Shown piece after piece: positions 1 to 64,000 of a stretch of 64,000 nt of DNA. Under the pieces are notes generated by a model, which was not told where the DNA came from, ran no database searches, and worked only from the letters and a program-made list of their open reading frames with translations. Every line of letters begins with the position of its first letter. Within the stretch, counting starts at the first letter, position 1. Both the position numbers and the translations under genes were made by a program. The stretch lies in IMG/VR virus record IMGVR_UViG_3300028393_000019, positions 1 through 64,000 of that record; one strand, given 5' to 3'.

Positions 1-2
1 TA

Positions 3-1427
3 ACAGCTAGTCAAACTGGTTTGGCAATTACTAACATTACAACTGCTGGTGTTGCTACAATTAGTTCTGGTACATACGTAGTTGGACAAGACGTTGTAGT
101 TACTGGTGTTACACTAGGTACCGCAACAGGGTTTGCTAACGGCACATATTATGTTGCTGTAGTCGGTAGTTCAACAAGCATCACACTTGCCAGTTCATAT
201 GCTAATGCAGTGGCCGCAAGTCCAGTAGCAATTACAACTGTAACAGGTTCTGGTACAGTTACAGCTTCAACCGTAGTAGTTGGTGGCACATACAACACAG
301 TAGCGAGCGTAGCCGTAGTAGCTGGTGGTACATACGCTCAGTCAGGTGTTACAGCTGGTTTAAATGCCGCTCAAACTCCAACACCAGCAGTAACTGGCGG
401 TGCCGGTTTGACAATTACTCCAGCAACATTTGGTGTTAACGGTGTTACATACACTAACAACGGTAACGGTTATATCAACACAGTTCCAGTAACTCCTGGT
501 ATTAGTGCTACAACAGTAACAACTATTGCTAGTGGTGCTTATGGTACAATCACAGTGGGTGCAGTAACTAACACAATCACATTGGGTACAGCACAAGCCG
601 CTGGAACATTCTATATTGGACAGGTGGTTACATTTACTGGTACAGCAAGTACAAACTTCATCGACAGCTCATACTCAACTGGTAACAGCTATTTGGTAAC
701 AGCCACTAACGGTACAAGCACATTGACATTGGTAACTATTGCAGGTACTGCTCCAACAGGCGGAGCCGCAGGTGCAGTGACTGGGTTGTCAATTGTTCTT
801 TACAAAGAAACTGTAAGTTCAACAGACCAATTGGTTCCAGGATTGAAAGTGGTTACAACTGGTTCAGGTGGTAGCTTGTCAGCTGGTACTTATTACATTA
901 TTGCAGTCAACGGAGCAACTGAAATTGTTCTAAGTAGCTCAGTAGGCGGCAATGCCGCAGTTGTTACAACAGCAACAAGTTTGACAATTACTACAGTAGT
1001 AAGTGGTAACACAGCAATCACATTTGGTTCAGGATCAGCGGCTGCAACAATGACATTTGCCGCACAGGTAACAACTGGTTACACTGGTAACTATGCCGCT
1101 ATGCAAGCAGTGGCATTGGCCACAACTGGTGGCGTTGCTCGTCAAGACACTGACATTATCAAACAAGAAAACACACAACGTTTCCGTGTTGAAAATGCTG
1201 ATGGTGTATTCTACGCCAAGTTGGTAACAGCTTTCCCAACAGTTGGTGGCACAATGGCTATCAACGCTGTCGACTCAGCTGGTGGTTCATATTGGGTCAG
1301 CAAGATCACTAACCGTCGTTGCCGTGTAACACGCAATACTGGTACACAGTTTGCAGATGGAGCAACAGTTAACTGGACATTTGGTTCAGCAGTGTCCAGC
1401 GTTTCAGTTAAGATCGATAACGTGTAA
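3..1427 (+). CDS. Thr/Gly-rich virion structural protein (5'-truncated by window edge)
   Basis: Frame is open from position 3 (ACA GCT AGT CAA...), so the TTG at 21 is probably not the true start. Beta-rich T/G/V/A composition with 'TYYV/TYYI' modules like the other virion genes. Confidence 0.7.
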   Translation, partial: TASQTGLAITNITTAGVATISSGTYVVGQDVVVTGVTLGTATGFANGTYYVAVVGSSTSITLASSYANAVAASPVAITTVTGSGTVTASTVVVGGTYNTVASVAVVAGGTYAQSGVTAGLNAAQTPTPAVTGGAGLTITPATFGVNGVTYTNNGNGYINTVPVTPGISATTVTTIASGAYGTITVGAVTNTITLGTAQAAGTFYIGQVVTFTGTASTNFIDSSYSTGNSYLVTATNGTSTLTLVTIAGTAPTGGAAGAVTGLSIVLYKETVSSTDQLVPGLKVVTTGSGGSLSAGTYYIIAVNGATEIVLSSSVGGNAAVVTTATSLTITTVVSGNTAITFGSGSAAATMTFAAQVTTGYTGNYAAMQAVALATTGGVARQDTDIIKQENTQRFRVENADGVFYAKLVTAFPTVGGTMAINAVDSAGGSYWVSKITNRRCRVTRNTGTQFADGATVNWTFGSAVSSVSVKIDNV

Positions 1428-1436
1428 TAAACCAAT

Positions 1437-1457
1437 AGGGCCCTTCGGGGCCCTTAT
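1437..1457 (+). terminator. cUUCGg stem-loop (terminator or mRNA-stabilising hairpin)
   Basis: AGGGCCC-TTCG-GGGCCCT perfect 7-bp stem just after the stop at 1427; U-tract is weak (TAT). Confidence 0.6.
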
Positions 1458-1467
1458 AGGATTCTAA

Positions 1468-2865
1468 ATGTCAAAAATTGTCAAAGTAGCCAACGGTGAT
1501 TATAGCTTACAGGTAAGGCCTGGAGGTAATATCATCTTTGACACTACAGGCACGGCGATTGGTCGATATGCCAGCGGAAATTATGGCACAGTGACTATCT
1601 GGGGCAACTTGGATGTCAAAGGTGCATCGACTATTATTGAAACAACTACCAGTGTACTCAATGACAATATTATTGAAATAAATTCAGGCGGAACTGGATC
1701 AGTTATTGCTGGTTCTGGTACCAGCGGTTTACAAATTGATAGAGGCAACACTTCAGCAGGACAGTTGTTGTTTAATGAAAATGTCAGTCACTACGATGCA
1801 GTGTTGAACAATGAAGTTACAGGAACATTTTTACTAGACACAGTAACAGTCAATCCCAGCACTAGAGCAACAACTGGTCAAGTGTTGAATGCATTGCAAG
1901 TGCGAACATTGGTAGCAGATTCTACAGGCGATTTGGCTTTTGATCTGCAAGGTGGCACCAAAGCATTGGCCATAGTGAATTCTGGTGCAACGTACAACGG
2001 TACGACCAACACTTTACTAACCAGTGCAAACAACTATGCTGGACTGGGTCTAAGTGCATGGCACATACCCAATGTGCAATATCTAAACAACTATGTGGCC
2101 AGTAGCTACAGTGGTGCAGGAGCAGGACAAGCACTGGTCAGTACAATCCAGTATCCCAGTACTCCTACAATCAGCGGAGTGATAATTGCTGGTACAGCTG
2201 GTCAGTTTACCTGTAACACATCTACACTATTTGTGGGAATGCAGGTCACTGTTAGCGGAGCAGGCAGCGGCACTGGTTCTATTACTGGTTATAGCAATCC
2301 AACAATATATCAAATATCTGCAACCAACACTTTTAATACGTTTACACTGAGAACTTACCCAGGAAATCTTGCAATAGTTACTACAGCAGGATCAACTACA
2401 GGACTTACGTTTACCAACTATACCTATGCACAGGTAACAGTTACTGGTACTAGCCAAGCTACTGGATCAATCCAGTTCTTGACAACGCCAAATACCAACC
2501 CCAACCCCATGGGATATTTTGCCACAGTAACAGGAACAACTGCTAGCGGAATCACAACCAGTGCCAACGGCAGTTTGACTGTGGGCAGTGTTAGAATTTA
2601 CGGCGATACTATAAATGATATTGGCAGTAACAATCTAACACTGACAGCCAACAGCGGAACTGTTGAAATTAATGCATACACCCGATTTGACAATCAATCA
2701 GCATTGACGTACAACAGCGGAACTATGGCCAGTAGCACTCAAGTATATTCCAGCTCTCAAGTTGGACCGGGACGTACAGGCTTGTATATAGTAAATTCCA
2801 CTGTGCAAACACCGGACGAATTAATAAGTAGAAAACGAGCAGTACTGCTAAGTATTTTACTATAA
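1468..2865 (+). CDS. virion structural protein (tail/baseplate-associated)
   Basis: 465 aa, SD AGGA; 'GNLDVKG...NDNIIEIN...GLQIDRG' segment typical of phage fibre proteins; carries the 'GTAGQF' module. Confidence 0.65.
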   Translation: MSKIVKVANGDYSLQVRPGGNIIFDTTGTAIGRYASGNYGTVTIWGNLDVKGASTIIETTTSVLNDNIIEINSGGTGSVIAGSGTSGLQIDRGNTSAGQLLFNENVSHYDAVLNNEVTGTFLLDTVTVNPSTRATTGQVLNALQVRTLVADSTGDLAFDLQGGTKALAIVNSGATYNGTTNTLLTSANNYAGLGLSAWHIPNVQYLNNYVASSYSGAGAGQALVSTIQYPSTPTISGVIIAGTAGQFTCNTSTLFVGMQVTVSGAGSGTGSITGYSNPTIYQISATNTFNTFTLRTYPGNLAIVTTAGSTTGLTFTNYTYAQVTVTGTSQATGSIQFLTTPNTNPNPMGYFATVTGTTASGITTSANGSLTVGSVRIYGDTINDIGSNNLTLTANSGTVEINAYTRFDNQSALTYNSGTMASSTQVYSSSQVGPGRTGLYIVNSTVQTPDELISRKRAVLLSILL

Positions 2866-2874
2866 GGACACAAC

Positions 2875-3201
2875 ATGGCACTTAATGCACAACAGATAAC
2901 AACTTCACCATTAGTAGTAACACTACCTGCGGTCACAGCACCCAGCATTGGAAATGCCATTACTTCAATTATAATTTGCAACACCAGTAGCAGTGTTACA
3001 GACACAGTGACAGTATGGGCAGTTCCTAGCGGGCAGTCAGCCAGCACTGTCAATATGATTATTAATGCATTACCAGTTCCGCCAACAGAAACTGTAAGTT
3101 TAGATCAAGAAAAACTAGTGTTGGGCACAGGTGATGCTGTGTATGTGCAAGCAGGAGCAACATCAAACTTGTCAATAGTCGTAAGTTCACTACCAGTATA
3201 A
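2875..3201 (+). CDS. small beta-sandwich virion protein (paralogue family with 7351 and 28254)
   Basis: 108 aa, SD AAGGA; pattern 'IIICNT...TVTV...P...KLVL..GD.VYV.A'. Confidence 0.65.
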   Translation: MALNAQQITTSPLVVTLPAVTAPSIGNAITSIIICNTSSSVTDTVTVWAVPSGQSASTVNMIINALPVPPTETVSLDQEKLVLGTGDAVYVQAGATSNLSIVVSSLPV

Positions 3202-4967
3202 TGAGATATTTAAAACGTCAAAATATTAATCGTAGAGTTGCCAACGATACAACTCTATATTCAGATGTTAGCAACACTAACGTCTTTGTGAGCCCTGTTA
3301 ATTCAGGTAGCCTAGTGCTACCCAACGGCACTACAGGTCAACGAAACGGTACAAATTTGGGATCCATGCGCTACAATACTTCAACAAACCAAGTTGAAGT
3401 GTATCAAGGATCAGCAGGCCTTAGTACCGCCAACTGGAGAGCATTGCGTTTTAAAGAAAGTAATCCCATAATCCAACAAAATCTAGGAGCAGGTGACGGC
3501 CTAAATACATTATTTGGTCCGCTAAACAGTGCCTACAACACAGATAAGTTATACTATTCCAGCAACATTCCTTCAGCTGGTGGTGCAGCCGCTGGTCAGT
3601 TTGGGGGACAGAACGCTTTAGTGGTAGTAGAAAATGTGCTACAACTGTCTGGTATAAATTATTCAGTGACAGCAAGCCCGTCAGTGGGCGGAGAAACCTA
3701 TACCGGATCAGTTAGCCAATCAGCCGCTACTGGAGCAACCACACTGTATTTCAGCACCAGTTTAGTTGGCACTGCTACCAGTAGCAGTGGAACTATTTCA
3801 TTTACAGGATTTATTTCAAACGGTTCTGCTCCTTCGGGCACTGCTGGAACCACACTCACAGTAACAAGCGGGTCTACACCAATAGCAGGCCAAACACTGA
3901 GCAACAACGGTGTCACAGCCGGAACTACCATTGTGGCAGCAAACTCTTCAGCGTTCACGGGCTACACCAGCGGCACAACATTGACAGTGACATCAATAAC
4001 ATCCAGTATTATTACCTTGGGTATGGTTATCACTGGTAGCAGTATGGCTGCTGGAACTTATATCAGTGCATTAGGATCCGGCGTAGGTGGTGCAGGCACA
4101 TATACCTTAAGCACAAGCCAATCAGTAGCCAGTGGTTCCAGCGGTAGTCCTGTGAACTTGACAGGAACTAGTTACACAGTCAGTGTCAGTCAGTCTACTG
4201 CCAGCGGAAGTATCACAGCCGCAGGGGTAACAGCCACTATAAACTTTGCCGCACAAGCCGGCAATCCATTTGCTATAGGTGATACTATCACAGTATCTGG
4301 ATTTACTCCGACAGCATACAATGGTAAATTTTCAGTAACAGCCAGCTCAACAACCAGTGTGAGCTATTTTAGTCCAGCAACAGGTTCCATGACCATCGCT
4401 GGAACTGTGACCAGTAATACAGCAGTTTATCCGGCAGTGAATATTCTTGGAGCAGTAGTCAGCGGGCCAGCCAGCATACCAAGTTCAACCACACTGAGCT
4501 CAGTTATTATTGTAGGAACAGCAGGACAATTTCAATGCACCAGTACTACGCTAGCTGTTAATCAAGCAATCACAATCAGCGGAACAGCTGGACAAACTTA
4601 TCCAACAGCAGGCAGTATTAGCGGTTATTCAAATCCTACTACCTATTATATTATTACAACCAACGGAACTACTACATTTACTCTTAGTTTGTCACCTGGT
4701 GGAACAGCCATAACAACAGCAGTTGGAACTCCTACAGGATTAACCTACACAGTACCAACTTGTGTGTTGAGTTATCTAACAGATGCTACAACAGACGCAT
4801 TGCTCAGTATCAATATCAGCAAACCCACTATTACATCAACGATTGCAGTGCTGACGTCTGTTACAATTACAGAACCAACGACTACATATACAGGCAACTA
4901 CCTGCAATTTACCAGTCCAGTTCCCTACGGCAAAGTAGTCACAGTACTACTAGGGTTTGACGCCTAA
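3201..4967 (+). CDS. virion structural/fibre protein with inserted modules
   Basis: 588 aa; 'LPNGTTGQR...GSMRYNT...VEVY' fibre motif; several repeated beta modules. Confidence 0.65.
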   Translation: MRYLKRQNINRRVANDTTLYSDVSNTNVFVSPVNSGSLVLPNGTTGQRNGTNLGSMRYNTSTNQVEVYQGSAGLSTANWRALRFKESNPIIQQNLGAGDGLNTLFGPLNSAYNTDKLYYSSNIPSAGGAAAGQFGGQNALVVVENVLQLSGINYSVTASPSVGGETYTGSVSQSAATGATTLYFSTSLVGTATSSSGTISFTGFISNGSAPSGTAGTTLTVTSGSTPIAGQTLSNNGVTAGTTIVAANSSAFTGYTSGTTLTVTSITSSIITLGMVITGSSMAAGTYISALGSGVGGAGTYTLSTSQSVASGSSGSPVNLTGTSYTVSVSQSTASGSITAAGVTATINFAAQAGNPFAIGDTITVSGFTPTAYNGKFSVTASSTTSVSYFSPATGSMTIAGTVTSNTAVYPAVNILGAVVSGPASIPSSTTLSSVIIVGTAGQFQCTSTTLAVNQAITISGTAGQTYPTAGSISGYSNPTTYYIITTNGTTTFTLSLSPGGTAITTAVGTPTGLTYTVPTCVLSYLTDATTDALLSINISKPTITSTIAVLTSVTITEPTTTYTGNYLQFTSPVPYGKVVTVLLGFDA

Positions 4968-4978
4968 GGAGGATTGAC

Positions 4979-6142
4979 ATGTCAGTCCAGCAGGGAAGAA
5001 TAGGTGGCCCGCTACTAGCAGACAACCTAGTACGCAATGGTACAAATTTAGCGTTTGACAACAAAGTCCTATATCTCGATGTGGTTAACAAACGCATCGG
5101 GTTCAACAATGCGTCTCCAGTTAACGATCTATATGTGCCTACAGCAATTGACACAGTAAACTTAACAGTTGATACTACAGCAGACATTGGCAACTTTGTG
5201 GTCAGCGGCAGCACAATTCAGTACGTGCTTGGCAATTCAATAACAATTAGTCCCAGTCAAAACATAAACCCCAGAATTATCACTCCGGGATTAAGCACTG
5301 CAAACTTGTATTTGTACAGCAATACCTTAAGCAATACTGTTACCAACAACGCTGTGAATTTTTCACCCAACGGCACTGGCAGTATTAATTTTGCCAACGA
5401 CTCGGGTAATGTACAAACAACAGTAAATGGCAGTTTACATGCTACTGGAAACATAACATTTGACGGTAGTATTACACTGGGCACCAGCACCAGTAATCGT
5501 ATAACAATTACAGCAGAAGTGGCCAGTAATATTGTTCCCGTGGGAATAGTTAATCAATCTGCACAAAATGTAATAAGCCAATCTAGCCCATTGTTTACAG
5601 GAGTAGATGATGAGTCTTTGTTGTATATAGGCACATCATATGAGTGGGATTTGGGTAGCAGTGCTTTGCAATGGAATAATCTGTATTTGACTACGCTGAC
5701 TGTAGGGCAAACCACATCGGGCCCACTTGCACTAACAACTGCAAATTTTGGCAATATAAATTTTACAGGCAATACTATATCCGACACTGTAGGAGATATT
5801 AATTTTTCTACTACGGGCACCGGGTCAGTTAGGATCAATGGTTCTGATTTCTTCAGCACTGCCAACACCTTCAAAATTGCCAGTAATATGAGTTTGGCTG
5901 TTACTGGCCAGGGATACTACAAATTCTCAGGCACCAACGGTGTAGCAGTTCCTGTGGGAACCAACCTTAATCGACCAGCAAGCCCAGTAGAAGGCACTGT
6001 AAGATATGACACCACATTGGCCTATGTGGAAGTTTATAGTTCAAGCCAAGGTTGGATTCCGGCCTATGGTCAAAATGCCAATGCTACTGTGCAAGACGTC
6101 AGTGACGCTTCAACATTGTACAGCATCGTCTTTGGCTACTAA
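4979..6142 (+). CDS. tail fibre-like structural protein (paralogue of 6283..7347)
   Basis: N-terminal GRIGGPLLADNLVRNG-NLAF; C-terminal 'VPVGTNLNRP...GTVRYDT...VEVY'; SD AGGAGG. Confidence 0.65.
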   Translation: MSVQQGRIGGPLLADNLVRNGTNLAFDNKVLYLDVVNKRIGFNNASPVNDLYVPTAIDTVNLTVDTTADIGNFVVSGSTIQYVLGNSITISPSQNINPRIITPGLSTANLYLYSNTLSNTVTNNAVNFSPNGTGSINFANDSGNVQTTVNGSLHATGNITFDGSITLGTSTSNRITITAEVASNIVPVGIVNQSAQNVISQSSPLFTGVDDESLLYIGTSYEWDLGSSALQWNNLYLTTLTVGQTTSGPLALTTANFGNINFTGNTISDTVGDINFSTTGTGSVRINGSDFFSTANTFKIASNMSLAVTGQGYYKFSGTNGVAVPVGTNLNRPASPVEGTVRYDTTLAYVEVYSSSQGWIPAYGQNANATVQDVSDASTLYSIVFGY

Positions 6143-6155
6143 AATTCAAATCAGC

Positions 6156-6161
6156 TAAATA
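6156..6161 (+). promoter_or_regulatory. T4-type late promoter core (TAAATA)
   Basis: CTAAATA in intergenic DNA; the same motif precedes many structural genes in the window. Confidence 0.55.
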
Positions 6162-6168
6162 CTTTTAC

Positions 6169-6270
6169 TGCGGTGCTTGACCAAGCATTGCGATATCCGA
6201 CTGTGGTAAACCCGCAAAGAGCCCTTGAAACAAGGGATGAAAAGGTGGTTATCCGTGAAACACGGGGGTA
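6169..6270 (+). ncRNA. candidate structured 5' leader / cis-regulatory RNA (four hairpins)
   Basis: Stems 6169-6192, 6202-6216, 6222-6236 (CCCTTG-AAA-CAAGGG) and 6253-6265 (CCGTG-AAA-CACGG) in a 140-nt intergenic gap of an otherwise tightly packed operon. Confidence 0.45.
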
Positions 6271-6282
6271 CAAGGAGAGCAC

Positions 6283-7347
6283 ATGGCTGTCGGTCGAATT
6301 TCCGGTCCGCTCTTAAAGGATAATTTGCTCCGCAACGGGCAGAATTTGGCCTTTGAGACGAACCTTCTCTATTTAGATGTTGTTAATAGCCGCGTGGGTA
6401 TCAACACAGCCACTCCTACCAACGATCTAAGCGTAAACGGCACAACCCGAACTACAAATTTATACACCAGTGGATCAGCTTCACTGGGGTTACTGACCTT
6501 TTCAGGCAGTACAATAAGCAGTATTAATTCATCAATTACATTTACCCCAAGCGGTCCAAATGCAACTATCTATCAGGGTACTGCACTTGTAGGGAATCTA
6601 AGTCTAACTGGCAATACCCTAGCGTCTACAAACACCAACGGCGCTATCAATATTGTTGCCAACGGTACAGGTGCAATCAATTTAAATTCAGATGTGTTGG
6701 TTACAGGCAACTTGCATGCTACTGGTACAATCACTGCTGACGGAAATATTCAATTAGGCGATATGCCTACAGATACTATCACATTTGCCGGTGAAGTTAG
6801 CAGTAATATTTTACCCGCAACCACTAACACATACACGCTGGGATCTAATCTCCTACGATGGAAAAATGTATACAGTCAAAACGTCAACACTACCAATATC
6901 AATGCTACTACAGGAAATGTAAGTAGTTTTTCAACCACAGGAACGCCCAGCATCACAATTAGTGGTAACACAATCAGCGCCAATACCAGTAACGTAGATA
7001 TCAATTTCACCACTTCAGGAACCAGCGGAGTGGCCTTGGGCAATTTAAAATTTACCACAGGCAGTGTAACCAATACTGCCAATAATGCAGTAACACAACT
7101 GACCAGTACAGGTAATGGGTATTTTCAATTTGCCGGAACCTACGGTGTTGTAGTACCGGTAGGAAACACAGCACAGCGCCCTGCATTTGCAAATTCTACC
7201 ACAGGAATGTTACGTTTCAGTACAGACAATCAATATGTTGAAGTTTACAACGGTATATCATGGACCAGCGTTGCGGGTCTAAGTAGCGGTGTAACTGTTG
7301 CCCAGGCCAGTGATGTGGCATTGGGTGTGGTAATAAGTTTAGGATAA
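6283..7347 (+). CDS. tail fibre-like structural protein (paralogue of 4979..6142)
   Basis: N-terminal GRISGPLLKDNLLRNGQNLAF; C-terminal 'VPVGNTAQRP...GMLRFST...VEVYNG..W'; SD AAGGAG. Confidence 0.65.
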   Translation: MAVGRISGPLLKDNLLRNGQNLAFETNLLYLDVVNSRVGINTATPTNDLSVNGTTRTTNLYTSGSASLGLLTFSGSTISSINSSITFTPSGPNATIYQGTALVGNLSLTGNTLASTNTNGAINIVANGTGAINLNSDVLVTGNLHATGTITADGNIQLGDMPTDTITFAGEVSSNILPATTNTYTLGSNLLRWKNVYSQNVNTTNINATTGNVSSFSTTGTPSITISGNTISANTSNVDINFTTSGTSGVALGNLKFTTGSVTNTANNAVTQLTSTGNGYFQFAGTYGVVVPVGNTAQRPAFANSTTGMLRFSTDNQYVEVYNGISWTSVAGLSSGVTVAQASDVALGVVISLG

Positions 7348-7350
7348 ATC

Positions 7351-7902
7351 ATGGCAACAGTATTTAAAAACTCGCTACAGAACAATATAAGCCCAATCAT
7401 ATCAGTTGGCACAGTGGCAGCCAGCAGCCCCAGTTCAGGGTCTGTGACATTGAGATTTCCTGCGCAAGACATTGTTCCGTTTCCTATTGGAAGTTATATC
7501 TATGTTGCCGGAGTCAGCGTAGCTGGGTACAATGGATATCAGACTGTGACAGGTGCAACATTCACTTCAGTGACCTATTCAAATTCAACAACTACTGCTG
7601 CCACAGGTGGCACAATTACACCAGTACTGTGGCAATCAAACGCCGGTGCCAAGACCACAGTAATTGGAATCAGCCTTACAAACACCACGGCAAATATTAT
7701 CACGGTCTCTGTGCAATTACAAGATACAGTAGCATCTACCACAGCGTATTATGCGTACAATGTAATTTTACCTGGCTTTCAAAGTTTAAGATTAGTTTCT
7801 CAGGGAGAAAAACTTATACTAGGGCCCAGCACAAACATGTTGGTTACTACCAACACAGCAGGTAGTCTTGATGTAATAGCAAGCTACGTTGAAATTAGTT
7901 AA
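7351..7902 (+). CDS. small beta-sandwich virion protein with a ~70-aa inserted module
   Basis: C-terminal part matches the 108/106-aa paralogues (ISLTNTT..ITVSV...EKLILG); N-terminal insert 'PFPIGSYIYVAGV..AGYNG'. Confidence 0.6.
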   Translation: MATVFKNSLQNNISPIISVGTVAASSPSSGSVTLRFPAQDIVPFPIGSYIYVAGVSVAGYNGYQTVTGATFTSVTYSNSTTTAATGGTITPVLWQSNAGAKTTVIGISLTNTTANIITVSVQLQDTVASTTAYYAYNVILPGFQSLRLVSQGEKLILGPSTNMLVTTNTAGSLDVIASYVEIS

Positions 7903-7913
7903 AGGATAAGATT

Positions 7914-8294
7914 ATGTCATACTATGTTGGTGGTGATCTAAGTTACAATGATATGTTGGGAGAGGGCAATCCCAGATTCTTTTACGGACTGCGCAGATTG
8001 GATGATGGCACATTGTTTTTTAACAAAGTTGATCAATTGAGTTCAACTGCCAGTATTGCAGTGAACTTGCCGGGACCAAACAGCGCAAACTTTGAAAATT
8101 TTGAATATGGCGTGGATTATTTTGATGGTAGACTAGCAACAGATCACAGTAGACCTTACCCCAACTTGTATTTTGATCAGTATCGTTGGGACAGTAAAAA
8201 TTGTTTTTATTATATTGACACACAGGGACAATTGGTTGTTCGTGTAAATCAAACATATATTTACAGTGCCGCTCAGATTGTTAGTGCAATTTAA
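7914..8294 (+). CDS. hypothetical phage structural-region protein
   Basis: 126 aa, SD AAGGA, aromatic-rich, in operon with neighbours. Confidence 0.6.
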   Translation: MSYYVGGDLSYNDMLGEGNPRFFYGLRRLDDGTLFFNKVDQLSSTASIAVNLPGPNSANFENFEYGVDYFDGRLATDHSRPYPNLYFDQYRWDSKNCFYYIDTQGQLVVRVNQTYIYSAAQIVSAI

Positions 8295-8306
8295 TAGGAT
8301 ATAAAA

Positions 8307-11300
8307 ATGGCTGCAGAATTTAAAATTGGAAGATTGAGATTTTCATGGAAGGGTGTATGGACGCCTGCTACTATCTACGCTCGAGATGATGTTGTCAGTT
8401 ATCAAGGTAAAGCCTATGTTTGCCTACTTCCAAATACATCTGATGCTACAAGTTTTTACAACGACTTGTATTACGTTACTCAGACCGGAGCAAGCACACC
8501 ATACTGGAACATGATTGTAGATGGCAAGACTTTTGTCACAGCCAACGGCGGAGCATGGCAAACTGGTCAAGCGTACAGTTTAGGAAACATTGTGTCATTT
8601 GGCGGCGTTATTTATTATGCCAACACCAAACACACTAGCACAGCTTTTGCTAGCCAAGCATCTTATTGGACTCAGTATTCAGAATTTAATGCATGGAGGT
8701 CAGTGGGCTGGCTTCCAAATAATGTCTACGGCAAAAATGATGTGGTCAAATATGGCGGCATTGTTTACAAGTGCATAGCCAACCATACTAGTTCTGCAAG
8801 CAATACACTGGGCTTAGAGGCAAATCAATCAGCATGGACCATTATAGATAGTGGTGTCGAATACAAAGGCACATGGTCATCAAATGTTAGATACAAAACC
8901 AATGACATTGTAAAATACGGTCCGGACTTGTGGTCTGCCATCAACGGACATACCAGTGTCGTAGCTAACACGTTAAGCACTGTTGCTACAACCGGAACCG
9001 CTGGACAATTTTCTTATACCGGCGGCACACTTATTATTGGGCAAGCTGTTACTGTTTCTGGACAACTGGCTTCAACAGCGACTGGATCTATCTCAGGATA
9101 CGCCGGAGCAACAACAACGTATTATGTGAGTGCAACCGATGGAGCCAGCACGTTTACATTATCAAATACCTATGCAAACGCTATTGCAAACACAGGTCAA
9201 CTGACCACTGTTCAGGGAACGTTGACAGGATTAACAGTCAGCATTAATGGTTTTGATCAAGCCAAATGGACCACATGGATGCCAGGATTTGAATACGTTG
9301 GCTCTTGGAATGTTGGTACTGTATACCAAACAGGAGACACTGTATCATATGGTGGATATACCTACTATAGTAAAACTGCTAACAACATAGGTAATACACC
9401 ATCAGTTGATGCGACTGACTGGGGAGTGTTGACACAAGGTTTTAATTTCAGGGGAGAATGGGGTTCTGCAACCAATTATCGAATTGGTGATGTGATTAGG
9501 CGTAATGGCATGTTCTTTGATGCCATTGCTGATAATACTGCACAAGACCCAAGCTCTTATAGTGTTAGCAAAACATATTCCACAACTGGCAGTTCAGGCA
9601 CTGTATTAAAACTCAATTCAGTTTCAGGCATAACGATTGGCATGAATGTTATTGGCAACGGCTTTAGTGCTGGACAAACTGTTATCAACATTGATAATAC
9701 CGCAACTACAATCACAGTCAGTGCAGTAAATGATACAGCACTCACAGATGGTCAATCACTATCGCTAGTGGGTACCAATTATATCAATTGGAAGATAGTT
9801 ATTCCGGGACGCTATTGGACCAAAACCTGGACCGTTGGGACCACATACATAGTGGGCGATTTGGCTGTTTGGCAAAACGGTACTTATGTTTGTGTCCAAA
9901 CGCACACCTCACAACTTTCTCCACAAAATAATCGTCCTGATGCTGATACTACAAATATCTATTGGATATTTTACATACCTCATGCTAGAAAAAATGCAAT
10001 GAATACTATTGGTGATACTGAATACTATTCAAATGCTACTAGTTCTTATACTGCATTACCGATCGGAACTAATCAATATACACTCAAAGCAGTAGCTAGC
10101 ACCGGAGTCACTGGCACCGTAACAACGGCTCCGGCTTGGAATAAAATCAATCAGGTCAATGCTGTTTACTATGTTTCAACAAAAACAGGTATAGACCGTG
10201 CAGACTACGGAACTACTTGGGACCAACCTTGGAAGACCATTGCATACGCATGTAACTTTGTCGGTGCTGGAACTATTAATCAAAACGCAACTGCTCTTAT
10301 CACAGCAAATAAAACTTGGTTGACCACAGAAATGTACTACTGGATGCTGTCTCAAAAAGCGGCCAGTACTAATGGATTTACTCCCAGTTCAGTATTCGAT
10401 CAAACCAAGACTATACGCGATGCAGGATATATCATTGATGCCATAGTGTATGACATGTCACGTGGCGGCAACAGTCAAACAGTCGCAGCCACCCTGGCAT
10501 ATTTTGCATTTGGTAGTTCAACTACATTCATCAATGCTGCCAGTCTAGCAGAACTACCATATTTCCTATCTGGATTACTTCAGTTAGGCACGTTTATACA
10601 AACAGCGTTGACCAATAATGTCGTCGGTAATGGTGCAATATATCAAACCGCAAATTCAATAACACCCGTAGTTTATCAAAAAACAACAAGTGCTGGCCCC
10701 GAGCTGGGAGCAACTGCATTAGCATCTTCATTGCTGAGCATTGTGACCACAGCACTTACTAATCAGAGCACTGCACTGGTACCACCTTCCAACAGCGGAA
10801 TAACTGCCAGTATTTTTGTCAAGACTGGAAGTTATTTCGAAACCCTACCAATTGTGGTGCCCGCCAACGTGGCCATTATTGGGGACGAACTGCGCGGAGT
10901 AACAGTTTCTCCAGCAATTATTTTGACTCTGCAATGCACTGCTACTACAAGTGGCAGCAATCTAGTTACAGTTAACAGTACCAGTCAATTTGTAGATCAA
11001 ACAGCATTGCAGTTTGTTAACCCAAGTATTACTTCTGTCATAGGAACAAATCCATATTATGGGTTTGGCGGCATAACTCCAGGAACAACTTATTATGTTG
11101 TAGGTGCAACAATCACTGCTACACAATTTAAAATTACTGCATTGTCTGGAACGTATTATTCTGTCTCGGGAACCAATATAACAGCAACTGGTACAGGTGC
11201 AACATTCAATGTGACCCCAGTACAAGATGGAACCTACTCTGTGAGCGTGGCATATGGCGGCACAAACTATGTGGCTGGTAGCACAATAAGAATTTTAGGC

Positions 11301-14300
11301 AGTAGTCTTGGAATCGCCTCAACTGTTGCAGGATTTTTTATAACAGGATTCCAATACACAATTATATCTGTTGGCACAACTGATTTTACTGCAATTGGTG
11401 CTAGTGCCAGTACTGTTGGTATAAGATTTACTGCAACAGGAGTTGGCACTGGTACTGGTACTGCAACCATAACTGCTAACGATATTATCATTACAGTGGC
11501 GTCTGTGATCTCAGGAGCCATAGCAACAGTGACCGTAGTTGGCTCAACAATATTTCCATTGACAACCGGCGTAGGCAGTGTTGCATTAGGCACTCATATG
11601 ACAGTTTATGCGGGTGACTGTGTGAAAGACATGTTCCGTCTTCGCAACGGTTCTGGTTTGCGCAACATGACTCTAACCGGGCTGTTAGGTACCTTATCAA
11701 ATCCAGATGCTTTTTATATACAACGACCTACAGGAGGAAGTTATGCTAGCTTAGATCCCGGGTCGGGCCCAACTGACACCACAGCGTGGATCTATCGACG
11801 TAGCCCATATGTTCAAAATATTTCATCATTTGGTAACGGCTGTACTGGTTTAAAGATTGACGGTAATCTACACAATGGCGGTAATAAATCAATTGTTTGT
11901 AATGATTTCACACACATTATTAGTGACGGTGTCGGACTTTGGTGTACTGGTCCAGGCGCATTAACAGAAGCAGTATCTATATTTTCATACTACGGATACT
12001 GTGGATATTTTGCAGAAAATGGTGGACGTATACGTGCTACCAACGGTAACACTAGTTATGGTACATACGGCGTTATTGCAGAAGGTTACGACCTCACAGA
12101 AACACCAGCGACCGGCATCGTTTATAATCAAAGTAGCCAAGTACAAGCCCAAGTACAAAGTGCGTTTGGCGCTCAAGCTCAATTGGTAAGATTGACTTTC
12201 TCCAATTCTGGATCGGCCTACAATACAACAACTACTAATTTATTAAATTTCAGCAATAATTTCCTAGGCGGCAGTTGGCTTAATGATTCAAACGTGTCAT
12301 TTAACAAGAATACTACAGCACCGACTGGTCTGACTGAGGCATGGGCTATTGCAGGAAATTCTGCCGGCCCTAACGGAAGTTATGTTTATCAGAATATCAG
12401 TGTGCCAGCGGCTGGCGCAGTTTATAGTAATTTAGGTGGTACAAATATTCTAGGTAGCGGTGGTACCGGCGCCAATAATCCAGCACTGTTCAACGTTACA
12501 GTTACCGCTACTGCATATGTTGTTACTGTATCAGACGGTGGCGCCGGGTATGTAAACGGTAACACATTATATATTGCTGGTAGTACACTAGGCGGTGTTG
12601 ATAATGTCAATGATTGTATCATTACAATAACCGGAGTAAGCGGTAATGTGGTTACAAGTGTATCAAGTGTTGGAACAGTTCCAATTAACAGTGCGTTGGG
12701 ATATACTCTAAGTGCTTATGTGAAAAAAGGCACATCGTCAATTGTTGATTTGTATGCAATATTTTCTGGATCAAGCACAGTGACCAGTAGTATCAGTTAC
12801 AATTTTGATACAGGAGTAGTAACAGCAGGAAATTCTGGTGGCGGATTATTGCCCGTAAACTATGGCGCTATCAATCAACAACTATCAGCAACTGATCCCA
12901 CAGCTGGATGGATAAGAATATGGTTTTCAGTATACGATACAACCGGCTTGAACACACAACTACAATATAGATTGTATCCTAGAGGCTATAATGGCTCCAT
13001 TGGGCAGTACACATTTGTTTATGCGTCCCAGACTGAGTTATCAAAATCTAATTTTACGCCGAGTTTTTACTTGGAAGTAACCAACACATCCAAGTTTACT
13101 GCCTATGCTAATTACAATATTACTGGTGCAGGTACCGGTGTTGTAACAATTGGAGATGAAATTCGTAGCGGTGCAGTGTTTCAATCACGTGTAGTTACAG
13201 ATAGTAATGGTATAACCGGCGGCGCTGGCTATCTTACTGCGTCTAATAATGCTCAAGCAGGTAATCCTCAGTATGTGCAATTATCGCAGGCAGATACGAA
13301 CACTAATGGTAACTATACCGGTATGCGAGTATTCATACAAGGCGGTACGGGCGCAGGCCAATACGGTTATATCTCATATTATAATAGCGGAACTAAAGTA
13401 GCTTGGTTACTAAAAGAATCTTTTTCAGCAGTACCTATAACTGCAACTGCCAGTAGCGGAAGTTTATTAACTACTACGTCAACGGCATCATTATATTTGA
13501 ATCAGCCAGTTCAATTTATTCCCACATACTATACAACTTCGGTTACTTCAACATCTCTAGCAACAACTACAGTTACGCAGGCATTTGGTGGAACAATTAA
13601 TACATTCACAGTTGCAAGCACTGTGGGATTGGTATTTAACCAAGCAGTGACTTTTAGTGGCACAACATTCAGTACAGTTAATCCAACGCAAACATATTAT
13701 ATTTTTGCAATTGTTGACAGCACAACGATACAAATTACTAATCAACCATTTGGCACAGTGTGGCAGTTAATCAGTGGTACTGGTACTATGACTATGAATT
13801 TTAGTTCTAATACAAGTTATCTGCAAGGCTCAACAACCAATATGGTTGTTAATTATCCGATACAGTTTACAGGAACAGCATTAGGTGGAATATCAGTTGG
13901 CACAGTTTACTATATTAACGAAATTGTTAGTTCTACTAGTTTTACTATTTCTTCTACACTTATTAGTTTGACAGTAACAGCATCAACAGCAGGTGTAGTT
14001 AACGGTGCAACCAATGCCTATTGGGGTTCAAATTATCCCAAACTCACTATGGCAGATACTTCATCATTGGTAGCATTGAATCCTGTGATATTTTCTTCTC
14101 CGATGATTGGCGGACTAACAGATTCACAAAAATATTACATTGCCAAAATTCTCAACAGCACAACAATTGCAATATCCACAACAATTATATCAGTAACTGT
14201 AACTAGATTTGAAGCAGGTACAAACTTGATTACTGTTTCCAGTACTACCGGATTTCAACAAGATCATCCAATTAGGTTTGTCGGAGCCGCCATAAATACC

Positions 14301-17084
14301 ATTTCTCCCGAGTCAACTTATTATATTTCAGCTATCAATAACGCTACAACGTTTACTATTACCACATTGCCAGGACAGGCAGTAGTTCAATGTACTGCTA
14401 CTACTACTGGCTATATGACTGCAACAACTTGTCCACAAGCAACTCAGGTTACTACAGCCACAGGCGGCACGATGACACTATCATCAACTTCTGCAAAGAC
14501 CTCATTGTCTCTAGGTATTGGCAGTATGAATGCCACGTTCTCAACTCAGCTATTCGGTGGTCCGCAAATAGGCCAGACATATTATATTCAATCAATTCCC
14601 GATTCATTACACTTCTCAGTAGCACTTAATACCGGAACAATTTCAGGAACCAGTACAAGTGCTAGCCCAATAAGTCTTGCTGACAAAACTGGATCAATGA
14701 GTATTGCCGCGGTGGGTTGGGACCATATCAATCCAGGTACACAGCCGGTCGTAGCACTAGATAGCTCGTCACAGTATTTTATTGAACCAAGAACAACCTT
14801 TACGCAACCTGCATTTACACAGTCAGTTGCAACTTCAGTAGTAGCACTATCTTTAGGGACCACATACGCCACTATGGCGCACGGCAACGGTTATTGGATA
14901 GCATTGGCCAGTTCCGGCACAGTGGCAGCTGGATCCAGTGACGGAACAACTTGGACTAGTATCACTTTACCAGGATCTAGTTTTGTTGGCATAGCATATG
15001 GCAACGGATACTGGGTGATAATTTCAAGTGGTGGTGTATCTAATAGCACATTTGCAATTTCAAAATCTAATGGAGCTGGCTGGCGAACTGTGACTTCTGC
15101 ACCAACAAACTCTTGGAGTAGTATTGCCTACGGCAACGGTACATTTAGTGTGATAGCATCAAATACAAACAATGCAATTTATAGTACTAACTATGGAATC
15201 TCATGGACCTCTGCAACACTGCCGTCATCCGCACCTTGGTCGTGTATGACTTACGGAGGGTCTGCACCTAACAATGTAACTGGTGGACGATTTGTTGCCC
15301 TAGCAAGCGGAGTAAGATACGCAGGCGTGGCCTCTCAAGTAGTGGTAGCTACTGGTACAAGTGCAACTTTTAATGTGGTTGTAAATCCTTCTGCATACAC
15401 TGTTACTGTGGCCAACGGCGGCAGCGGTTATACAGTGGGTGACACTGTGAAAGTTCTTGGAACCAGCGTGGGCGGCACAACCCCAGCCAATGATATTCTT
15501 ATCACAATTAGTGGAGTGAATCCTACCAGTAGCAATGCCGTTGGTTCAGTTACATTTACAGGCACTCCTGTAACTACAACAGCCACCATTGCCGCATACA
15601 GCGCGACTGGAGCCACATGGATCAGCGTTACATTACCTGCTAGCGGTGCTTGGAGTTCAGTCGCATATGGAAACGGTCTGTTTGTAGCAGTTGCTACCGG
15701 CACGGGTGCAACTCCTGTATATTCGCAAGACGGCGTAGTGTGGTATGCGGCAAACAATATTATTTCTGCAGATAAAATCAGTTACGGACAAGGAGTATTT
15801 GTTACAGTATCTGCATCAAGTACAACAGCATACACAAGCGAAAATGGATTTGACTGGAAATCTCGAACAGTTTCAAATGATGGCTACAGTGCAATGGCAT
15901 TTGGATTCGTTGGAGCATCTGGCGCCACCCAATATAATGGAGTATTCTCTACTCTAGCAGGAAGAAACACAGGAAGTGTTATCAGTGCAGGCTGTCAAAC
16001 CAAGGCTCGAGCCAGTATTGCATCAAATATAATTACAAGTCTTAACTTGTTTGAACCTGGTTCTGGATATAGCGTGGCACCATCTGTATCTTTTGTGGAC
16101 CCTAATGTGACCACACTAGCCAGCATCAGTCCACGCATAGCCAACGGAGTGTTAAGTAGTCCAACCTTTGCCAATAGAGGAACTGGATACAATACTAATT
16201 CTACTTCAGTAATTGTAACAGGTAACGGATATGCAGATCAGTATCAAACAGGTTTACAGATAATTTTGAATAATCTAACAAGACTGCCTAGCCCAGGTGA
16301 TAACTTGACTATTACCGGAGTCAGCCAAATTTTCAAAGTCACTAGTGCATACAGTGTGTTTAATACCGTTGCTCCTAACTTAGAAGCTAACGTAAGCGTA
16401 AGTCCAAGTATTAGCACAGCTAACGCCACTGCCAACGGAACAACTGTAAGTATACGTAGCAAATATAGTCAGGCACGATTGACTGGACACGATTTTTTAA
16501 ATATTGGCTACGGAGATTTTATCAACAGTAACTATCCTGGCTTTCCAGTGGGCGCCTATGCGGCTGCCCAAAATAACCAATCAGTTGAAGCCAACTATGG
16601 GCGTGTGTTCTTTACGTCAACTGACCAAGACGGTAACTTCAAAGTTGGTAACTTGTTTGGAGTACAACAAGCCACTGGTATTGTTACCCTAAGTGCAAGT
16701 CAATTTGGATTGAGCGGATTGAGCAGTCTGAGCTTAGGCGGTATTGCAGTAGGCGGATCAAGTGTTGTTGTCAACCAGTTCAGCACTGACAGTACGTTTA
16801 CGGCTAATAGTGATAATGTAATCCCTACACAGAAAGCAATCAAGAAGTATCTAACAGATCGACTATCAGCAGGCGGATCAAACACATTTACAGGACAGCT
16901 GACAGCAGGTACTGTTGTAGTTGGCGGTCCAAACTTTATTAGGTCAACTATACCTGCAGGAGTGATAGGATCGAATGTAAGGTTCTCAGCCTTAGCAAAT
17001 TTTACAGGTCCTAATGCCGCAGTTGACGGTAATTTGCCGGCACTGAGTTTCTTTGCTAGAACTGCATTTGCACGATCACAATAA
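8307..17084 (+). CDS. giant multidomain tail fibre/adhesin (CBM5/12-like repeats, pectin-lyase-like beta-helix, beta-propeller repeats)
   Basis: 2925 aa; N-terminal W-x5-Y-x3-D-VV-x-YGG-x2-Y-x-C-x3-HTS repeats; 'DMFRLRNGSGLRNMTL...SPYVQN...KIDG' beta-helix; 'WSSIAYGNG.F' propeller blades. Confidence 0.75.
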   Translation: MAAEFKIGRLRFSWKGVWTPATIYARDDVVSYQGKAYVCLLPNTSDATSFYNDLYYVTQTGASTPYWNMIVDGKTFVTANGGAWQTGQAYSLGNIVSFGGVIYYANTKHTSTAFASQASYWTQYSEFNAWRSVGWLPNNVYGKNDVVKYGGIVYKCIANHTSSASNTLGLEANQSAWTIIDSGVEYKGTWSSNVRYKTNDIVKYGPDLWSAINGHTSVVANTLSTVATTGTAGQFSYTGGTLIIGQAVTVSGQLASTATGSISGYAGATTTYYVSATDGASTFTLSNTYANAIANTGQLTTVQGTLTGLTVSINGFDQAKWTTWMPGFEYVGSWNVGTVYQTGDTVSYGGYTYYSKTANNIGNTPSVDATDWGVLTQGFNFRGEWGSATNYRIGDVIRRNGMFFDAIADNTAQDPSSYSVSKTYSTTGSSGTVLKLNSVSGITIGMNVIGNGFSAGQTVINIDNTATTITVSAVNDTALTDGQSLSLVGTNYINWKIVIPGRYWTKTWTVGTTYIVGDLAVWQNGTYVCVQTHTSQLSPQNNRPDADTTNIYWIFYIPHARKNAMNTIGDTEYYSNATSSYTALPIGTNQYTLKAVASTGVTGTVTTAPAWNKINQVNAVYYVSTKTGIDRADYGTTWDQPWKTIAYACNFVGAGTINQNATALITANKTWLTTEMYYWMLSQKAASTNGFTPSSVFDQTKTIRDAGYIIDAIVYDMSRGGNSQTVAATLAYFAFGSSTTFINAASLAELPYFLSGLLQLGTFIQTALTNNVVGNGAIYQTANSITPVVYQKTTSAGPELGATALASSLLSIVTTALTNQSTALVPPSNSGITASIFVKTGSYFETLPIVVPANVAIIGDELRGVTVSPAIILTLQCTATTSGSNLVTVNSTSQFVDQTALQFVNPSITSVIGTNPYYGFGGITPGTTYYVVGATITATQFKITALSGTYYSVSGTNITATGTGATFNVTPVQDGTYSVSVAYGGTNYVAGSTIRILGSSLGIASTVAGFFITGFQYTIISVGTTDFTAIGASASTVGIRFTATGVGTGTGTATITANDIIITVASVISGAIATVTVVGSTIFPLTTGVGSVALGTHMTVYAGDCVKDMFRLRNGSGLRNMTLTGLLGTLSNPDAFYIQRPTGGSYASLDPGSGPTDTTAWIYRRSPYVQNISSFGNGCTGLKIDGNLHNGGNKSIVCNDFTHIISDGVGLWCTGPGALTEAVSIFSYYGYCGYFAENGGRIRATNGNTSYGTYGVIAEGYDLTETPATGIVYNQSSQVQAQVQSAFGAQAQLVRLTFSNSGSAYNTTTTNLLNFSNNFLGGSWLNDSNVSFNKNTTAPTGLTEAWAIAGNSAGPNGSYVYQNISVPAAGAVYSNLGGTNILGSGGTGANNPALFNVTVTATAYVVTVSDGGAGYVNGNTLYIAGSTLGGVDNVNDCIITITGVSGNVVTSVSSVGTVPINSALGYTLSAYVKKGTSSIVDLYAIFSGSSTVTSSISYNFDTGVVTAGNSGGGLLPVNYGAINQQLSATDPTAGWIRIWFSVYDTTGLNTQLQYRLYPRGYNGSIGQYTFVYASQTELSKSNFTPSFYLEVTNTSKFTAYANYNITGAGTGVVTIGDEIRSGAVFQSRVVTDSNGITGGAGYLTASNNAQAGNPQYVQLSQADTNTNGNYTGMRVFIQGGTGAGQYGYISYYNSGTKVAWLLKESFSAVPITATASSGSLLTTTSTASLYLNQPVQFIPTYYTTSVTSTSLATTTVTQAFGGTINTFTVASTVGLVFNQAVTFSGTTFSTVNPTQTYYIFAIVDSTTIQITNQPFGTVWQLISGTGTMTMNFSSNTSYLQGSTTNMVVNYPIQFTGTALGGISVGTVYYINEIVSSTSFTISSTLISLTVTASTAGVVNGATNAYWGSNYPKLTMADTSSLVALNPVIFSSPMIGGLTDSQKYYIAKILNSTTIAISTTIISVTVTRFEAGTNLITVSSTTGFQQDHPIRFVGAAINTISPESTYYISAINNATTFTITTLPGQAVVQCTATTTGYMTATTCPQATQVTTATGGTMTLSSTSAKTSLSLGIGSMNATFSTQLFGGPQIGQTYYIQSIPDSLHFSVALNTGTISGTSTSASPISLADKTGSMSIAAVGWDHINPGTQPVVALDSSSQYFIEPRTTFTQPAFTQSVATSVVALSLGTTYATMAHGNGYWIALASSGTVAAGSSDGTTWTSITLPGSSFVGIAYGNGYWVIISSGGVSNSTFAISKSNGAGWRTVTSAPTNSWSSIAYGNGTFSVIASNTNNAIYSTNYGISWTSATLPSSAPWSCMTYGGSAPNNVTGGRFVALASGVRYAGVASQVVVATGTSATFNVVVNPSAYTVTVANGGSGYTVGDTVKVLGTSVGGTTPANDILITISGVNPTSSNAVGSVTFTGTPVTTTATIAAYSATGATWISVTLPASGAWSSVAYGNGLFVAVATGTGATPVYSQDGVVWYAANNIISADKISYGQGVFVTVSASSTTAYTSENGFDWKSRTVSNDGYSAMAFGFVGASGATQYNGVFSTLAGRNTGSVISAGCQTKARASIASNIITSLNLFEPGSGYSVAPSVSFVDPNVTTLASISPRIANGVLSSPTFANRGTGYNTNSTSVIVTGNGYADQYQTGLQIILNNLTRLPSPGDNLTITGVSQIFKVTSAYSVFNTVAPNLEANVSVSPSISTANATANGTTVSIRSKYSQARLTGHDFLNIGYGDFINSNYPGFPVGAYAAAQNNQSVEANYGRVFFTSTDQDGNFKVGNLFGVQQATGIVTLSASQFGLSGLSSLSLGGIAVGGSSVVVNQFSTDSTFTANSDNVIPTQKAIKKYLTDRLSAGGSNTFTGQLTAGTVVVGGPNFIRSTIPAGVIGSNVRFSALANFTGPNAAVDGNLPALSFFARTAFARSQ

Positions 17085-17103
17085 CCTATAAATTAATTTA
17101 AGA

Positions 17104-17109
17104 TAAATA
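17104..17109 (+). promoter_or_regulatory. late promoter core (ATAAATA)
   Basis: GATAAATAG upstream of SD GAGGA and the 3701-aa gene. Confidence 0.55.
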
Positions 17110-17129
17110 GACTAGAGGAATAAAATAAA

Positions 17130-20100
17130 ATGGCAGAATTTAAACTAGGTAGAATTAAGTTTGTGTACCAAGGTCCTTGGGCACAAAACAACGCATATGT
17201 AGTTGACGACGTGGTTACTGTAAGCGGTAAAACGTATATTTGCGTAGTTAGTCATACTTCTACAAACTCAGCAACAGGGTTTGCTACAGATTTAGCTTAC
17301 AATCCTACCAACTGGAATTTGATTGCCGACGGAGCAAAATGGATCGGAGCATGGTCAAATGGAACATACTATAATGTTAGCGACCAAGTATCATACGGCG
17401 GCGTAGTTTATCAATGCTTAACCTCGCATACTAGCACAGCATCAACAGCTACAATAACTGCGACAGGATTTACAGTTTTTGCAGGAACAGCAACCTTGAC
17501 TTATGCCAGCCAAGTAGTTCAACCATTCCTTGTCGGATCAACTGTTACTCTTTCAGGATTCAGCCCAAGTACTACTAGCACTCCTAGTACAGTTAACTCA
17601 ACATTTACAGTTGCAAGTTGTACAACAACACAAATTACATTTGCAATAACTGGCACATATACTGTATCAATCTTGGGTACAGTGTCTGGTACAAGTCAGC
17701 TAGGACTCGAGCAAGACCAAAGCAAGTGGGTAGCCTTTGCCAGTAACTTTAATTGGTCTCAGGGCTGGTCTACCAACTATCGATATAAAGTTCGTGACCT
17801 AGTCACCAACGGTGGCTATACATACGTTTGTAATACTGCTCACGTCAGTGCCAACACAGTTGCCCTAGGCCTAGAAGCAGATCTTTCTAAATGGGACACA
17901 TTCAATGCAGGAATTATATATCGCCAAACATGGAGCGGTAGCAGTGTAACATATCGCCTAAATGATGTTGTTACCTATGGCGCCGATCTATGGATTTGTA
18001 CAACTGCACATACGTCAACGGGAACTGTATTAGATGTAACTAAATTTAGTATTTTTGTTAACGGTTTTGAATTTTCAAACAGTTGGAATTCAACGACAAA
18101 CTATGTTATAGGTGACATGGTCACGTATGGCGGCTACACTTACACTGCTATACAAAACGGAAACGGACAAACTCCTAGTACTGCTACAGGGTATTGGCAA
18201 CCATTTACCACTGGATTTAATTTCCGTGGTGATTGGTCTGGATCAAACAGTTACAGAATTGGTGATGTTGCCCGTGTTAGTGGATATACATATGTGGCGG
18301 CACTTGATAACACTGTACAACTTGTTCAAGCTATTGCTACAACAGTTTCTAGTGACGGTACTCGCCCTAATCAAATCACTATAGCCGCAGGTATTACTAT
18401 TACTGGTGCCAGTGTTACATCAACTACTGCTACACTAACTTATGCTTCACAATCACAAATTCCGTTTGTTGCAGGACAAACTATTGTAGTTGCCGGTGTG
18501 ACTAATACCGCTTACAACGGTACATTTATTGTAACAGGAACACCAAGTGTAACACAGGTGCAATATACACTGACTGGAAGTCCGGCAAGTAGTTCAGGCG
18601 GAACAGTTTCAGCAACAACTGCAAACTTGATTGTGGGATTACCAATTACATTTGGAACAGCATTGGGTAATTTGTTGACCACTGGCCAATATTATGTAAA
18701 TACGATCCCAGACAGTTCGCATTTTACTGTAACTGCAACACAGTTTAGTGGAACAGCTTTTGCGTTAGTATCTGCTACAGGTACAAGTGCAGGCACTACC
18801 AATCCTAAACCACCATTTACCACATATTGGAGTCAGTTGAATTCGGGATTCAAATGGAATCCGACAAACAATTCTTATTCAGCGGTAGCCGGTACCAATA
18901 TTATTGGATCTGGAACTAGTGCGACTTGGAACGTAACTGCAAAGAATACAATTTACACTGTGACACTTAATGCAGGCGGCAGTGGATATGCCAACAGTGA
19001 TACCATAAAGATCTTAGGTACAAGTTTAGGCGGATTAAGTCCTGCCAATGACTTAACAATCACAGTTACTGGAACAAGTAGTGGAGTGATTACAGTATTT
19101 TCATCAACTGGTATTTCAGTCAGCTGGAGTACTAGTGTAACCTACGTAGCTGGAGATACTGTGCTGTGGGGCGTTAGCAGTTATACTTGTGTACTGGCAC
19201 ATGTCAGTGCAACCGGCAATCGCCCAGATAACGATGTAACTGGCACATACTGGAATTTATTGGCCAGCGGTGCTGAGTCAAGTGTATTGACCACACAAGG
19301 TGACACATTTTATTACGGTGCTAATGGACCAACTCGGTTGCCAATTGGTACAGACGGGCAAATCCTGCGTGTAAACAATACTACACCAGCATGGCAATAT
19401 TACGGACAGATCAACAACATTGTTTACGTCAGTCCAGCTGGTGTAGATACATTGGCCAACGGTCAAGGAACTACAATTGACAAGCCGTGGGCCACAATCA
19501 GATATGCATGTTATCAAATTGAAAACGGATATCTAAACCCCAATGCCAGTTTATTACTTGCAGTTAACAAGCAATTCTTATTGAAAGAAGTCAGCAATTA
19601 TGTTACCTACACATATCAAGCCAGTGTAACTGGTACTTCTGGAGGAGCATTCCTTACAGCCAATACAGCAGGCTTAAATGTGGGTATGCCAGTCACATTT
19701 ACTGCCCAAACAGGTAGTTTGACACTAACAGCGGCTGCTATTCCCAGTACTACTGTTTATTACATCAAAGCTATTGTAGCAAATACCAGCTTCACAGTTG
19801 CCAGTACTTATGGCGGAACAGCATTGACTGCTGCCGGTACTGGCACTGCTGTAGCAAAATATTACACATCACTGCCAACAGAAATTGAAAGAGATGCAGG
19901 ATTTACAATTGATGGATTTGTATTTGATCTAAGCCACGGCGGTACGTACAATACAAATCTTAATACGCTGTTGTTCTTTAACACTGCGGGTTCTGATTAC
20001 ATCAACAATTTTGTAAAATATGAAATTACACAGTTTATTGGAGCACAGACTTATCTACTGAGCCTGATAGGTAAGATACTAGCCAACTCGGCACCTGCCA

Positions 20101-23100
20101 ACAACTATCAAGCGTTGAACGGAATCAGTTCTGGTTCTAGAGCAATTCAAAATACAACAAGTGTTGCTACTTCAAGTGTGGAATCTGTTGCAATATCAAC
20201 AATCACATCATTGAGCACTATTCTAACCAATGCTATGGCATTAGGAAATACCAGTCAATTGCCGGCAGTAGTGACACCAGCTACCACAATCAGCGTAAAA
20301 ACTGGCACTTATAATGAAGTGTTACCTATTGTTGTACCATCATACACCGCCATAGTTGGTGACGAACTTCGTAGCACTATCGTTCAACCAGCGGCAGCTA
20401 ATCTTAATTTAGCGACTGACAAACCTAAATCAGTAGCATCTCTTGCACGTATTCAAGCAATATTGCCAACACTATTGGCTAACTCTACTGTAACTGCTAC
20501 TACCGGCAATACACAAACGCAGATTACCACATTGCCAGCAGGCGATACAGGTAGTCAATCGGCAGTGAATTCTGTGATGACTGGCATTGCCACAGTGCAA
20601 GACATGATTAATAACGGCTATCAAGCGACTCCTCCGTTCAGCTTTACAAACCCAACAGGATATAACACAAGTTTCTTAGCAGGCTTTGGTGATGGCGCAA
20701 CTCAAATCAAGAATAACTATACATTCATTAAGTATGAAGTGGCTAACTTTTTAAGCACAAATTACTCCACCCAATGGACTGCATTTGGCGCATCCTTACA
20801 AGCAGAAACATTGCGTGACGTTGGATTTATATTGGACGGCCTACAGTATGACATGACTTATGGTTGTAATAATCAAAGTCTTATTAATGGTAGCGCATAC
20901 TACTCATTAAATATTCTTCAAATTAGAGCTTCTTATTTGCCATCAACCGTGGCTTCTTTACAGCGTGTAGCAGGTATTATCAGTCAGATCGTAACAGCTA
21001 CAAGCGTTACTGCAACATCACAAACTGCTCCTTATACAGCAACACAATCAACTAGTGGTACAGCAGGATCAGCTGCCGCGGCAGCCTTTGCGGCGGCTCG
21101 TGTGCAGGACGTAATCTACTGGATAAACAACGGATTTGCCAATACAAGTACTTCAGCAGTAACTGGTAGTATTGCTACAACTGCTGGCGGAACACTAACC
21201 GTATCAGCAGTTACCAATGGAACACTAGTACCAGGAATGCTACTTACCGGTACTGGTGTAAGTACGCCAACATACATTGTAAATCAATCAACTGGTGTAA
21301 CTGCAATTGCCAGTCCAACTTTATCAAGCGGTGGCACAACTGGTACAAACACATTTGTTGTCAGTAGTGCAACTGGTATACTAGCTGGACAACTGGTAAC
21401 AGGTACCAATGTCCCAGCAGGCTCATATGTTATTTCAACTTATACTGCTGGCACAACTATCACTCTAGTTAACTACTGGGGATATCCAAGCAATTTTATT
21501 GCAACAGGCAGCGGAACATACAACTTCTACACAGCAGGCGGAACTGGCACATACTTGGTAAGTGTAAGCCAAACAGTATCAAGCACAACTATCACCGGAA
21601 ACTCAACTATTACTCCGATTACTAGCGGTGCGTATGCATTGGCTTCTACTGCACTACAAACAGCTTATACTATTGCCACTGCTAGAAATAGTGAAATTGC
21701 CAGTGATGCGCAAGTATGGGTACAAAAGTTCTATCAAGCATATTCTATTAGCACAACATTAACCAACAGAGATGCTGGTTTAGTTTCTGCAGGACTAGCA
21801 TGGGACTTATTGTTGCAGTCAAACTTTAATAGTATTGCTATTGGCCGTGCTTACAATAGATTGAACACTAGCGCATTAGCATTATTAGCAAATTCAAACA
21901 ACGAATTAGTAGCTACATTAGGTGCACTAAACTTTGTTGGTTATAAGATGAAACAGATTGTATCTAGTGGTTCTGTAATTAGAGCACAGACTACAATCGA
22001 CGACATGATCCAGTCAATTTATGGAACTGTATCGACAACATTGTCAGTAGCTACGACAAGTACAAACGTATTAACTGTAGGAACTACTACAAACGTGTTG
22101 CCAGGTATGCAAATTTCGTTTACAGGGTTACCAGCAAACATTACAACTACGGCAACATCTACAACAACAAGCACAAACGTAATTAACCTAGCTGCCACAG
22201 CGGCAAGTTTAGGTATTGTTGCTGGCCAGCAAATTTACTTTACAGGTGCAGTTGTTGGTAATTTAGTACCTAATCAGATGTATTATGTAATTAACCCGAG
22301 TGCTAGTACTATTCAAGTTAGTAACACATTTGGTGGAGCTGCCGTATCATTGAATAATGCTACTCCTGCCGCAACTATGAACGTGATAGTAAATAATGCA
22401 GGCGGATTATGGAACAACTACATTTATTATGTAAACACAGTTATTAGCGGAACTACACTAACTATCACTTCGGCTTATAAGAGTGGTACAGCCCTTGTGA
22501 TTAATAATACAGTCAGCGGTATGTCCGCAGTAGTGACTATTAATGCAAGTAGTCAAATTGCTGGAGCAACTCCTGGTGCAGAACGCAACGGAACATTAAC
22601 TTACGATAATACGCAAACCACTGTTCAAGGTTCAGAAATTCTACGTGCTAACATTAATTTCCTAGCAAATGAAGCTAGCGCCTACACAGCCGCAAACTTC
22701 AGCGGTACAGTAACTACTACCGCAACAGATGGTACTATTACAACTTCCGCGGCCCACAATTTAAAAGCAGGTGATCCTGTAAACTTTACAGCAACAACTG
22801 TTGTAACAACAGTTACTGGTACAAATACCAACGGCAATATCACAGTTAATAGTTCAACCGGGATGGTTGTCAACATGCCAGTTTCTTTCACAGGATCAGT
22901 ATTTGGTGGTTTGAGCATAGCAACAACATATTACATTAGAAGTATAAGCGGTACAACTGTTACATTGAGCACAGCATATCCAGCCAGTACCAGTCTATAT
23001 ACTCCAACAAGCACAACCACTGGTAGTGCAACAATGACAGTGGGTGGATTGTTTGGTGGCCTGACTGCAACCAACAGCAATACTGGATTAACACAACTTT

Positions 23101-26100
23101 ACTATGTGTTGACAGTGCCAACTACAACATCGTTGACTGTGTCAACAGTACAATCTGGTCAAGGAACACAAACCACCAGTACATGGACTGCGGCCAACGG
23201 CGTTGCCACTGTGATGTATTATTATAGTGTGGTCAAATGCTTGAGAGACACAACAAACATTGTTAATGCATTGATATATGATTTACAATTCCCAGGCAAT
23301 TACAAATCAATGAGAGCTGTGGAGTTATACAACAATGCTATCACTGGATCAGCCACTAAAAACATGTTCTTGGTACGAAATTCAACTGGTCTACGCAACA
23401 TGACCATGAACGGATTAACCGGTGTGCTGAGTGCCGCTAACGCCAACTTCACACGTCGCCCAACAGCTGGTGCGTATGCAAGTTTAGATCCAGGCTTTGG
23501 ACCAAACGATGCTAACAGCTGGATCTACGCTCGTTCATGCTATACACAAAACTGTACAATGTTTGGTTATGCATGTACCGGTGCTAAGGTTGACGGTGCA
23601 TTACACGCCGGCGGCAACCGTTCTATGGTTGCTAACGACTATACGACTATTATCGGTGACGGCATTGGATACTGGGTAACTGGCAGTAATGCTGTAGCAG
23701 AGCTTGTTTCGGTGTTTAACTACTACGGTTACTCAGGATATTTGAGTGAGTTGGGCGGACGTATACGTGCTACCAACGGTAATAGTTCATATGGTACATA
23801 CGGTGTGATTGCAGAAGGGGTTGATACATTTGAAACACCTATCTATGGCACATTGAACAATAGATATTATCAGGCACAAATAACCAATGTGGTTACAGAT
23901 GCTACTGATAAAGTGTACCGTTTTGAATTTGCCAATGCAGGTAGTAACTACACAAACACTGTTCACACTTTGAGTTCTCCAGGATACGGTACAGTTATTG
24001 TGGCAGACGAATTTAGAGATGCAGGCGTATTTGAAACTCGTTTGATTGACAATGGTGACAGCACTACATCTAGTGTTGGCGGAACAAGCTACTTAACCGC
24101 AACTAATAGTGCTCAGATTAGTGTGATAGGACAACTAGTAGTAGCAGCCACTGACACTGCATTAACTGGAGCCTATGCAGGTATGCGTGTGCAATTGACT
24201 GCTGGTACAGGTGTAGGACAATATGCAAATATTTTAACATTTACTAACGGTAACAAAGTTGCTACAATTGTGAAAGATAGCTTTGCACCATTAATTATTA
24301 CCGCTGCCGCAACAACAAATAATTTGTTTACAGTTGCTAGCACAGCAGGTATGTATACAGGTATGCCAGTGTATGTCTATACTGCATTCAGCTCATTGCT
24401 ATCGGTGCAGACTTTGTATTATGTAAATTCTGCCAACTTTAGTGCAACGCAATTCCAGTTGAGTCTAACATCAGGCGGTGCTGGCTCAGCAGTTAATATT
24501 GGTAGTAACGTGGCAGCGGTCACAGTTACCGTTACAGCAACAGCCGTTATAAACAACTTGATAACAGCCACTAATACACTAACAGCTGGGCAAGCAATAA
24601 CTTTCAACAGTAGTTTTAACGGTATTGATTCTGGTACAACATATTTTGTACTAGCAACAAACCTGACAACCAGTTCATTTGCTGTCGCAAGAGATCCATG
24701 GACCAATGTGGCAGTGACTATCACAGCAACTGGCAGTGCTACATCTACAGGTACTGTTGGGTCAGCAATGTATGCCGCTGGATGGGACCACGTATTGCCA
24801 GGTGTTGCAATCAATAATGGACCAGACTTGACCACTGGATATGTTATTGAACCGCGCATCAGCTACACTGCCCCGGGGTATCTGGCAACTGCTAGAACAC
24901 TCAACAACGCTGTAACAGGTGGCGCAGTGGCGTTTGGCAATGGGCGTTATATCACCGTAGGTACGGGTACAACTACCAACGTGTCAACAGATGGAAAAAC
25001 TTTTGCAAATGGCGGAACACTCACAAGCGCAACTTGGAACGGAGTTGTATATGGTGGTGGTGCTGGTGCTACAGCCACAGCAGTGATTGGCGGACTTGGC
25101 GGAACGGGTGCTGTATTAACCGCAGTGGTTGGTACTGGTGCTTATGCTACACAAATTGTAAGTATAACTATTGTTAGTGGCGGATATAATTATCTTACAC
25201 CTCCGAGCATTGTTATTGTCGGTGGTGGTGGAAGCGGTGCTACAGCCATATGTACTGTGTTGAATGGTGCTATTCAAACAGTGACTTTGAGTGTTAATGG
25301 TTCTGGTTATTCTAGCGCACCAACTGTGACTGCTAATACTTCAATTTTGGCAAGTATCACTGCCAATCAATACGGTCGTAATTATTTTAGTAGTCCACAA
25401 ATCACAGTAAGTCAGCCACAAGGATTAAGCCCAACGGCATATCCGCAAAGTGCTTCGGCAACACAGGGGACATACTATCAAACAGCAGCCGGAAGAATTT
25501 ATCTATGTATAACAGCTGGTACGACAAGTGCTACAATTCCATCATTTGATTATACAACTACGTCTGGTTATACAAATATTCAGAACGGTAGTGCGTACTT
25601 CACTTACATTGCTACACAAGCTCAAGTGGCATCGCCAACATTGACCAATAACGGTGTAAGTGCATTACCACTAAGCGTTGCAGGATACGGCTATACCAGT
25701 ACACCAACAGTGACAATAACTGATACCAGTGCAAAGTTTGTAGCAATAAGCAACAGTGCAAGCACAAGTACAAATACCAGTTACAGTTCAAACAACGGTA
25801 CCAGTTGGACCAACACCACAACCACTGTATTGAACTTGCGTTCACTAGCATATGGCAACGGTGTATATGTGGCAGTGGGCGGCGCAAGCGGTACAGCTAC
25901 CGCAGTATCTACTTCAGATATTGTGAGCGGCTGGACCAATCGCTCATCAAACATCACAGCTCTAGTGTCTGGCTATTATTCAGCAGTTACATACGGCGGA
26001 TCATACTTTGTAGCTGTTCAAAACGGTGCATTGATAACCAGTGTTACGCAAAATGCCAATACATGGACTCAGGGTGCCAACTTACCGTCAGGATTTACAG

Positions 26101-28235
26101 ATGCAGTAAGTATTGCTTATGGTAATAATCGATATGTGGTACTGGGAACAAGTGGCAAGATTGCCTACAGTATCAACAACGGCGGAACACAATCTGTTGC
26201 AGGTTGGACCACGGCACCATCATGTACTGGCACAACCACAAGTGTGTTGTCATCCACATATACTTGGACAGCAATCACATACGGTCAAGGTCAGTTTGTT
26301 GCAGTGGCACAAGGTACTGTGGCAGCAACCAGCTGGGACGGTATCAACTGGTATAGAACAACATTGCCAACCAGCACAAACTGGGGCAGTATAGCATTTG
26401 GCAACCCAATCAGTGCTACATTAGGAGCTCAACCATTGTTTGTTGCAGTGACCACACAAGGTACCACAGCGGCCGCCAGCATTAGAACTGGAACTCAACC
26501 ACTGGGACGCATGAAGGCGGCCAGCGGAGTGATTACAGAAATACGTATGGTTGAACCAGGTAGCGGATTTGCCAAAGGCAACGTTAGTTCAACAGTTGCA
26601 CAAACTACTGTGACAGTCAACTCTAGTAGCGGTACTACAATCACATTGAGTGCAAGCGCCACACTAACAGTTGGAGCACCAATTACATTTGCCAGTGCAG
26701 TTGGATCTATATCAGCCAGTCCTGTAGTTTATTATGTACAAGCAAGTTCAGGTACAAGTTTATCGGTAGCTACAACACCAACAGGCAGTGCGGCAACTGC
26801 GGGAACAACTTCGGCATTGACTGTAGTTGCAACTGTACAACCAGTGTTGGTTGTAGATGATACTACCAACATGCCAACCAGTATTGCCAACAATTATCCA
26901 GTTGAATTTAGTGTAGCCAGCGGTACATTGACAACCAACACCACTTATTATGTGATTGGTTCAAGTGTGGGAGCATCTACATTCCAAGTTACTGCTACAT
27001 CAGGCAGTACAACACCGGTTGCACTGACATCAACTACACCAACTGGTATGATTTACACTGTGGGACCATTGGTTCAACAGTTTGATACCAACAGAGTTAA
27101 AACTGCGGCAACTCGTGTGCGTACTGGAAATGGTATTTTAGGCAATCCAAGTATTACCAACAAAGGTGCAGGCAACGCTACAGGAACTGTATCTACACTT
27201 GGTGATGGATATTCCGACTTGTTCCAAAACAGTGCATATATCAACGTGGCTGGATTGTACAGTATGCCAAGTCCAGGTGCAAACGTTCAGTTTGGTACTA
27301 CATATACTGGTGTTCCTTGGACTGCAAACACAGTGGTTAGAACTGGTGTACAGTTAATTGCAACCAACTCAGTTGTAGTTGGCAGTACAACAACTTATTA
27401 CTACAATGTATATACTGTTTCTAACGGTGGTACTACAGGATCAACTGCTCCGACAAGCACTGGTTCAAGTGTAAGTGATGGTACAGCAACACTAAGCTAT
27501 GTGGGACAAAATCCAAACACTTGGTACAAATTAGTTACTATCAGCAATCAATTGGGAATTGCTGGCAATTACACAGCCACATTCCAAGTGAATCCTGCAC
27601 TGACCACTGCTACAGCAGGTGTACACAACACTACAATCACTACAAGATTGAAATACAGTCAAGTACGCTTGACTGGACATGATTTCTTGTACATTGGTAC
27701 TGGAAATCAAACACAGACCAACTACCCATATGTCAATGCGGCCAACGCGATACAGGCAAATCAACAGTATCCTGTAGCTGGCGGACGTGTGTTCTTTACG
27801 TCAACTGACCAAGACGGTAACTTTAACGTGGGTAACTTGTTTGGAGTTCAACAGTCAACTGGTACTGCTACATTGAATGCCAGTGCGTTTAACTTGGCTG
27901 GTTTGCAGAGTTTGACATTGGGTGCTATTAACTTGGGGGTTGGATCAGCTACTATTACACAATTTAGTACAGATCCATACTTTACAGCCAATAGCGATAA
28001 TATTGTTCCAACACAGAAAGCAATTAAAAGCTATATTACAGCTCAAATTGGTGGCGGATCAAGCAGTTTGAACGTAAATACACTGACAGCTGGACAGGTA
28101 TATATTGCAAACAACTCTATAGGATTGGCAGCAACAGTTACTGGTACAACAACAATTAACGTTACAAGTAAAATGAACTTTACAGGCGGAATAGACGGAG
28201 CACCAGTGGCTTTGATATTCTTTGGACAGAAATAA
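17130..28235 (+). CDS. giant multidomain tail fibre/adhesin, paralogue of 8307..17084
   Basis: 3701 aa; same N-terminus (AEFK[LI]GR), same beta-helix and propeller modules, same C-terminus (RLTGHDFL.IG...GRVFFTSTDQDGNF.VG.LFGVQQ). Confidence 0.75.
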   Translation: MAEFKLGRIKFVYQGPWAQNNAYVVDDVVTVSGKTYICVVSHTSTNSATGFATDLAYNPTNWNLIADGAKWIGAWSNGTYYNVSDQVSYGGVVYQCLTSHTSTASTATITATGFTVFAGTATLTYASQVVQPFLVGSTVTLSGFSPSTTSTPSTVNSTFTVASCTTTQITFAITGTYTVSILGTVSGTSQLGLEQDQSKWVAFASNFNWSQGWSTNYRYKVRDLVTNGGYTYVCNTAHVSANTVALGLEADLSKWDTFNAGIIYRQTWSGSSVTYRLNDVVTYGADLWICTTAHTSTGTVLDVTKFSIFVNGFEFSNSWNSTTNYVIGDMVTYGGYTYTAIQNGNGQTPSTATGYWQPFTTGFNFRGDWSGSNSYRIGDVARVSGYTYVAALDNTVQLVQAIATTVSSDGTRPNQITIAAGITITGASVTSTTATLTYASQSQIPFVAGQTIVVAGVTNTAYNGTFIVTGTPSVTQVQYTLTGSPASSSGGTVSATTANLIVGLPITFGTALGNLLTTGQYYVNTIPDSSHFTVTATQFSGTAFALVSATGTSAGTTNPKPPFTTYWSQLNSGFKWNPTNNSYSAVAGTNIIGSGTSATWNVTAKNTIYTVTLNAGGSGYANSDTIKILGTSLGGLSPANDLTITVTGTSSGVITVFSSTGISVSWSTSVTYVAGDTVLWGVSSYTCVLAHVSATGNRPDNDVTGTYWNLLASGAESSVLTTQGDTFYYGANGPTRLPIGTDGQILRVNNTTPAWQYYGQINNIVYVSPAGVDTLANGQGTTIDKPWATIRYACYQIENGYLNPNASLLLAVNKQFLLKEVSNYVTYTYQASVTGTSGGAFLTANTAGLNVGMPVTFTAQTGSLTLTAAAIPSTTVYYIKAIVANTSFTVASTYGGTALTAAGTGTAVAKYYTSLPTEIERDAGFTIDGFVFDLSHGGTYNTNLNTLLFFNTAGSDYINNFVKYEITQFIGAQTYLLSLIGKILANSAPANNYQALNGISSGSRAIQNTTSVATSSVESVAISTITSLSTILTNAMALGNTSQLPAVVTPATTISVKTGTYNEVLPIVVPSYTAIVGDELRSTIVQPAAANLNLATDKPKSVASLARIQAILPTLLANSTVTATTGNTQTQITTLPAGDTGSQSAVNSVMTGIATVQDMINNGYQATPPFSFTNPTGYNTSFLAGFGDGATQIKNNYTFIKYEVANFLSTNYSTQWTAFGASLQAETLRDVGFILDGLQYDMTYGCNNQSLINGSAYYSLNILQIRASYLPSTVASLQRVAGIISQIVTATSVTATSQTAPYTATQSTSGTAGSAAAAAFAAARVQDVIYWINNGFANTSTSAVTGSIATTAGGTLTVSAVTNGTLVPGMLLTGTGVSTPTYIVNQSTGVTAIASPTLSSGGTTGTNTFVVSSATGILAGQLVTGTNVPAGSYVISTYTAGTTITLVNYWGYPSNFIATGSGTYNFYTAGGTGTYLVSVSQTVSSTTITGNSTITPITSGAYALASTALQTAYTIATARNSEIASDAQVWVQKFYQAYSISTTLTNRDAGLVSAGLAWDLLLQSNFNSIAIGRAYNRLNTSALALLANSNNELVATLGALNFVGYKMKQIVSSGSVIRAQTTIDDMIQSIYGTVSTTLSVATTSTNVLTVGTTTNVLPGMQISFTGLPANITTTATSTTTSTNVINLAATAASLGIVAGQQIYFTGAVVGNLVPNQMYYVINPSASTIQVSNTFGGAAVSLNNATPAATMNVIVNNAGGLWNNYIYYVNTVISGTTLTITSAYKSGTALVINNTVSGMSAVVTINASSQIAGATPGAERNGTLTYDNTQTTVQGSEILRANINFLANEASAYTAANFSGTVTTTATDGTITTSAAHNLKAGDPVNFTATTVVTTVTGTNTNGNITVNSSTGMVVNMPVSFTGSVFGGLSIATTYYIRSISGTTVTLSTAYPASTSLYTPTSTTTGSATMTVGGLFGGLTATNSNTGLTQLYYVLTVPTTTSLTVSTVQSGQGTQTTSTWTAANGVATVMYYYSVVKCLRDTTNIVNALIYDLQFPGNYKSMRAVELYNNAITGSATKNMFLVRNSTGLRNMTMNGLTGVLSAANANFTRRPTAGAYASLDPGFGPNDANSWIYARSCYTQNCTMFGYACTGAKVDGALHAGGNRSMVANDYTTIIGDGIGYWVTGSNAVAELVSVFNYYGYSGYLSELGGRIRATNGNSSYGTYGVIAEGVDTFETPIYGTLNNRYYQAQITNVVTDATDKVYRFEFANAGSNYTNTVHTLSSPGYGTVIVADEFRDAGVFETRLIDNGDSTTSSVGGTSYLTATNSAQISVIGQLVVAATDTALTGAYAGMRVQLTAGTGVGQYANILTFTNGNKVATIVKDSFAPLIITAAATTNNLFTVASTAGMYTGMPVYVYTAFSSLLSVQTLYYVNSANFSATQFQLSLTSGGAGSAVNIGSNVAAVTVTVTATAVINNLITATNTLTAGQAITFNSSFNGIDSGTTYFVLATNLTTSSFAVARDPWTNVAVTITATGSATSTGTVGSAMYAAGWDHVLPGVAINNGPDLTTGYVIEPRISYTAPGYLATARTLNNAVTGGAVAFGNGRYITVGTGTTTNVSTDGKTFANGGTLTSATWNGVVYGGGAGATATAVIGGLGGTGAVLTAVVGTGAYATQIVSITIVSGGYNYLTPPSIVIVGGGGSGATAICTVLNGAIQTVTLSVNGSGYSSAPTVTANTSILASITANQYGRNYFSSPQITVSQPQGLSPTAYPQSASATQGTYYQTAAGRIYLCITAGTTSATIPSFDYTTTSGYTNIQNGSAYFTYIATQAQVASPTLTNNGVSALPLSVAGYGYTSTPTVTITDTSAKFVAISNSASTSTNTSYSSNNGTSWTNTTTTVLNLRSLAYGNGVYVAVGGASGTATAVSTSDIVSGWTNRSSNITALVSGYYSAVTYGGSYFVAVQNGALITSVTQNANTWTQGANLPSGFTDAVSIAYGNNRYVVLGTSGKIAYSINNGGTQSVAGWTTAPSCTGTTTSVLSSTYTWTAITYGQGQFVAVAQGTVAATSWDGINWYRTTLPTSTNWGSIAFGNPISATLGAQPLFVAVTTQGTTAAASIRTGTQPLGRMKAASGVITEIRMVEPGSGFAKGNVSSTVAQTTVTVNSSSGTTITLSASATLTVGAPITFASAVGSISASPVVYYVQASSGTSLSVATTPTGSAATAGTTSALTVVATVQPVLVVDDTTNMPTSIANNYPVEFSVASGTLTTNTTYYVIGSSVGASTFQVTATSGSTTPVALTSTTPTGMIYTVGPLVQQFDTNRVKTAATRVRTGNGILGNPSITNKGAGNATGTVSTLGDGYSDLFQNSAYINVAGLYSMPSPGANVQFGTTYTGVPWTANTVVRTGVQLIATNSVVVGSTTTYYYNVYTVSNGGTTGSTAPTSTGSSVSDGTATLSYVGQNPNTWYKLVTISNQLGIAGNYTATFQVNPALTTATAGVHNTTITTRLKYSQVRLTGHDFLYIGTGNQTQTNYPYVNAANAIQANQQYPVAGGRVFFTSTDQDGNFNVGNLFGVQQSTGTATLNASAFNLAGLQSLTLGAINLGVGSATITQFSTDPYFTANSDNIVPTQKAIKSYITAQIGGGSSSLNVNTLTAGQVYIANNSIGLAATVTGTTTINVTSKMNFTGGIDGAPVALIFFGQK

Positions 28236-28253
28236 AATTTTGGAGAAATTAAA

Positions 28254-28574
28254 ATGGCAACAGGAAGATTAGGAACTTTTGCACTGGCAGCTACTACTCT
28301 AACTACAGTGTATACTGTACCGAGTAATAACTACGCAGTGTTTAACGTTTCATTTACAAATACAAACTCTACATCAGTGACTATTCGATTGGCAATAGCA
28401 ACATTGGCTACACCTGCGACCAGTGAATATATCGAGTACGATACAACAATCATCCCCAAGGGTGTTTTTGAACGCAGTGGGCTAGTGGCCAACGGAAACT
28501 TATTAATAGTTGCATATTCCAGCGCCTCTGGTGTAAACGCAAACGTTTACGGCATTGAAACATCTACAGTATAA
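28254..28574 (+). CDS. small beta-sandwich virion protein (paralogue of 2875 and 7351)
   Basis: 106 aa; 'TTVYTVP...VSFTNT...VTIRL...YIEYD..I'; SD GGAG. Confidence 0.65.
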   Translation: MATGRLGTFALAATTLTTVYTVPSNNYAVFNVSFTNTNSTSVTIRLAIATLATPATSEYIEYDTTIIPKGVFERSGLVANGNLLIVAYSSASGVNANVYGIETSTV

Positions 28575-28584
28575 GTGAGATATT

Positions 28585-29352
28585 ATGGCACGTTATAACA
28601 CCGTTAATCCGACATCTGTTTCAAGCGGGGCCGTTACTGTTGGAGCTCCAACCCAAGGTTTAGTTACCACTTTGACAGGGTCATCGGGTTACACTGTAAC
28701 GTTGTCTGCACCAAACTTATTTTCTGGTATATCACAACTATTTTACAATGCCACTGGCGGCAACGTAACAATTGCTTCACCAACTGGCAACATCAAAGGT
28801 CCTGGTTTTACAGCAGCCACCACACAGATTATTCCTGCCAATGCAGTGTATACACTAACATCAGACGGCACTGACTTTATTGTAACCAACAATGAAGGCG
28901 GCCCACAGTTATCATCCACTATCAATGCAACTGGATTATTGACAGCGGCAGCCAACGTGTCTATGACTGGCACTTTGATTCAAACCAGTTCCGCTCAAAC
29001 AATAACCACATCTTATGATTTGGTACACCTAAATTATTTGCAAACTAACTATGGACAGGCTTGGTCAGTAAAAAGTGCAGGTTTTACAGCCACTGCTGGT
29101 GGTAGATATTTTATCGATACTGGAGTCACTGCATTTACCATGACTTTACCATCTAGTCCAGCCTCGGGCGACATGGTACATATTATTGACTATGCTGGAA
29201 CACTCAGTTCCCGTAACTTGACTATTGCTCCCGGTGGTAACAGAATTCAGCGTGTGGCAGATACTATGACAGTATCAACCAACGGTGCCGCATTTGTCCT
29301 ACTGTACTCAGGCGCAGCCAATCCAGGTTGGTTAGTGGCAACAGGTATTTAA
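28585..29352 (+). CDS. tail fibre connector-like protein
   Basis: 255 aa; C-terminal 'FTATAGGRYFIDT...TMTLPSSP.SGD.V.IID.AG....NLTI..GG..I' domain common in T4-like fibre proteins. Confidence 0.6.
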   Translation: MARYNTVNPTSVSSGAVTVGAPTQGLVTTLTGSSGYTVTLSAPNLFSGISQLFYNATGGNVTIASPTGNIKGPGFTAATTQIIPANAVYTLTSDGTDFIVTNNEGGPQLSSTINATGLLTAAANVSMTGTLIQTSSAQTITTSYDLVHLNYLQTNYGQAWSVKSAGFTATAGGRYFIDTGVTAFTMTLPSSPASGDMVHIIDYAGTLSSRNLTIAPGGNRIQRVADTMTVSTNGAAFVLLYSGAANPGWLVATGI

Positions 29353-29364
29353 TAAGGGAATAAC

Positions 29365-30216
29365 ATGGCGTTTGACTATCAAACACTCAAGAACATACGT
29401 ACTGACGCAGTCATTGACGGTACTGTGGCCACTGCTGACTTGTCTGATAACAGTGTCACAGCCACAACAATTGTTGCTGGCAATATTACTGCGGCAAAAC
29501 TTGCTAGCGGAGCCATTGACAACACGTCATCAGTGACCACCGGCACTTTGCCTTACAGTAAAGGGGGTACACAATTAACCAGTTTTCCAGGTGCCAATCA
29601 AGCAATTTACAGTGACGGCGGCAATTTGAGTTTTACCAATCATGGTATTCAAGGACTCAGTGTGTTCACTGGCGGTGGTACATGGAATAGACCAAGCGGA
29701 GTGCGATACATCAGAGTGCAGTGTCAAGCAGGCGCAGGCGGTGGATCAGGACATGGAGAAGGTGGTGGCGCTGGCGGGTACAGTGAACGATTCTTGGATG
29801 TAACTGGTATCAGTTCAGTGACTGTCACCATTGGCGGCGGAGGCGGTGGCACATATTATGCCAACGCAGGCGGCGATGGCGGCGCAAGTTCATTTGGACC
29901 ATACTGCTCTGCATCAGCTGGCCATGGCGCAAATAGACAAAATCAACACTCAGGTGGTGTTAGTGGTGTAGGCTCAGGCGGTGACTTAAACCTACACATG
30001 GGTGGCGGCCTAAGCCACCATGCTTATTCAGCACAAAGCTGTGCAGATACATATTTTGGCGGTGGCGCCCCGAGTAGCCACCCACAAGGCGGACATTTTG
30101 CACATGTGCATCAAGGCCATACTGCTCCGGGAACTGGTGGTGCAGGCGCACACTTCCACGGACATAGAGGATCAGATGGCAGGCCCGGTATTGTTATTGT
30201 TACTAATTACTATTAA
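29365..30216 (+). CDS. Gly/His-rich fibre-tip (polyglycine-type) protein, paralogue 1
   Basis: 283 aa; MAFDYQTLKN start; 'VFTGGGTWNRPSGVRYIRV..QAGAGGG' glycine-rich domain ending GSDGRPGIVIV. Confidence 0.7.
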   Translation: MAFDYQTLKNIRTDAVIDGTVATADLSDNSVTATTIVAGNITAAKLASGAIDNTSSVTTGTLPYSKGGTQLTSFPGANQAIYSDGGNLSFTNHGIQGLSVFTGGGTWNRPSGVRYIRVQCQAGAGGGSGHGEGGGAGGYSERFLDVTGISSVTVTIGGGGGGTYYANAGGDGGASSFGPYCSASAGHGANRQNQHSGGVSGVGSGGDLNLHMGGGLSHHAYSAQSCADTYFGGGAPSSHPQGGHFAHVHQGHTAPGTGGAGAHFHGHRGSDGRPGIVIVTNYY

Positions 30217-30227
30217 TAGAGGCATAT

Positions 30228-31091
30228 ATGGCATTTGATTATCAAACACTTAAAAATTTAGTTGCATCATCGTTTATTGCAAACACTATTACTGGTTCAG
30301 ACATTGGTTCACAGCAGGTTACAACAAACAAATTTGTAGGTACAACTCTGACTGCAAACGAATTTGCCACTAGCTCGGTAGATTTGACATCGGGCACAGT
30401 TACAGGAGTTACTCCGGTATCCAAGGGCGGTACCAGTCTCAGTGGTGTAGGTTCAGCTTACCAGGTTCTAGCAACCAACAGTGCCAATAACGCATTGAAC
30501 TTTGTACCGTCGGGCATCTATAGAATGCAGGTATTCACCAGCAACGCCACATGGACTAGAGCCGCCAACGTGCGCTATATTCACATTCAGCTACAAGCTG
30601 GCGGCGGCGGAGCGTCGGGTCATGGTGAATCAGGAGCCGCAGGCGGATATACCGAGCGTGTGCTTGAAGTGATGCAAAGCGGTATTAATTCTGTGGGTAT
30701 TACCATAGGCGGCCAAGGCGGCGGCACATACTATTCAAGTGCAGGTGGCGATGGTGGTGCAAGCTCATTTGGGCCTTATTGCTCAGCATCAGGCGGGCAT
30801 GGCGCAAATAGACAAAATCAACACAACGGTGGTGTTAGTGGTACTGGATCAGGCGGAGATGTGAATTTGTACCAAGGATCAGGCGGTGGTCACGAACAGC
30901 GTAGTTCAGGCATGGGCGGAAGCACATTCTTCGGCGGGCCAGCACCCAGCGGCCACCCACAAGGCGGACACTTTAGTCACATTCACCAAGGCCATTCAGC
31001 ACCGGGTACAGGCGGCACCAGCGGTTATTTCAGTGGACACAGAGGTTCAGATGGACGTCCAGGAATTTGTGTGATCACGGAATATTATTAA
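30228..31091 (+). CDS. Gly/His-rich fibre-tip protein, paralogue 2
   Basis: 287 aa; same architecture and motifs as paralogue 1. Confidence 0.7.
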   Translation: MAFDYQTLKNLVASSFIANTITGSDIGSQQVTTNKFVGTTLTANEFATSSVDLTSGTVTGVTPVSKGGTSLSGVGSAYQVLATNSANNALNFVPSGIYRMQVFTSNATWTRAANVRYIHIQLQAGGGGASGHGESGAAGGYTERVLEVMQSGINSVGITIGGQGGGTYYSSAGGDGGASSFGPYCSASGGHGANRQNQHNGGVSGTGSGGDVNLYQGSGGGHEQRSSGMGGSTFFGGPAPSGHPQGGHFSHIHQGHSAPGTGGTSGYFSGHRGSDGRPGICVITEYY

Positions 31092-31101
31092 AAGGTAAAT
31101 T

Positions 31102-31956
31102 ATGGCGTTTGACTATCAAACATTAAAAAATATTAATAGTGCCGCAATTACTGACGGTACGTTAGTGACCTCTAATATTGCAAATAGTACCATTTCATCA
31201 GGCAACATTGCCGATGGCAACGTGACTGCGGCAAAAATTAGCAACAGCGCAATCAACTATACTTCAACTATTGTAGCCAATGCCATGCCAATCAGCAAGG
31301 GTGGTACTGCACTTACTAGTGTAGGCGGAGCCAATACAGCACTTAGAACCAACAGCAGTGCCAACGGTTACGAGTATGCCAAACTTGGTTTTTCAAGTAT
31401 GCAGGTATTTACCGGTGGCGGTACATGGAACAGACCAGCTGGTGTCAGATTCATCAAGGTCAAATGTCAAGCTGGTGGTGGTGGTGCAAGCGGGCACGGA
31501 GAATCAGGAGCTGCCGGTGGATACAGTGAACGTGTATTGGATGTAACAGGTATTGGTTCAGTGACTGTTACTGTTGGGGGTGGTGGTGGCGGCACATACT
31601 ATTCAGGTGCAGGTGGCGACGGCGGCGCCAGTTCATTTGGCCCTTACTGCTCAGCATCAGCTGGTCATGGGGCAAATAGACAAAATCAACACTCAGGCGG
31701 AGTTAGTGGTAGTGGCTCAGGAGGCGATCTAAACATTCATACTGGATCAGGTGGCTCACATCACCACTCATTTGGACCCGGCGGCACCAGTCACTTTGGT
31801 GGCCCAGCACCCAGCGGTCATCCACAAGGTGGACATTTTAGTCACAATCATCAAGGTCATGCGGCTCCAGGTTCTGGGGGCACAGGCGGTTATTTCACTG
31901 GACACAGGGGTTCAGATGGAAGACCAGGAATTATAGTCATCGAGGAGTATAAATAA
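31102..31956 (+). CDS. Gly/His-rich fibre-tip protein, paralogue 3
   Basis: 284 aa; same architecture and motifs as paralogues 1 and 2. Confidence 0.7.
   Translation: MAFDYQTLKNINSAAITDGTLVTSNIANSTISSGNIADGNVTAAKISNSAINYTSTIVANAMPISKGGTALTSVGGANTALRTNSSANGYEYAKLGFSSMQVFTGGGTWNRPAGVRFIKVKCQAGGGGASGHGESGAAGGYSERVLDVTGIGSVTVTVGGGGGGTYYSGAGGDGGASSFGPYCSASAGHGANRQNQHSGGVSGSGSGGDLNIHTGSGGSHHHSFGPGGTSHFGGPAPSGHPQGGHFSHNHQGHAAPGSGGTGGYFTGHRGSDGRPGIIVIEEYK
31948..31955 (+). promoter_or_regulatory. late promoter TATAAATA overlapping the end of paralogue 3
   Basis: Exact T4 late consensus 5 nt upstream of the ATG at 31961; could also be coincidental coding sequence (TAT AAA TAA). Confidence 0.45.
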
Positions 31957-31960
31957 CATT

Positions 31961-32455
31961 ATGAAAAAAGCACTAGTAACATATCAAGGTTATGTCCAGG
32001 ACATTAGAGATCCAGGCGAGCATTTTGAGATCTACGAAGGTCCAGATGCCACATTTGTATGGGTAGACGCCCCAGACGAAATCCAAAAAGAATGGACACT
32101 TGAATGGAGTCCCAGCCGTCAAGAAATGATATGGATTGAACGAGAAGGCGCATTTACCAGTAACGAAGTTGCTCGTAAAGTGGCATACGGTGAAATAGGA
32201 GCTCAATTAGGTCAGATATTTGACGACATCAAAGAGCACGGAGCATTAAGTGCTGAAACAAGTGTGTGGTTCGCTCACATTCAAAACGTAAAAAATCTAA
32301 TTGAAAAACCAGTTTACGAAGTACCGATCACAATGGAAGAAATGATGATTCGTGCGAATACTATGGAGCCACATGTTGATAATCCACATCAAATATCTAC
32401 TCCTGAATTACCAGCATGGAAACGTTATCCTGGATGGAAAGGATTTGGACAATAA
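31961..32455 (+). CDS. putative tail fibre assembly chaperone
   Basis: 164 aa directly after the fibre-tip genes; 'ARKVAYGEIGAQLGQIFDDI...WFAHIQNVK' resembles the R..Y..I.EQL...W...I..VK pattern of fibre-associated chaperone-like proteins. Confidence 0.5.
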   Translation: MKKALVTYQGYVQDIRDPGEHFEIYEGPDATFVWVDAPDEIQKEWTLEWSPSRQEMIWIEREGAFTSNEVARKVAYGEIGAQLGQIFDDIKEHGALSAETSVWFAHIQNVKNLIEKPVYEVPITMEEMMIRANTMEPHVDNPHQISTPELPAWKRYPGWKGFGQ

Positions 32456-32472
32456 TATCTAGTATATTATAC

Positions 32473-32498
32473 AAAAAGGCGCTTGAAGCGCCTTTTTT
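32473..32498 (+). terminator. rho-independent terminator (bidirectional form)
   Basis: AAAAAGGCGCT-TGA-AGCGCCTTTTTT. Confidence 0.85.
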
Positions 32499-32520
32499 AA
32501 CGACTGCAAAACTCTGTGGT

Positions 32521-32528
32521 TATAAATA
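32521..32528 (+). promoter_or_regulatory. T4-type late promoter TATAAATA driving the enzyme island
   Basis: Exact consensus between the terminator and the SD (AAAGGA) of the first halogenase. Confidence 0.75.
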
Positions 32529-32552
32529 CTCGGCAATAGCAAAGGATAAATT

Positions 32553-34169
32553 ATGCAGATAAAAACGGTAATGATTGTTGGTGGTGGTAGTTCTGGCTGG
32601 ATGACTGCGGCCGCATTATCAAAACTATGCCCTCATTTAAAAGTGTCATTGGTAGAGTCTATAAAGATAGGTACTATTGGAGTGGGTGAAAGTACTCTTG
32701 GACATATCAATAAATTTTTTGGTATGCTGGGATTGAAGGATGAAGACTGGATGGCAGAATGCAATGCCACTTACAAAAATTCTATCCGCTTTACCAACTT
32801 TAGAGAAAACGACGGCACTCATTTTGAATATCCGTTCAGTGCGGGGCTGGATTTTACTGACAAGCCTGCGGGCACTGGTGCATGGTCAGAACTGGCAACG
32901 CTATATCCCGAAGAATACACTCCTGAGACTTTTGCAGAATTTTATTGTACTGGTAACACGATGCTGGCCAAATACAACAAACAGACCCGCGATGAAAAAG
33001 GTATTTTGCGTAACTATGATTTTGCATGGGATACTGCATATCATCTTGATGCACAATTGCTAGGACAGTATTTGAAAAATAAAATTGCAATTCCCAACGG
33101 AGTTACACATCTTGATGCAGAGATTCATTCTTATAAAAAAGATTATCTTGGCAATTTAACGGATATTTTGTGTGTTGATGGTACTGTACTCCGTGCAGAT
33201 TTGTTTATTGACTGTACTGGATTTAAATCAATGCTGTTGGAAGGATGGATGGGATCAGAATTTAGATCGTTTGACAAGTATTTGGCAAATGACAGTGCAT
33301 GGGCCTGCCGTATTCCTTATGAAGATCGCGAAAAAGAAATGCACAATATTACTGACTGCCATGCACTTGGTAATGGATGGGTATGGAACATTCCCTTGTG
33401 GAATCGCATAGGAACAGGCTATTGCTATTCATCCAAGTTTACCACAGACGAAGAAGCCAAGCGTGAGTTTCGCAATCACTTGGCAACTACTGGATCAAAA
33501 GAACGTGCAGAAAATGCAGAAATGATGCATGTTAAGATCAAACACGGCCGCAGACGTCGTGCATGGGTGCAGAATGTGGTAGGAGTTGGACTGAGTTATG
33601 GATTTGTCGAACCACTTGAGTCAACTGGATTGCTGACTACACATGAAAATATTATCAAACTTGTGGAGCAGTTGAATCGCCGTCAGGGATACATAACTCG
33701 TACAGAAATTGAAGGCTTTAACTTTTCTGTTGAGAACGAAGTATTACGTTTTAGAGATTTCGTTAGCCAACACTATGCACTTTCTCAAAGAACTGATACT
33801 CCATATTGGCGCTGGTGCACCCAGTTGCATGAGTATTGCCCAGACCAGATGGGAGACTACATGTTGACTCAGGCACAGTATCCCAACTTGATGGCTAACA
33901 TTGTTGGTAATCAACGCTATTACGGTGAGTATGTGGGCAATATGTTTATTGCGGGTGGTATGGGGGTTAAGTCTATCTCGACCAAAGAACTAATCTTTTT
34001 TAATGGTACTAGACAGGCTAAAACGCTCAAACAAGAAGAAATTGGATACACTAAACGTCGATACGAAGAATATAGAGATTATGTAATTGATTACGTGAAA
34101 ACATTACCAAGTCATTATGCATTCTTGAAGAAAGAAATCTATGGCGGAAAAGATGACCACGCTGTGTAA
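32553..34169 (+). CDS. flavin-dependent halogenase, tryptophan halogenase family
   Basis: GGGSSG FAD motif, IGVGEST, catalytic-Lys motif CNATYKNSIRF, FIDCTGF, GWVWNIP, FVEPLESTG. Confidence 0.92.
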   Translation: MQIKTVMIVGGGSSGWMTAAALSKLCPHLKVSLVESIKIGTIGVGESTLGHINKFFGMLGLKDEDWMAECNATYKNSIRFTNFRENDGTHFEYPFSAGLDFTDKPAGTGAWSELATLYPEEYTPETFAEFYCTGNTMLAKYNKQTRDEKGILRNYDFAWDTAYHLDAQLLGQYLKNKIAIPNGVTHLDAEIHSYKKDYLGNLTDILCVDGTVLRADLFIDCTGFKSMLLEGWMGSEFRSFDKYLANDSAWACRIPYEDREKEMHNITDCHALGNGWVWNIPLWNRIGTGYCYSSKFTTDEEAKREFRNHLATTGSKERAENAEMMHVKIKHGRRRRAWVQNVVGVGLSYGFVEPLESTGLLTTHENIIKLVEQLNRRQGYITRTEIEGFNFSVENEVLRFRDFVSQHYALSQRTDTPYWRWCTQLHEYCPDQMGDYMLTQAQYPNLMANIVGNQRYYGEYVGNMFIAGGMGVKSISTKELIFFNGTRQAKTLKQEEIGYTKRRYEEYRDYVIDYVKTLPSHYAFLKKEIYGGKDDHAV

Positions 34170-34953
34170 AACTCTGTTTGGGTGGATGCGTAGAGAATCA
34201 AAACCTTTTATTCGCTTTTACTCGCTAGAGCCAGGTACTGCAACTCTATTTCCTATTGTAAAATCATCATCTATCGATCGTAATTTTTTATCAAATATTC
34301 AACCGGGTGATCAACCAGAAACACTATCTTCAAAAAACTGCCCCGGCATTAAGAAGATTGTGTCAAGCGGTTGGATAGTACCTGCCCCAGCAGACTTTAC
34401 AATAAACACCAACGGTGACGGAATTAGTTTTGACTGGGCTCAACCGTATCGATTCAGTAAAATCACTCCTGGCATGGAAGCGTATGTCAACAGTCATACT
34501 CGCAGTCAAACGGAACCATTGCTCGATGACGAAACTTCTACATTGAAAACTGTAGTGAAAGTTGAAACTCCTTGGCGAATTGAAGCAAGTGACGATACAG
34601 TACTGTTACTAATGCCAGTGACATACAACAACGAAAGCAGATTCTCGGCAGCTACTGGAATATTAGATCCCAAATACGGACACGTTGTTAATATTCAATT
34701 ATTCTGGAAAGTGTTAAATGGAGCAACTACCGTAAAAGCAGGAACACCGTTGTGTCAAATTATTCCAATTTCAAGAAAAGCCTTGTCCGGATCGTTTTAT
34801 GATGTTACAATAGATACAGCTACTGATAATGACACTAAAAAAGAACACGAATTTAACTATGCATCAAACTGTGCATTTTTAGCAAATGATTCGCTGTCTT
34901 CAAGACTAAGCCGTGTAATAACTATTTTAAATAAGTACAAGACTAAAGGATAA
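34141..34953 (+). CDS. DUF6065/dUTPase-fold-like protein (start may be 34153)
   Basis: 'KNCPGI...GWIVPAPADF...KVETPWRI...GILD...VKAGTPLCQIIP'; paralogue of 47600..48430. Confidence 0.55.
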   Translation: MAEKMTTLCKTLFGWMRRESKPFIRFYSLEPGTATLFPIVKSSSIDRNFLSNIQPGDQPETLSSKNCPGIKKIVSSGWIVPAPADFTINTNGDGISFDWAQPYRFSKITPGMEAYVNSHTRSQTEPLLDDETSTLKTVVKVETPWRIEASDDTVLLLMPVTYNNESRFSAATGILDPKYGHVVNIQLFWKVLNGATTVKAGTPLCQIIPISRKALSGSFYDVTIDTATDNDTKKEHEFNYASNCAFLANDSLSSRLSRVITILNKYKTKG

Positions 34954-34956
34954 CCT

Positions 34957-35208
34957 ATGAACTACAAAGAACAACTTCAAACCATCATCGTAAAAATTAC
35001 CGAGCAAAAAGAAGGTGCTAGCGCAGAACTTGCTAAATTGGAAGAAGAGTTTGCTAACGTGAAATTAAATCCGTATGGCATCACAGCCATTGATTTTGCT
35101 AAACGTCAAGAACTCAGCACAGATGTTCTAAAAATGGAAGGCGTACTCATGGGTTTACAACTTGCATTAGAAACATTTGACGGAGCTCAGCAAGGTGATC
35201 CAGCTTAA
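34957..35208 (+). CDS. small helical/coiled-coil hypothetical protein
   Basis: 83 aa, SD AAAGGA, heptad-like E/K/L pattern. Confidence 0.6.
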   Translation: MNYKEQLQTIIVKITEQKEGASAELAKLEEEFANVKLNPYGITAIDFAKRQELSTDVLKMEGVLMGLQLALETFDGAQQGDPA

Positions 35209-35782
35209 GAATGGCGGCTTATTTTTATTTCCTCCAGATGTTTGGAAATTCAAGTACGATTTTAATTTTGAAGAATTAAAACCAAAGATAGATCATTTGT
35301 TGAACATTACTGAGAATAACTCAGAACTTGAATCAGGCGATGCTCTATCTACTGTTGCATTGGACGAAAGTATGCAACCACATTCGTGGGCGGAGTTGGC
35401 ACATTTTCAAAACTGGTTAGGAGAAAAAATTGCTCTTATCCGGAGAGAAAATGCATTCAACTACACACGTTCTGAAGTATCCAGATCATGGGTCAATCGT
35501 CACGGGTTTGGCGGCGAAACAATTGAACACAATCATAATCAAACTACATTCGTAGTAACATGTTATCTTCAGTTACCACCTGATTCGGGATTTATTGAAT
35601 TCAAAGACCCGCTGGAATATCATAAAACTCTTTACCCTATAATTCCTGAAGAAAGTTCTTATCAGGCAGTGCCTTGCGAAACTAATGATGTATTGATATT
35701 TCCTGGATATATGCGTCATAGAGTGCAACAAAATAAAAACAAGACCGACGAACGACTTGTTCTAACGCTCAATATCAAATGA
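35177..35782 (+). CDS. Fe(II)/2OG oxygenase, TIGR02466-like
   Basis: SWVN...EHNH, LIFPGYMRHRV, terminal R.VLT.N; exact start uncertain (TTG). Confidence 0.8.
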   Translation: MTELSKVIQLKNGGLFLFPPDVWKFKYDFNFEELKPKIDHLLNITENNSELESGDALSTVALDESMQPHSWAELAHFQNWLGEKIALIRRENAFNYTRSEVSRSWVNRHGFGGETIEHNHNQTTFVVTCYLQLPPDSGFIEFKDPLEYHKTLYPIIPEESSYQAVPCETNDVLIFPGYMRHRVQQNKNKTDERLVLTLNIK

Positions 35783-36576
35783 GAGAATTCAAAGTTTGCT
35801 ATCCTGATGCCAACAACATCAATAAAGTTCTTAAACTCAAACCCATTAAGGACTTCAATGTCAAGTATGTAAAACTTGACAAGGAAATCGGGTATTGGGT
35901 GTCGGATCACCCGTTTATTGACAACGGTTTTGATATCTTTAGAGAATTAATAGCTTCATTTCCTATACAGAAAGACAATAATCATCCTGATAATATGGAT
36001 CCCAACCCATTTGATACCATACATGTACCCGAGTGGGTCAGTGGAAATATTGTCTCAGTGGTTGAAGAATTTTATCGCATGAGCAACACAAAAACTATCT
36101 TTGTACCGCAACTGCATGAATGGGGTAATGTTTATTTCAAAGCAAAAGCCCGCCCCATAACCTGCTGGCGAATTCCACATATTGATTATATACATGGCTT
36201 GGTTGCAAATTTATGGTTTACAGATCATGATATTACAGACAGCGGAACCAAATTGTATCACTACACCGGCAAGATGTATAACGAAATTTACGACTTTCAG
36301 CAAGATACTGATCATCCAAGATACAAAGAATGGCAACAGTTGGCTGACAAACCTACTCGCGCAGATGCTTGGTTTAATATTCCCGATGAAGAATTACGAA
36401 CTTGGGGATTTGAATGTGTAGGCATTGCCCCAACCAAAGAAGGCACAATGACCTGGTACAATTCAAATGTTTGCCACCTTGCATATATTTCTGAAAAAGT
36501 AGATTTTAGATGGAGTCATACATTTGCATTTAGCCATGAAACACACCCTAGTACTATGGGAGATTTGTTTAGATGA
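35779..36576 (+). CDS. Fe(II)/2OG oxygenase-like (DUF6445-like)
   Basis: RIPHID (HxD), SGTKLY, distal 'YNSNVCHLA', RWS. Confidence 0.65.
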   Translation: MREFKVCYPDANNINKVLKLKPIKDFNVKYVKLDKEIGYWVSDHPFIDNGFDIFRELIASFPIQKDNNHPDNMDPNPFDTIHVPEWVSGNIVSVVEEFYRMSNTKTIFVPQLHEWGNVYFKAKARPITCWRIPHIDYIHGLVANLWFTDHDITDSGTKLYHYTGKMYNEIYDFQQDTDHPRYKEWQQLADKPTRADAWFNIPDEELRTWGFECVGIAPTKEGTMTWYNSNVCHLAYISEKVDFRWSHTFAFSHETHPSTMGDLFR

Positions 36577-37196
36577 ACTATGATTTATATTTTCCAACTC
36601 CCATATGGTGGGAGGATACCAATTTTGATACCGAAGACATGCTTAAACTATGTTATTCAGTAAAAGAACAAGATCCTATTGGAAGAAAATTAAGCAATGA
36701 CGGTGGCTGGCAAAGCAAAGACTTTAGGCCTGGAAAATACCCCGAGCTAAAAGTCTTAGAAGATAGAATAATGGCGCAGGCACAGCAATGTATACGTGAT
36801 TTTGGATTTGATGAAAATTCATGTTTTCCTGTGTTAGAGAATATATGGCTCAATGTCAACGGCAAGCACAATTCCAACATGGTCCATATGCATGATGCAT
36901 CGTTTGTGTCGGGCGTATTTTACCTAAAGGCTCGCCCCGGGCAGGGTAAAATTACCATGTATAAAAATATGATGCAAGATTTTGCCACAATGTCATTTGC
37001 AAATTTAGAAAAATTTACTCAGATCAGCGCATCTGCAATCAGCTATGATCCATTTACTAGTAGGTTGATCATGTTCCCGGGATGGTTGCCTCACGGAGTA
37101 TCTGCTAACGAGTTAGACGAAGATCGAGTTTCACTTTCATTTAATGTAAAAATAATTAGGACCGACGATGAACGCTATAGGCCAACGATTAGTTAA
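36573..37196 (+). CDS. Fe(II)/2OG oxygenase, TIGR02466-like
   Basis: YFPTPIW, GGWQS, WLNVN..HNSNMVHMH, VSGVFYL, MFPGWLPHGV, RVSLSFN. Confidence 0.88.
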   Translation: MNYDLYFPTPIWWEDTNFDTEDMLKLCYSVKEQDPIGRKLSNDGGWQSKDFRPGKYPELKVLEDRIMAQAQQCIRDFGFDENSCFPVLENIWLNVNGKHNSNMVHMHDASFVSGVFYLKARPGQGKITMYKNMMQDFATMSFANLEKFTQISASAISYDPFTSRLIMFPGWLPHGVSANELDEDRVSLSFNVKIIRTDDERYRPTIS

Positions 37197-37893
37197 CGAG
37201 ACCAATCTTCTATACGAGGATAAACCGCATTATTTTAAAAACTTATTACCAGGTGTAAAAGAAATGCTGACCTGGGCTGATGTTGAAAAATGTGCTAACA
37301 ACCCTGCCCTTTATAATTTTGAAATGATTGGTAAAGATAATATCAAAATTGAAATTCCAATGCATAAAAAAGCATGGGTATTTTCTAAACCAGTGCAGGA
37401 TAAGGCATTTATAGTGGATCATATCAACAAAGGCAACGGTTTTGTCATCATGGACTATGGGTTTTACAGTGAAAAGACCAATGAACTACTAAAAATACTT
37501 GAAACAATCTATGATGTAAATGGTGCTATCCACGTGTATGGCGGACTTGCTGATGCAAAGTCATTCTGGATACACGAGGATTATCCGTCTAACTTTATTT
37601 TTCAAGCAGAAGGTAAAACTAGATGGAAAGTGTACAACAATCGGATTTCTGCCATGTATAGAACTGGCACAATGAATCATAAATTAAAACATCAAGACCT
37701 TGACTTGGCATTCGATGTGGTACTTGAACCAGGTGATGCAATATACATACCATCCAGAGCATACCACATTGCAGAACCAATGGGACAGCGATTGAGTATG
37801 AGTGTTCCGTGTTGGACTAGATTGCCTACAGATGATCCCCGCGAAATGAATGACAGAAACAATTATAGGATTAACTATGACAGAAATATTTAA
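37168..37893 (+). CDS. JmjC/cupin-4 (ROXA/YcfD-like) oxygenase
   Basis: SFWIHED..NFIFQAEGKTRWKVY and LEPGDAIYIPSRAYHIA. Confidence 0.82.
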   Translation: MNAIGQRLVNETNLLYEDKPHYFKNLLPGVKEMLTWADVEKCANNPALYNFEMIGKDNIKIEIPMHKKAWVFSKPVQDKAFIVDHINKGNGFVIMDYGFYSEKTNELLKILETIYDVNGAIHVYGGLADAKSFWIHEDYPSNFIFQAEGKTRWKVYNNRISAMYRTGTMNHKLKHQDLDLAFDVVLEPGDAIYIPSRAYHIAEPMGQRLSMSVPCWTRLPTDDPREMNDRNNYRINYDRNI

Positions 37894-38464
37894 ACCAAGG
37901 GAGTACTCGGGGGGTGTGAATTTTGACTATCAGAAAGCCATGTATGCTTATCTAACTGATATCAAGTTTGACTGGCATTACATGGAAGATACTACCACTG
38001 AAAAAACCAATCTTCCACAATATTCTACCCCAGCATTTGGAAATTTATTATACTATTCACAGCACGAATCAAATCCGCACTACGAATTTTTTAAACCGCT
38101 GATTGAAGCATTGGAACAAACCGCTGGATTTAAAATTAAAAAACTGCTGAGAATGCGAGCTGGTATGTTGCTCAACACCAAATATGTACTGCCAGGTATG
38201 CCTTACAAATATAATACGCCTCACATAGATTATGATATTGATCATTATACAGTAGTGTATTATGTGAACGAGTGTGACGGTGATACTGTGGTATTTCGTG
38301 AAATTGCTCCTGCTGAAAAATACTATAGCCTGCACAAGTGTACCCCACACCAAGGAAAGTTCTTGTTGTTTAACGGGCGGCATTATCATGCAAGTACCTG
38401 TCCCAAAGTGTACACCAAGCGTATTGCTATCACAATCAATTTTACTGCTGATATAGATGGATAA
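37877..38464 (+). CDS. Fe(II)/2OG oxygenase
   Basis: PHIDYD, YYVNECDGDT, FNGRHYHAS, RIAITINF; ATG 37877 has SD AGGA, preferred over 37850. Confidence 0.8.
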   Translation: MTEIFKPREYSGGVNFDYQKAMYAYLTDIKFDWHYMEDTTTEKTNLPQYSTPAFGNLLYYSQHESNPHYEFFKPLIEALEQTAGFKIKKLLRMRAGMLLNTKYVLPGMPYKYNTPHIDYDIDHYTVVYYVNECDGDTVVFREIAPAEKYYSLHKCTPHQGKFLLFNGRHYHASTCPKVYTKRIAITINFTADIDG

Positions 38465-39164
38465 TTTGTTTTTAAATAAATTCATAAACACCAAAAACTT
38501 GAGTAGTTCAGAGTTTATTAAATCTCACGACATTAAAAATCGGTTCCTGTATCCATATATGCCGACCATTGTGATTGATAATTTCTATAACGATCCTAAT
38601 TTATGGAGAGAATTTGCGTTAGATCAAAAGTTTTTCAAAGGTGATCGGGGTAACTGGCCCGGCTTGAGAACTGAATTGTTGCATAAACTACACTATGATC
38701 TATTTAAAATCACGTTGAAAAAAATATTATTTGTTTTAAAAGATTACGGAATTACTCAAGTGGTCGAACTACAAACAGGATTCCAACTGATAGCTGAAGA
38801 GTATGGGCGCGGCTGGGTGCATGATGATGATCCATCGTTTCAATATGCAGGCATCATATATCTAAGCAAGGACGCTCCAATTGGTTCCGGCACTACAATA
38901 TATGAAGACTCTGTGGACTTTGACGGAGATGTATATAACAAAATGTTTGAAACAGATGTTAACAATGCCTCTGCAGAAGATCGAGAAATATATGCAAAAT
39001 ACAGAGCAGAACAAGTGTCAAAATTTAAAAAAAGTATAGTGGTAGAAAATGTATACAATCGCTTTGTATTGTTTGATTCGCGTTGTTGGCACAGTGCTGA
39101 TAATTTTTTTGGTAGCACACCGGACGATACTAGATTAACGCAGGTATTTTTTATCAAACAATGA
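38457..39164 (+). CDS. Fe(II)/2OG oxygenase (DUF6445-like)
   Basis: IVIDNFY.DP, WPGLRT, GWVHDD, AGIIYL, SGTTIY, YNRFVLFDSRCWHSA..FG, RLTQVFF. Confidence 0.78.
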   Translation: MDNLFLNKFINTKNLSSSEFIKSHDIKNRFLYPYMPTIVIDNFYNDPNLWREFALDQKFFKGDRGNWPGLRTELLHKLHYDLFKITLKKILFVLKDYGITQVVELQTGFQLIAEEYGRGWVHDDDPSFQYAGIIYLSKDAPIGSGTTIYEDSVDFDGDVYNKMFETDVNNASAEDREIYAKYRAEQVSKFKKSIVVENVYNRFVLFDSRCWHSADNFFGSTPDDTRLTQVFFIKQ

Positions 39165-39772
39165 AAACATTAAAACAACCAATCAAGGTTATTGATAACT
39201 TTTTTGAAGCTCCTGATTTATGGCAACACTATGCCCTGAAGCAACAGTTTGCTCGAGACAACAACTCAACTTGGCCCGGAACTCGAACTACTACACTGGA
39301 TCAATTGGATATGGAACTGTTTAATTCCGTTGCATCTACTCTCATTAGTCATACACACGGTAAACAGTTCTTTTCTCTCTTAAAGATAAACTTTGCATCT
39401 GTTGACAGCAGTTATAATATTGGATGGATGCACCAAGACGAGCCGCAGTACAATGTTGCTGGCGTCATATTCTTGAATAAATTTGCTCCTGCCAATACTG
39501 GATTATCGTTTTACACAAAGGTTGCAGATAATAATCAAGACTACAACAGTTTGTTCTTTGAAGAATTAAAAGCTGATCCAGCCGATCGATCAGCGTTCGT
39601 TAAATTTAAAGAAGAACAACGTAGATTGTTCAAGCGGAATATGACTGTTGAAAATATTTTTAATAGATGTGTGATGTTTCCACCGGAACAATTCCATGCG
39701 GCTGACGGATACTTTGGCAATACACTAGATGATGCTAGATTAACAATTAATTTTTTTGGAATTTCAATATGA
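39161..39772 (+). CDS. Fe(II)/2OG oxygenase (DUF6445-like), tandem paralogue of 38457
   Basis: VIDNFFEAP, WPGTRT, GWMHQD, AGVIFL, FNRCVMF...FHAA.GYFG, RLTINFF. Confidence 0.78.
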   Translation: MKTLKQPIKVIDNFFEAPDLWQHYALKQQFARDNNSTWPGTRTTTLDQLDMELFNSVASTLISHTHGKQFFSLLKINFASVDSSYNIGWMHQDEPQYNVAGVIFLNKFAPANTGLSFYTKVADNNQDYNSLFFEELKADPADRSAFVKFKEEQRRLFKRNMTVENIFNRCVMFPPEQFHAADGYFGNTLDDARLTINFFGISI

Positions 39773-40383
39773 CATCGGCTTTTGGTCACTTTAGTAATTT
39801 TGGGTTTGTTAGAGATACAGTGCCACCAGAACTGCTCGATGAATTACAAACAGAAATCGATTCAATCGATTTAACAGAACCAATAAAAGATAAACTGGCA
39901 GGCAATTTAGAGACTTCATACGTTCTTGAAAAATCAAGAACTAATTTGGAAAAGTTTGTATTGGGGTTGGCAAACGCATACTCTGCTGGGTTCGATGCAA
40001 CTCAGACTGGTAAAAATCTCACAGGGGATAATTTATCTTTAAGATTGTTTTGGGTAAATTTTCAAAGAAAACACGAGTTCAATCCTATACACATGCACGA
40101 TGGTGATTTCAGCTTTGTGATATGGTTAAAAGTTCCGTATAAACTTGCCGATGAAGTGAATATGCCCCGGGCCAAAAATTCTAATATGCCTCGAGGTGGT
40201 ATGTTTAGTTTTTTCTATACTAATATATTTGGTGAAATTCGAGAAGCTGAATTTCCTATAGACAAGTTATGGGAAGGGCAAATATTGCTATTCCCAGCAT
40301 GTTTACAACACATGGTATATCCATTTGCATCAACGGATGATGTGCGTATATCAATTTCAGGGAACATAAAAAGAAATGAATGA
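39769..40383 (+). CDS. Fe(II)/2OG oxygenase, TIGR02466-like
   Basis: WVNFQRKHEFNPIHMHDGDFSFVIWL, LFPACLQHMVYPF, RISISGN. Confidence 0.82.
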   Translation: MTSAFGHFSNFGFVRDTVPPELLDELQTEIDSIDLTEPIKDKLAGNLETSYVLEKSRTNLEKFVLGLANAYSAGFDATQTGKNLTGDNLSLRLFWVNFQRKHEFNPIHMHDGDFSFVIWLKVPYKLADEVNMPRAKNSNMPRGGMFSFFYTNIFGEIREAEFPIDKLWEGQILLFPACLQHMVYPFASTDDVRISISGNIKRNE

Positions 40384-40984
40384 CATTATAGAAGTTGACA
40401 ATATTATCCCGCTTGATTATCAGAATCATTTACTTGATACATTCACAGGCTGGGAATTTCCATGGGTCCTTAATAAGAATATGGTGTCGGGCGACGAGTG
40501 TTTTAAGAACATGTCAAACAATCCTCCGGGATTTAATCACTTCTTTTACGAAAAAAGTGCGCCAGTGAGTAATTTCTTTCAACTGGTGTACCCGCTAGTA
40601 TTAAGTATAACCAGTCAAGCAAAGGTACCCTTTAACAGACTATACAGAATGCGAGCCAATTTGACACTGGCAAATCAAAAATCGGACTCTGATATGTTGA
40701 TGCCGCACATTGACAGTTTCCACCCGCACTGGAATGCAATTTACTATGTGAATGACAGCGACGGAGATACTATTATTTTTAACGAAACCAATGACGAGTT
40801 TGATCCGGGGCAAAAAGATATAGACAAAATTAAAAATGGTGAATTTACAATCAAACATAGAATTACTCCCAAGAAGGGTAAACTGATTGCGTTCCCAGGC
40901 AAATATTATCATACTGCAAGTTTCTGTAAAGAAGCAGACTATAGATGTTTAATCAATATTAACTTGGGAAATTTATTTGTATGA
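40376..40984 (+). CDS. Fe(II)/2OG oxygenase, paralogue of 37877
   Basis: PHIDS, YYVNDSDGDT, FPGKYYHTAS, RCLININ. Confidence 0.8.
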   Translation: MNDIIEVDNIIPLDYQNHLLDTFTGWEFPWVLNKNMVSGDECFKNMSNNPPGFNHFFYEKSAPVSNFFQLVYPLVLSITSQAKVPFNRLYRMRANLTLANQKSDSDMLMPHIDSFHPHWNAIYYVNDSDGDTIIFNETNDEFDPGQKDIDKIKNGEFTIKHRITPKKGKLIAFPGKYYHTASFCKEADYRCLININLGNLFV

Positions 40985-41523
40985 CAGACTACACACTATA
41001 TCAGTCAGAATTTATTGCCAACAATCAAGATTTAATATTTGAAGATATCAATCGTGCCCACGATTTATTTAGAGAAGTATTTCCTAATCAAGACTCAACT
41101 TGGACTTATCACAAGTATAATATATTTGCGCTAACTGCGCCGTCAACAGCATTTTATCAAATATACACAGAATTGAGAAACTTGGTCAGATCACAGTTGG
41201 GTAACGATAGGCCATTGTGGTTTCAAGCATGGATCAATTACCATCAACAATCCGAATTGTTAAAATGGCACGGGCACGAGTTTGATTATCACGGGTATAT
41301 TGCAATTGACCCCAAGAATACCAAGACAGTATTTGAAGGGTATGAAATTGTAAACAAACCAGGACAGATTTACTTTGGTCCAGGCTGGAGAGAACATATG
41401 GTGGAAGCAATCTCACCATTTCAAGGAGTTAGAACTACAATTGGGTTTGATATATTTACAACTCCGGATAACCGCCATGTAGCCCACCCTTACACCAATA
41501 TGAGTCTAATGCCATTGCTATGA
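40981..41523 (+). CDS. putative Fe(II)/2OG oxygenase
   Basis: AWINY...LKWHGH, HGYI, distal EHMV, RTTIGFD. Confidence 0.65.
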   Translation: MTDYTLYQSEFIANNQDLIFEDINRAHDLFREVFPNQDSTWTYHKYNIFALTAPSTAFYQIYTELRNLVRSQLGNDRPLWFQAWINYHQQSELLKWHGHEFDYHGYIAIDPKNTKTVFEGYEIVNKPGQIYFGPGWREHMVEAISPFQGVRTTIGFDIFTTPDNRHVAHPYTNMSLMPLL

Positions 41524-42158
41524 AACAAGATTACTATATTATCAAAAATGCTATCAGCAAAGAACTGGCTGAATTTATTGCTCTTGAGTTTAGCATGATG
41601 GAAACTACTTGCAAGCATTTGTATCCCGATGCTGATTTGTCAGATTTATGTAAAGGCACATTCGCTCGTTACAGTCCGCTAATGGTAGAAGCATTGTCAG
41701 TATCACTACAGCCCAAGATTGAACAAGCAGTTGGAATGAAATTGTTGCCAACATACTCTTATGCACGTATCTACTACAAAGACACTGATTTAAAATCCCA
41801 TTTTGATCGTGCAAGTTCTGAAGTCACAGTTAGCGTGTGCCTACAACAAACAGCCACATGGCCCTTGTATGTAAAAAATGCCGAAGGAGTAATCCACGCA
41901 ATCAATTTGGAAGTGGGCGATGCTGGAATTTATTGCGGCCGCAAGCACGAACACTGGCGAGAACCTTTACAAGAAGAAGGTCAGCATGTTCAAGCATTTT
42001 TACAATACGTTGACGCTGAAGGTGACGATGCCTGGCTTAAATGGGATACTCGACCCTGTTTAGGGTTACCTTTTGAGTATGCCAGCCAGGCAATACAATC
42101 AGAATTAAGTCACATTAAGAATGTTAAAAACTTAATGGATTCTGTTGGTAAACTGTAA
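41520..42158 (+). CDS. Fe(II)/2OG oxygenase
   Basis: PTYSYARIY...HFDRASSEVTVSVCL, GDAGIYCG..HEHWRE, QAFLQY. Confidence 0.8.
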   Translation: MKQDYYIIKNAISKELAEFIALEFSMMETTCKHLYPDADLSDLCKGTFARYSPLMVEALSVSLQPKIEQAVGMKLLPTYSYARIYYKDTDLKSHFDRASSEVTVSVCLQQTATWPLYVKNAEGVIHAINLEVGDAGIYCGRKHEHWREPLQEEGQHVQAFLQYVDAEGDDAWLKWDTRPCLGLPFEYASQAIQSELSHIKNVKNLMDSVGKL

Positions 42159-42374
42159 TCAAGCGGGTTTGCTGTTAATAAACACAGCACCTTCTGGAAC
42201 TTTGGATTCTTCAACTTTCAAAGGGCCAGCCACGTGCCAACGTGGTCCGTCGACATCATTGAATATCACACCTGCTTCGTTACGTGTGTTTGCATAACAA
42301 TACTTTTCAATGGTATGTAATGCTGATGTGTTTGGGTTATCACCATCTCTTAAAATTACTTTGTAAATGTTCAT
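42159..42374 (-). CDS. small hypothetical protein
   Basis: 71 aa with strong SD (AGGAG) and its own TAAATA upstream on the minus strand. Confidence 0.65.
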   Translation of the reverse strand: MNIYKVILRDGDNPNTSALHTIEKYCYANTRNEAGVIFNDVDGPRWHVAGPLKVEESKVPEGAVFINSKPA

Positions 42375-42396
42375 TTACTATCTCCTACGATAAATG

Positions 42397-42402
42397 TATT
42401 TA
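42397..42402 (-). promoter_or_regulatory. late promoter core (CTAAATA)
   Basis: Overlaps the stop of the 514-aa halogenase, upstream of the SD of the 71-aa gene. Confidence 0.45.
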
Positions 42403-43944
42403 GTTTGTTTTATCCAGCCATTCTTCAATGGTCCAAAATGGCTCAACAAGAATCTTGTACTTGTCTCTGTTGATATTTAGTACTTTTTCTCCTACCTTGA
42501 GAAACTTTTCATTTGTTTTTGCTAAATTGGTGTGATCAAATACAGACAGCCCCTGCAACACCATGAGCCAAGCACTTGCAGAATATCCGTGACAATACGG
42601 TTCAGGGCGATCGCTGTTAAAATATTCTCCCCAAGCAGTTAATTTTTCCTTTAAACTTGGAGGAATACGAAATTCGTCATATGCATGACTTTTCCAGAAG
42701 TCAGTGTCTCTACGTTGCCCTCTATAATGCAATGCTAGAAAGTCTCTAATATCTTCGGTAATATACCATATGCGATCGTTGAATCTCTTAATTGTTTCAG
42801 TGGGATGGTTGGCTTCGTAAGGGCTCCAATAGTCCTGTAAACCAAACAAACTTTCAACAATAACTGCAATTCCGTTAGCTTCAAGCGGTTCTAAAAAGCC
42901 ACTACTGAGTCCTATAGCAACAACATTGTTTTTCCAAGCGTTGCGCATCATGCCAGGGTCGAACTGAAAATTAGCAATTGGTTCTATCTTTTTATTGAAT
43001 CGTAATTCAGCTTCCTGCACTGCTTGATCAAGTGTTATATGATCCGGATCATAAATGTATCCGTTGCCAGACCTGTTGCGAATATTGATGTTCCAACTCC
43101 AACCGTATTTCATAGCAGTGGCATTGGTAGTCACACACGGACAAGTTTCATCCCACCATGCCACAACTGCTCTGGATGGAAAATAACTGGTGGCATCAAC
43201 AATTGGTTCTTTCAGTTGTTTACCCAACAGTAATCTTGCAAATCCTGAGCAATCAAAAAACCAGTCACCTTCTGCAACACGCCCATTGGTTAGTGTTATA
43301 CTGGTAACGTCACCGTTGAGATCCTGCATGGTCTGCTGGAACTCGCCTTCTAATAAAGTGATACCCCGTTCCAGTCCTATTTTTTTAAGATAGGCAGCGG
43401 TGCTTCTGCTTTCAAAATGCCACATGGGCACACATGGAATATCAGAGGCAGCTCCAAACGGTACTTTGTTCTCTTTGATAAAATAATTGGCATAGAATGC
43501 GTCTGCTGTAGGAATACGGTTTGCCAATATGGTACGCATGTATCTATCCTTGGCGCTCTCGGCATTCATGAGGGACATCAAAGTTCCCACAGTCAATTCA
43601 TCTCGATTTTCTGCAAAATAATCAGTCCAACCGTTGAGATATGGTGCATAATCAGTTTGAAGTGAGTGAATAAATTCTGTGCCTACTCCATTCCAGTCAG
43701 TGAACTTGCCACCCAACTTGGGTGTGGCATTAACCTGTCGAATAAAATCATTTATATCAATTCGTAAATGTTTTAATAATGTTACAAATGTAGTATTACC
43801 GCTTTCGCCTGCAATAATAGGCGGCTGATTAGGATTCTCAATAACAGTAACTTGTGCCCTGTGCCAATTGCGTTGGACGAACAGGGCAGTTAACCATCCT
43901 GCTGTACCGCCTCCTAATACAACAACTTTAGAATTTGTATACAT
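42400..43944 (-). CDS. flavin-dependent halogenase family protein (divergent)
   Basis: GGGTAG, IIAGESG, NATPKLGGKF, FFDCSGF, GWSWNIN, FLEPLEANG. Confidence 0.88.
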   Translation of the reverse strand: MYTNSKVVVLGGGTAGWLTALFVQRNWHRAQVTVIENPNQPPIIAGESGNTTFVTLLKHLRIDINDFIRQVNATPKLGGKFTDWNGVGTEFIHSLQTDYAPYLNGWTDYFAENRDELTVGTLMSLMNAESAKDRYMRTILANRIPTADAFYANYFIKENKVPFGAASDIPCVPMWHFESRSTAAYLKKIGLERGITLLEGEFQQTMQDLNGDVTSITLTNGRVAEGDWFFDCSGFARLLLGKQLKEPIVDATSYFPSRAVVAWWDETCPCVTTNATAMKYGWSWNINIRNRSGNGYIYDPDHITLDQAVQEAELRFNKKIEPIANFQFDPGMMRNAWKNNVVAIGLSSGFLEPLEANGIAVIVESLFGLQDYWSPYEANHPTETIKRFNDRIWYITEDIRDFLALHYRGQRRDTDFWKSHAYDEFRIPPSLKEKLTAWGEYFNSDRPEPYCHGYSASAWLMVLQGLSVFDHTNLAKTNEKFLKVGEKVLNINRDKYKILVEPFWTIEEWLDKTN

Positions 43945-45433
43945 GTGGGTTTGCTCGTTGTTTAATTATTTCTAGTGCTTGTCTATGTGAATAGAACGTG
44001 TCATTTTCATCACTTAGCTTGGTGGCTTTCATAAATTCATCAGTGTCTGCTGAGTGTGCTAACATATGAGCTTCATACTTGTCTCGAATACTTGTATTAT
44101 CAAACATACCCAGACCATGCATAACTTGACCATAATTTAAATATGAAAACAGTATCATGGGATGATTAAACAGATTAATGTTTGGATATCCTTTCTTGAA
44201 ATAGTCTAAGTATTTTGCGTTAAATTCTGTAGGTACAATTTCATTTTTGCACCAACGCCAGAACTCACTGTTGTCACGTTTGGTAAAATAATGTAGTTGT
44301 ATAAAGTCTATAATATTTTCTGAAATAGTTTTCATATGTTTGTTATAGCGTTCGGCAGTTAGTTCTTCACCTCGTTCATAAAAGAACAAATCAGGTAGCA
44401 TCATAGATGCTTGCTGTATAGTAGTGCCAATACTGCTAGCTTCGAGCGGCTCGACAAATATACCGCTTAACCCAACCATAACACAATTTTTAATCCAGTA
44501 GTTTTCTACATAGCCTGCACTAAATTTAACCTTCTTACCAATAGTAAGTGTCTGATCAATGCCAAGATTATTTTTATAATGTTGTGAAACTTCATCAAAC
44601 GCATGGGTCTCATTCATAAACTCATCGCAGAATACATAGCCATTGCCGTAACGCTCTTGCGTGGGTATGCGCCACACCCATCCACTGCTTAGGGCCGTTG
44701 CTTCCGTGTAGGAAGGTATAACTTCAGTGTAATCTGTTGGAAATGCAATAGCACTGTTCATAGGCAACTGCTTGGAACAGTCAACCCATTTAGCACCTAA
44801 CTTGCTGCCAATAATTCTTTTGAATCCACTACAGTCAATATAAAACTCATATGCATGATGTGTACCGGTTACGTCAACTAGTTCTTTAACATACCCATCT
44901 TCATCAAGAATGACATCTTCAACTTCAGTGTCTATAACTGTAATTTTTCTTTCTTTACACACTCTATGTAAGAAGTCATTGAGTTTATTAGTGTCAAAGT
45001 GATATTGACTTAATATATCATGTACCGGCTCAATATGCAGACCGTCTTGCGCCTTGCGCCACACGGTATCTAACGGATCCCAATCTTCACCAATCATACG
45101 CAACCAAGTAAATGGAAGTCCGTGTACTTTCGACACAGAACCATACTGCTCTGATAAACTATGGAAATAACTTTTGCCATCACCGTTCCAGTCAGTAAAC
45201 TTAATACCTATTTTAAATGTAGCACCAGTTTCTCGAACTAACGAAAAAATATCAATATCCACGTGCCGCATAAACACACGCCAGTGCTCAGTTGATCCTT
45301 CGCCTACCCCGATAATACCTATCTTTGAACTTTCAATCATGGTGATTTTAATCTCTGGCCATGCTTTGCGTAGCATCAATGCGGTGACTAGGCCGCTAGT
45401 TCCGCCACCGAGTATACAAACTGAATTGATCAT
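43928..45433 (-). CDS. flavin-dependent halogenase family protein
   Basis: GGGTSG, IGVGEGS, GATFKIGIKF, YIDCSGF, GWVWRIP, FVEPLEASS. Confidence 0.9.
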   Translation of the reverse strand: MINSVCILGGGTSGLVTALMLRKAWPEIKITMIESSKIGIIGVGEGSTEHWRVFMRHVDIDIFSLVRETGATFKIGIKFTDWNGDGKSYFHSLSEQYGSVSKVHGLPFTWLRMIGEDWDPLDTVWRKAQDGLHIEPVHDILSQYHFDTNKLNDFLHRVCKERKITVIDTEVEDVILDEDGYVKELVDVTGTHHAYEFYIDCSGFKRIIGSKLGAKWVDCSKQLPMNSAIAFPTDYTEVIPSYTEATALSSGWVWRIPTQERYGNGYVFCDEFMNETHAFDEVSQHYKNNLGIDQTLTIGKKVKFSAGYVENYWIKNCVMVGLSGIFVEPLEASSIGTTIQQASMMLPDLFFYERGEELTAERYNKHMKTISENIIDFIQLHYFTKRDNSEFWRWCKNEIVPTEFNAKYLDYFKKGYPNINLFNHPMILFSYLNYGQVMHGLGMFDNTSIRDKYEAHMLAHSADTDEFMKATKLSDENDTFYSHRQALEIIKQRANPHVYKF

Positions 45434-46932
45434 AATGCGTATTCTATTCCTTTTAATCGCTGTTTAACAAGGGCAATAGCATCCTTGTGTTTCATCCACC
45501 CATCTGTAGTAGAACTATGCATTTGTTTAATGTTGCTTTCACACCGCTCTCTATATTTTGCTCCGTATTGTGCATCGTATAACTGTTTAATTTTAGCAGT
45601 ATCAAACATTCTTAGCCCATGCATAACTTGTGTCCAGTTTAAACAATCATAAATTCTAAACAACGACATTAAACCGTCTTCTGGTAATACTATTTGATTA
45701 ATAAAATTTGTTTTAAAATTTTCTATGTTAGCTTTATTAAACTCTGTCATCTTTATATCATGTTTACACCAGCGCCAGAACTCTGTATCTTCTCGCTGTG
45801 TGAAATAGTGTAGCTGAATAAAGTCTAACACGTTTAGCATCATATCGTCAAATACTCTATTATACTCGTTAATTGTTGCAGAGTCATTACGATGCCAGTT
45901 CCATAATCCAGCAACTAATAATCTTGATTGTTGAATAGTAGTTGAGATACTGCTAGCTTCAAGGGGCTCTACAAAGTTACTGCTAAGACCAATACTTACA
46001 CAGTTCTTGATCCATGCCTTGTTTACTCTTCCTGATACAAAGTTAATCTTTCTGCCAATATTAATAGTGTCTTTAAAATGTGTTTGTATTTCTGCGATCG
46101 CTTGATCTTCAGTAATAAATTGATCGCTGAATACGTATCCATTACCAAAGCGCCCCTGTACCGGACTGCGCCAGTGCCATCCACTGTCCATGGCTTTCGA
46201 TAATGTGTATACTGGTATGTCATCTTGATCAGTAGTTTGAAAGGCTACTGCACTGTTCATTGGTAAATGAGCCGACCAGTCAACCCACGTAGCACCAAGT
46301 TTGGATGCAATTACTCGTCTAAATCCGCTACTGTCAATAAAGAAGTCTGCAGAGTAGTGTTGATTATCAGAGCTAACAATTGATTTGACAAAACCAGCAT
46401 CGTCTAAAACACAGTCTACAACTTCAGCTTCAACTATAGATATACCTCGTCCAGTACATAATTTTTCTAAGTATGCATTTAATTTTTCACTGTCAAAGTG
46501 AAACTGATAGTAATCAGTTAACGGTTCCGCCACCATGTTGTCTTCAAGGATCATCTTCCAGTGCATATCCTCAGCTTTTATACCGTCACCTATTATTCGC
46601 ATCATAGAGTATGCCGCGCCAGTATGTGGATCCATTCCGACATATCCTTCGGGTAAACTATGAAAATAGCTAGTACCGTCACCGTGCCAATTTTCAAACT
46701 TAATACCTGTTTTAATAGTCGCACCGCAATGCTCAATTAATTCTATAAAACTAATACCAACTGCATTAGCAAATCGTGTCCAGTGTTCAGTAGATCCCTC
46801 TCCGACACCTATGGTTCCAATTTTGCTGGATTTGACCAAGGTAATATCAAGGTGCGGAATAGATGCCTTGAGGTACAGTGCATTCATTAAACCAGCGTTG
46901 CCGCCACCTAGTACACAAATTGAGTTTATCAT
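45430..46932 (-). CDS. flavin-dependent halogenase family protein
   Basis: Start set at MINSICVLGGGNAG (46932) by alignment to its neighbour MINSVCILGGG; GATIKTGIKF, FIDSSGF, GWHWRSP, FVEPLEASS. Confidence 0.9.
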   Translation of the reverse strand: MINSICVLGGGNAGLMNALYLKASIPHLDITLVKSSKIGTIGVGEGSTEHWTRFANAVGISFIELIEHCGATIKTGIKFENWHGDGTSYFHSLPEGYVGMDPHTGAAYSMMRIIGDGIKAEDMHWKMILEDNMVAEPLTDYYQFHFDSEKLNAYLEKLCTGRGISIVEAEVVDCVLDDAGFVKSIVSSDNQHYSADFFIDSSGFRRVIASKLGATWVDWSAHLPMNSAVAFQTTDQDDIPVYTLSKAMDSGWHWRSPVQGRFGNGYVFSDQFITEDQAIAEIQTHFKDTINIGRKINFVSGRVNKAWIKNCVSIGLSSNFVEPLEASSISTTIQQSRLLVAGLWNWHRNDSATINEYNRVFDDMMLNVLDFIQLHYFTQREDTEFWRWCKHDIKMTEFNKANIENFKTNFINQIVLPEDGLMSLFRIYDCLNWTQVMHGLRMFDTAKIKQLYDAQYGAKYRERCESNIKQMHSSTTDGWMKHKDAIALVKQRLKGIEYAL

Positions 46933-47012
46933 AACCAGTTCTTCTCGAAGTTTTTTTGTAGTGTAATATATATCATTGTACACGCAGATGTTCTGCAGAC
47001 CTGAAAGGAACT

Positions 47013-47603
47013 ATGTCCGAAAAGCAACTATGGCCTTTGTTTTCAAAGCCAATTTTTAAAACACACTTAGACGTTTCTAAAGTGGACTTGTCTAATATCA
47101 AATGGGCAAGGAACTATCAAAACTGGATTAGCGAATCTCAAAAAGTGCTTGACGATCCTGTATTAACTGACTTTGCCAATCAGATTTCAGATAACCTTGT
47201 GGAATACTTTTACGGAATCATGGGTGCAAATCCAAATGTAAAGATGTATGTTACTGAAAGTTGGTTTAACAAAACAGAAAAAGGACAAAGTCATCATAGA
47301 CATTGGCATCCTAACAGTATCTTATCAGGTGTAGTTTATCTTGACAGCGAAGGCGACAGCGGCCGCATTAAATTTATTACCAGCCAGTATGACACAATTG
47401 AATACAATATTGTTGAGTCTAACTTGTATAATTCACGTAGTTGGTCAGTAGTTCCGGAAGCTGGTACTATGCTAATATTCCCCAGTAATGTAGAGCACAT
47501 GGTTGAAGAGTACATTGGCGACAAACCGCGATTTAGTCTGTCGTTTAACACATTTATCAGCGGTGACATCAACGTAGATCCGTTGACTCGACTTAAAATT
47601 TAA
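47013..47603 (+). CDS. Fe(II)/2OG oxygenase, TIGR02466-like
   Basis: LFSKPI, SWFN...SHHRHWHPNSILSGVVYL, LIFPSNVEHMV, RFSLSFN; SD AAAGGA. Confidence 0.88.
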   Translation: MSEKQLWPLFSKPIFKTHLDVSKVDLSNIKWARNYQNWISESQKVLDDPVLTDFANQISDNLVEYFYGIMGANPNVKMYVTESWFNKTEKGQSHHRHWHPNSILSGVVYLDSEGDSGRIKFITSQYDTIEYNIVESNLYNSRSWSVVPEAGTMLIFPSNVEHMVEEYIGDKPRFSLSFNTFISGDINVDPLTRLKI

Positions 47604-48430
47604 ATTTTATTCTTGGGATATTTGTTTCTAAAATAGCGAAACAGGTCAGTAATAATCCTGATTTTGTTACCCACTGTATCTGTCTTAGGGAATCGGCTGT
47701 GATTTGAAAACACATAAGCATCCTCTATTTCACGATCGACGTCGTCTGCACTATCAACTATAAATTCTATATTGTTACTGTTCAGTAACTCTCTGCTGAT
47801 CGGTACATACTGTACAAGCGGTGTGCCTGCTTTGACAAGAACTTCGCCTTCAATTATATGCCAAAATAGTTGTACACTGATTGCATGCATGTAGCGTGGA
47901 TCAACAATGCCAATAGCCGCAGTAAAGCGTTCTTCATTGGTATAAGTCACTGGAATTTGTAGGAATACAATATCGTCACTGGCTTTGACACGCCATGGCG
48001 TTTCCACTTTAACCCCACTATGATGATACTGTTTTTCGCTGTGCGGGCATTCTCGAGGTATTAACGGTTCAACCTGCGGAGGACTGTGCCAGCTGATGTA
48101 ATAATCAGTGCCGCCAAATGTATATTTGTTGCTGTGACGTTTGAATGAAAATGGATGCTCCCAGGATATATCTGTAGGGCCCTTGCCTGTTTTGATAATA
48201 AAATCAGCCGGCGCACAAATCACATAGCCCGCTCGATTAATTTGTTTTATCGCCGGACAATTTAGTACAGTTTGATTGCCTTGTTCAGGACGATTGCGAT
48301 CAAGATTACCTAATCCGTTCCAGTCGCGCTCAACAAGTGTATTTTTTATAACTGGATAAATGGTTGATACATTTTGATCAAGGGAATAAAATCTTACCCA
48401 GCTTTTTTTCTTTTTAAACCAATCAAACAT
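47600..48430 (-). CDS. DUF6065/dUTPase-fold-like protein, paralogue of 34141
   Basis: WVRFYSL, LNCPAI...GYVICAPADF, KVETPWRV, GIVD, VKAGTPLVQYVP. Confidence 0.55.
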   Translation of the reverse strand: MFDWFKKKKSWVRFYSLDQNVSTIYPVIKNTLVERDWNGLGNLDRNRPEQGNQTVLNCPAIKQINRAGYVICAPADFIIKTGKGPTDISWEHPFSFKRHSNKYTFGGTDYYISWHSPPQVEPLIPRECPHSEKQYHHSGVKVETPWRVKASDDIVFLQIPVTYTNEERFTAAIGIVDPRYMHAISVQLFWHIIEGEVLVKAGTPLVQYVPISRELLNSNNIEFIVDSADDVDREIEDAYVFSNHSRFPKTDTVGNKIRIITDLFRYFRNKYPKNKI

Positions 48431-48879
48431 TAGATTAACTCCACTAGATCGAAGACAGTTTGTAATTTTGTGCGAATAGTTTTGCTTGAAAAACTATTAC
48501 GGAGTCCTTGATGCAAAGGTTTTGGAGAACGATCCATTGTAGCCCATGCCCAACCTTGATGTTCATCACTTAGCACAGGTACAAATTCTGCGTCAACTAC
48601 ACACAGGTAAGTGTGAAAGTTGAATACACGATCGTTTGATACAAATGTTTCTAGCGGAATAGTTTTTATTATGCTGGGGTGACTACCAATTTCTTCGGTA
48701 ATTTCACGCTGTAGACCCTGCCAAGGCGTTTCGCCTGTGACATTGGTACCGCCCACTAGGCCCCAAGTACCTTCATGCTTACCTGTAGCTTTTTGTAGCA
48801 GTAGAAAACGTCTCGTAGATTTGGCATAAAACAATGCTCCGCTACAGACTATTTGTTCTTTTACAATATGATTTTCCAT
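48430..48879 (-). CDS. NUDIX hydrolase
   Basis: Nudix box GGTNVTGETPWQGLQREITEEIG; LSDEHQGWAW. Confidence 0.88.
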   Translation of the reverse strand: MENHIVKEQIVCSGALFYAKSTRRFLLLQKATGKHEGTWGLVGGTNVTGETPWQGLQREITEEIGSHPSIIKTIPLETFVSNDRVFNFHTYLCVVDAEFVPVLSDEHQGWAWATMDRSPKPLHQGLRNSFSSKTIRTKLQTVFDLVELI

Positions 48880-50327
48880 TGTGCGGCAGTATATTCACCC
48901 TCGAAACTCTTGACCCATGAAACACCGTTCCATAAGTATTGAACTCCTGTGTATATATTAGTTTGCCACACCATGGTATCGTGTTCTTGATTGCTGTTGA
49001 AAATAACACGCCATACAGTTCCTGTATATTCTATAATGTCATTGGCTTGAGCCACCAACGACCCCCACACAGACGACGGACTGGTATTGATACTACTGCC
49101 AATATCTTCAATCACAAGATATCGTCTTCCTGCCACAGCGCCAGTGGGCACATAGGTTTGTGGATTGATAATAGCATCAAATGTGCCAGGGCTATTGGGC
49201 CTACGACTGGCAGCGGCGTTGTAGTGTGCAGTATCTGTGCTGAGATACCCGTTGCTGTCAATACCCGTGTTGCTGGGATAAGTGTCTGGATTGTAATTGA
49301 TCTGCAATAATTTTGTATCCAAACTGTTGACTGCAATAGTTCCTATCACATAGTTTCCGCTGGACTGCTGTAGGAATATTTGACTAGAACCTGCGGTATA
49401 TTGTCCAGGATACAATTGGAACAGTTGTGCCCAATCTACAGGACTACCAGTGCTTGCAGGAATATCCAGAGTGGGTGCTAGGGGCACATATCCATCTGTA
49501 CCACTGTACAATCTGGCCTGTCCGTTGTACACTTGAATGGTGTAGCCTGTGATAGTGGTAGTTTCTGTAGCCAGCAGTTGACCCAAGCTGGGTGCCACTC
49601 CGTCTGTTTGTAATGTAGGATCGATGCCCAGTCCGTCTATATAGCCTGCAGGATATGCACCTGATCCCTGATGTATGTTGGTGATAATTTTTGTAATAAC
49701 ACCAAGATGTTTGACTTTGACTGGCGGACTGATCCATATAGGCGATTCTAAAGTCAAGCTAGCAACATCTATGGCTGTGTCAGCGCCCTGGGGAACCTGT
49801 CTGCTGGACCATGTAGTATCAGTTAGATTTAACACACTGATACTGGTCCAGTCAATGTAGTTATCTGTGGTTTGTATTTCAAGACTGGGATTGAACAGCA
49901 CCAGTATCTGTTCCAGTATTTGCAGTTTCTGATCAGTGCTTGATGCCCAGATGTCGCATTTCATTTTTAGATTAAATGGAGTTGGCATCAAACGTTCCAC
50001 TGTGTAGTTACGTCCCTGTGCTGAAGTGTATTCGCCTGCACTGTTTACATCACGTTCACGAAAATGCAATTTGCCCACATAGGTTTGATCAGCCAGTCTG
50101 TTACGATCCAGTTCTAAACCTGTGATATACACTGCTATACGGGGTATAGTACTGATGGAGTTTTCTGAATTATTGTTCAATATACTGGCAACTTGTCGGT
50201 CAGCATCACCGTAAGTTACAGGCACTTGATGCAGTGTGCCATCACCATATTTGACCACAAAGTTACTGAACACACGAATTGTCTGTGTGAGATATCGTCT
50301 TATCTGCCCGTCATAGAACCATTGCAT
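48861..50327 (-). CDS. gp15: tail completion / sheath stabiliser protein, T4 gp15-like with C-terminal extension
   Basis: 'FYDGQIRRYL.Q..RVFSNF...VPVTYG...PRI...PTPFNL...QILEQILVLFNPS' pattern; position next to neck genes. Confidence 0.7.
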   Translation of the reverse strand: MQWFYDGQIRRYLTQTIRVFSNFVVKYGDGTLHQVPVTYGDADRQVASILNNNSENSISTIPRIAVYITGLELDRNRLADQTYVGKLHFRERDVNSAGEYTSAQGRNYTVERLMPTPFNLKMKCDIWASSTDQKLQILEQILVLFNPSLEIQTTDNYIDWTSISVLNLTDTTWSSRQVPQGADTAIDVASLTLESPIWISPPVKVKHLGVITKIITNIHQGSGAYPAGYIDGLGIDPTLQTDGVAPSLGQLLATETTTITGYTIQVYNGQARLYSGTDGYVPLAPTLDIPASTGSPVDWAQLFQLYPGQYTAGSSQIFLQQSSGNYVIGTIAVNSLDTKLLQINYNPDTYPSNTGIDSNGYLSTDTAHYNAAASRRPNSPGTFDAIINPQTYVPTGAVAGRRYLVIEDIGSSINTSPSSVWGSLVAQANDIIEYTGTVWRVIFNSNQEHDTMVWQTNIYTGVQYLWNGVSWVKSFEGEYTAAQWKIIL

Positions 50328-51784
50328 TAGAAATCCGCCTTAGGTCTGAGTGCAGTAGATAGACTTGATCTTTCTGCTTCTCTTGTGTTATATAGTGTGA
50401 TGCTCCACTGTCCTGTACTAGGTATGACTTGCTGTATGCCATTGATCGTGGGCAAGTTGATTCGTAAACAAGCACTGGTAGTGCCAACTGGGCTGATATA
50501 GTTATATGAAGTGTACAGGGTTGTTGGATAATCGCTCAGTGCAAATCCCAGTGTGGTAACGCCTATTTTGATCACAGCATACTTGGCCACGCTGCCTGTC
50601 GCAAAAGTTATTCTAGTGTTGATAAATGTAGCATTTGCAACCAAGTTGACCACATCGGTAGCCACTTCGCTGTTGTAAGTGTAGTTGTTGTTGTTGATAA
50701 AACTGGTCTTGAGGGTACTGCGCGAGTCAGTCTGTGTCATGTCCATACGCACTGCATCCTCTACTTTGATCCAACTGTTGCCTTCAAATCTAAATAGTCT
50801 GTTGGGTAAAAAATCTGTTCTAAGATAAAAATCATTCTCACCGGGATATTCTGGAAACTGTATACCAAATCCAAAGGCATAGCCGTTGTCTGGAATTCCG
50901 TCGCCTATCAAATAGCCAGTGTAACCTGTGCGAACAGGAACTCCGGCATTTTCGTTTGCAAGATAATTTATCTGACTGGTATCCAGTGTTGACTCGTCGG
51001 CTGTCTGAACCACCGGCTTGCCTGTTGCAGGATCTACAGCCAATGTATAAAATTGTCTTGTTTCGTAACCGCTTTTTGGTGCATCTGCTTGACCTTGTGC
51101 CACCACTTGGTCGCCCACATTTACTATGGTATTGTAGTTGCTCAGTAGCTCGGCCAAGGTGGTGTTGGAACCAACTATAGGATCACCGTTGCTGTCAGCA
51201 ATGGGTGCATTGAATATAGATGTAAACTGTTGTTGATTGGCCACCTTCTTGAGTTTTAATCTGTAGAGATGCGGAGCCCAGGTTACTGAAAATCCTTCAC
51301 TTGCACGACCCACATCAGTAACTTGATAGTATCTGGGCAAACTGACATTGTAATTGTTTAGGGCAAAATCATCTCGTAGATGTGGCAGTTCTAATACATC
51401 ACCAGTAATGGGCTTGCGCCCTATAATTTTTTGTATGTCATTGATGTGTACAGTCATGTAGACTGTGTCATTTTCAATGAAAAGTCCAAACTGACTAACA
51501 TTAAAGTCAATGTTTTGAACTTGATATAGCCCACGAATTCTATAGATTTCTTTATCGTAGGTGCGATCTCGGTTTTCTAAAAACAGCAGATCTTGTATGT
51601 TGGTCACGCTGGTATTGGCATAGTTGGGCTGTGCCGCAGTGGCATTTTCAGCTGATGTATTGGCACCTAGATATTTGTGCCAATACACATCAGTTCCGCC
51701 CACAGTGAACATCTCTGAGGCTTGTCGGTCAATGAACTTGTAGTCCTTGCCTTTTTCTGGTTTGTATAGGGATAAGCGTGGCAT
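50327..51784 (-). CDS. gp14: neck/head-closure protein, T4 gp14-like, extended
   Basis: 'DLLFLENRDR.YD...SQFGLFIENDT.YMT.H...GRKP..GDVLELP' pattern. Confidence 0.65.
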   Translation of the reverse strand: MPRLSLYKPEKGKDYKFIDRQASEMFTVGGTDVYWHKYLGANTSAENATAAQPNYANTSVTNIQDLLFLENRDRTYDKEIYRIRGLYQVQNIDFNVSQFGLFIENDTVYMTVHINDIQKIIGRKPITGDVLELPHLRDDFALNNYNVSLPRYYQVTDVGRASEGFSVTWAPHLYRLKLKKVANQQQFTSIFNAPIADSNGDPIVGSNTTLAELLSNYNTIVNVGDQVVAQGQADAPKSGYETRQFYTLAVDPATGKPVVQTADESTLDTSQINYLANENAGVPVRTGYTGYLIGDGIPDNGYAFGFGIQFPEYPGENDFYLRTDFLPNRLFRFEGNSWIKVEDAVRMDMTQTDSRSTLKTSFINNNNYTYNSEVATDVVNLVANATFINTRITFATGSVAKYAVIKIGVTTLGFALSDYPTTLYTSYNYISPVGTTSACLRINLPTINGIQQVIPSTGQWSITLYNTREAERSSLSTALRPKADF

Positions 51785-51791
51785 AGTAACA

Positions 51792-51811
51792 TATTTATCG
51801 ATAGCTAAATA
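51792..51811. promoter_or_regulatory. back-to-back divergent late promoters
   Basis: TATTTA (51792-51797, minus) and TAAATA (51806-51811, plus) between the divergent gp14-like and gp13-like genes. Confidence 0.7.
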
Positions 51812-51829
51812 TAGTACGAGGACAATTAT

Positions 51830-52618
51830 ATGGCAGATTCACTACCGTCAAGCACCCAAAGTACATCAACTGTAGAGCGTAACAAAGTATTTGAGTACGT
51901 CAAACTCATGCTGGGCGATGGTATGGTTGAAGTAGAACTTGATCCCGTTCACTATGAGATGGCTCTAGATCGTGCCCTAAATAGAATGCGTCAGCGCAGT
52001 CCCAACGCTGTAGAAGAAAGCTACATGTTTTTAGAACTAATACAGGACGAAAATGAATACAGATTACCTGATGAAGTTATCACAGTACGTCAAGTGTTTC
52101 GTAGAGCTATTGGCTCAAGAACTGGTATTGGTGCAGGCGGCACGCTATTTGAGCCGTTTAATCTAGCATATACCAATACCTATTTGATGAGTGGAAGTAT
52201 GATGGGCGGATTGGCCACATACGATGCATTTGCTGGCTATCAGAAACTAGTGGGGCGTATGTTTGGTAGTTATATAGAATTCCTTTGGAAGCCTACCACA
52301 CACATTTTGAACATTTTACAACGTCCTTTTGCACAGGGCGAACAGATTCTAGTGCAGACCTATAACTATCGCCCTGACTGGGTATTGTTACAAGATCCGT
52401 ACGCCAAACAATGGATACGTGATTACACTTTGGCCACTAGTAAAGAAATGCTGGGCGAGGCACGTAGCAAGTTTGGATCAATATCGGGTCCTAGCAGTCC
52501 TGTAACATTGAACGGAACTGCACTAAAAAGCGAAGCCAAAGAGATGATTGAAAAATTGGACAAGGAATTAGAAATGCTAGTTCCCGGCGGTTCGGGCTAT
52601 TATTTCGTAATAGGTTAA
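51830..52618 (+). CDS. gp13: neck protein, T4 gp13-like
   Basis: 'YVKLMLGDGMVEVELD', 'WIRDYTLA..KEMLGEARSKF..I.GP...VTLNGTALK.EA'. Confidence 0.75.
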   Translation: MADSLPSSTQSTSTVERNKVFEYVKLMLGDGMVEVELDPVHYEMALDRALNRMRQRSPNAVEESYMFLELIQDENEYRLPDEVITVRQVFRRAIGSRTGIGAGGTLFEPFNLAYTNTYLMSGSMMGGLATYDAFAGYQKLVGRMFGSYIEFLWKPTTHILNILQRPFAQGEQILVQTYNYRPDWVLLQDPYAKQWIRDYTLATSKEMLGEARSKFGSISGPSSPVTLNGTALKSEAKEMIEKLDKELEMLVPGGSGYYFVIG

Positions 52619-52626
52619 AAAATATA

Positions 52627-52656
52627 TTGACCCCTGTAATAAAAGTGTTATATACT
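52627..52656 (+). promoter_or_regulatory. sigma70-type (early/middle) promoter for dNMP kinase
   Basis: TTGACC-18 nt-TATACT. Confidence 0.6.
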
Positions 52657-52679
52657 AGCACTACTTACAGGGGATTCTT

Positions 52680-53369
52680 ATGATCATAGGTGTGTGCGGT
52701 TTTATTGGCTCGGGCAAAGATACTATTGCAGATTATCTAACTAACTTTCACGGGTTTAGACGAGAATCATTTGCCAACAGTCTTAAGGATGCTGTGAGCG
52801 CAGTGTTTGGTTGGGACAGAACCATGCTGGAAGGCCGCACAAAACAGGCCCGTGAATGGCGAGAACAAGTGGATCCTTGGTGGGCCGAAAGACTGGGCAT
52901 GCCACATTTGACTCCGCGTTGGATCTTGCAATACTGGGGTACAGAAGTTTGCCGTCAGGGATTCCACGATGACATGTGGATTGCGGCACTGGAAAACAAA
53001 CTGCGCACAAGTACAGACAATATTGTTATTAGTGATTGCCGATTCCCTAACGAAATCAAATCAATCAAAAGTGCAGGTGGACAAATTGTGTGTGTCGAAC
53101 GCGGTATTCAACCACATTGGTTGGACATTGCTGTACAGGCAAATCGAGGCAGTGCCAATGCACAAGACTGGTTAAAAACTGAAATGATCCACGCAAGTGA
53201 AACTGCTTGGGTTGGTACTAGTTTTGATGCTGTGCTCAATAACAATGGCACTATTGACGATCTTTATCAACAGGTCAAACTGCTTATAGATCCGGAACTA
53301 GATCACCTTGACGCCAACGAACGCCCTCTTTATGTAGGACTCTCTGACAGTTTGCACATACAGTCTTGA
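52680..53369 (+). CDS. gp1: deoxynucleoside monophosphate kinase, T4 gp1-like
   Basis: IIGVCGFIGSGKDT P-loop, SFANSLKD, TPRWILQYWGTE, ISDCRFPNE, HASE. Confidence 0.9.
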   Translation: MIIGVCGFIGSGKDTIADYLTNFHGFRRESFANSLKDAVSAVFGWDRTMLEGRTKQAREWREQVDPWWAERLGMPHLTPRWILQYWGTEVCRQGFHDDMWIAALENKLRTSTDNIVISDCRFPNEIKSIKSAGGQIVCVERGIQPHWLDIAVQANRGSANAQDWLKTEMIHASETAWVGTSFDAVLNNNGTIDDLYQQVKLLIDPELDHLDANERPLYVGLSDSLHIQS

Positions 53370-53610
53370 GATTTGCATGATGGCAATTGTCTAAATTGCC
53401 ATCAACATGAAACACAGCAAACACTTCTTTGTGCTGTGACTTAAACCCGCATTTATCGCAACTGAGTTTTACTTTGTATCCAGCACGAAGCCATCGTGCT
53501 GTTCCTTTGCCACCAAGGCAAGTTTCACACTTACGTCTGTAGTAAGTACGTCCGTTTTTGTGATAATTAACAGCGGCTGGCCTTAGGCCGCACATACACA
53601 GTGGTCTCAT
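53284..53610 (-). CDS. small Cys-rich HNH-like zinc-binding protein
   Basis: CxC, CxxC, CDKCG, FHVDGNLDN...NLKTVCANC; own TAAATA 5 nt upstream. Confidence 0.7.
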   Translation of the reverse strand: MRPLCMCGLRPAAVNYHKNGRTYYRRKCETCLGGKGTARWLRAGYKVKLSCDKCGFKSQHKEVFAVFHVDGNLDNCHHANLKTVCANCQRVLHKEGVRWRQGDLVPDL

Positions 53611-53615
53611 ACAAT

Positions 53616-53683
53616 TATTTAAGCCTTTTTATCCCCTTTTTGTGGTAGTATAACTGCACCAAAAAGTCCAAATGCCATAAATA
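53616..53683. promoter_or_regulatory. divergent late promoters (minus 53616-53621; plus 53678-53683)
   Basis: TAAATA on each strand facing the HNH-like gene and the tail sheath gene. Confidence 0.6.
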
Positions 53684-53715
53684 CATTAACAGCATGTCAT
53701 CATGGAGATAACACA

Positions 53716-56700
53716 ATGGCTCAATTAAGTTCACCAGGAATTAGCGTAACGGTTGTAAATGAATCGTTCTATACACCCGCTGCCCCAGGTACCATACCCC
53801 TAATCGTAGTAGCTTCACAAGCAAACAAAGCAAATTCAGCTGGCACAGGAATTGCCCCGGGCACGTTGGCTGCCAACGCTGGTGTAGTATATACACTGAC
53901 CAGCCAAGCAGACCTAGGTGCCACATTTGGTGTACCTTACTTTCAAACAGACGCCAGCAACAATCCAGTAAATGCAGGTGAGATCAATGAATACGGTCTA
54001 CAAGCTGCCTACAGTTTCTTGGGTGTTAGCAATCAAGCCTATGTGGTACGTGCTCCAGTTGACCTCGGACAACTGACAGGATCAACCAGCATACCAGTAG
54101 GTTCGCCAACAGCCGGTACATATTGGTGGAACACAACTGCCACAAACTATGGTGTATTTGAATGGAATGCCAATGCGGCAACTGCAACAAACGGACAAAC
54201 ATTTCAAGAACAGCAGTCAATAGGCAATCTGTTAGTTATTACCAACACAGCATACCTAAGTCCGTCAACAGGGTTTGATGGGTTAGATGTGTATGATAGC
54301 CCATTGGCCAGCTACGGAGCTTCAGGTAACTATGCCGTGGTTGCAAATTCATCAGCAACCAACACACATATTCTATGGTACAAAACAAAAAATACAGCAA
54401 ACGACGGTACAGGTGGCTCAACTATTGCTGTCAGCAACAGTAGTTGGGTACAAGTTGGTACAACTGCTTGGGCCAAATCACAGCCAACTATCACTTCAAC
54501 TGCACCAAGTCCAACATTTACTGCCAGTCAAACAATAATAATCAATGCCAACACAATCACCAATGCTGGCACAACGCTGGCAGGTTTGTCCACAGCGATC
54601 AACGCCAGCTCAGCATTGACCTCAGCAGGTATCACATCTAGTGTGCGCAACGGTTTCCTAAATATCTATTCAACCGGTGCTCAGGTTACTATCGCAGCCG
54701 GCACAATGTCGTTGACCACACTGGGTATTACAGCTGGTACATATAATCCACCAGTGTTGGTTATTGCACCGCATTATCAAGTTCCACAATTCGGCAATTA
54801 TTCATCAGGCACACTGACCGGCACTACAGGATTCCCGTCAGGTTCAGTATGGATCAAAACAACTACAGTCAATCTAGGCGCCAACTTCAATATCAGTTTG
54901 TACAATGGTACAACTGCCAGCTGGATACAACAAACTTCAGTTACACAGTTGTATGCCAACAATCAGTCAGCGATGGCTGCATTGGATCCATTAGGTGGCG
55001 GTGCAAACATACCAGTGGGACAAGTTTATGTCAAGTTTAACGATACAGAATCACTCACAACAATCAACAGCATCAACTATCCAACCTACGCCAACTATAA
55101 AATTTACTATCGTGCGTCAACAGGTGCTACAACTGTAACATCTAATATCATCACAGCAAGTACATTTACTAGCGGTTCGAACACAATCGTAGCTGTGGCA
55201 TCTAGTCAGATAGGCAGTTCTACACTAACATCAGCACCACAAGTGAGTGGTGCGGCAGTTACATTTACTGCTTCGGGCAACGCTACATCAGATGCACAGG
55301 CATTTGTGGCCGCGTTCAATGCCGCTGTACAAACATTGACCAACGTGGTAGCCAGCATTAATGCAAACAATCAGATTGTTATATCTCATACACAGGGTGG
55401 TGACATACGCTTTACTGATGGTACTAACACTCCGCTAAACAAGGCCTTTACCACAAGTGGCACTATCAGTATCAGCAATTTCTTTGCCGCTCCTGATTCA
55501 ACAGGCAGCGACGGCAAGTATTTGGTATCAGCATGGGCCAATACACTGTCAATCTCTAGTAATACTCCTTGGGTAACAGTGAGCCCAACAGCACCTACAT
55601 CAACTCCTGCCAACGGTACCCTATGGTATGACACAGTGATCACTGATTTAGACATCATGATCAATGATGGCACACGCTGGAGAGGCTACTGCTCAACTGC
55701 AGGAAAAGTTGTTGTCAACCAAGGTGTTGGCTATGCAAACAGTGCCACAACTACAGACATCAATGGTCCTATTATTTCTGCTACGCAACCAACCACTAAC
55801 TCATCAGGTGCAAGTTTACAGCACGGTGATTTATGGTTAAATTCAAGCAATACAGAAGCTTGGCCAACGCTGTACACATGGAATGCATTGACCAAAGCAT
55901 GGGTACTGATTGTCAACAGCGATCATACTACACAAAATGGTATTGTGTTTGCTGATGCTCGCTGGTATGATGACAGCACCAACTCGGCCAGCGCAAAAAC
56001 AGGCGCAGCCAGTCCACAAACTATTGCAGGCGCCGCAACTGGCACACTGATTACTAGTGACTTTGTAGATTTTGACTGTCCTAATCCAGCACTGTATCCA
56101 AAAGGTATGTTGTTGTGGAACACACGTCGTTCAGGATTCAACGTTAAGAAGTATGTTACTAATTATGTTAATGTGGCCGCTCAAAACACAATCCTAAGTG
56201 GTTCTCCTTACATGACTTATTACTATCCAGATCGTTGGGTAACAGCAAGTCCTAATGATTATTTAGGTGTAGGACAGTTTGGCCGTAAGAGTCAACGTGC
56301 AGTGGTGGTAGCATCATTGAACGGATTGATCAACAGCAATCAAAACATGCGTAACGAAGACAGTCTCACTTACGATTTACTATGTTGCCCAGGATATATT
56401 GAAACAACCAGTTCTTTGGTTAATTTAAACACAGGACGCGGTCTACTATCATTTATCGTAGCAGATGCTCCGGCACGTTTGACACCAGATGCAACAAGCC
56501 TAAGTGCTTGGGGCAGTAACTCAAAGAATGCCACAGGTGACGGTGAAATTGGTCTGATTACAACTGACAGTAATACAGCAGTTTACTATCCATGGGGTGA
56601 AACCACTGACTTGTACGGCAACAATATTGCTGTACCTCCAAGCCATATCATGCTACGCACAATCGCACTAAGCGACAACGTGAGTTATCCATGGTTTGCA

Positions 56701-57234
56701 CCAGCAGGTGTACGTCGCGGTGGAGTTACCAATGCAAACTCAGTTGGTTACATTGTTGGACAAACAGGTGTGTTTATGCCAACATCACTAAACACAGGAC
56801 AACGCGATACGCTGGCCAAAGTACAGGTTAATCCTATTACCTATATTGGTGGCACAGGTCTAGTTGTATATGGGCAGTTTACACGTTCGTTAGTTGCCAG
56901 TGCAGTGAATCGTATCAATGTGGCACGTTTGGTAATTTATCTACGCTACCAGTTGAATGCTATTGCTAAACCATATGTATTTGAACCAAACGATACAATT
57001 ACACGTAACTCAATCAAACAACAAATTGAAAAATTAATGCTGAATCTCACAGGAGAACGAGCCTTGTACGATTACTTGATAGTATGCGATACAACTAACA
57101 ATACTCCGAGCAGAATAGATGCTAATGAGTTACACGTTGATATAGCTATTGAGCCAGTCAAGGCAGTGGAATTTATTTACATTCCATTACGTTTAGAGAA
57201 CACTGGCGCTATTGCTGGTTTAGGTAGCAAATAA
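53716..57234 (+). CDS. gp18: contractile tail sheath protein with large internal insertion
   Basis: LSSPGISVTVVNES N-terminus; PPSH...PWFAPAGVRRG, RDTL...VNPI, RINVARL, FEPND, IEPVKAVEFIYIP C-terminus; 1172 aa. Confidence 0.92.
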   Translation: MAQLSSPGISVTVVNESFYTPAAPGTIPLIVVASQANKANSAGTGIAPGTLAANAGVVYTLTSQADLGATFGVPYFQTDASNNPVNAGEINEYGLQAAYSFLGVSNQAYVVRAPVDLGQLTGSTSIPVGSPTAGTYWWNTTATNYGVFEWNANAATATNGQTFQEQQSIGNLLVITNTAYLSPSTGFDGLDVYDSPLASYGASGNYAVVANSSATNTHILWYKTKNTANDGTGGSTIAVSNSSWVQVGTTAWAKSQPTITSTAPSPTFTASQTIIINANTITNAGTTLAGLSTAINASSALTSAGITSSVRNGFLNIYSTGAQVTIAAGTMSLTTLGITAGTYNPPVLVIAPHYQVPQFGNYSSGTLTGTTGFPSGSVWIKTTTVNLGANFNISLYNGTTASWIQQTSVTQLYANNQSAMAALDPLGGGANIPVGQVYVKFNDTESLTTINSINYPTYANYKIYYRASTGATTVTSNIITASTFTSGSNTIVAVASSQIGSSTLTSAPQVSGAAVTFTASGNATSDAQAFVAAFNAAVQTLTNVVASINANNQIVISHTQGGDIRFTDGTNTPLNKAFTTSGTISISNFFAAPDSTGSDGKYLVSAWANTLSISSNTPWVTVSPTAPTSTPANGTLWYDTVITDLDIMINDGTRWRGYCSTAGKVVVNQGVGYANSATTTDINGPIISATQPTTNSSGASLQHGDLWLNSSNTEAWPTLYTWNALTKAWVLIVNSDHTTQNGIVFADARWYDDSTNSASAKTGAASPQTIAGAATGTLITSDFVDFDCPNPALYPKGMLLWNTRRSGFNVKKYVTNYVNVAAQNTILSGSPYMTYYYPDRWVTASPNDYLGVGQFGRKSQRAVVVASLNGLINSNQNMRNEDSLTYDLLCCPGYIETTSSLVNLNTGRGLLSFIVADAPARLTPDATSLSAWGSNSKNATGDGEIGLITTDSNTAVYYPWGETTDLYGNNIAVPPSHIMLRTIALSDNVSYPWFAPAGVRRGGVTNANSVGYIVGQTGVFMPTSLNTGQRDTLAKVQVNPITYIGGTGLVVYGQFTRSLVASAVNRINVARLVIYLRYQLNAIAKPYVFEPNDTITRNSIKQQIEKLMLNLTGERALYDYLIVCDTTNNTPSRIDANELHVDIAIEPVKAVEFIYIPLRLENTGAIAGLGSK

Positions 57235-57246
57235 AGGAGAAATTAA

Positions 57247-57879
57247 ATGGCAATCGCGGCACTATCAAACTTCACAGTACCATTAGCTTCAGATCAAAGC
57301 GCGGCTTCACAGGGCATGTTGATGCCAAAGTTAAAATATAGATTTCGTATCATGTTTGAAAACTTTGGTGTAAGCACTCCTACAACTGAGCTGACAAAGC
57401 AAGTTGCAGAAGCATCTCGCCCACAGGTCAAATTTACTGATCAAGTTATTGAAATCTACAACAGCAAAATCCACTATGCAGGCAAGCCAAGCTGGGAACC
57501 AATTCCTATCAAACTACGTGATGATGTCACTGGTGCTGTTAGCAAGCTAGTAGGCGAACAAAATCAGAAACAGTTTGACTTCTTTGAACAAAGTTCAGCG
57601 GCGTCAGCTGGTGATTACAAGTTTACCATGCGTATTGAAATTCTAGACGGAGGCAACGGCAATGTTGCTCCGGGTGTACTAGAAACATGGTTATGTTATG
57701 GATGCTATGTTGAATCAACTAACTGGCAAGATTTAAAATATAGTGAACAAGGTCCAGCTATGATCGACTTATCAATACGTTTTGACAATGCGGTACAAAC
57801 TGCGCCTGTTCCAGCTATCGGTAGTCCAACACCGGTAATGAACAATGTTAAAACTGGTCGCAACGTACTAGGTTCATAA
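57247..57879 (+). CDS. gp19: tail tube protein
   Basis: Follows the sheath; PKLKYRFR, RPQVKF, YAGKPSWEPI..KLRDD, ETW..YGCY, IRFDNA. Confidence 0.82.
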   Translation: MAIAALSNFTVPLASDQSAASQGMLMPKLKYRFRIMFENFGVSTPTTELTKQVAEASRPQVKFTDQVIEIYNSKIHYAGKPSWEPIPIKLRDDVTGAVSKLVGEQNQKQFDFFEQSSAASAGDYKFTMRIEILDGGNGNVAPGVLETWLCYGCYVESTNWQDLKYSEQGPAMIDLSIRFDNAVQTAPVPAIGSPTPVMNNVKTGRNVLGS

Positions 57880-57883
57880 AACT

Positions 57884-57906
57884 AAGCCTGCACTTGCAGG
57901 CTTTTT
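57884..57906 (+). terminator. rho-independent terminator
   Basis: AAGCCTGCA-CT-TGCAGGCTT followed by T-run. Confidence 0.8.
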
Positions 57907-57953
57907 ATTGACTATCCATTAACTACGCACTTTATACATAGAATAAATACTGT

Positions 57954-58967
57954 ATGGCATTCACAAGTAATGATAAATTAAAGTCTGATGCATTTACCCA
58001 TCTGCGAGATCAACGTCACGCGGCAGATCTGTTTAATGCTGATCAATTTAGACTCGCTCCCAAGTTTGGCTTTCAATTTCATGTGGCATTCGGAATCAAT
58101 ACAGGCGCTCTACAGAACACAGCTATAGTACAGCGATACGGTGCTGAGATCAACATGCTGGTCAAGAGTATAGCTTTACCAAACTATACAGTACAAACAG
58201 AAACGCTGAATCAATACAATAGAAAAAAGATAGTGCAGTACTATCACAAGCCCGGTGAGATTGAAGTCAAGTTTCATGATGATAATATGGGTTTGATAAA
58301 TCAGTTGTGGCAAAACTACTACACTTACTATTATGCAGACCCAATGTCGGCAAAGGTGCCGGGAGCATATGCAAGAAATGCCATGCAGAGCTATGACTAT
58401 ATTCCTACCAGTTACGGCCTTGACAATGGCAGTACAGACCCATTCTTTAATTATATAAAAATCTATCAAATAGCTAGACACGAATACGTTGAATATATTT
58501 TAACTAATCCCATAATCACCAGTTGGAATCACAACAGAGTTGATTACGCTGACACAAAGACACGCGAATTTGACATGAAGATCATGTATGAAGCAGTAAG
58601 CTATAACATCGGAGCAGTTGATCCAAACAAAGATCCTGCCGGAGGTGTTGAAGGATTCGGAGAAGCTCATTATGATAAAGGTCCTAGTCCACTTCTGGGT
58701 ATTAATCCTGATCCAACTGTGATAGATCCCAGTTTTGTACAAAGTTTAGATTTAGAAGGTGCTCGTGGATCCATACTGGCCAGTGTGATAAATCAGATAG
58801 CCGGCGCTCAGAATACACAACCATCTATCAATGATTCGGGTACAGCAGGATTGCTAACTCCGCCTACCGGCACAAACGTAGGAGGTTTATCGGGTATTTC
58901 ATTTCCACAAAATAACACTGCAGGAAATGCGTCTACCACAGCCACAACATCAGGAATTACAGAATGA
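57954..58967 (+). CDS. tail tube-like / tube initiator protein
   Basis: PKFGFQFHV.F, LVKSIALP...TETLNQYNRK, KFHDD, LTNPIITSW.H..DY: tube-fold paralogue pattern. Confidence 0.6.
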   Translation: MAFTSNDKLKSDAFTHLRDQRHAADLFNADQFRLAPKFGFQFHVAFGINTGALQNTAIVQRYGAEINMLVKSIALPNYTVQTETLNQYNRKKIVQYYHKPGEIEVKFHDDNMGLINQLWQNYYTYYYADPMSAKVPGAYARNAMQSYDYIPTSYGLDNGSTDPFFNYIKIYQIARHEYVEYILTNPIITSWNHNRVDYADTKTREFDMKIMYEAVSYNIGAVDPNKDPAGGVEGFGEAHYDKGPSPLLGINPDPTVIDPSFVQSLDLEGARGSILASVINQIAGAQNTQPSINDSGTAGLLTPPTGTNVGGLSGISFPQNNTAGNASTTATTSGITE

Positions 58968-59332
58968 TAACAGGTAATCTTCCTATCTCCCCACATGCAG
59001 GAGCAACTGATGTCAAAATGTTTTTTGACAATTATTTTACAACTCAGGTAAGTTTTCCCGCAGCCGAGATAGATGCCGCTATAGGTTTTTTTGCAAAAAG
59101 AGGGTTTGATGATAGCAGTGCCAGTTCAACTGCTATAATTTTACTTAATCAAGCTAGAGTAGAAAATGTTTCAGTGTTTAGCCTACTTGATAAATTGAAA
59201 GGACTAACTGACATTCAGTTGGGCCAGGTTATAGCACAGGTTCTAAATGCATATAGAGAAAAGACCAGTTTGTTGGGCTACAGAACTGCGGTAGTTACTG
59301 ATACATTCGAAGCTCGTAACATACTGGTATAA
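58964..59332 (+). CDS. hypothetical protein (structural region)
   Basis: 122 aa, ATGA-coupled to the upstream gene. Confidence 0.6.
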   Translation: MITGNLPISPHAGATDVKMFFDNYFTTQVSFPAAEIDAAIGFFAKRGFDDSSASSTAIILLNQARVENVSVFSLLDKLKGLTDIQLGQVIAQVLNAYREKTSLLGYRTAVVTDTFEARNILV

Positions 59333-59333
59333 C

Positions 59334-59762
59334 ATGGCCAAGTTTGCTCGCGGCAAGTTCAGTATGAAAAACCCAGAAAAGTATGTGGGCAACAAGATGC
59401 CAACCTACAGAAGCAGTTGGGAGTGGAGTTTTATGAACTTTTGCGACAACAACGACAGTGTGGTCAAATGGGCCAGTGAAGCTGTACAGATCCCCTATAG
59501 AGACCCCCTTACTGAACGCCAAACTGTTTATGTGCCTGATTTTTTTATACAGTACGTGGATAAAAATGGCCGCATGCTACTGGAACTGATTGAGATAAAA
59601 CCTGCCAGTCAAACTATATTAGAGCGGGTGGGCAAGAACAAATTTAATCAAGCACAGTTTGTAAAGAATCAGGCCAAATGGGCTGCCGCCGGTGCTTGGT
59701 GCAAGCAACAGGGCTTGAAGTTTCGTATTCTCAATGAAAATGACATATTCAGTCACCGCTAG
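59334..59762 (+). CDS. gp4: head completion nuclease, T4 gp4-like (TnsA-type PD-(D/E)xK)
   Basis: KNPEKYVG, YRSSWE..FM.FCD, WASE...IPY, YVPDF, IEIKP, NQAKW.AA. Confidence 0.85.
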   Translation: MAKFARGKFSMKNPEKYVGNKMPTYRSSWEWSFMNFCDNNDSVVKWASEAVQIPYRDPLTERQTVYVPDFFIQYVDKNGRMLLELIEIKPASQTILERVGKNKFNQAQFVKNQAKWAAAGAWCKQQGLKFRILNENDIFSHR

Positions 59763-59776
59763 GTATAAGTAATACT

Positions 59777-60256
59777 ATGACAAAGAAATTAGAAGAAGTG
59801 TTGAATCTTCCCGAAAGCAAGAAGATTGTCAAGGAAGAAGAAAAGAAACAGGCCAAAGCTGATCTAGCGCAACCGTTTCTTCGCGATATCAGTGAGTATG
59901 ACAAGATATCGGCTGCACTGCCACAGGTCAAAGGCTTGGGTGATTTGGGTGATAGTGAGCTGGATGAACTGGCTCAAAAAGCCAAAGATGCCTACGAGGA
60001 CATCATGGATTTGGGCATGAATGTAGAAGCTAGATACAGCGGTAGGTTATTTGAAGTTGCGGCCAGCATGCTGGGTCATGCTATTCAAGCCAAAACTGCC
60101 AAACTGGATAAAAAGCTAAAAATGATCGACTTGCAGATTAAGAAGCAAAAATTAGATCAAGATACTAATAATGACGACAGCGTTACAATACAAGGTGACG
60201 GCGTTATTATCACAGATCGCAACAGTTTGTTAGAGAAATTAAAGAATTTAAAATAA
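59777..60256 (+). CDS. probable terminase small subunit
   Basis: Helical protein 'AYEDIMDLGMNVEARYSGRLFEVA..ML..AI.AK..K', C-terminal 'DRNSLL'; lies upstream of the large terminase. Confidence 0.5.
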   Translation: MTKKLEEVLNLPESKKIVKEEEKKQAKADLAQPFLRDISEYDKISAALPQVKGLGDLGDSELDELAQKAKDAYEDIMDLGMNVEARYSGRLFEVAASMLGHAIQAKTAKLDKKLKMIDLQIKKQKLDQDTNNDDSVTIQGDGVIITDRNSLLEKLKNLK

Positions 60257-60277
60257 ATATATGACTAGGATCATACT

Positions 60278-60910
60278 ATGAAATCATTCAAACACTACTT
60301 GACAGAAAGTACAAAAACATACGAATTTAAAATAAAGATCGCCGGGGATCATACCAAAGATGCTGTGGCGCAGATCAAAGCTAGTCTAGCTGAATTCCAT
60401 TGCGGCAAAGTATCTTCTGGTAAGACTACTCCGATCAGCGAGCGTCAATCAGATTTCCCCGAGCACAGAAATACAGAAATGACTGTGTATGATATTGAAA
60501 CTAATTATCCAGCTACCAGCTTGCAAATACGTGATCGTATCTCAGTGGGTTTGGGAGTAACACACAATCACGTCAAAGTACACAGCATGTACGAAGAGCT
60601 TGAGAACGAAATTAATCATCAGCATGACAATCCTACAGGTGAAGCATTTATTGGTCGAGAACAAGATCCCAGCAACAACGGCAATATGGTCAATGACGAG
60701 TACAAATATAATCTATTAAAAGAATTGGGTAAAACCAAACATCAGGGTACACAGTTTAAAGGATACAATGATCAACTCCTAGCTGACAGTGTTCCAGGCC
60801 TTGCTCCAGAATATCGTAAAGAAAAACAATCCAAGCAAGATGGTAAACACTTGAGTACTATTGGCACAACGCAAAATAATATGCCTGCTATAGTTAAAGG
60901 AGCAAGATAA
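60278..60910 (+). CDS. probable internal head protein with capsid-targeting-like N-terminus
   Basis: MKSFKHYLTE resembles the T4 internal-protein targeting peptide MKTYQEFIAE; late promoter at 60254-60259. Confidence 0.55.
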   Translation: MKSFKHYLTESTKTYEFKIKIAGDHTKDAVAQIKASLAEFHCGKVSSGKTTPISERQSDFPEHRNTEMTVYDIETNYPATSLQIRDRISVGLGVTHNHVKVHSMYEELENEINHQHDNPTGEAFIGREQDPSNNGNMVNDEYKYNLLKELGKTKHQGTQFKGYNDQLLADSVPGLAPEYRKEKQSKQDGKHLSTIGTTQNNMPAIVKGAR

Positions 60911-61458
60911 TGAACTTAAAAGATCTAATAGCAAAAATGGATGCTATCGAGGAAGGTGTAGCTGAATGTGGCGCAATGCCCATGCCTGGCGCAATTATGT
61001 CAATAGGACCACAGGCACATCAAGGCCAACCAGATAATGTGTCAATGACTATCAATGTCAACGGTCAGGGCGAAGGCGGCCTTCGTAGCATTATGAATAT
61101 CCTACGCGATATTGAAGCCGGCGAAGAGTCAGGTCACGATGAGCCAATTATGGGAACTGAAGAAGTTCTAAATGTGCAAGGCGATGAAAGTCCATTGTCT
61201 GTATCACCCGATGAAGAGATGGAAGAAGTCATCCATGACGATGAAGAAAGTTGGGGCAATTCTGCACACGGTGGTCACAAGCATCATACACACGGTGCAG
61301 AGGCTGTTACATTCAGCGGTGACGACATGAATAGCAAAGGCAAGATTAGCCCTGTATCACGTGCTCCTGGTACTAACTCATTACGTGAGCCAAGCCAATT
61401 TGATGAAGCATTGGTCAGTCGCTTGACAGCAATGTATCAAGAAATCAAAGAAGCATAA
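60910..61458 (+). CDS. acidic low-complexity protein, possible head core/internal protein
   Basis: 182 aa, E/D-rich with HGGHKHHTH patch; TAATG-coupled to the upstream gene. Confidence 0.55.
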   Translation: MNLKDLIAKMDAIEEGVAECGAMPMPGAIMSIGPQAHQGQPDNVSMTINVNGQGEGGLRSIMNILRDIEAGEESGHDEPIMGTEEVLNVQGDESPLSVSPDEEMEEVIHDDEESWGNSAHGGHKHHTHGAEAVTFSGDDMNSKGKISPVSRAPGTNSLREPSQFDEALVSRLTAMYQEIKEA

Positions 61459-61517
61459 AAGATAAATTTAAGAAAAAGAAAAAAATTCGTCGCAGTTAGC
61501 ACTCTGTTTCCAGTGCC

Positions 61518-61545
61518 AAATAGACCCCTAGGGGTCTATTTTTTT
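61518..61545 (+). terminator. rho-independent terminator
   Basis: AAATAGACCC-CTAG-GGGTCTATTT plus T-run. Confidence 0.85.
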
Positions 61546-61559
61546 GATTAAATAAACAT

Positions 61560-63161
61560 ATGGCAAAATCACTCGACGGCGTCTTAACAAAAAAGGCGCA
61601 TACCAAAGAAAAGTTTACAGAGGAGCAGGTACAGCACTTGCAGGCCTGTGCTGATCCTACCAATGGATACCTGCATTTTGCTAGGAATTTTTTCCATATA
61701 CAGCATCCGGTCAAAGGCAAGGTAAAATTTGAACCTTACGATTATCAAGTAAGGTTATTGCAGGCCTATCATGATTATCGCTTTAACATTAATATGCTGC
61801 CGCGGCAGAGTGGCAAGACAACTTGTGCCGCAGGCTATCTATTATGGTTTGCTATGTTTCATCCAGATCAGACTATTCTGGTTGCCGCACACAAATACAC
61901 AGGCTCACAGGAGATTATGCAACGTATTCGTTATGGATACGAATTATGCGATGACTACATACGTGCTGGGGTTGTCAATTACAACAAAGGGAGCATTGAA
62001 TTTGAAAACGGATCTAGAATTGTTTCAGCTACTACTACTGGTAATACCGGTCGTGGTATGTCCATATCCTTACTATATTGCGATGAGTTTGCTTTCGTAC
62101 AACCTAACATTGCTACAGAATTTTGGACTTCAATATCGCCGACACTAGCAACTGGTGGACGAGCAATTATCACAAGTACACCTAACTCAGATGAAGATGA
62201 ATTTGCTATCATCTGGAAGGAAAGCCAGGACCTATTTGACGAGTTTGGCAATGCACGAGATGACGGCAAAGGTCGCAATGGATTTCACGGATTCCGGGCA
62301 GAGTGGTATGAACACCCAGATCGGGATGAGGAATGGAAACGTGTTGAGACCGGACGTATCGGCGAAGAACGTTTCCGTCGTGAGTACGGTTGTGAATTCA
62401 TCGTGTATGATGAAACACTTATCAGTTCACTTAAACTTATTGATCTAGTGGGCAGAGATCCGCTATGGAAAATGGGGCAAGTGCGATGGTATAAGAAACC
62501 CGAACAGGATCGTGTATATCTTGTGGCATTGGATCCCAGTCTAGGCACAGGTGGCGACTACGGTGCCATTGAAGTGTTTGAAATGCCATCCATGATACAG
62601 ATAGCAGAGTGGCAACACAACATTACTCCTATACAGCAACAGGTCAAAATATTTAGAGATGTGCTGAAATATATCGCAGACGAAATTGGTGAAAACAGTT
62701 ATTCAAGTATCTACTGGAGTGTGGAAAATAACACTGTGGGTGAAAGCGCACTGGTGGTTATTGACAACTTGGGAGAAGAAACTTTTCCGGGAATATTTCT
62801 CAGCGAGCCGGCACGTAAAGGGCATGTGAAAAAATTCCGCAAAGGATTCAACACCACATTTGGTAACAAAATAGCCACTTGCGCTAAAACAAAATTCCTC
62901 GTTGAAGAGGAAAAAATGACCATAAACAGCAGACCCTTGATATCAGAACTCAAAACTTTCATAGCCGCAGGCACTACGTTCAAGGCCAAAGAAGGACAGC
63001 ACGATGATCTAGTATCTGCCCTGCTTTTGGTAGTACGTATGAGTCAAGTGCTAGCAGAATGGGATCCTCAAGTGCTGGAACGTATTAGAGTTACCAGCGA
63101 TTGGGCTGAAGATCCAGAATTTGAACCGCCTATGCCTATATTCGTATCTTCGGGTATGTGA
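61560..63161 (+). CDS. gp17: terminase large subunit
   Basis: Walker A PRQSGKTT, Walker B LLYCDEFAF, IITSTPN, RREYGCEF, nuclease ALDPS and HDDLV. Confidence 0.95.
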   Translation: MAKSLDGVLTKKAHTKEKFTEEQVQHLQACADPTNGYLHFARNFFHIQHPVKGKVKFEPYDYQVRLLQAYHDYRFNINMLPRQSGKTTCAAGYLLWFAMFHPDQTILVAAHKYTGSQEIMQRIRYGYELCDDYIRAGVVNYNKGSIEFENGSRIVSATTTGNTGRGMSISLLYCDEFAFVQPNIATEFWTSISPTLATGGRAIITSTPNSDEDEFAIIWKESQDLFDEFGNARDDGKGRNGFHGFRAEWYEHPDRDEEWKRVETGRIGEERFRREYGCEFIVYDETLISSLKLIDLVGRDPLWKMGQVRWYKKPEQDRVYLVALDPSLGTGGDYGAIEVFEMPSMIQIAEWQHNITPIQQQVKIFRDVLKYIADEIGENSYSSIYWSVENNTVGESALVVIDNLGEETFPGIFLSEPARKGHVKKFRKGFNTTFGNKIATCAKTKFLVEEEKMTINSRPLISELKTFIAAGTTFKAKEGQHDDLVSALLLVVRMSQVLAEWDPQVLERIRVTSDWAEDPEFEPPMPIFVSSGM

Positions 63162-63171
63162 TAAATATAAC

Positions 63172-64000
63172 ATGAACAAGAATTTAAATAAAATTGCACA
63201 AGATCTGTATGGGAAGATTGAAACACGGTTTCCTAATATCAAGATCGGTGATGAAAATGCTGGTGTTTTGAGCAAAAAGACCGATATTCCCGATGCACGT
63301 TTTTTCGAATTTGAATACGAAGATGACGGAGAAAAGTTGGGAACTATTGCCATCACGCTGGATGCAGATGACGGAATCGTTATTCAAGTCAGCGGACAGT
63401 TGGCTGACAGCAAGCACTACGGAGCATTTAGATTTATCCGCAGTTTTAGACAATTTGCCAAAAATCGCTTGTTAAAATTCCATGTGCAAAATATCGGCAA
63501 AGATCATCTAGACAAACGTGATTACAATTTTCAAGCGAAACCTAAGGAAGAACCAGTTATGCTATCGCAACAACAACCCATGATGGAAAGTAAGATGTAC
63601 GGTAACGCTCGCATGAGTTACCAGGATCTAGGCGAAGCACGCCTAGTGATCAAACACAGTCAACCGGTGAATCCAGAGATTGCCGCTGGCCGCACCATGC
63701 ACATTGACAGCATCTATGTTGAAAACTCACAAGGTGAACGTTTCAAATATCCATTCAAACATCTCAGTGGTGCTCGTGCAATGGCTGAACATCTCAAACA
63801 TGACGGAATTCCCTATGATGCAATCGGCAAACATATTACCAGTCTAAGCGAAGAACTGGCTCAACTACGCAAGTTCAAAGGCTATGTTACACGCAACTCC
63901 ACACTGGCAGAAGCAATGAACGACATCACCCCACGGGTGCTGGAGCGCATTGAAGCAGTTAAAAAAGAAGTAGACATGTTACAACGTCCAGCATACTATG
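63172..64000 (+). CDS. hypothetical late protein, 3'-truncated (absent from the ORF track)
   Basis: ATG at 63172 (MNKNLNKIAQDLYGKIETRF...) stays in frame through MMESKMYG...GARAMAEH to the window end; TAAATA at 63162-63167. Confidence 0.75.
   Translation, partial: MNKNLNKIAQDLYGKIETRFPNIKIGDENAGVLSKKTDIPDARFFEFEYEDDGEKLGTIAITLDADDGIVIQVSGQLADSKHYGAFRFIRSFRQFAKNRLLKFHVQNIGKDHLDKRDYNFQAKPKEEPVMLSQQQPMMESKMYGNARMSYQDLGEARLVIKHSQPVNPEIAAGRTMHIDSIYVENSQGERFKYPFKHLSGARAMAEHLKHDGIPYDAIGKHITSLSEELAQLRKFKGYVTRNSTLAEAMNDITPRVLERIEAVKKEVDMLQRPAYY

What the first reader, a model, noticed from the sequence alone, without database searches (positions are those of the whole stretch)
52627..52682. Hairpin enclosing a sigma70 promoter and hiding the dNMP-kinase ribosome-binding site: inverse of the T4 late-gene switch
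Seen: CCCCTGTAA (52631-52639) pairs with TTACAGGGG (52665-52673), with an inner stem AGTGTTA/TAGCACT. The 3' arm contains the SD (AGGGGA) and the -10 box lies in the loop. Known: T4 silences genes such as e and soc on early read-through RNA using SD-sequestering hairpins that are absent from the late transcript. Inference: here late read-through from the gp13 promoter would fold and block translation, while the short sigma70 transcript starting near 52663 lacks the 5' arm and is translated.
Basis: partly seen in the sequence, partly recalled or inferred. Interest (0 to 1): 0.6.

Follow-up and report, generated by a model that had tools for sequence, protein, structure and literature searches.

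The report
Promoter-in-hairpin gate on phage kinase gene
In an uncultured T4-like phage, an RNA hairpin encloses an early-type promoter and covers the ribosome-binding site of a nucleotide kinase gene, so the gene is probably translated from its own short transcript but not from late read-through RNA; relatives keep this logic through compensating mutations, but nobody has measured it.

Summary
The outer stem is 9 perfect pairs (52631-39 with 52665-73). The inner stem is 7 pairs, and the -10 box lies in the apical loop. The 3' arm holds the Shine-Dalgarno sequence.

On its own the hairpin is only modestly above chance: fold z is -2.3 to -2.75, and 16 of 300 shuffles of the upstream part hide the ribosome site as well.

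The stronger evidence is comparative. [quoted passage not shown] Two interchangeable designs do this.
- The window's design, where the -35/spacer region pairs with the SD, occurs in 14 regions.
- A shorter stem, where the bases after the -10 box pair with the bases before AUG, occurs in 62. It covaries strongly.

The gene upstream is a co-directional neck gene (gp14-like, not gp13). It has a conserved T4-type late promoter motif, and no terminator lies between the two genes.

The best reading is translation gated by transcript start site, as in T4 genes e, soc, 49 and I-TevI but with the promoter classes swapped. No transcript or translation data could be obtained.

The parts
51805..51811 (+). 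Late-promoter-like motif CTAAATA upstream of the gp14-like gene. It is the presumed source of the long read-through RNA. A divergent partner motif lies at 51791-51798 and is read on the minus strand.
   Evidence: The motif (C/A)TAAATAT lies about 5 nt before the SD in most of the 62 distinct gp14-upstream regions of relatives. nTAAATA occurs within -50..-8 of 24 of 172 genes, against 1.6% of random stretches.
51830..52618 (+). gp14-like neck / head-tail adaptor gene (262 aa), co-directional with the kinase gene. Its stop codon is at 52616-52618.
   Evidence: PHROG phrog_211 head-tail adaptor Ad2, E 5e-29. ORF list.
52627..52632 (+). -35 hexamer TTGACC.
   Evidence: It matches the genome's own set of strong TTGACA-N17-TATAAT promoters. 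It is conserved in 82 of 87 distinct upstream regions of relatives.
52631..52639 (+). 5' arm of the outer stem (CCCCTGTAA). It overlaps the last two bases of the -35 hexamer and the spacer, and ends more than 20 nt upstream of the predicted start (24 nt by the coordinates; one search printed 22 with its flanking base).
52644..52662 (+). Inner stem-loop: AGTGTTA, loop TATAC, TAGCACT.
52651..52656 (+). -10 hexamer TATACT. The last T is invariant in all 82 relatives that have a promoter.
52663..52663 (+). Predicted sigma70 transcription start, the 7th base after the -10 hexamer, +/-1. This is inferred, not mapped.
   Evidence: Rule from E. coli-type promoters (general knowledge) applied.
52665..52673 (+). 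3' arm of the outer stem (TTACAGGGG). It contains the Shine-Dalgarno AGGGG (52669-52673).
52680..53369 (+). Deoxynucleoside monophosphate kinase gene (229 aa).
   Evidence: PHROG phrog_139, E 1e-49. Pfam DNMK PF21448, E 1.5e-11.
53676..53683 (+). Late-promoter-like motif CATAAATA before the tail sheath gene (53716-57234). It shows that the next late gene has its own promoter.
   Evidence: Sheath identified.

Best explanation
This is a translation gate set by where the transcript starts.

Late in infection, RNA started at the T4-type late promoter of the gp14-like gene runs through the 61-nt intergenic region into the kinase gene. On this long RNA the sequence next to the -35 box pairs with the Shine-Dalgarno sequence, and the ribosome site is closed. 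Early in infection, host sigma70 polymerase starts at about 52663, inside the hairpin. The resulting short RNA has a 17-nt leader, lacks the 5' arm, has an open ribosome site and is translated.

Shown here: the structure, the promoter match, the absence of a canonical terminator, and the conservation and covariation in relatives.
Inferred: the start site, the existence of the read-through RNA, and the effect on translation.
For: Structure and placement:
- establish the hairpin and its position.
- The short RNA from 52663 has no significant structure (z 0.27) and a free SD.
- Opening energy of -12..+3 is 9.4 kcal/mol on the long RNA and 2.2 on the short one. P(unpaired SD) is 0.16 against 0.66.
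- Among 26 sigma70 promoter-gene pairs in this 265,680-bp genome, this one has the largest long-minus-short difference: 7.1, against a median of 0.47.

Promoter:
- It is the only strong sigma70-type promoter inside the structural block. Dozens of such promoters lie in the early regions.

Read-through:
- The stop codon lies 8 nt before the -35 box.
- No terminator-like site was found between the genes. The genome's real terminators carry T-runs.
- A late motif upstream of gp14 is conserved in relatives.

Relatives:
- Across 83 distinct upstream regions, mean opening energy is 8.1 for the long RNA and 3.6 for the short one. It is 5.8 with the upstream part shuffled and 5.7 with upstream parts swapped between loci. 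In 87% of loci the observed value exceeds the shuffle mean.
- 76 of 83 regions pair the ribosome site with sequence upstream of the predicted start: 14 in the window's way and 62 by a short stem.
- On all 82 regions, the short stem is 83% paired against 74% when shuffled. It has 77 double-change cells against 21 +/- 11 (0 of 500 shuffles). Slid controls give 29-54%. Searches agree.
- G-U pairs far outnumber A-C cells, so the pairing is on the sense-strand RNA.
- The window-type stems differ by compensated changes, for example CCCCGTAA with TTACGGGG and TCTCCTAG with CTAGGAGA. All their 5' arms end 15-23 nt before the predicted start.
- The two designs are interspersed on the kinase tree.
- The cassette stays directly before the kinase gene even when other genes are inserted upstream.
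- The leader is 100% identical to L022, while the flanks are 65-85% identical.
Against: - No 5' ends, RNA abundance or translation data exist.
- The window's hairpin alone is near the edge of chance: 16 of 300 shuffles, and 9-bp inverted repeats are common.
- The window-register structure is not conserved across the family: 59.8% paired against 58.2% shuffled.
- RNAalifold predicts no consensus structure on either alignment. The short stem is thermodynamically weak, with 6 pairs and an 11-14-nt loop.
- The intergenic region is so compact that any hairpin there must overlap both the promoter and the ribosome site.
- The related sequences are not independent, so shuffle counts overstate significance.
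- The host and its polymerase are unknown.
Confidence: 0.6

Rival explanations
1. The hairpin is a weak or unusual intrinsic terminator or pause site. It ends the late gp14 transcript, and the kinase promoter happens to sit in its loop. The kinase gene is insulated at the level of transcription, and hiding the SD is incidental.
For: - The base of the stem is four G-C pairs, followed by a tail with 5 U in 8 bases.
- Window-type relatives all have a U-rich spacer after the 3' arm.
- At the second locus, several relatives have U-tracts after the stem.
Against: - The terminator scan did not call it, and the tail has no U-run. The genome's clear terminators have small loops and runs of 4-7 T.
- The family-wide short stem is AU-rich at its base with an 11-14-nt loop, which is unlike a terminator. 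Yet it alternates with the window type among close relatives.
- The U-rich tail is largely fixed by the start codon and the Ile-Ile codons.
Confidence: 0.15
2. The hairpin is an RNA processing or stability element. It could be a 3'-end protective hairpin for gp14 mRNA, or an RNase III-type site with two stems around an internal loop, as in T7 early RNA.
For: - The two-tier shape, with a 9-bp lower stem, a 4+2-nt internal loop and a 7-bp upper stem, resembles T7 RNase III sites. This resemblance is from general knowledge and was not tested.
- It lies directly after a late structural gene.
Against: - The short stem used by most relatives has only 6 pairs, too short for RNase III.
- In every variant the 3' arm falls on the SD or the AUG rather than anywhere else in the spacer.
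Confidence: 0.1
3. The inverted repeat acts on DNA as an operator for a dimeric regulator that brackets the promoter. Alternatively, the conserved spacer binds a protein and the RNA fold is a by-product.
For: - The promoter spacer is unusually conserved among relatives and contains a direct repeat, TGTAATA then TGTTATA.
- Other promoters in the genome do not share this spacer.
Against: - The arm sequences change while pairing is kept, including through G-U pairs that only make sense in sense-strand RNA.
- A protein site would keep its sequence, not its complementarity.
Confidence: 0.07
4. The window's 9-bp repeat is a chance palindrome with no function. Only the promoter and the ribosome site matter.
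For: - About 10 such repeats are expected per 64 kb.
- 16 of 300 shuffles do as well.
- RNAalifold finds nothing.
Against: - It ranks first of 26 promoters in the genome.
- Independent window-type stems with compensated changes occur in relatives.
- There is a family-wide excess of pairing between promoter sequence and the ribosome site.
Confidence: 0.08

Closest known systems
T4 genes e (lysozyme), soc, 49 and I-TevI, and mobE of phage Aeh1: hairpins that hide the ribosome site, with an internal promoter (review PMC3014915, section 29)
   Same: - The SD and/or AUG sits in a helix on the long read-through RNA.
- A promoter lies in the DNA that encodes the 5' strand or the loop, so its transcript lacks the 5' arm and is translated.
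- The hairpin is conserved in related phages.
   Different: - In those cases the internal promoter is a late one (TATAAATA) and early or middle read-through RNA is silenced.
- Here the internal promoter is sigma70-type, and the silenced RNA would be late read-through from a structural gene.
- The regulated gene is a nucleotide-metabolism enzyme rather than a lysis, capsid or nuclease gene.
- Nothing has been measured here.
PeSL elements (promoter-early stem-loops) of T4-like phages (PMC4122927, PMC2839356)
   Same: A compact intergenic cassette with a sigma70-like early promoter, an SD, a start codon and a stem-loop, found in a T4-like genome.
   Different: - In PeSLs the stem-loop lies just upstream of the promoter and acts as a terminator. 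The elements are repeated many times in hyperplastic regions.
- Here the stem encloses the promoter and its 3' arm is the SD.
- The sequence is single-copy in the window, and no other promoter in the genome shares its spacer.
Intrinsic (Rho-independent) terminators
   Same: G-C pairs at the base of a hairpin, followed by a U-rich stretch.
   Different: - There is no U-run, and the hairpin is long and two-tiered with a 25-nt enclosed segment.
- The scan did not call it.
- The commoner family variant has a large loop and an AU-rich stem.

Membership tests
T4-type start-site-gated translation (e, soc, 49, I-TevI, mobE) | The SD and/or start codon is held in an RNA helix on the long transcript. 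| tested here: met
   - The SD lies in the 9-bp outer stem.
- P(unpaired SD) is 0.16 on the long RNA.
T4-type start-site-gated translation (e, soc, 49, I-TevI, mobE) | A promoter lies inside the hairpin, so that its transcript lacks the 5' arm. | tested here: inconclusive
   - By position this is met. The -10 box is at 52651-56, the predicted start is about 52663, and the 5' arm is at 52631-39.
- The start site is not mapped.
T4-type start-site-gated translation (e, soc, 49, I-TevI, mobE) | Transcription from an upstream promoter of another temporal class reads through the hairpin. | tested here: inconclusive
   - The gp14-like gene is co-directional, has a conserved late motif, and no terminator-like site lies between the genes.
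- No RNA data were available.
T4-type start-site-gated translation (e, soc, 49, I-TevI, mobE) | The internal promoter is a late promoter (TATAAATA) and the silenced RNA is early or middle. | tested here: not met
   - The internal promoter is TTGACC-N18-TATACT, which is sigma70-type.
- There is no TAAATA motif in the intergenic region.
- This is why it is filed as a variant, not a member.
T4-type start-site-gated translation (e, soc, 49, I-TevI, mobE) | Translation from the long and short leaders is measured and differs. | not testable with these tools
   Only predicted opening energies are available: 9.4 against 2.2 kcal/mol.
PeSL | [quoted passage not shown] | tested here: not met
   - The definition comes from PMC4122927, Fig. 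3 legend.
- Here the arms flank the promoter.
PeSL | Many similar copies occur in hyperplastic regions of one genome. | tested here: not met
   - The only exact match in the window is the element itself, and near matches are at chance level.
- No other promoter in the genome shares its spacer.
Intrinsic terminator | A compact G+C-rich hairpin with a small loop, followed directly by a U-run. | tested here: not met
   - It is not listed by the scan.
- The tail AUUCUUAU has no run of U.
- Canonical terminators elsewhere in the genome have T-runs.
Rfam families | A match to any curated covariance model. | tested here: not met
   The only hit is a chance-level snoRNA match elsewhere, E 0.74.

The most novel reading that the evidence does not exclude
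A whole family of uncultured, apparently freshwater T4-like phages uses promoter-in-hairpin cassettes as a general way to insulate sigma70-driven genes that sit downstream of other transcription units.
- The same function would be reached by at least two interchangeable stem designs that swap between close relatives.
- The design would be used at more than one locus. A second promoter-enclosing hairpin that pairs with the SD lies at genome position 149,075.
- This would be the temporal mirror image of the classic T4 late-gene switch.
Probability: 0.45. Interest if true: 0.6.

Novelty: new variant of a known kind. Interest (0 to 1): 0.5.

Why it matters
If true, the T4 trick of making translation depend on which promoter made the RNA also works in the opposite temporal direction. 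It would switch an early enzyme gene off on late structural-gene transcripts without needing a terminator.

It would explain how a nucleotide-metabolism gene can sit between neck and tail-sheath genes in this phage family.

The comparative data also show how such a gate evolves. The requirement is to pair the ribosome site with something upstream of the start. It is met by different stems in close relatives.

The 55-nt cassette is also a compact natural part for expression that depends on transcript origin.

Tried and rejected
- PeSL membership: rejected, because the stem encloses the promoter rather than preceding it, and the element is single-copy.
- Rfam: no family matched.
- Megablast against cultured phages: no match. 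By protein, the nearest cultured phages are below 50% identical, so no annotated or studied relative is available.
- The window's own stem as a family-wide structure: rejected, 59.8% against 58.2% paired.
- RNAalifold on all 82 regions and on the short-stem subset: no consensus structure in either case. I report this as a negative. The named-structure counts and the anchored table still show covariation.
I did not try another route.
- Canonical terminator between the two genes: none found. The one weak hit, at 52583-52596, lies inside the gp14-like coding sequence and is not conserved in relatives.
- Literature search for an already described inverse case, where an early gene is silenced on late RNA by such a hairpin: nothing found in the held library. 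This is not proof of absence.
- The careful tree search did not finish. Only the quick tree was used.

Full report
**Observation**

- The outer stem pairs CCCCTGTAA (52631-52639) with TTACAGGGG (52665-52673), 9 perfect pairs.
- The inner stem pairs AGTGTTA (52644-52650) with TAGCACT (52656-52662), 7 pairs with one G-U.
- The apical loop is TATAC.
- The -35 hexamer TTGACC is at 52627-52632 and the -10 hexamer TATACT at 52651-52656, with an 18-nt spacer.
- The Shine-Dalgarno AGGGG(A) is at 52669-52674, inside the 3' arm. The start codon is at 52680.

RNAfold gives this hairpin as both MFE and centroid: -21.6 kcal/mol, z -2.33, 4 of 200 shuffles as good. It survives in a 181-nt context with z -2.75.

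Taken alone, the repeat is weak evidence. Perfect 9-bp inverted repeats with short loops occur 25 times in the window, against about 10.6 in shuffles. Shuffling only the part upstream of the predicted start closes the ribosome site as well in 16 of 300 trials.

**Context**

The window is the first 64 kb of a single 265,680-bp contig with 42% G+C. The genes around the site are as follows.

| Coordinates | Strand | Gene |
|---|---|---|
| 48861-50327 | - | gp15-like tail sheath stabiliser |
| 50327-51784 | - | structural protein |
| 51830-52618 | + | gp14-like head-tail adaptor |
| 52680-53369 | + | deoxynucleoside monophosphate kinase |
| 53716-57234 | + | tail sheath |

The co-directional upstream gene is therefore gp14-like, not gp13.

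The genome carries dozens of near-consensus TTGACA-N17-TATAAT promoters in two early regions. The kinase promoter is the only strong one inside the structural block, and no other promoter shares its spacer.

T4-type late motifs (nTAAATA) are present:
- They lie within 50 nt of 24 of 172 gene starts, against 1.6% of random stretches.
- One lies before the sheath gene, at 53676-53683.
- One lies before the gp14-like gene, at 51805-51811.
- The gp14 motif, with a divergent partner for the opposite gene, is conserved in most of the 62 distinct gp14-upstream regions of relatives.

The gp14-like stop codon is 8 nt from the -35 box. No terminator-like site lies between the two genes. The genome's clear terminators have small loops and T-runs. 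Late RNA from the gp14-like gene should therefore enter the kinase leader. This step is inferred, not observed.

**What the fold would do**

With the start at the 7th base after the -10 box (about 52663, by general sigma70 rules), the short RNA has a 17-nt leader and lacks the 5' arm. It has no significant structure (z 0.27) and a free SD.

| Measure | Long RNA | Short RNA |
|---|---|---|
| Cost of opening -12..+3 (kcal/mol) | 9.4 | 2.2 |
| Probability that the SD is unpaired | 0.16 | 0.66 |

Among 26 sigma70 promoter-gene pairs in this genome, the kinase has the largest long-minus-short difference: 7.1 against a median of 0.47.

**Relatives**

No cultured phage is close. Megablast finds nothing, and the kinase is below 50% identical to any in cultured phages. 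IMG/VR holds hundreds of uncultured relatives. I collected 87 distinct kinase upstream regions, and 82 of them have a TTGnnn-N16-18-TAnnnT promoter at the same place.

Two designs appear.

*Type A (the window's design).*
- The bases at and after the end of the -35 box pair with the SD.
- It occurs in 14 distinct regions, with different arm sequences that stay complementary. Examples are CCCCGTAA with TTACGGGG, CCTTGTAA with TTACGAGG, and TCTCCTAG with CTAGGAGA. Several keep pairing through G-U.
- All the 5' arms end 15-23 nt before the predicted start.

*Type B (62 regions).*
- The last T of the -10 box and the next five bases pair with the five bases before AUG plus the A of AUG.
- The SD sits in an 11-14-nt loop.

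The type B stem covaries strongly.

| Measure | All 82 regions | Type B subset |
|---|---|---|
| Cells paired, observed | 83% | 87% |
| Cells paired, shuffled | 74% | 76% |
| Double-change cells, observed | 77 | 42 |
| Double-change cells, shuffled | 21 +/- 11 | 10 +/- 4 |
| Shuffles reaching the observed value | 0 of 500 | 0 of 500 |
| Cells paired, slid controls | 29-54% | 21-62% |

The subset was chosen by predicted pairing, so its pairing percentage is biased upward. An alignment-free table anchored on the -10 box and the AUG agrees. G-U pairs greatly outnumber A-C cells, so the pairing is in the sense-strand RNA.

In both types the 5' arm lies upstream of the predicted sigma70 start. A structure that covaries there implies that RNA made from further upstream matters.

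Register-free measures point the same way.

| Condition | Mean opening energy (kcal/mol) |
|---|---|
| Long RNA | 8.1 |
| Short RNA | 3.6 |
| Upstream part shuffled | 5.8 |
| Upstream parts swapped between loci | 5.7 |

In 87% of loci the observed value exceeds the shuffle mean.

Further points:
- On a quick kinase tree the two types are interspersed. The window's nearest relatives (88% identical) are type B.
- The leader of L022 is 100% identical to the window's, while the flanking coding sequence is 65-85% identical.
- In relatives where two small genes are inserted after gp14, the cassette stays directly before the kinase gene.

**Weaknesses**

- The window-register structure is not conserved family-wide: 59.8% against 58.2% paired.
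- RNAalifold returns no consensus structure for either alignment.
- The type B stem is short and weak.
- The sequences are related to one another, so shuffle counts overstate significance.
- The intergenic region is so compact that any hairpin must touch both the promoter and the ribosome site.
- The start site, the read-through RNA and any effect on translation are all unmeasured.

**Mechanism and rivals**

Best explanation (confidence about 0.6): translation is gated by the transcript's start site. The kinase is made from its own early sigma70 transcript and is silent on late read-through RNA.

Rivals:
- A weak terminator (0.15). In favour are the G-C base and the U-rich but interrupted tail. 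Against are the scan and the un-terminator-like type B stem that replaces type A in close relatives.
- A processing or stability hairpin (0.1).
- A DNA operator or protein site (0.07). The conserved spacer with its direct repeat remains unexplained. However, complementarity rather than sequence is what the arms conserve.
- Chance (0.08).

The terminator and translational readings are not exclusive. An untranslated read-through RNA would also be exposed to Rho, which is speculation.

**Comparison with known systems**

The working principle is that of T4 e, soc, 49 and I-TevI, and of Aeh1 mobE. In those, a promoter in the DNA encoding the 5' strand of a hairpin that hides the ribosome site yields a translatable short RNA (PMC3014915). 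The defining detail that the internal promoter is late and the silenced RNA is early or middle is not met here. The classes are swapped, so I file this as a new variant rather than a member.

It is not a PeSL. In PeSLs the stem-loop precedes the promoter and the elements are multi-copy (PMC4122927).

No Rfam family matches. A search of the held literature found no description of the inverse arrangement, which does not prove that none exists.

**Verdict**

It is a new variant of a known kind, of moderate interest (0.5).

Noticed in passing
Outside the window: genome position about 149,075-149,145 (L200:1576-1645): A second promoter-enclosing hairpin in the same genome.
- TCCAAAAGT, just after a TTGACA -35 box, pairs with ACTTTTGGA, which contains the SD. 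TTGAC also pairs with GTCAA.
- It folds at -21.9 kcal/mol with z -2.26.
- It ranks second of 26 promoters for the long-minus-short opening energy (6.9).
- The gene is of unknown function (phrog_27048) and is followed by an endolysin-like gene.
- 13 of 48 distinct relatives keep a strong version with compensated changes, and some have a U-tract after the stem.

   Followed up: partly
window 52633-52650, and alignment A1 columns 18-34: The promoter spacer is unusually conserved among relatives and contains a direct repeat, TGTAATA then TGTTATA. This holds even in relatives whose stem does not use the spacer. Other sigma70 promoters of the genome have unrelated spacers. A protein site or a small extra hairpin are both possible, and the conservation is unexplained.
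   Followed up: partly
window 53284-53610, minus strand: A 108-aa ORF with weak HNH endonuclease matches (E 4e-5) lies between the kinase and sheath genes on the opposite strand. It overlaps the last 86 nt of the kinase gene. It may be a mobile endonuclease gene, and late read-through RNA would be antisense to it.
   Followed up: no
window 51791-51812: Back-to-back divergent late-promoter-like motifs lie in the 45-nt gap between the minus-strand structural gene (start at 51784) and the gp14-like gene. They are ATAAATAT read on the minus strand and CTAAATAT on the plus strand. The arrangement is conserved in most relatives.
   Followed up: partly
window 52590-52599 with about 52704-52714: In the 181-nt fold, the 3' end of the gp14-like coding sequence pairs with kinase codons 8-12 (10 pairs, 4 of them G-U), enclosing the whole intergenic region. 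Both stretches encode Gly-Ser-Gly. The upstream stretch is not conserved in relatives, so this is probably chance.
   Followed up: no
window 8307-28235: Two very large adjacent ORFs of 2925 aa and 3701 aa lie in the structural block.
   Followed up: no
window 28585-31956 and 35177-42158: There are two runs of similar-sized, tightly packed ORFs: four of 255-287 aa, then eleven of 180-265 aa. The ends of the first set look alike in the upstream-region printout, which suggests tandem paralogues.
   Followed up: no
window 47013-47603, plus strand: A 2OG-Fe(II) oxygenase gene (Pfam PF13759, E 2e-21) is embedded among neck and tail genes on the opposite strand to its neighbours.
   Followed up: no
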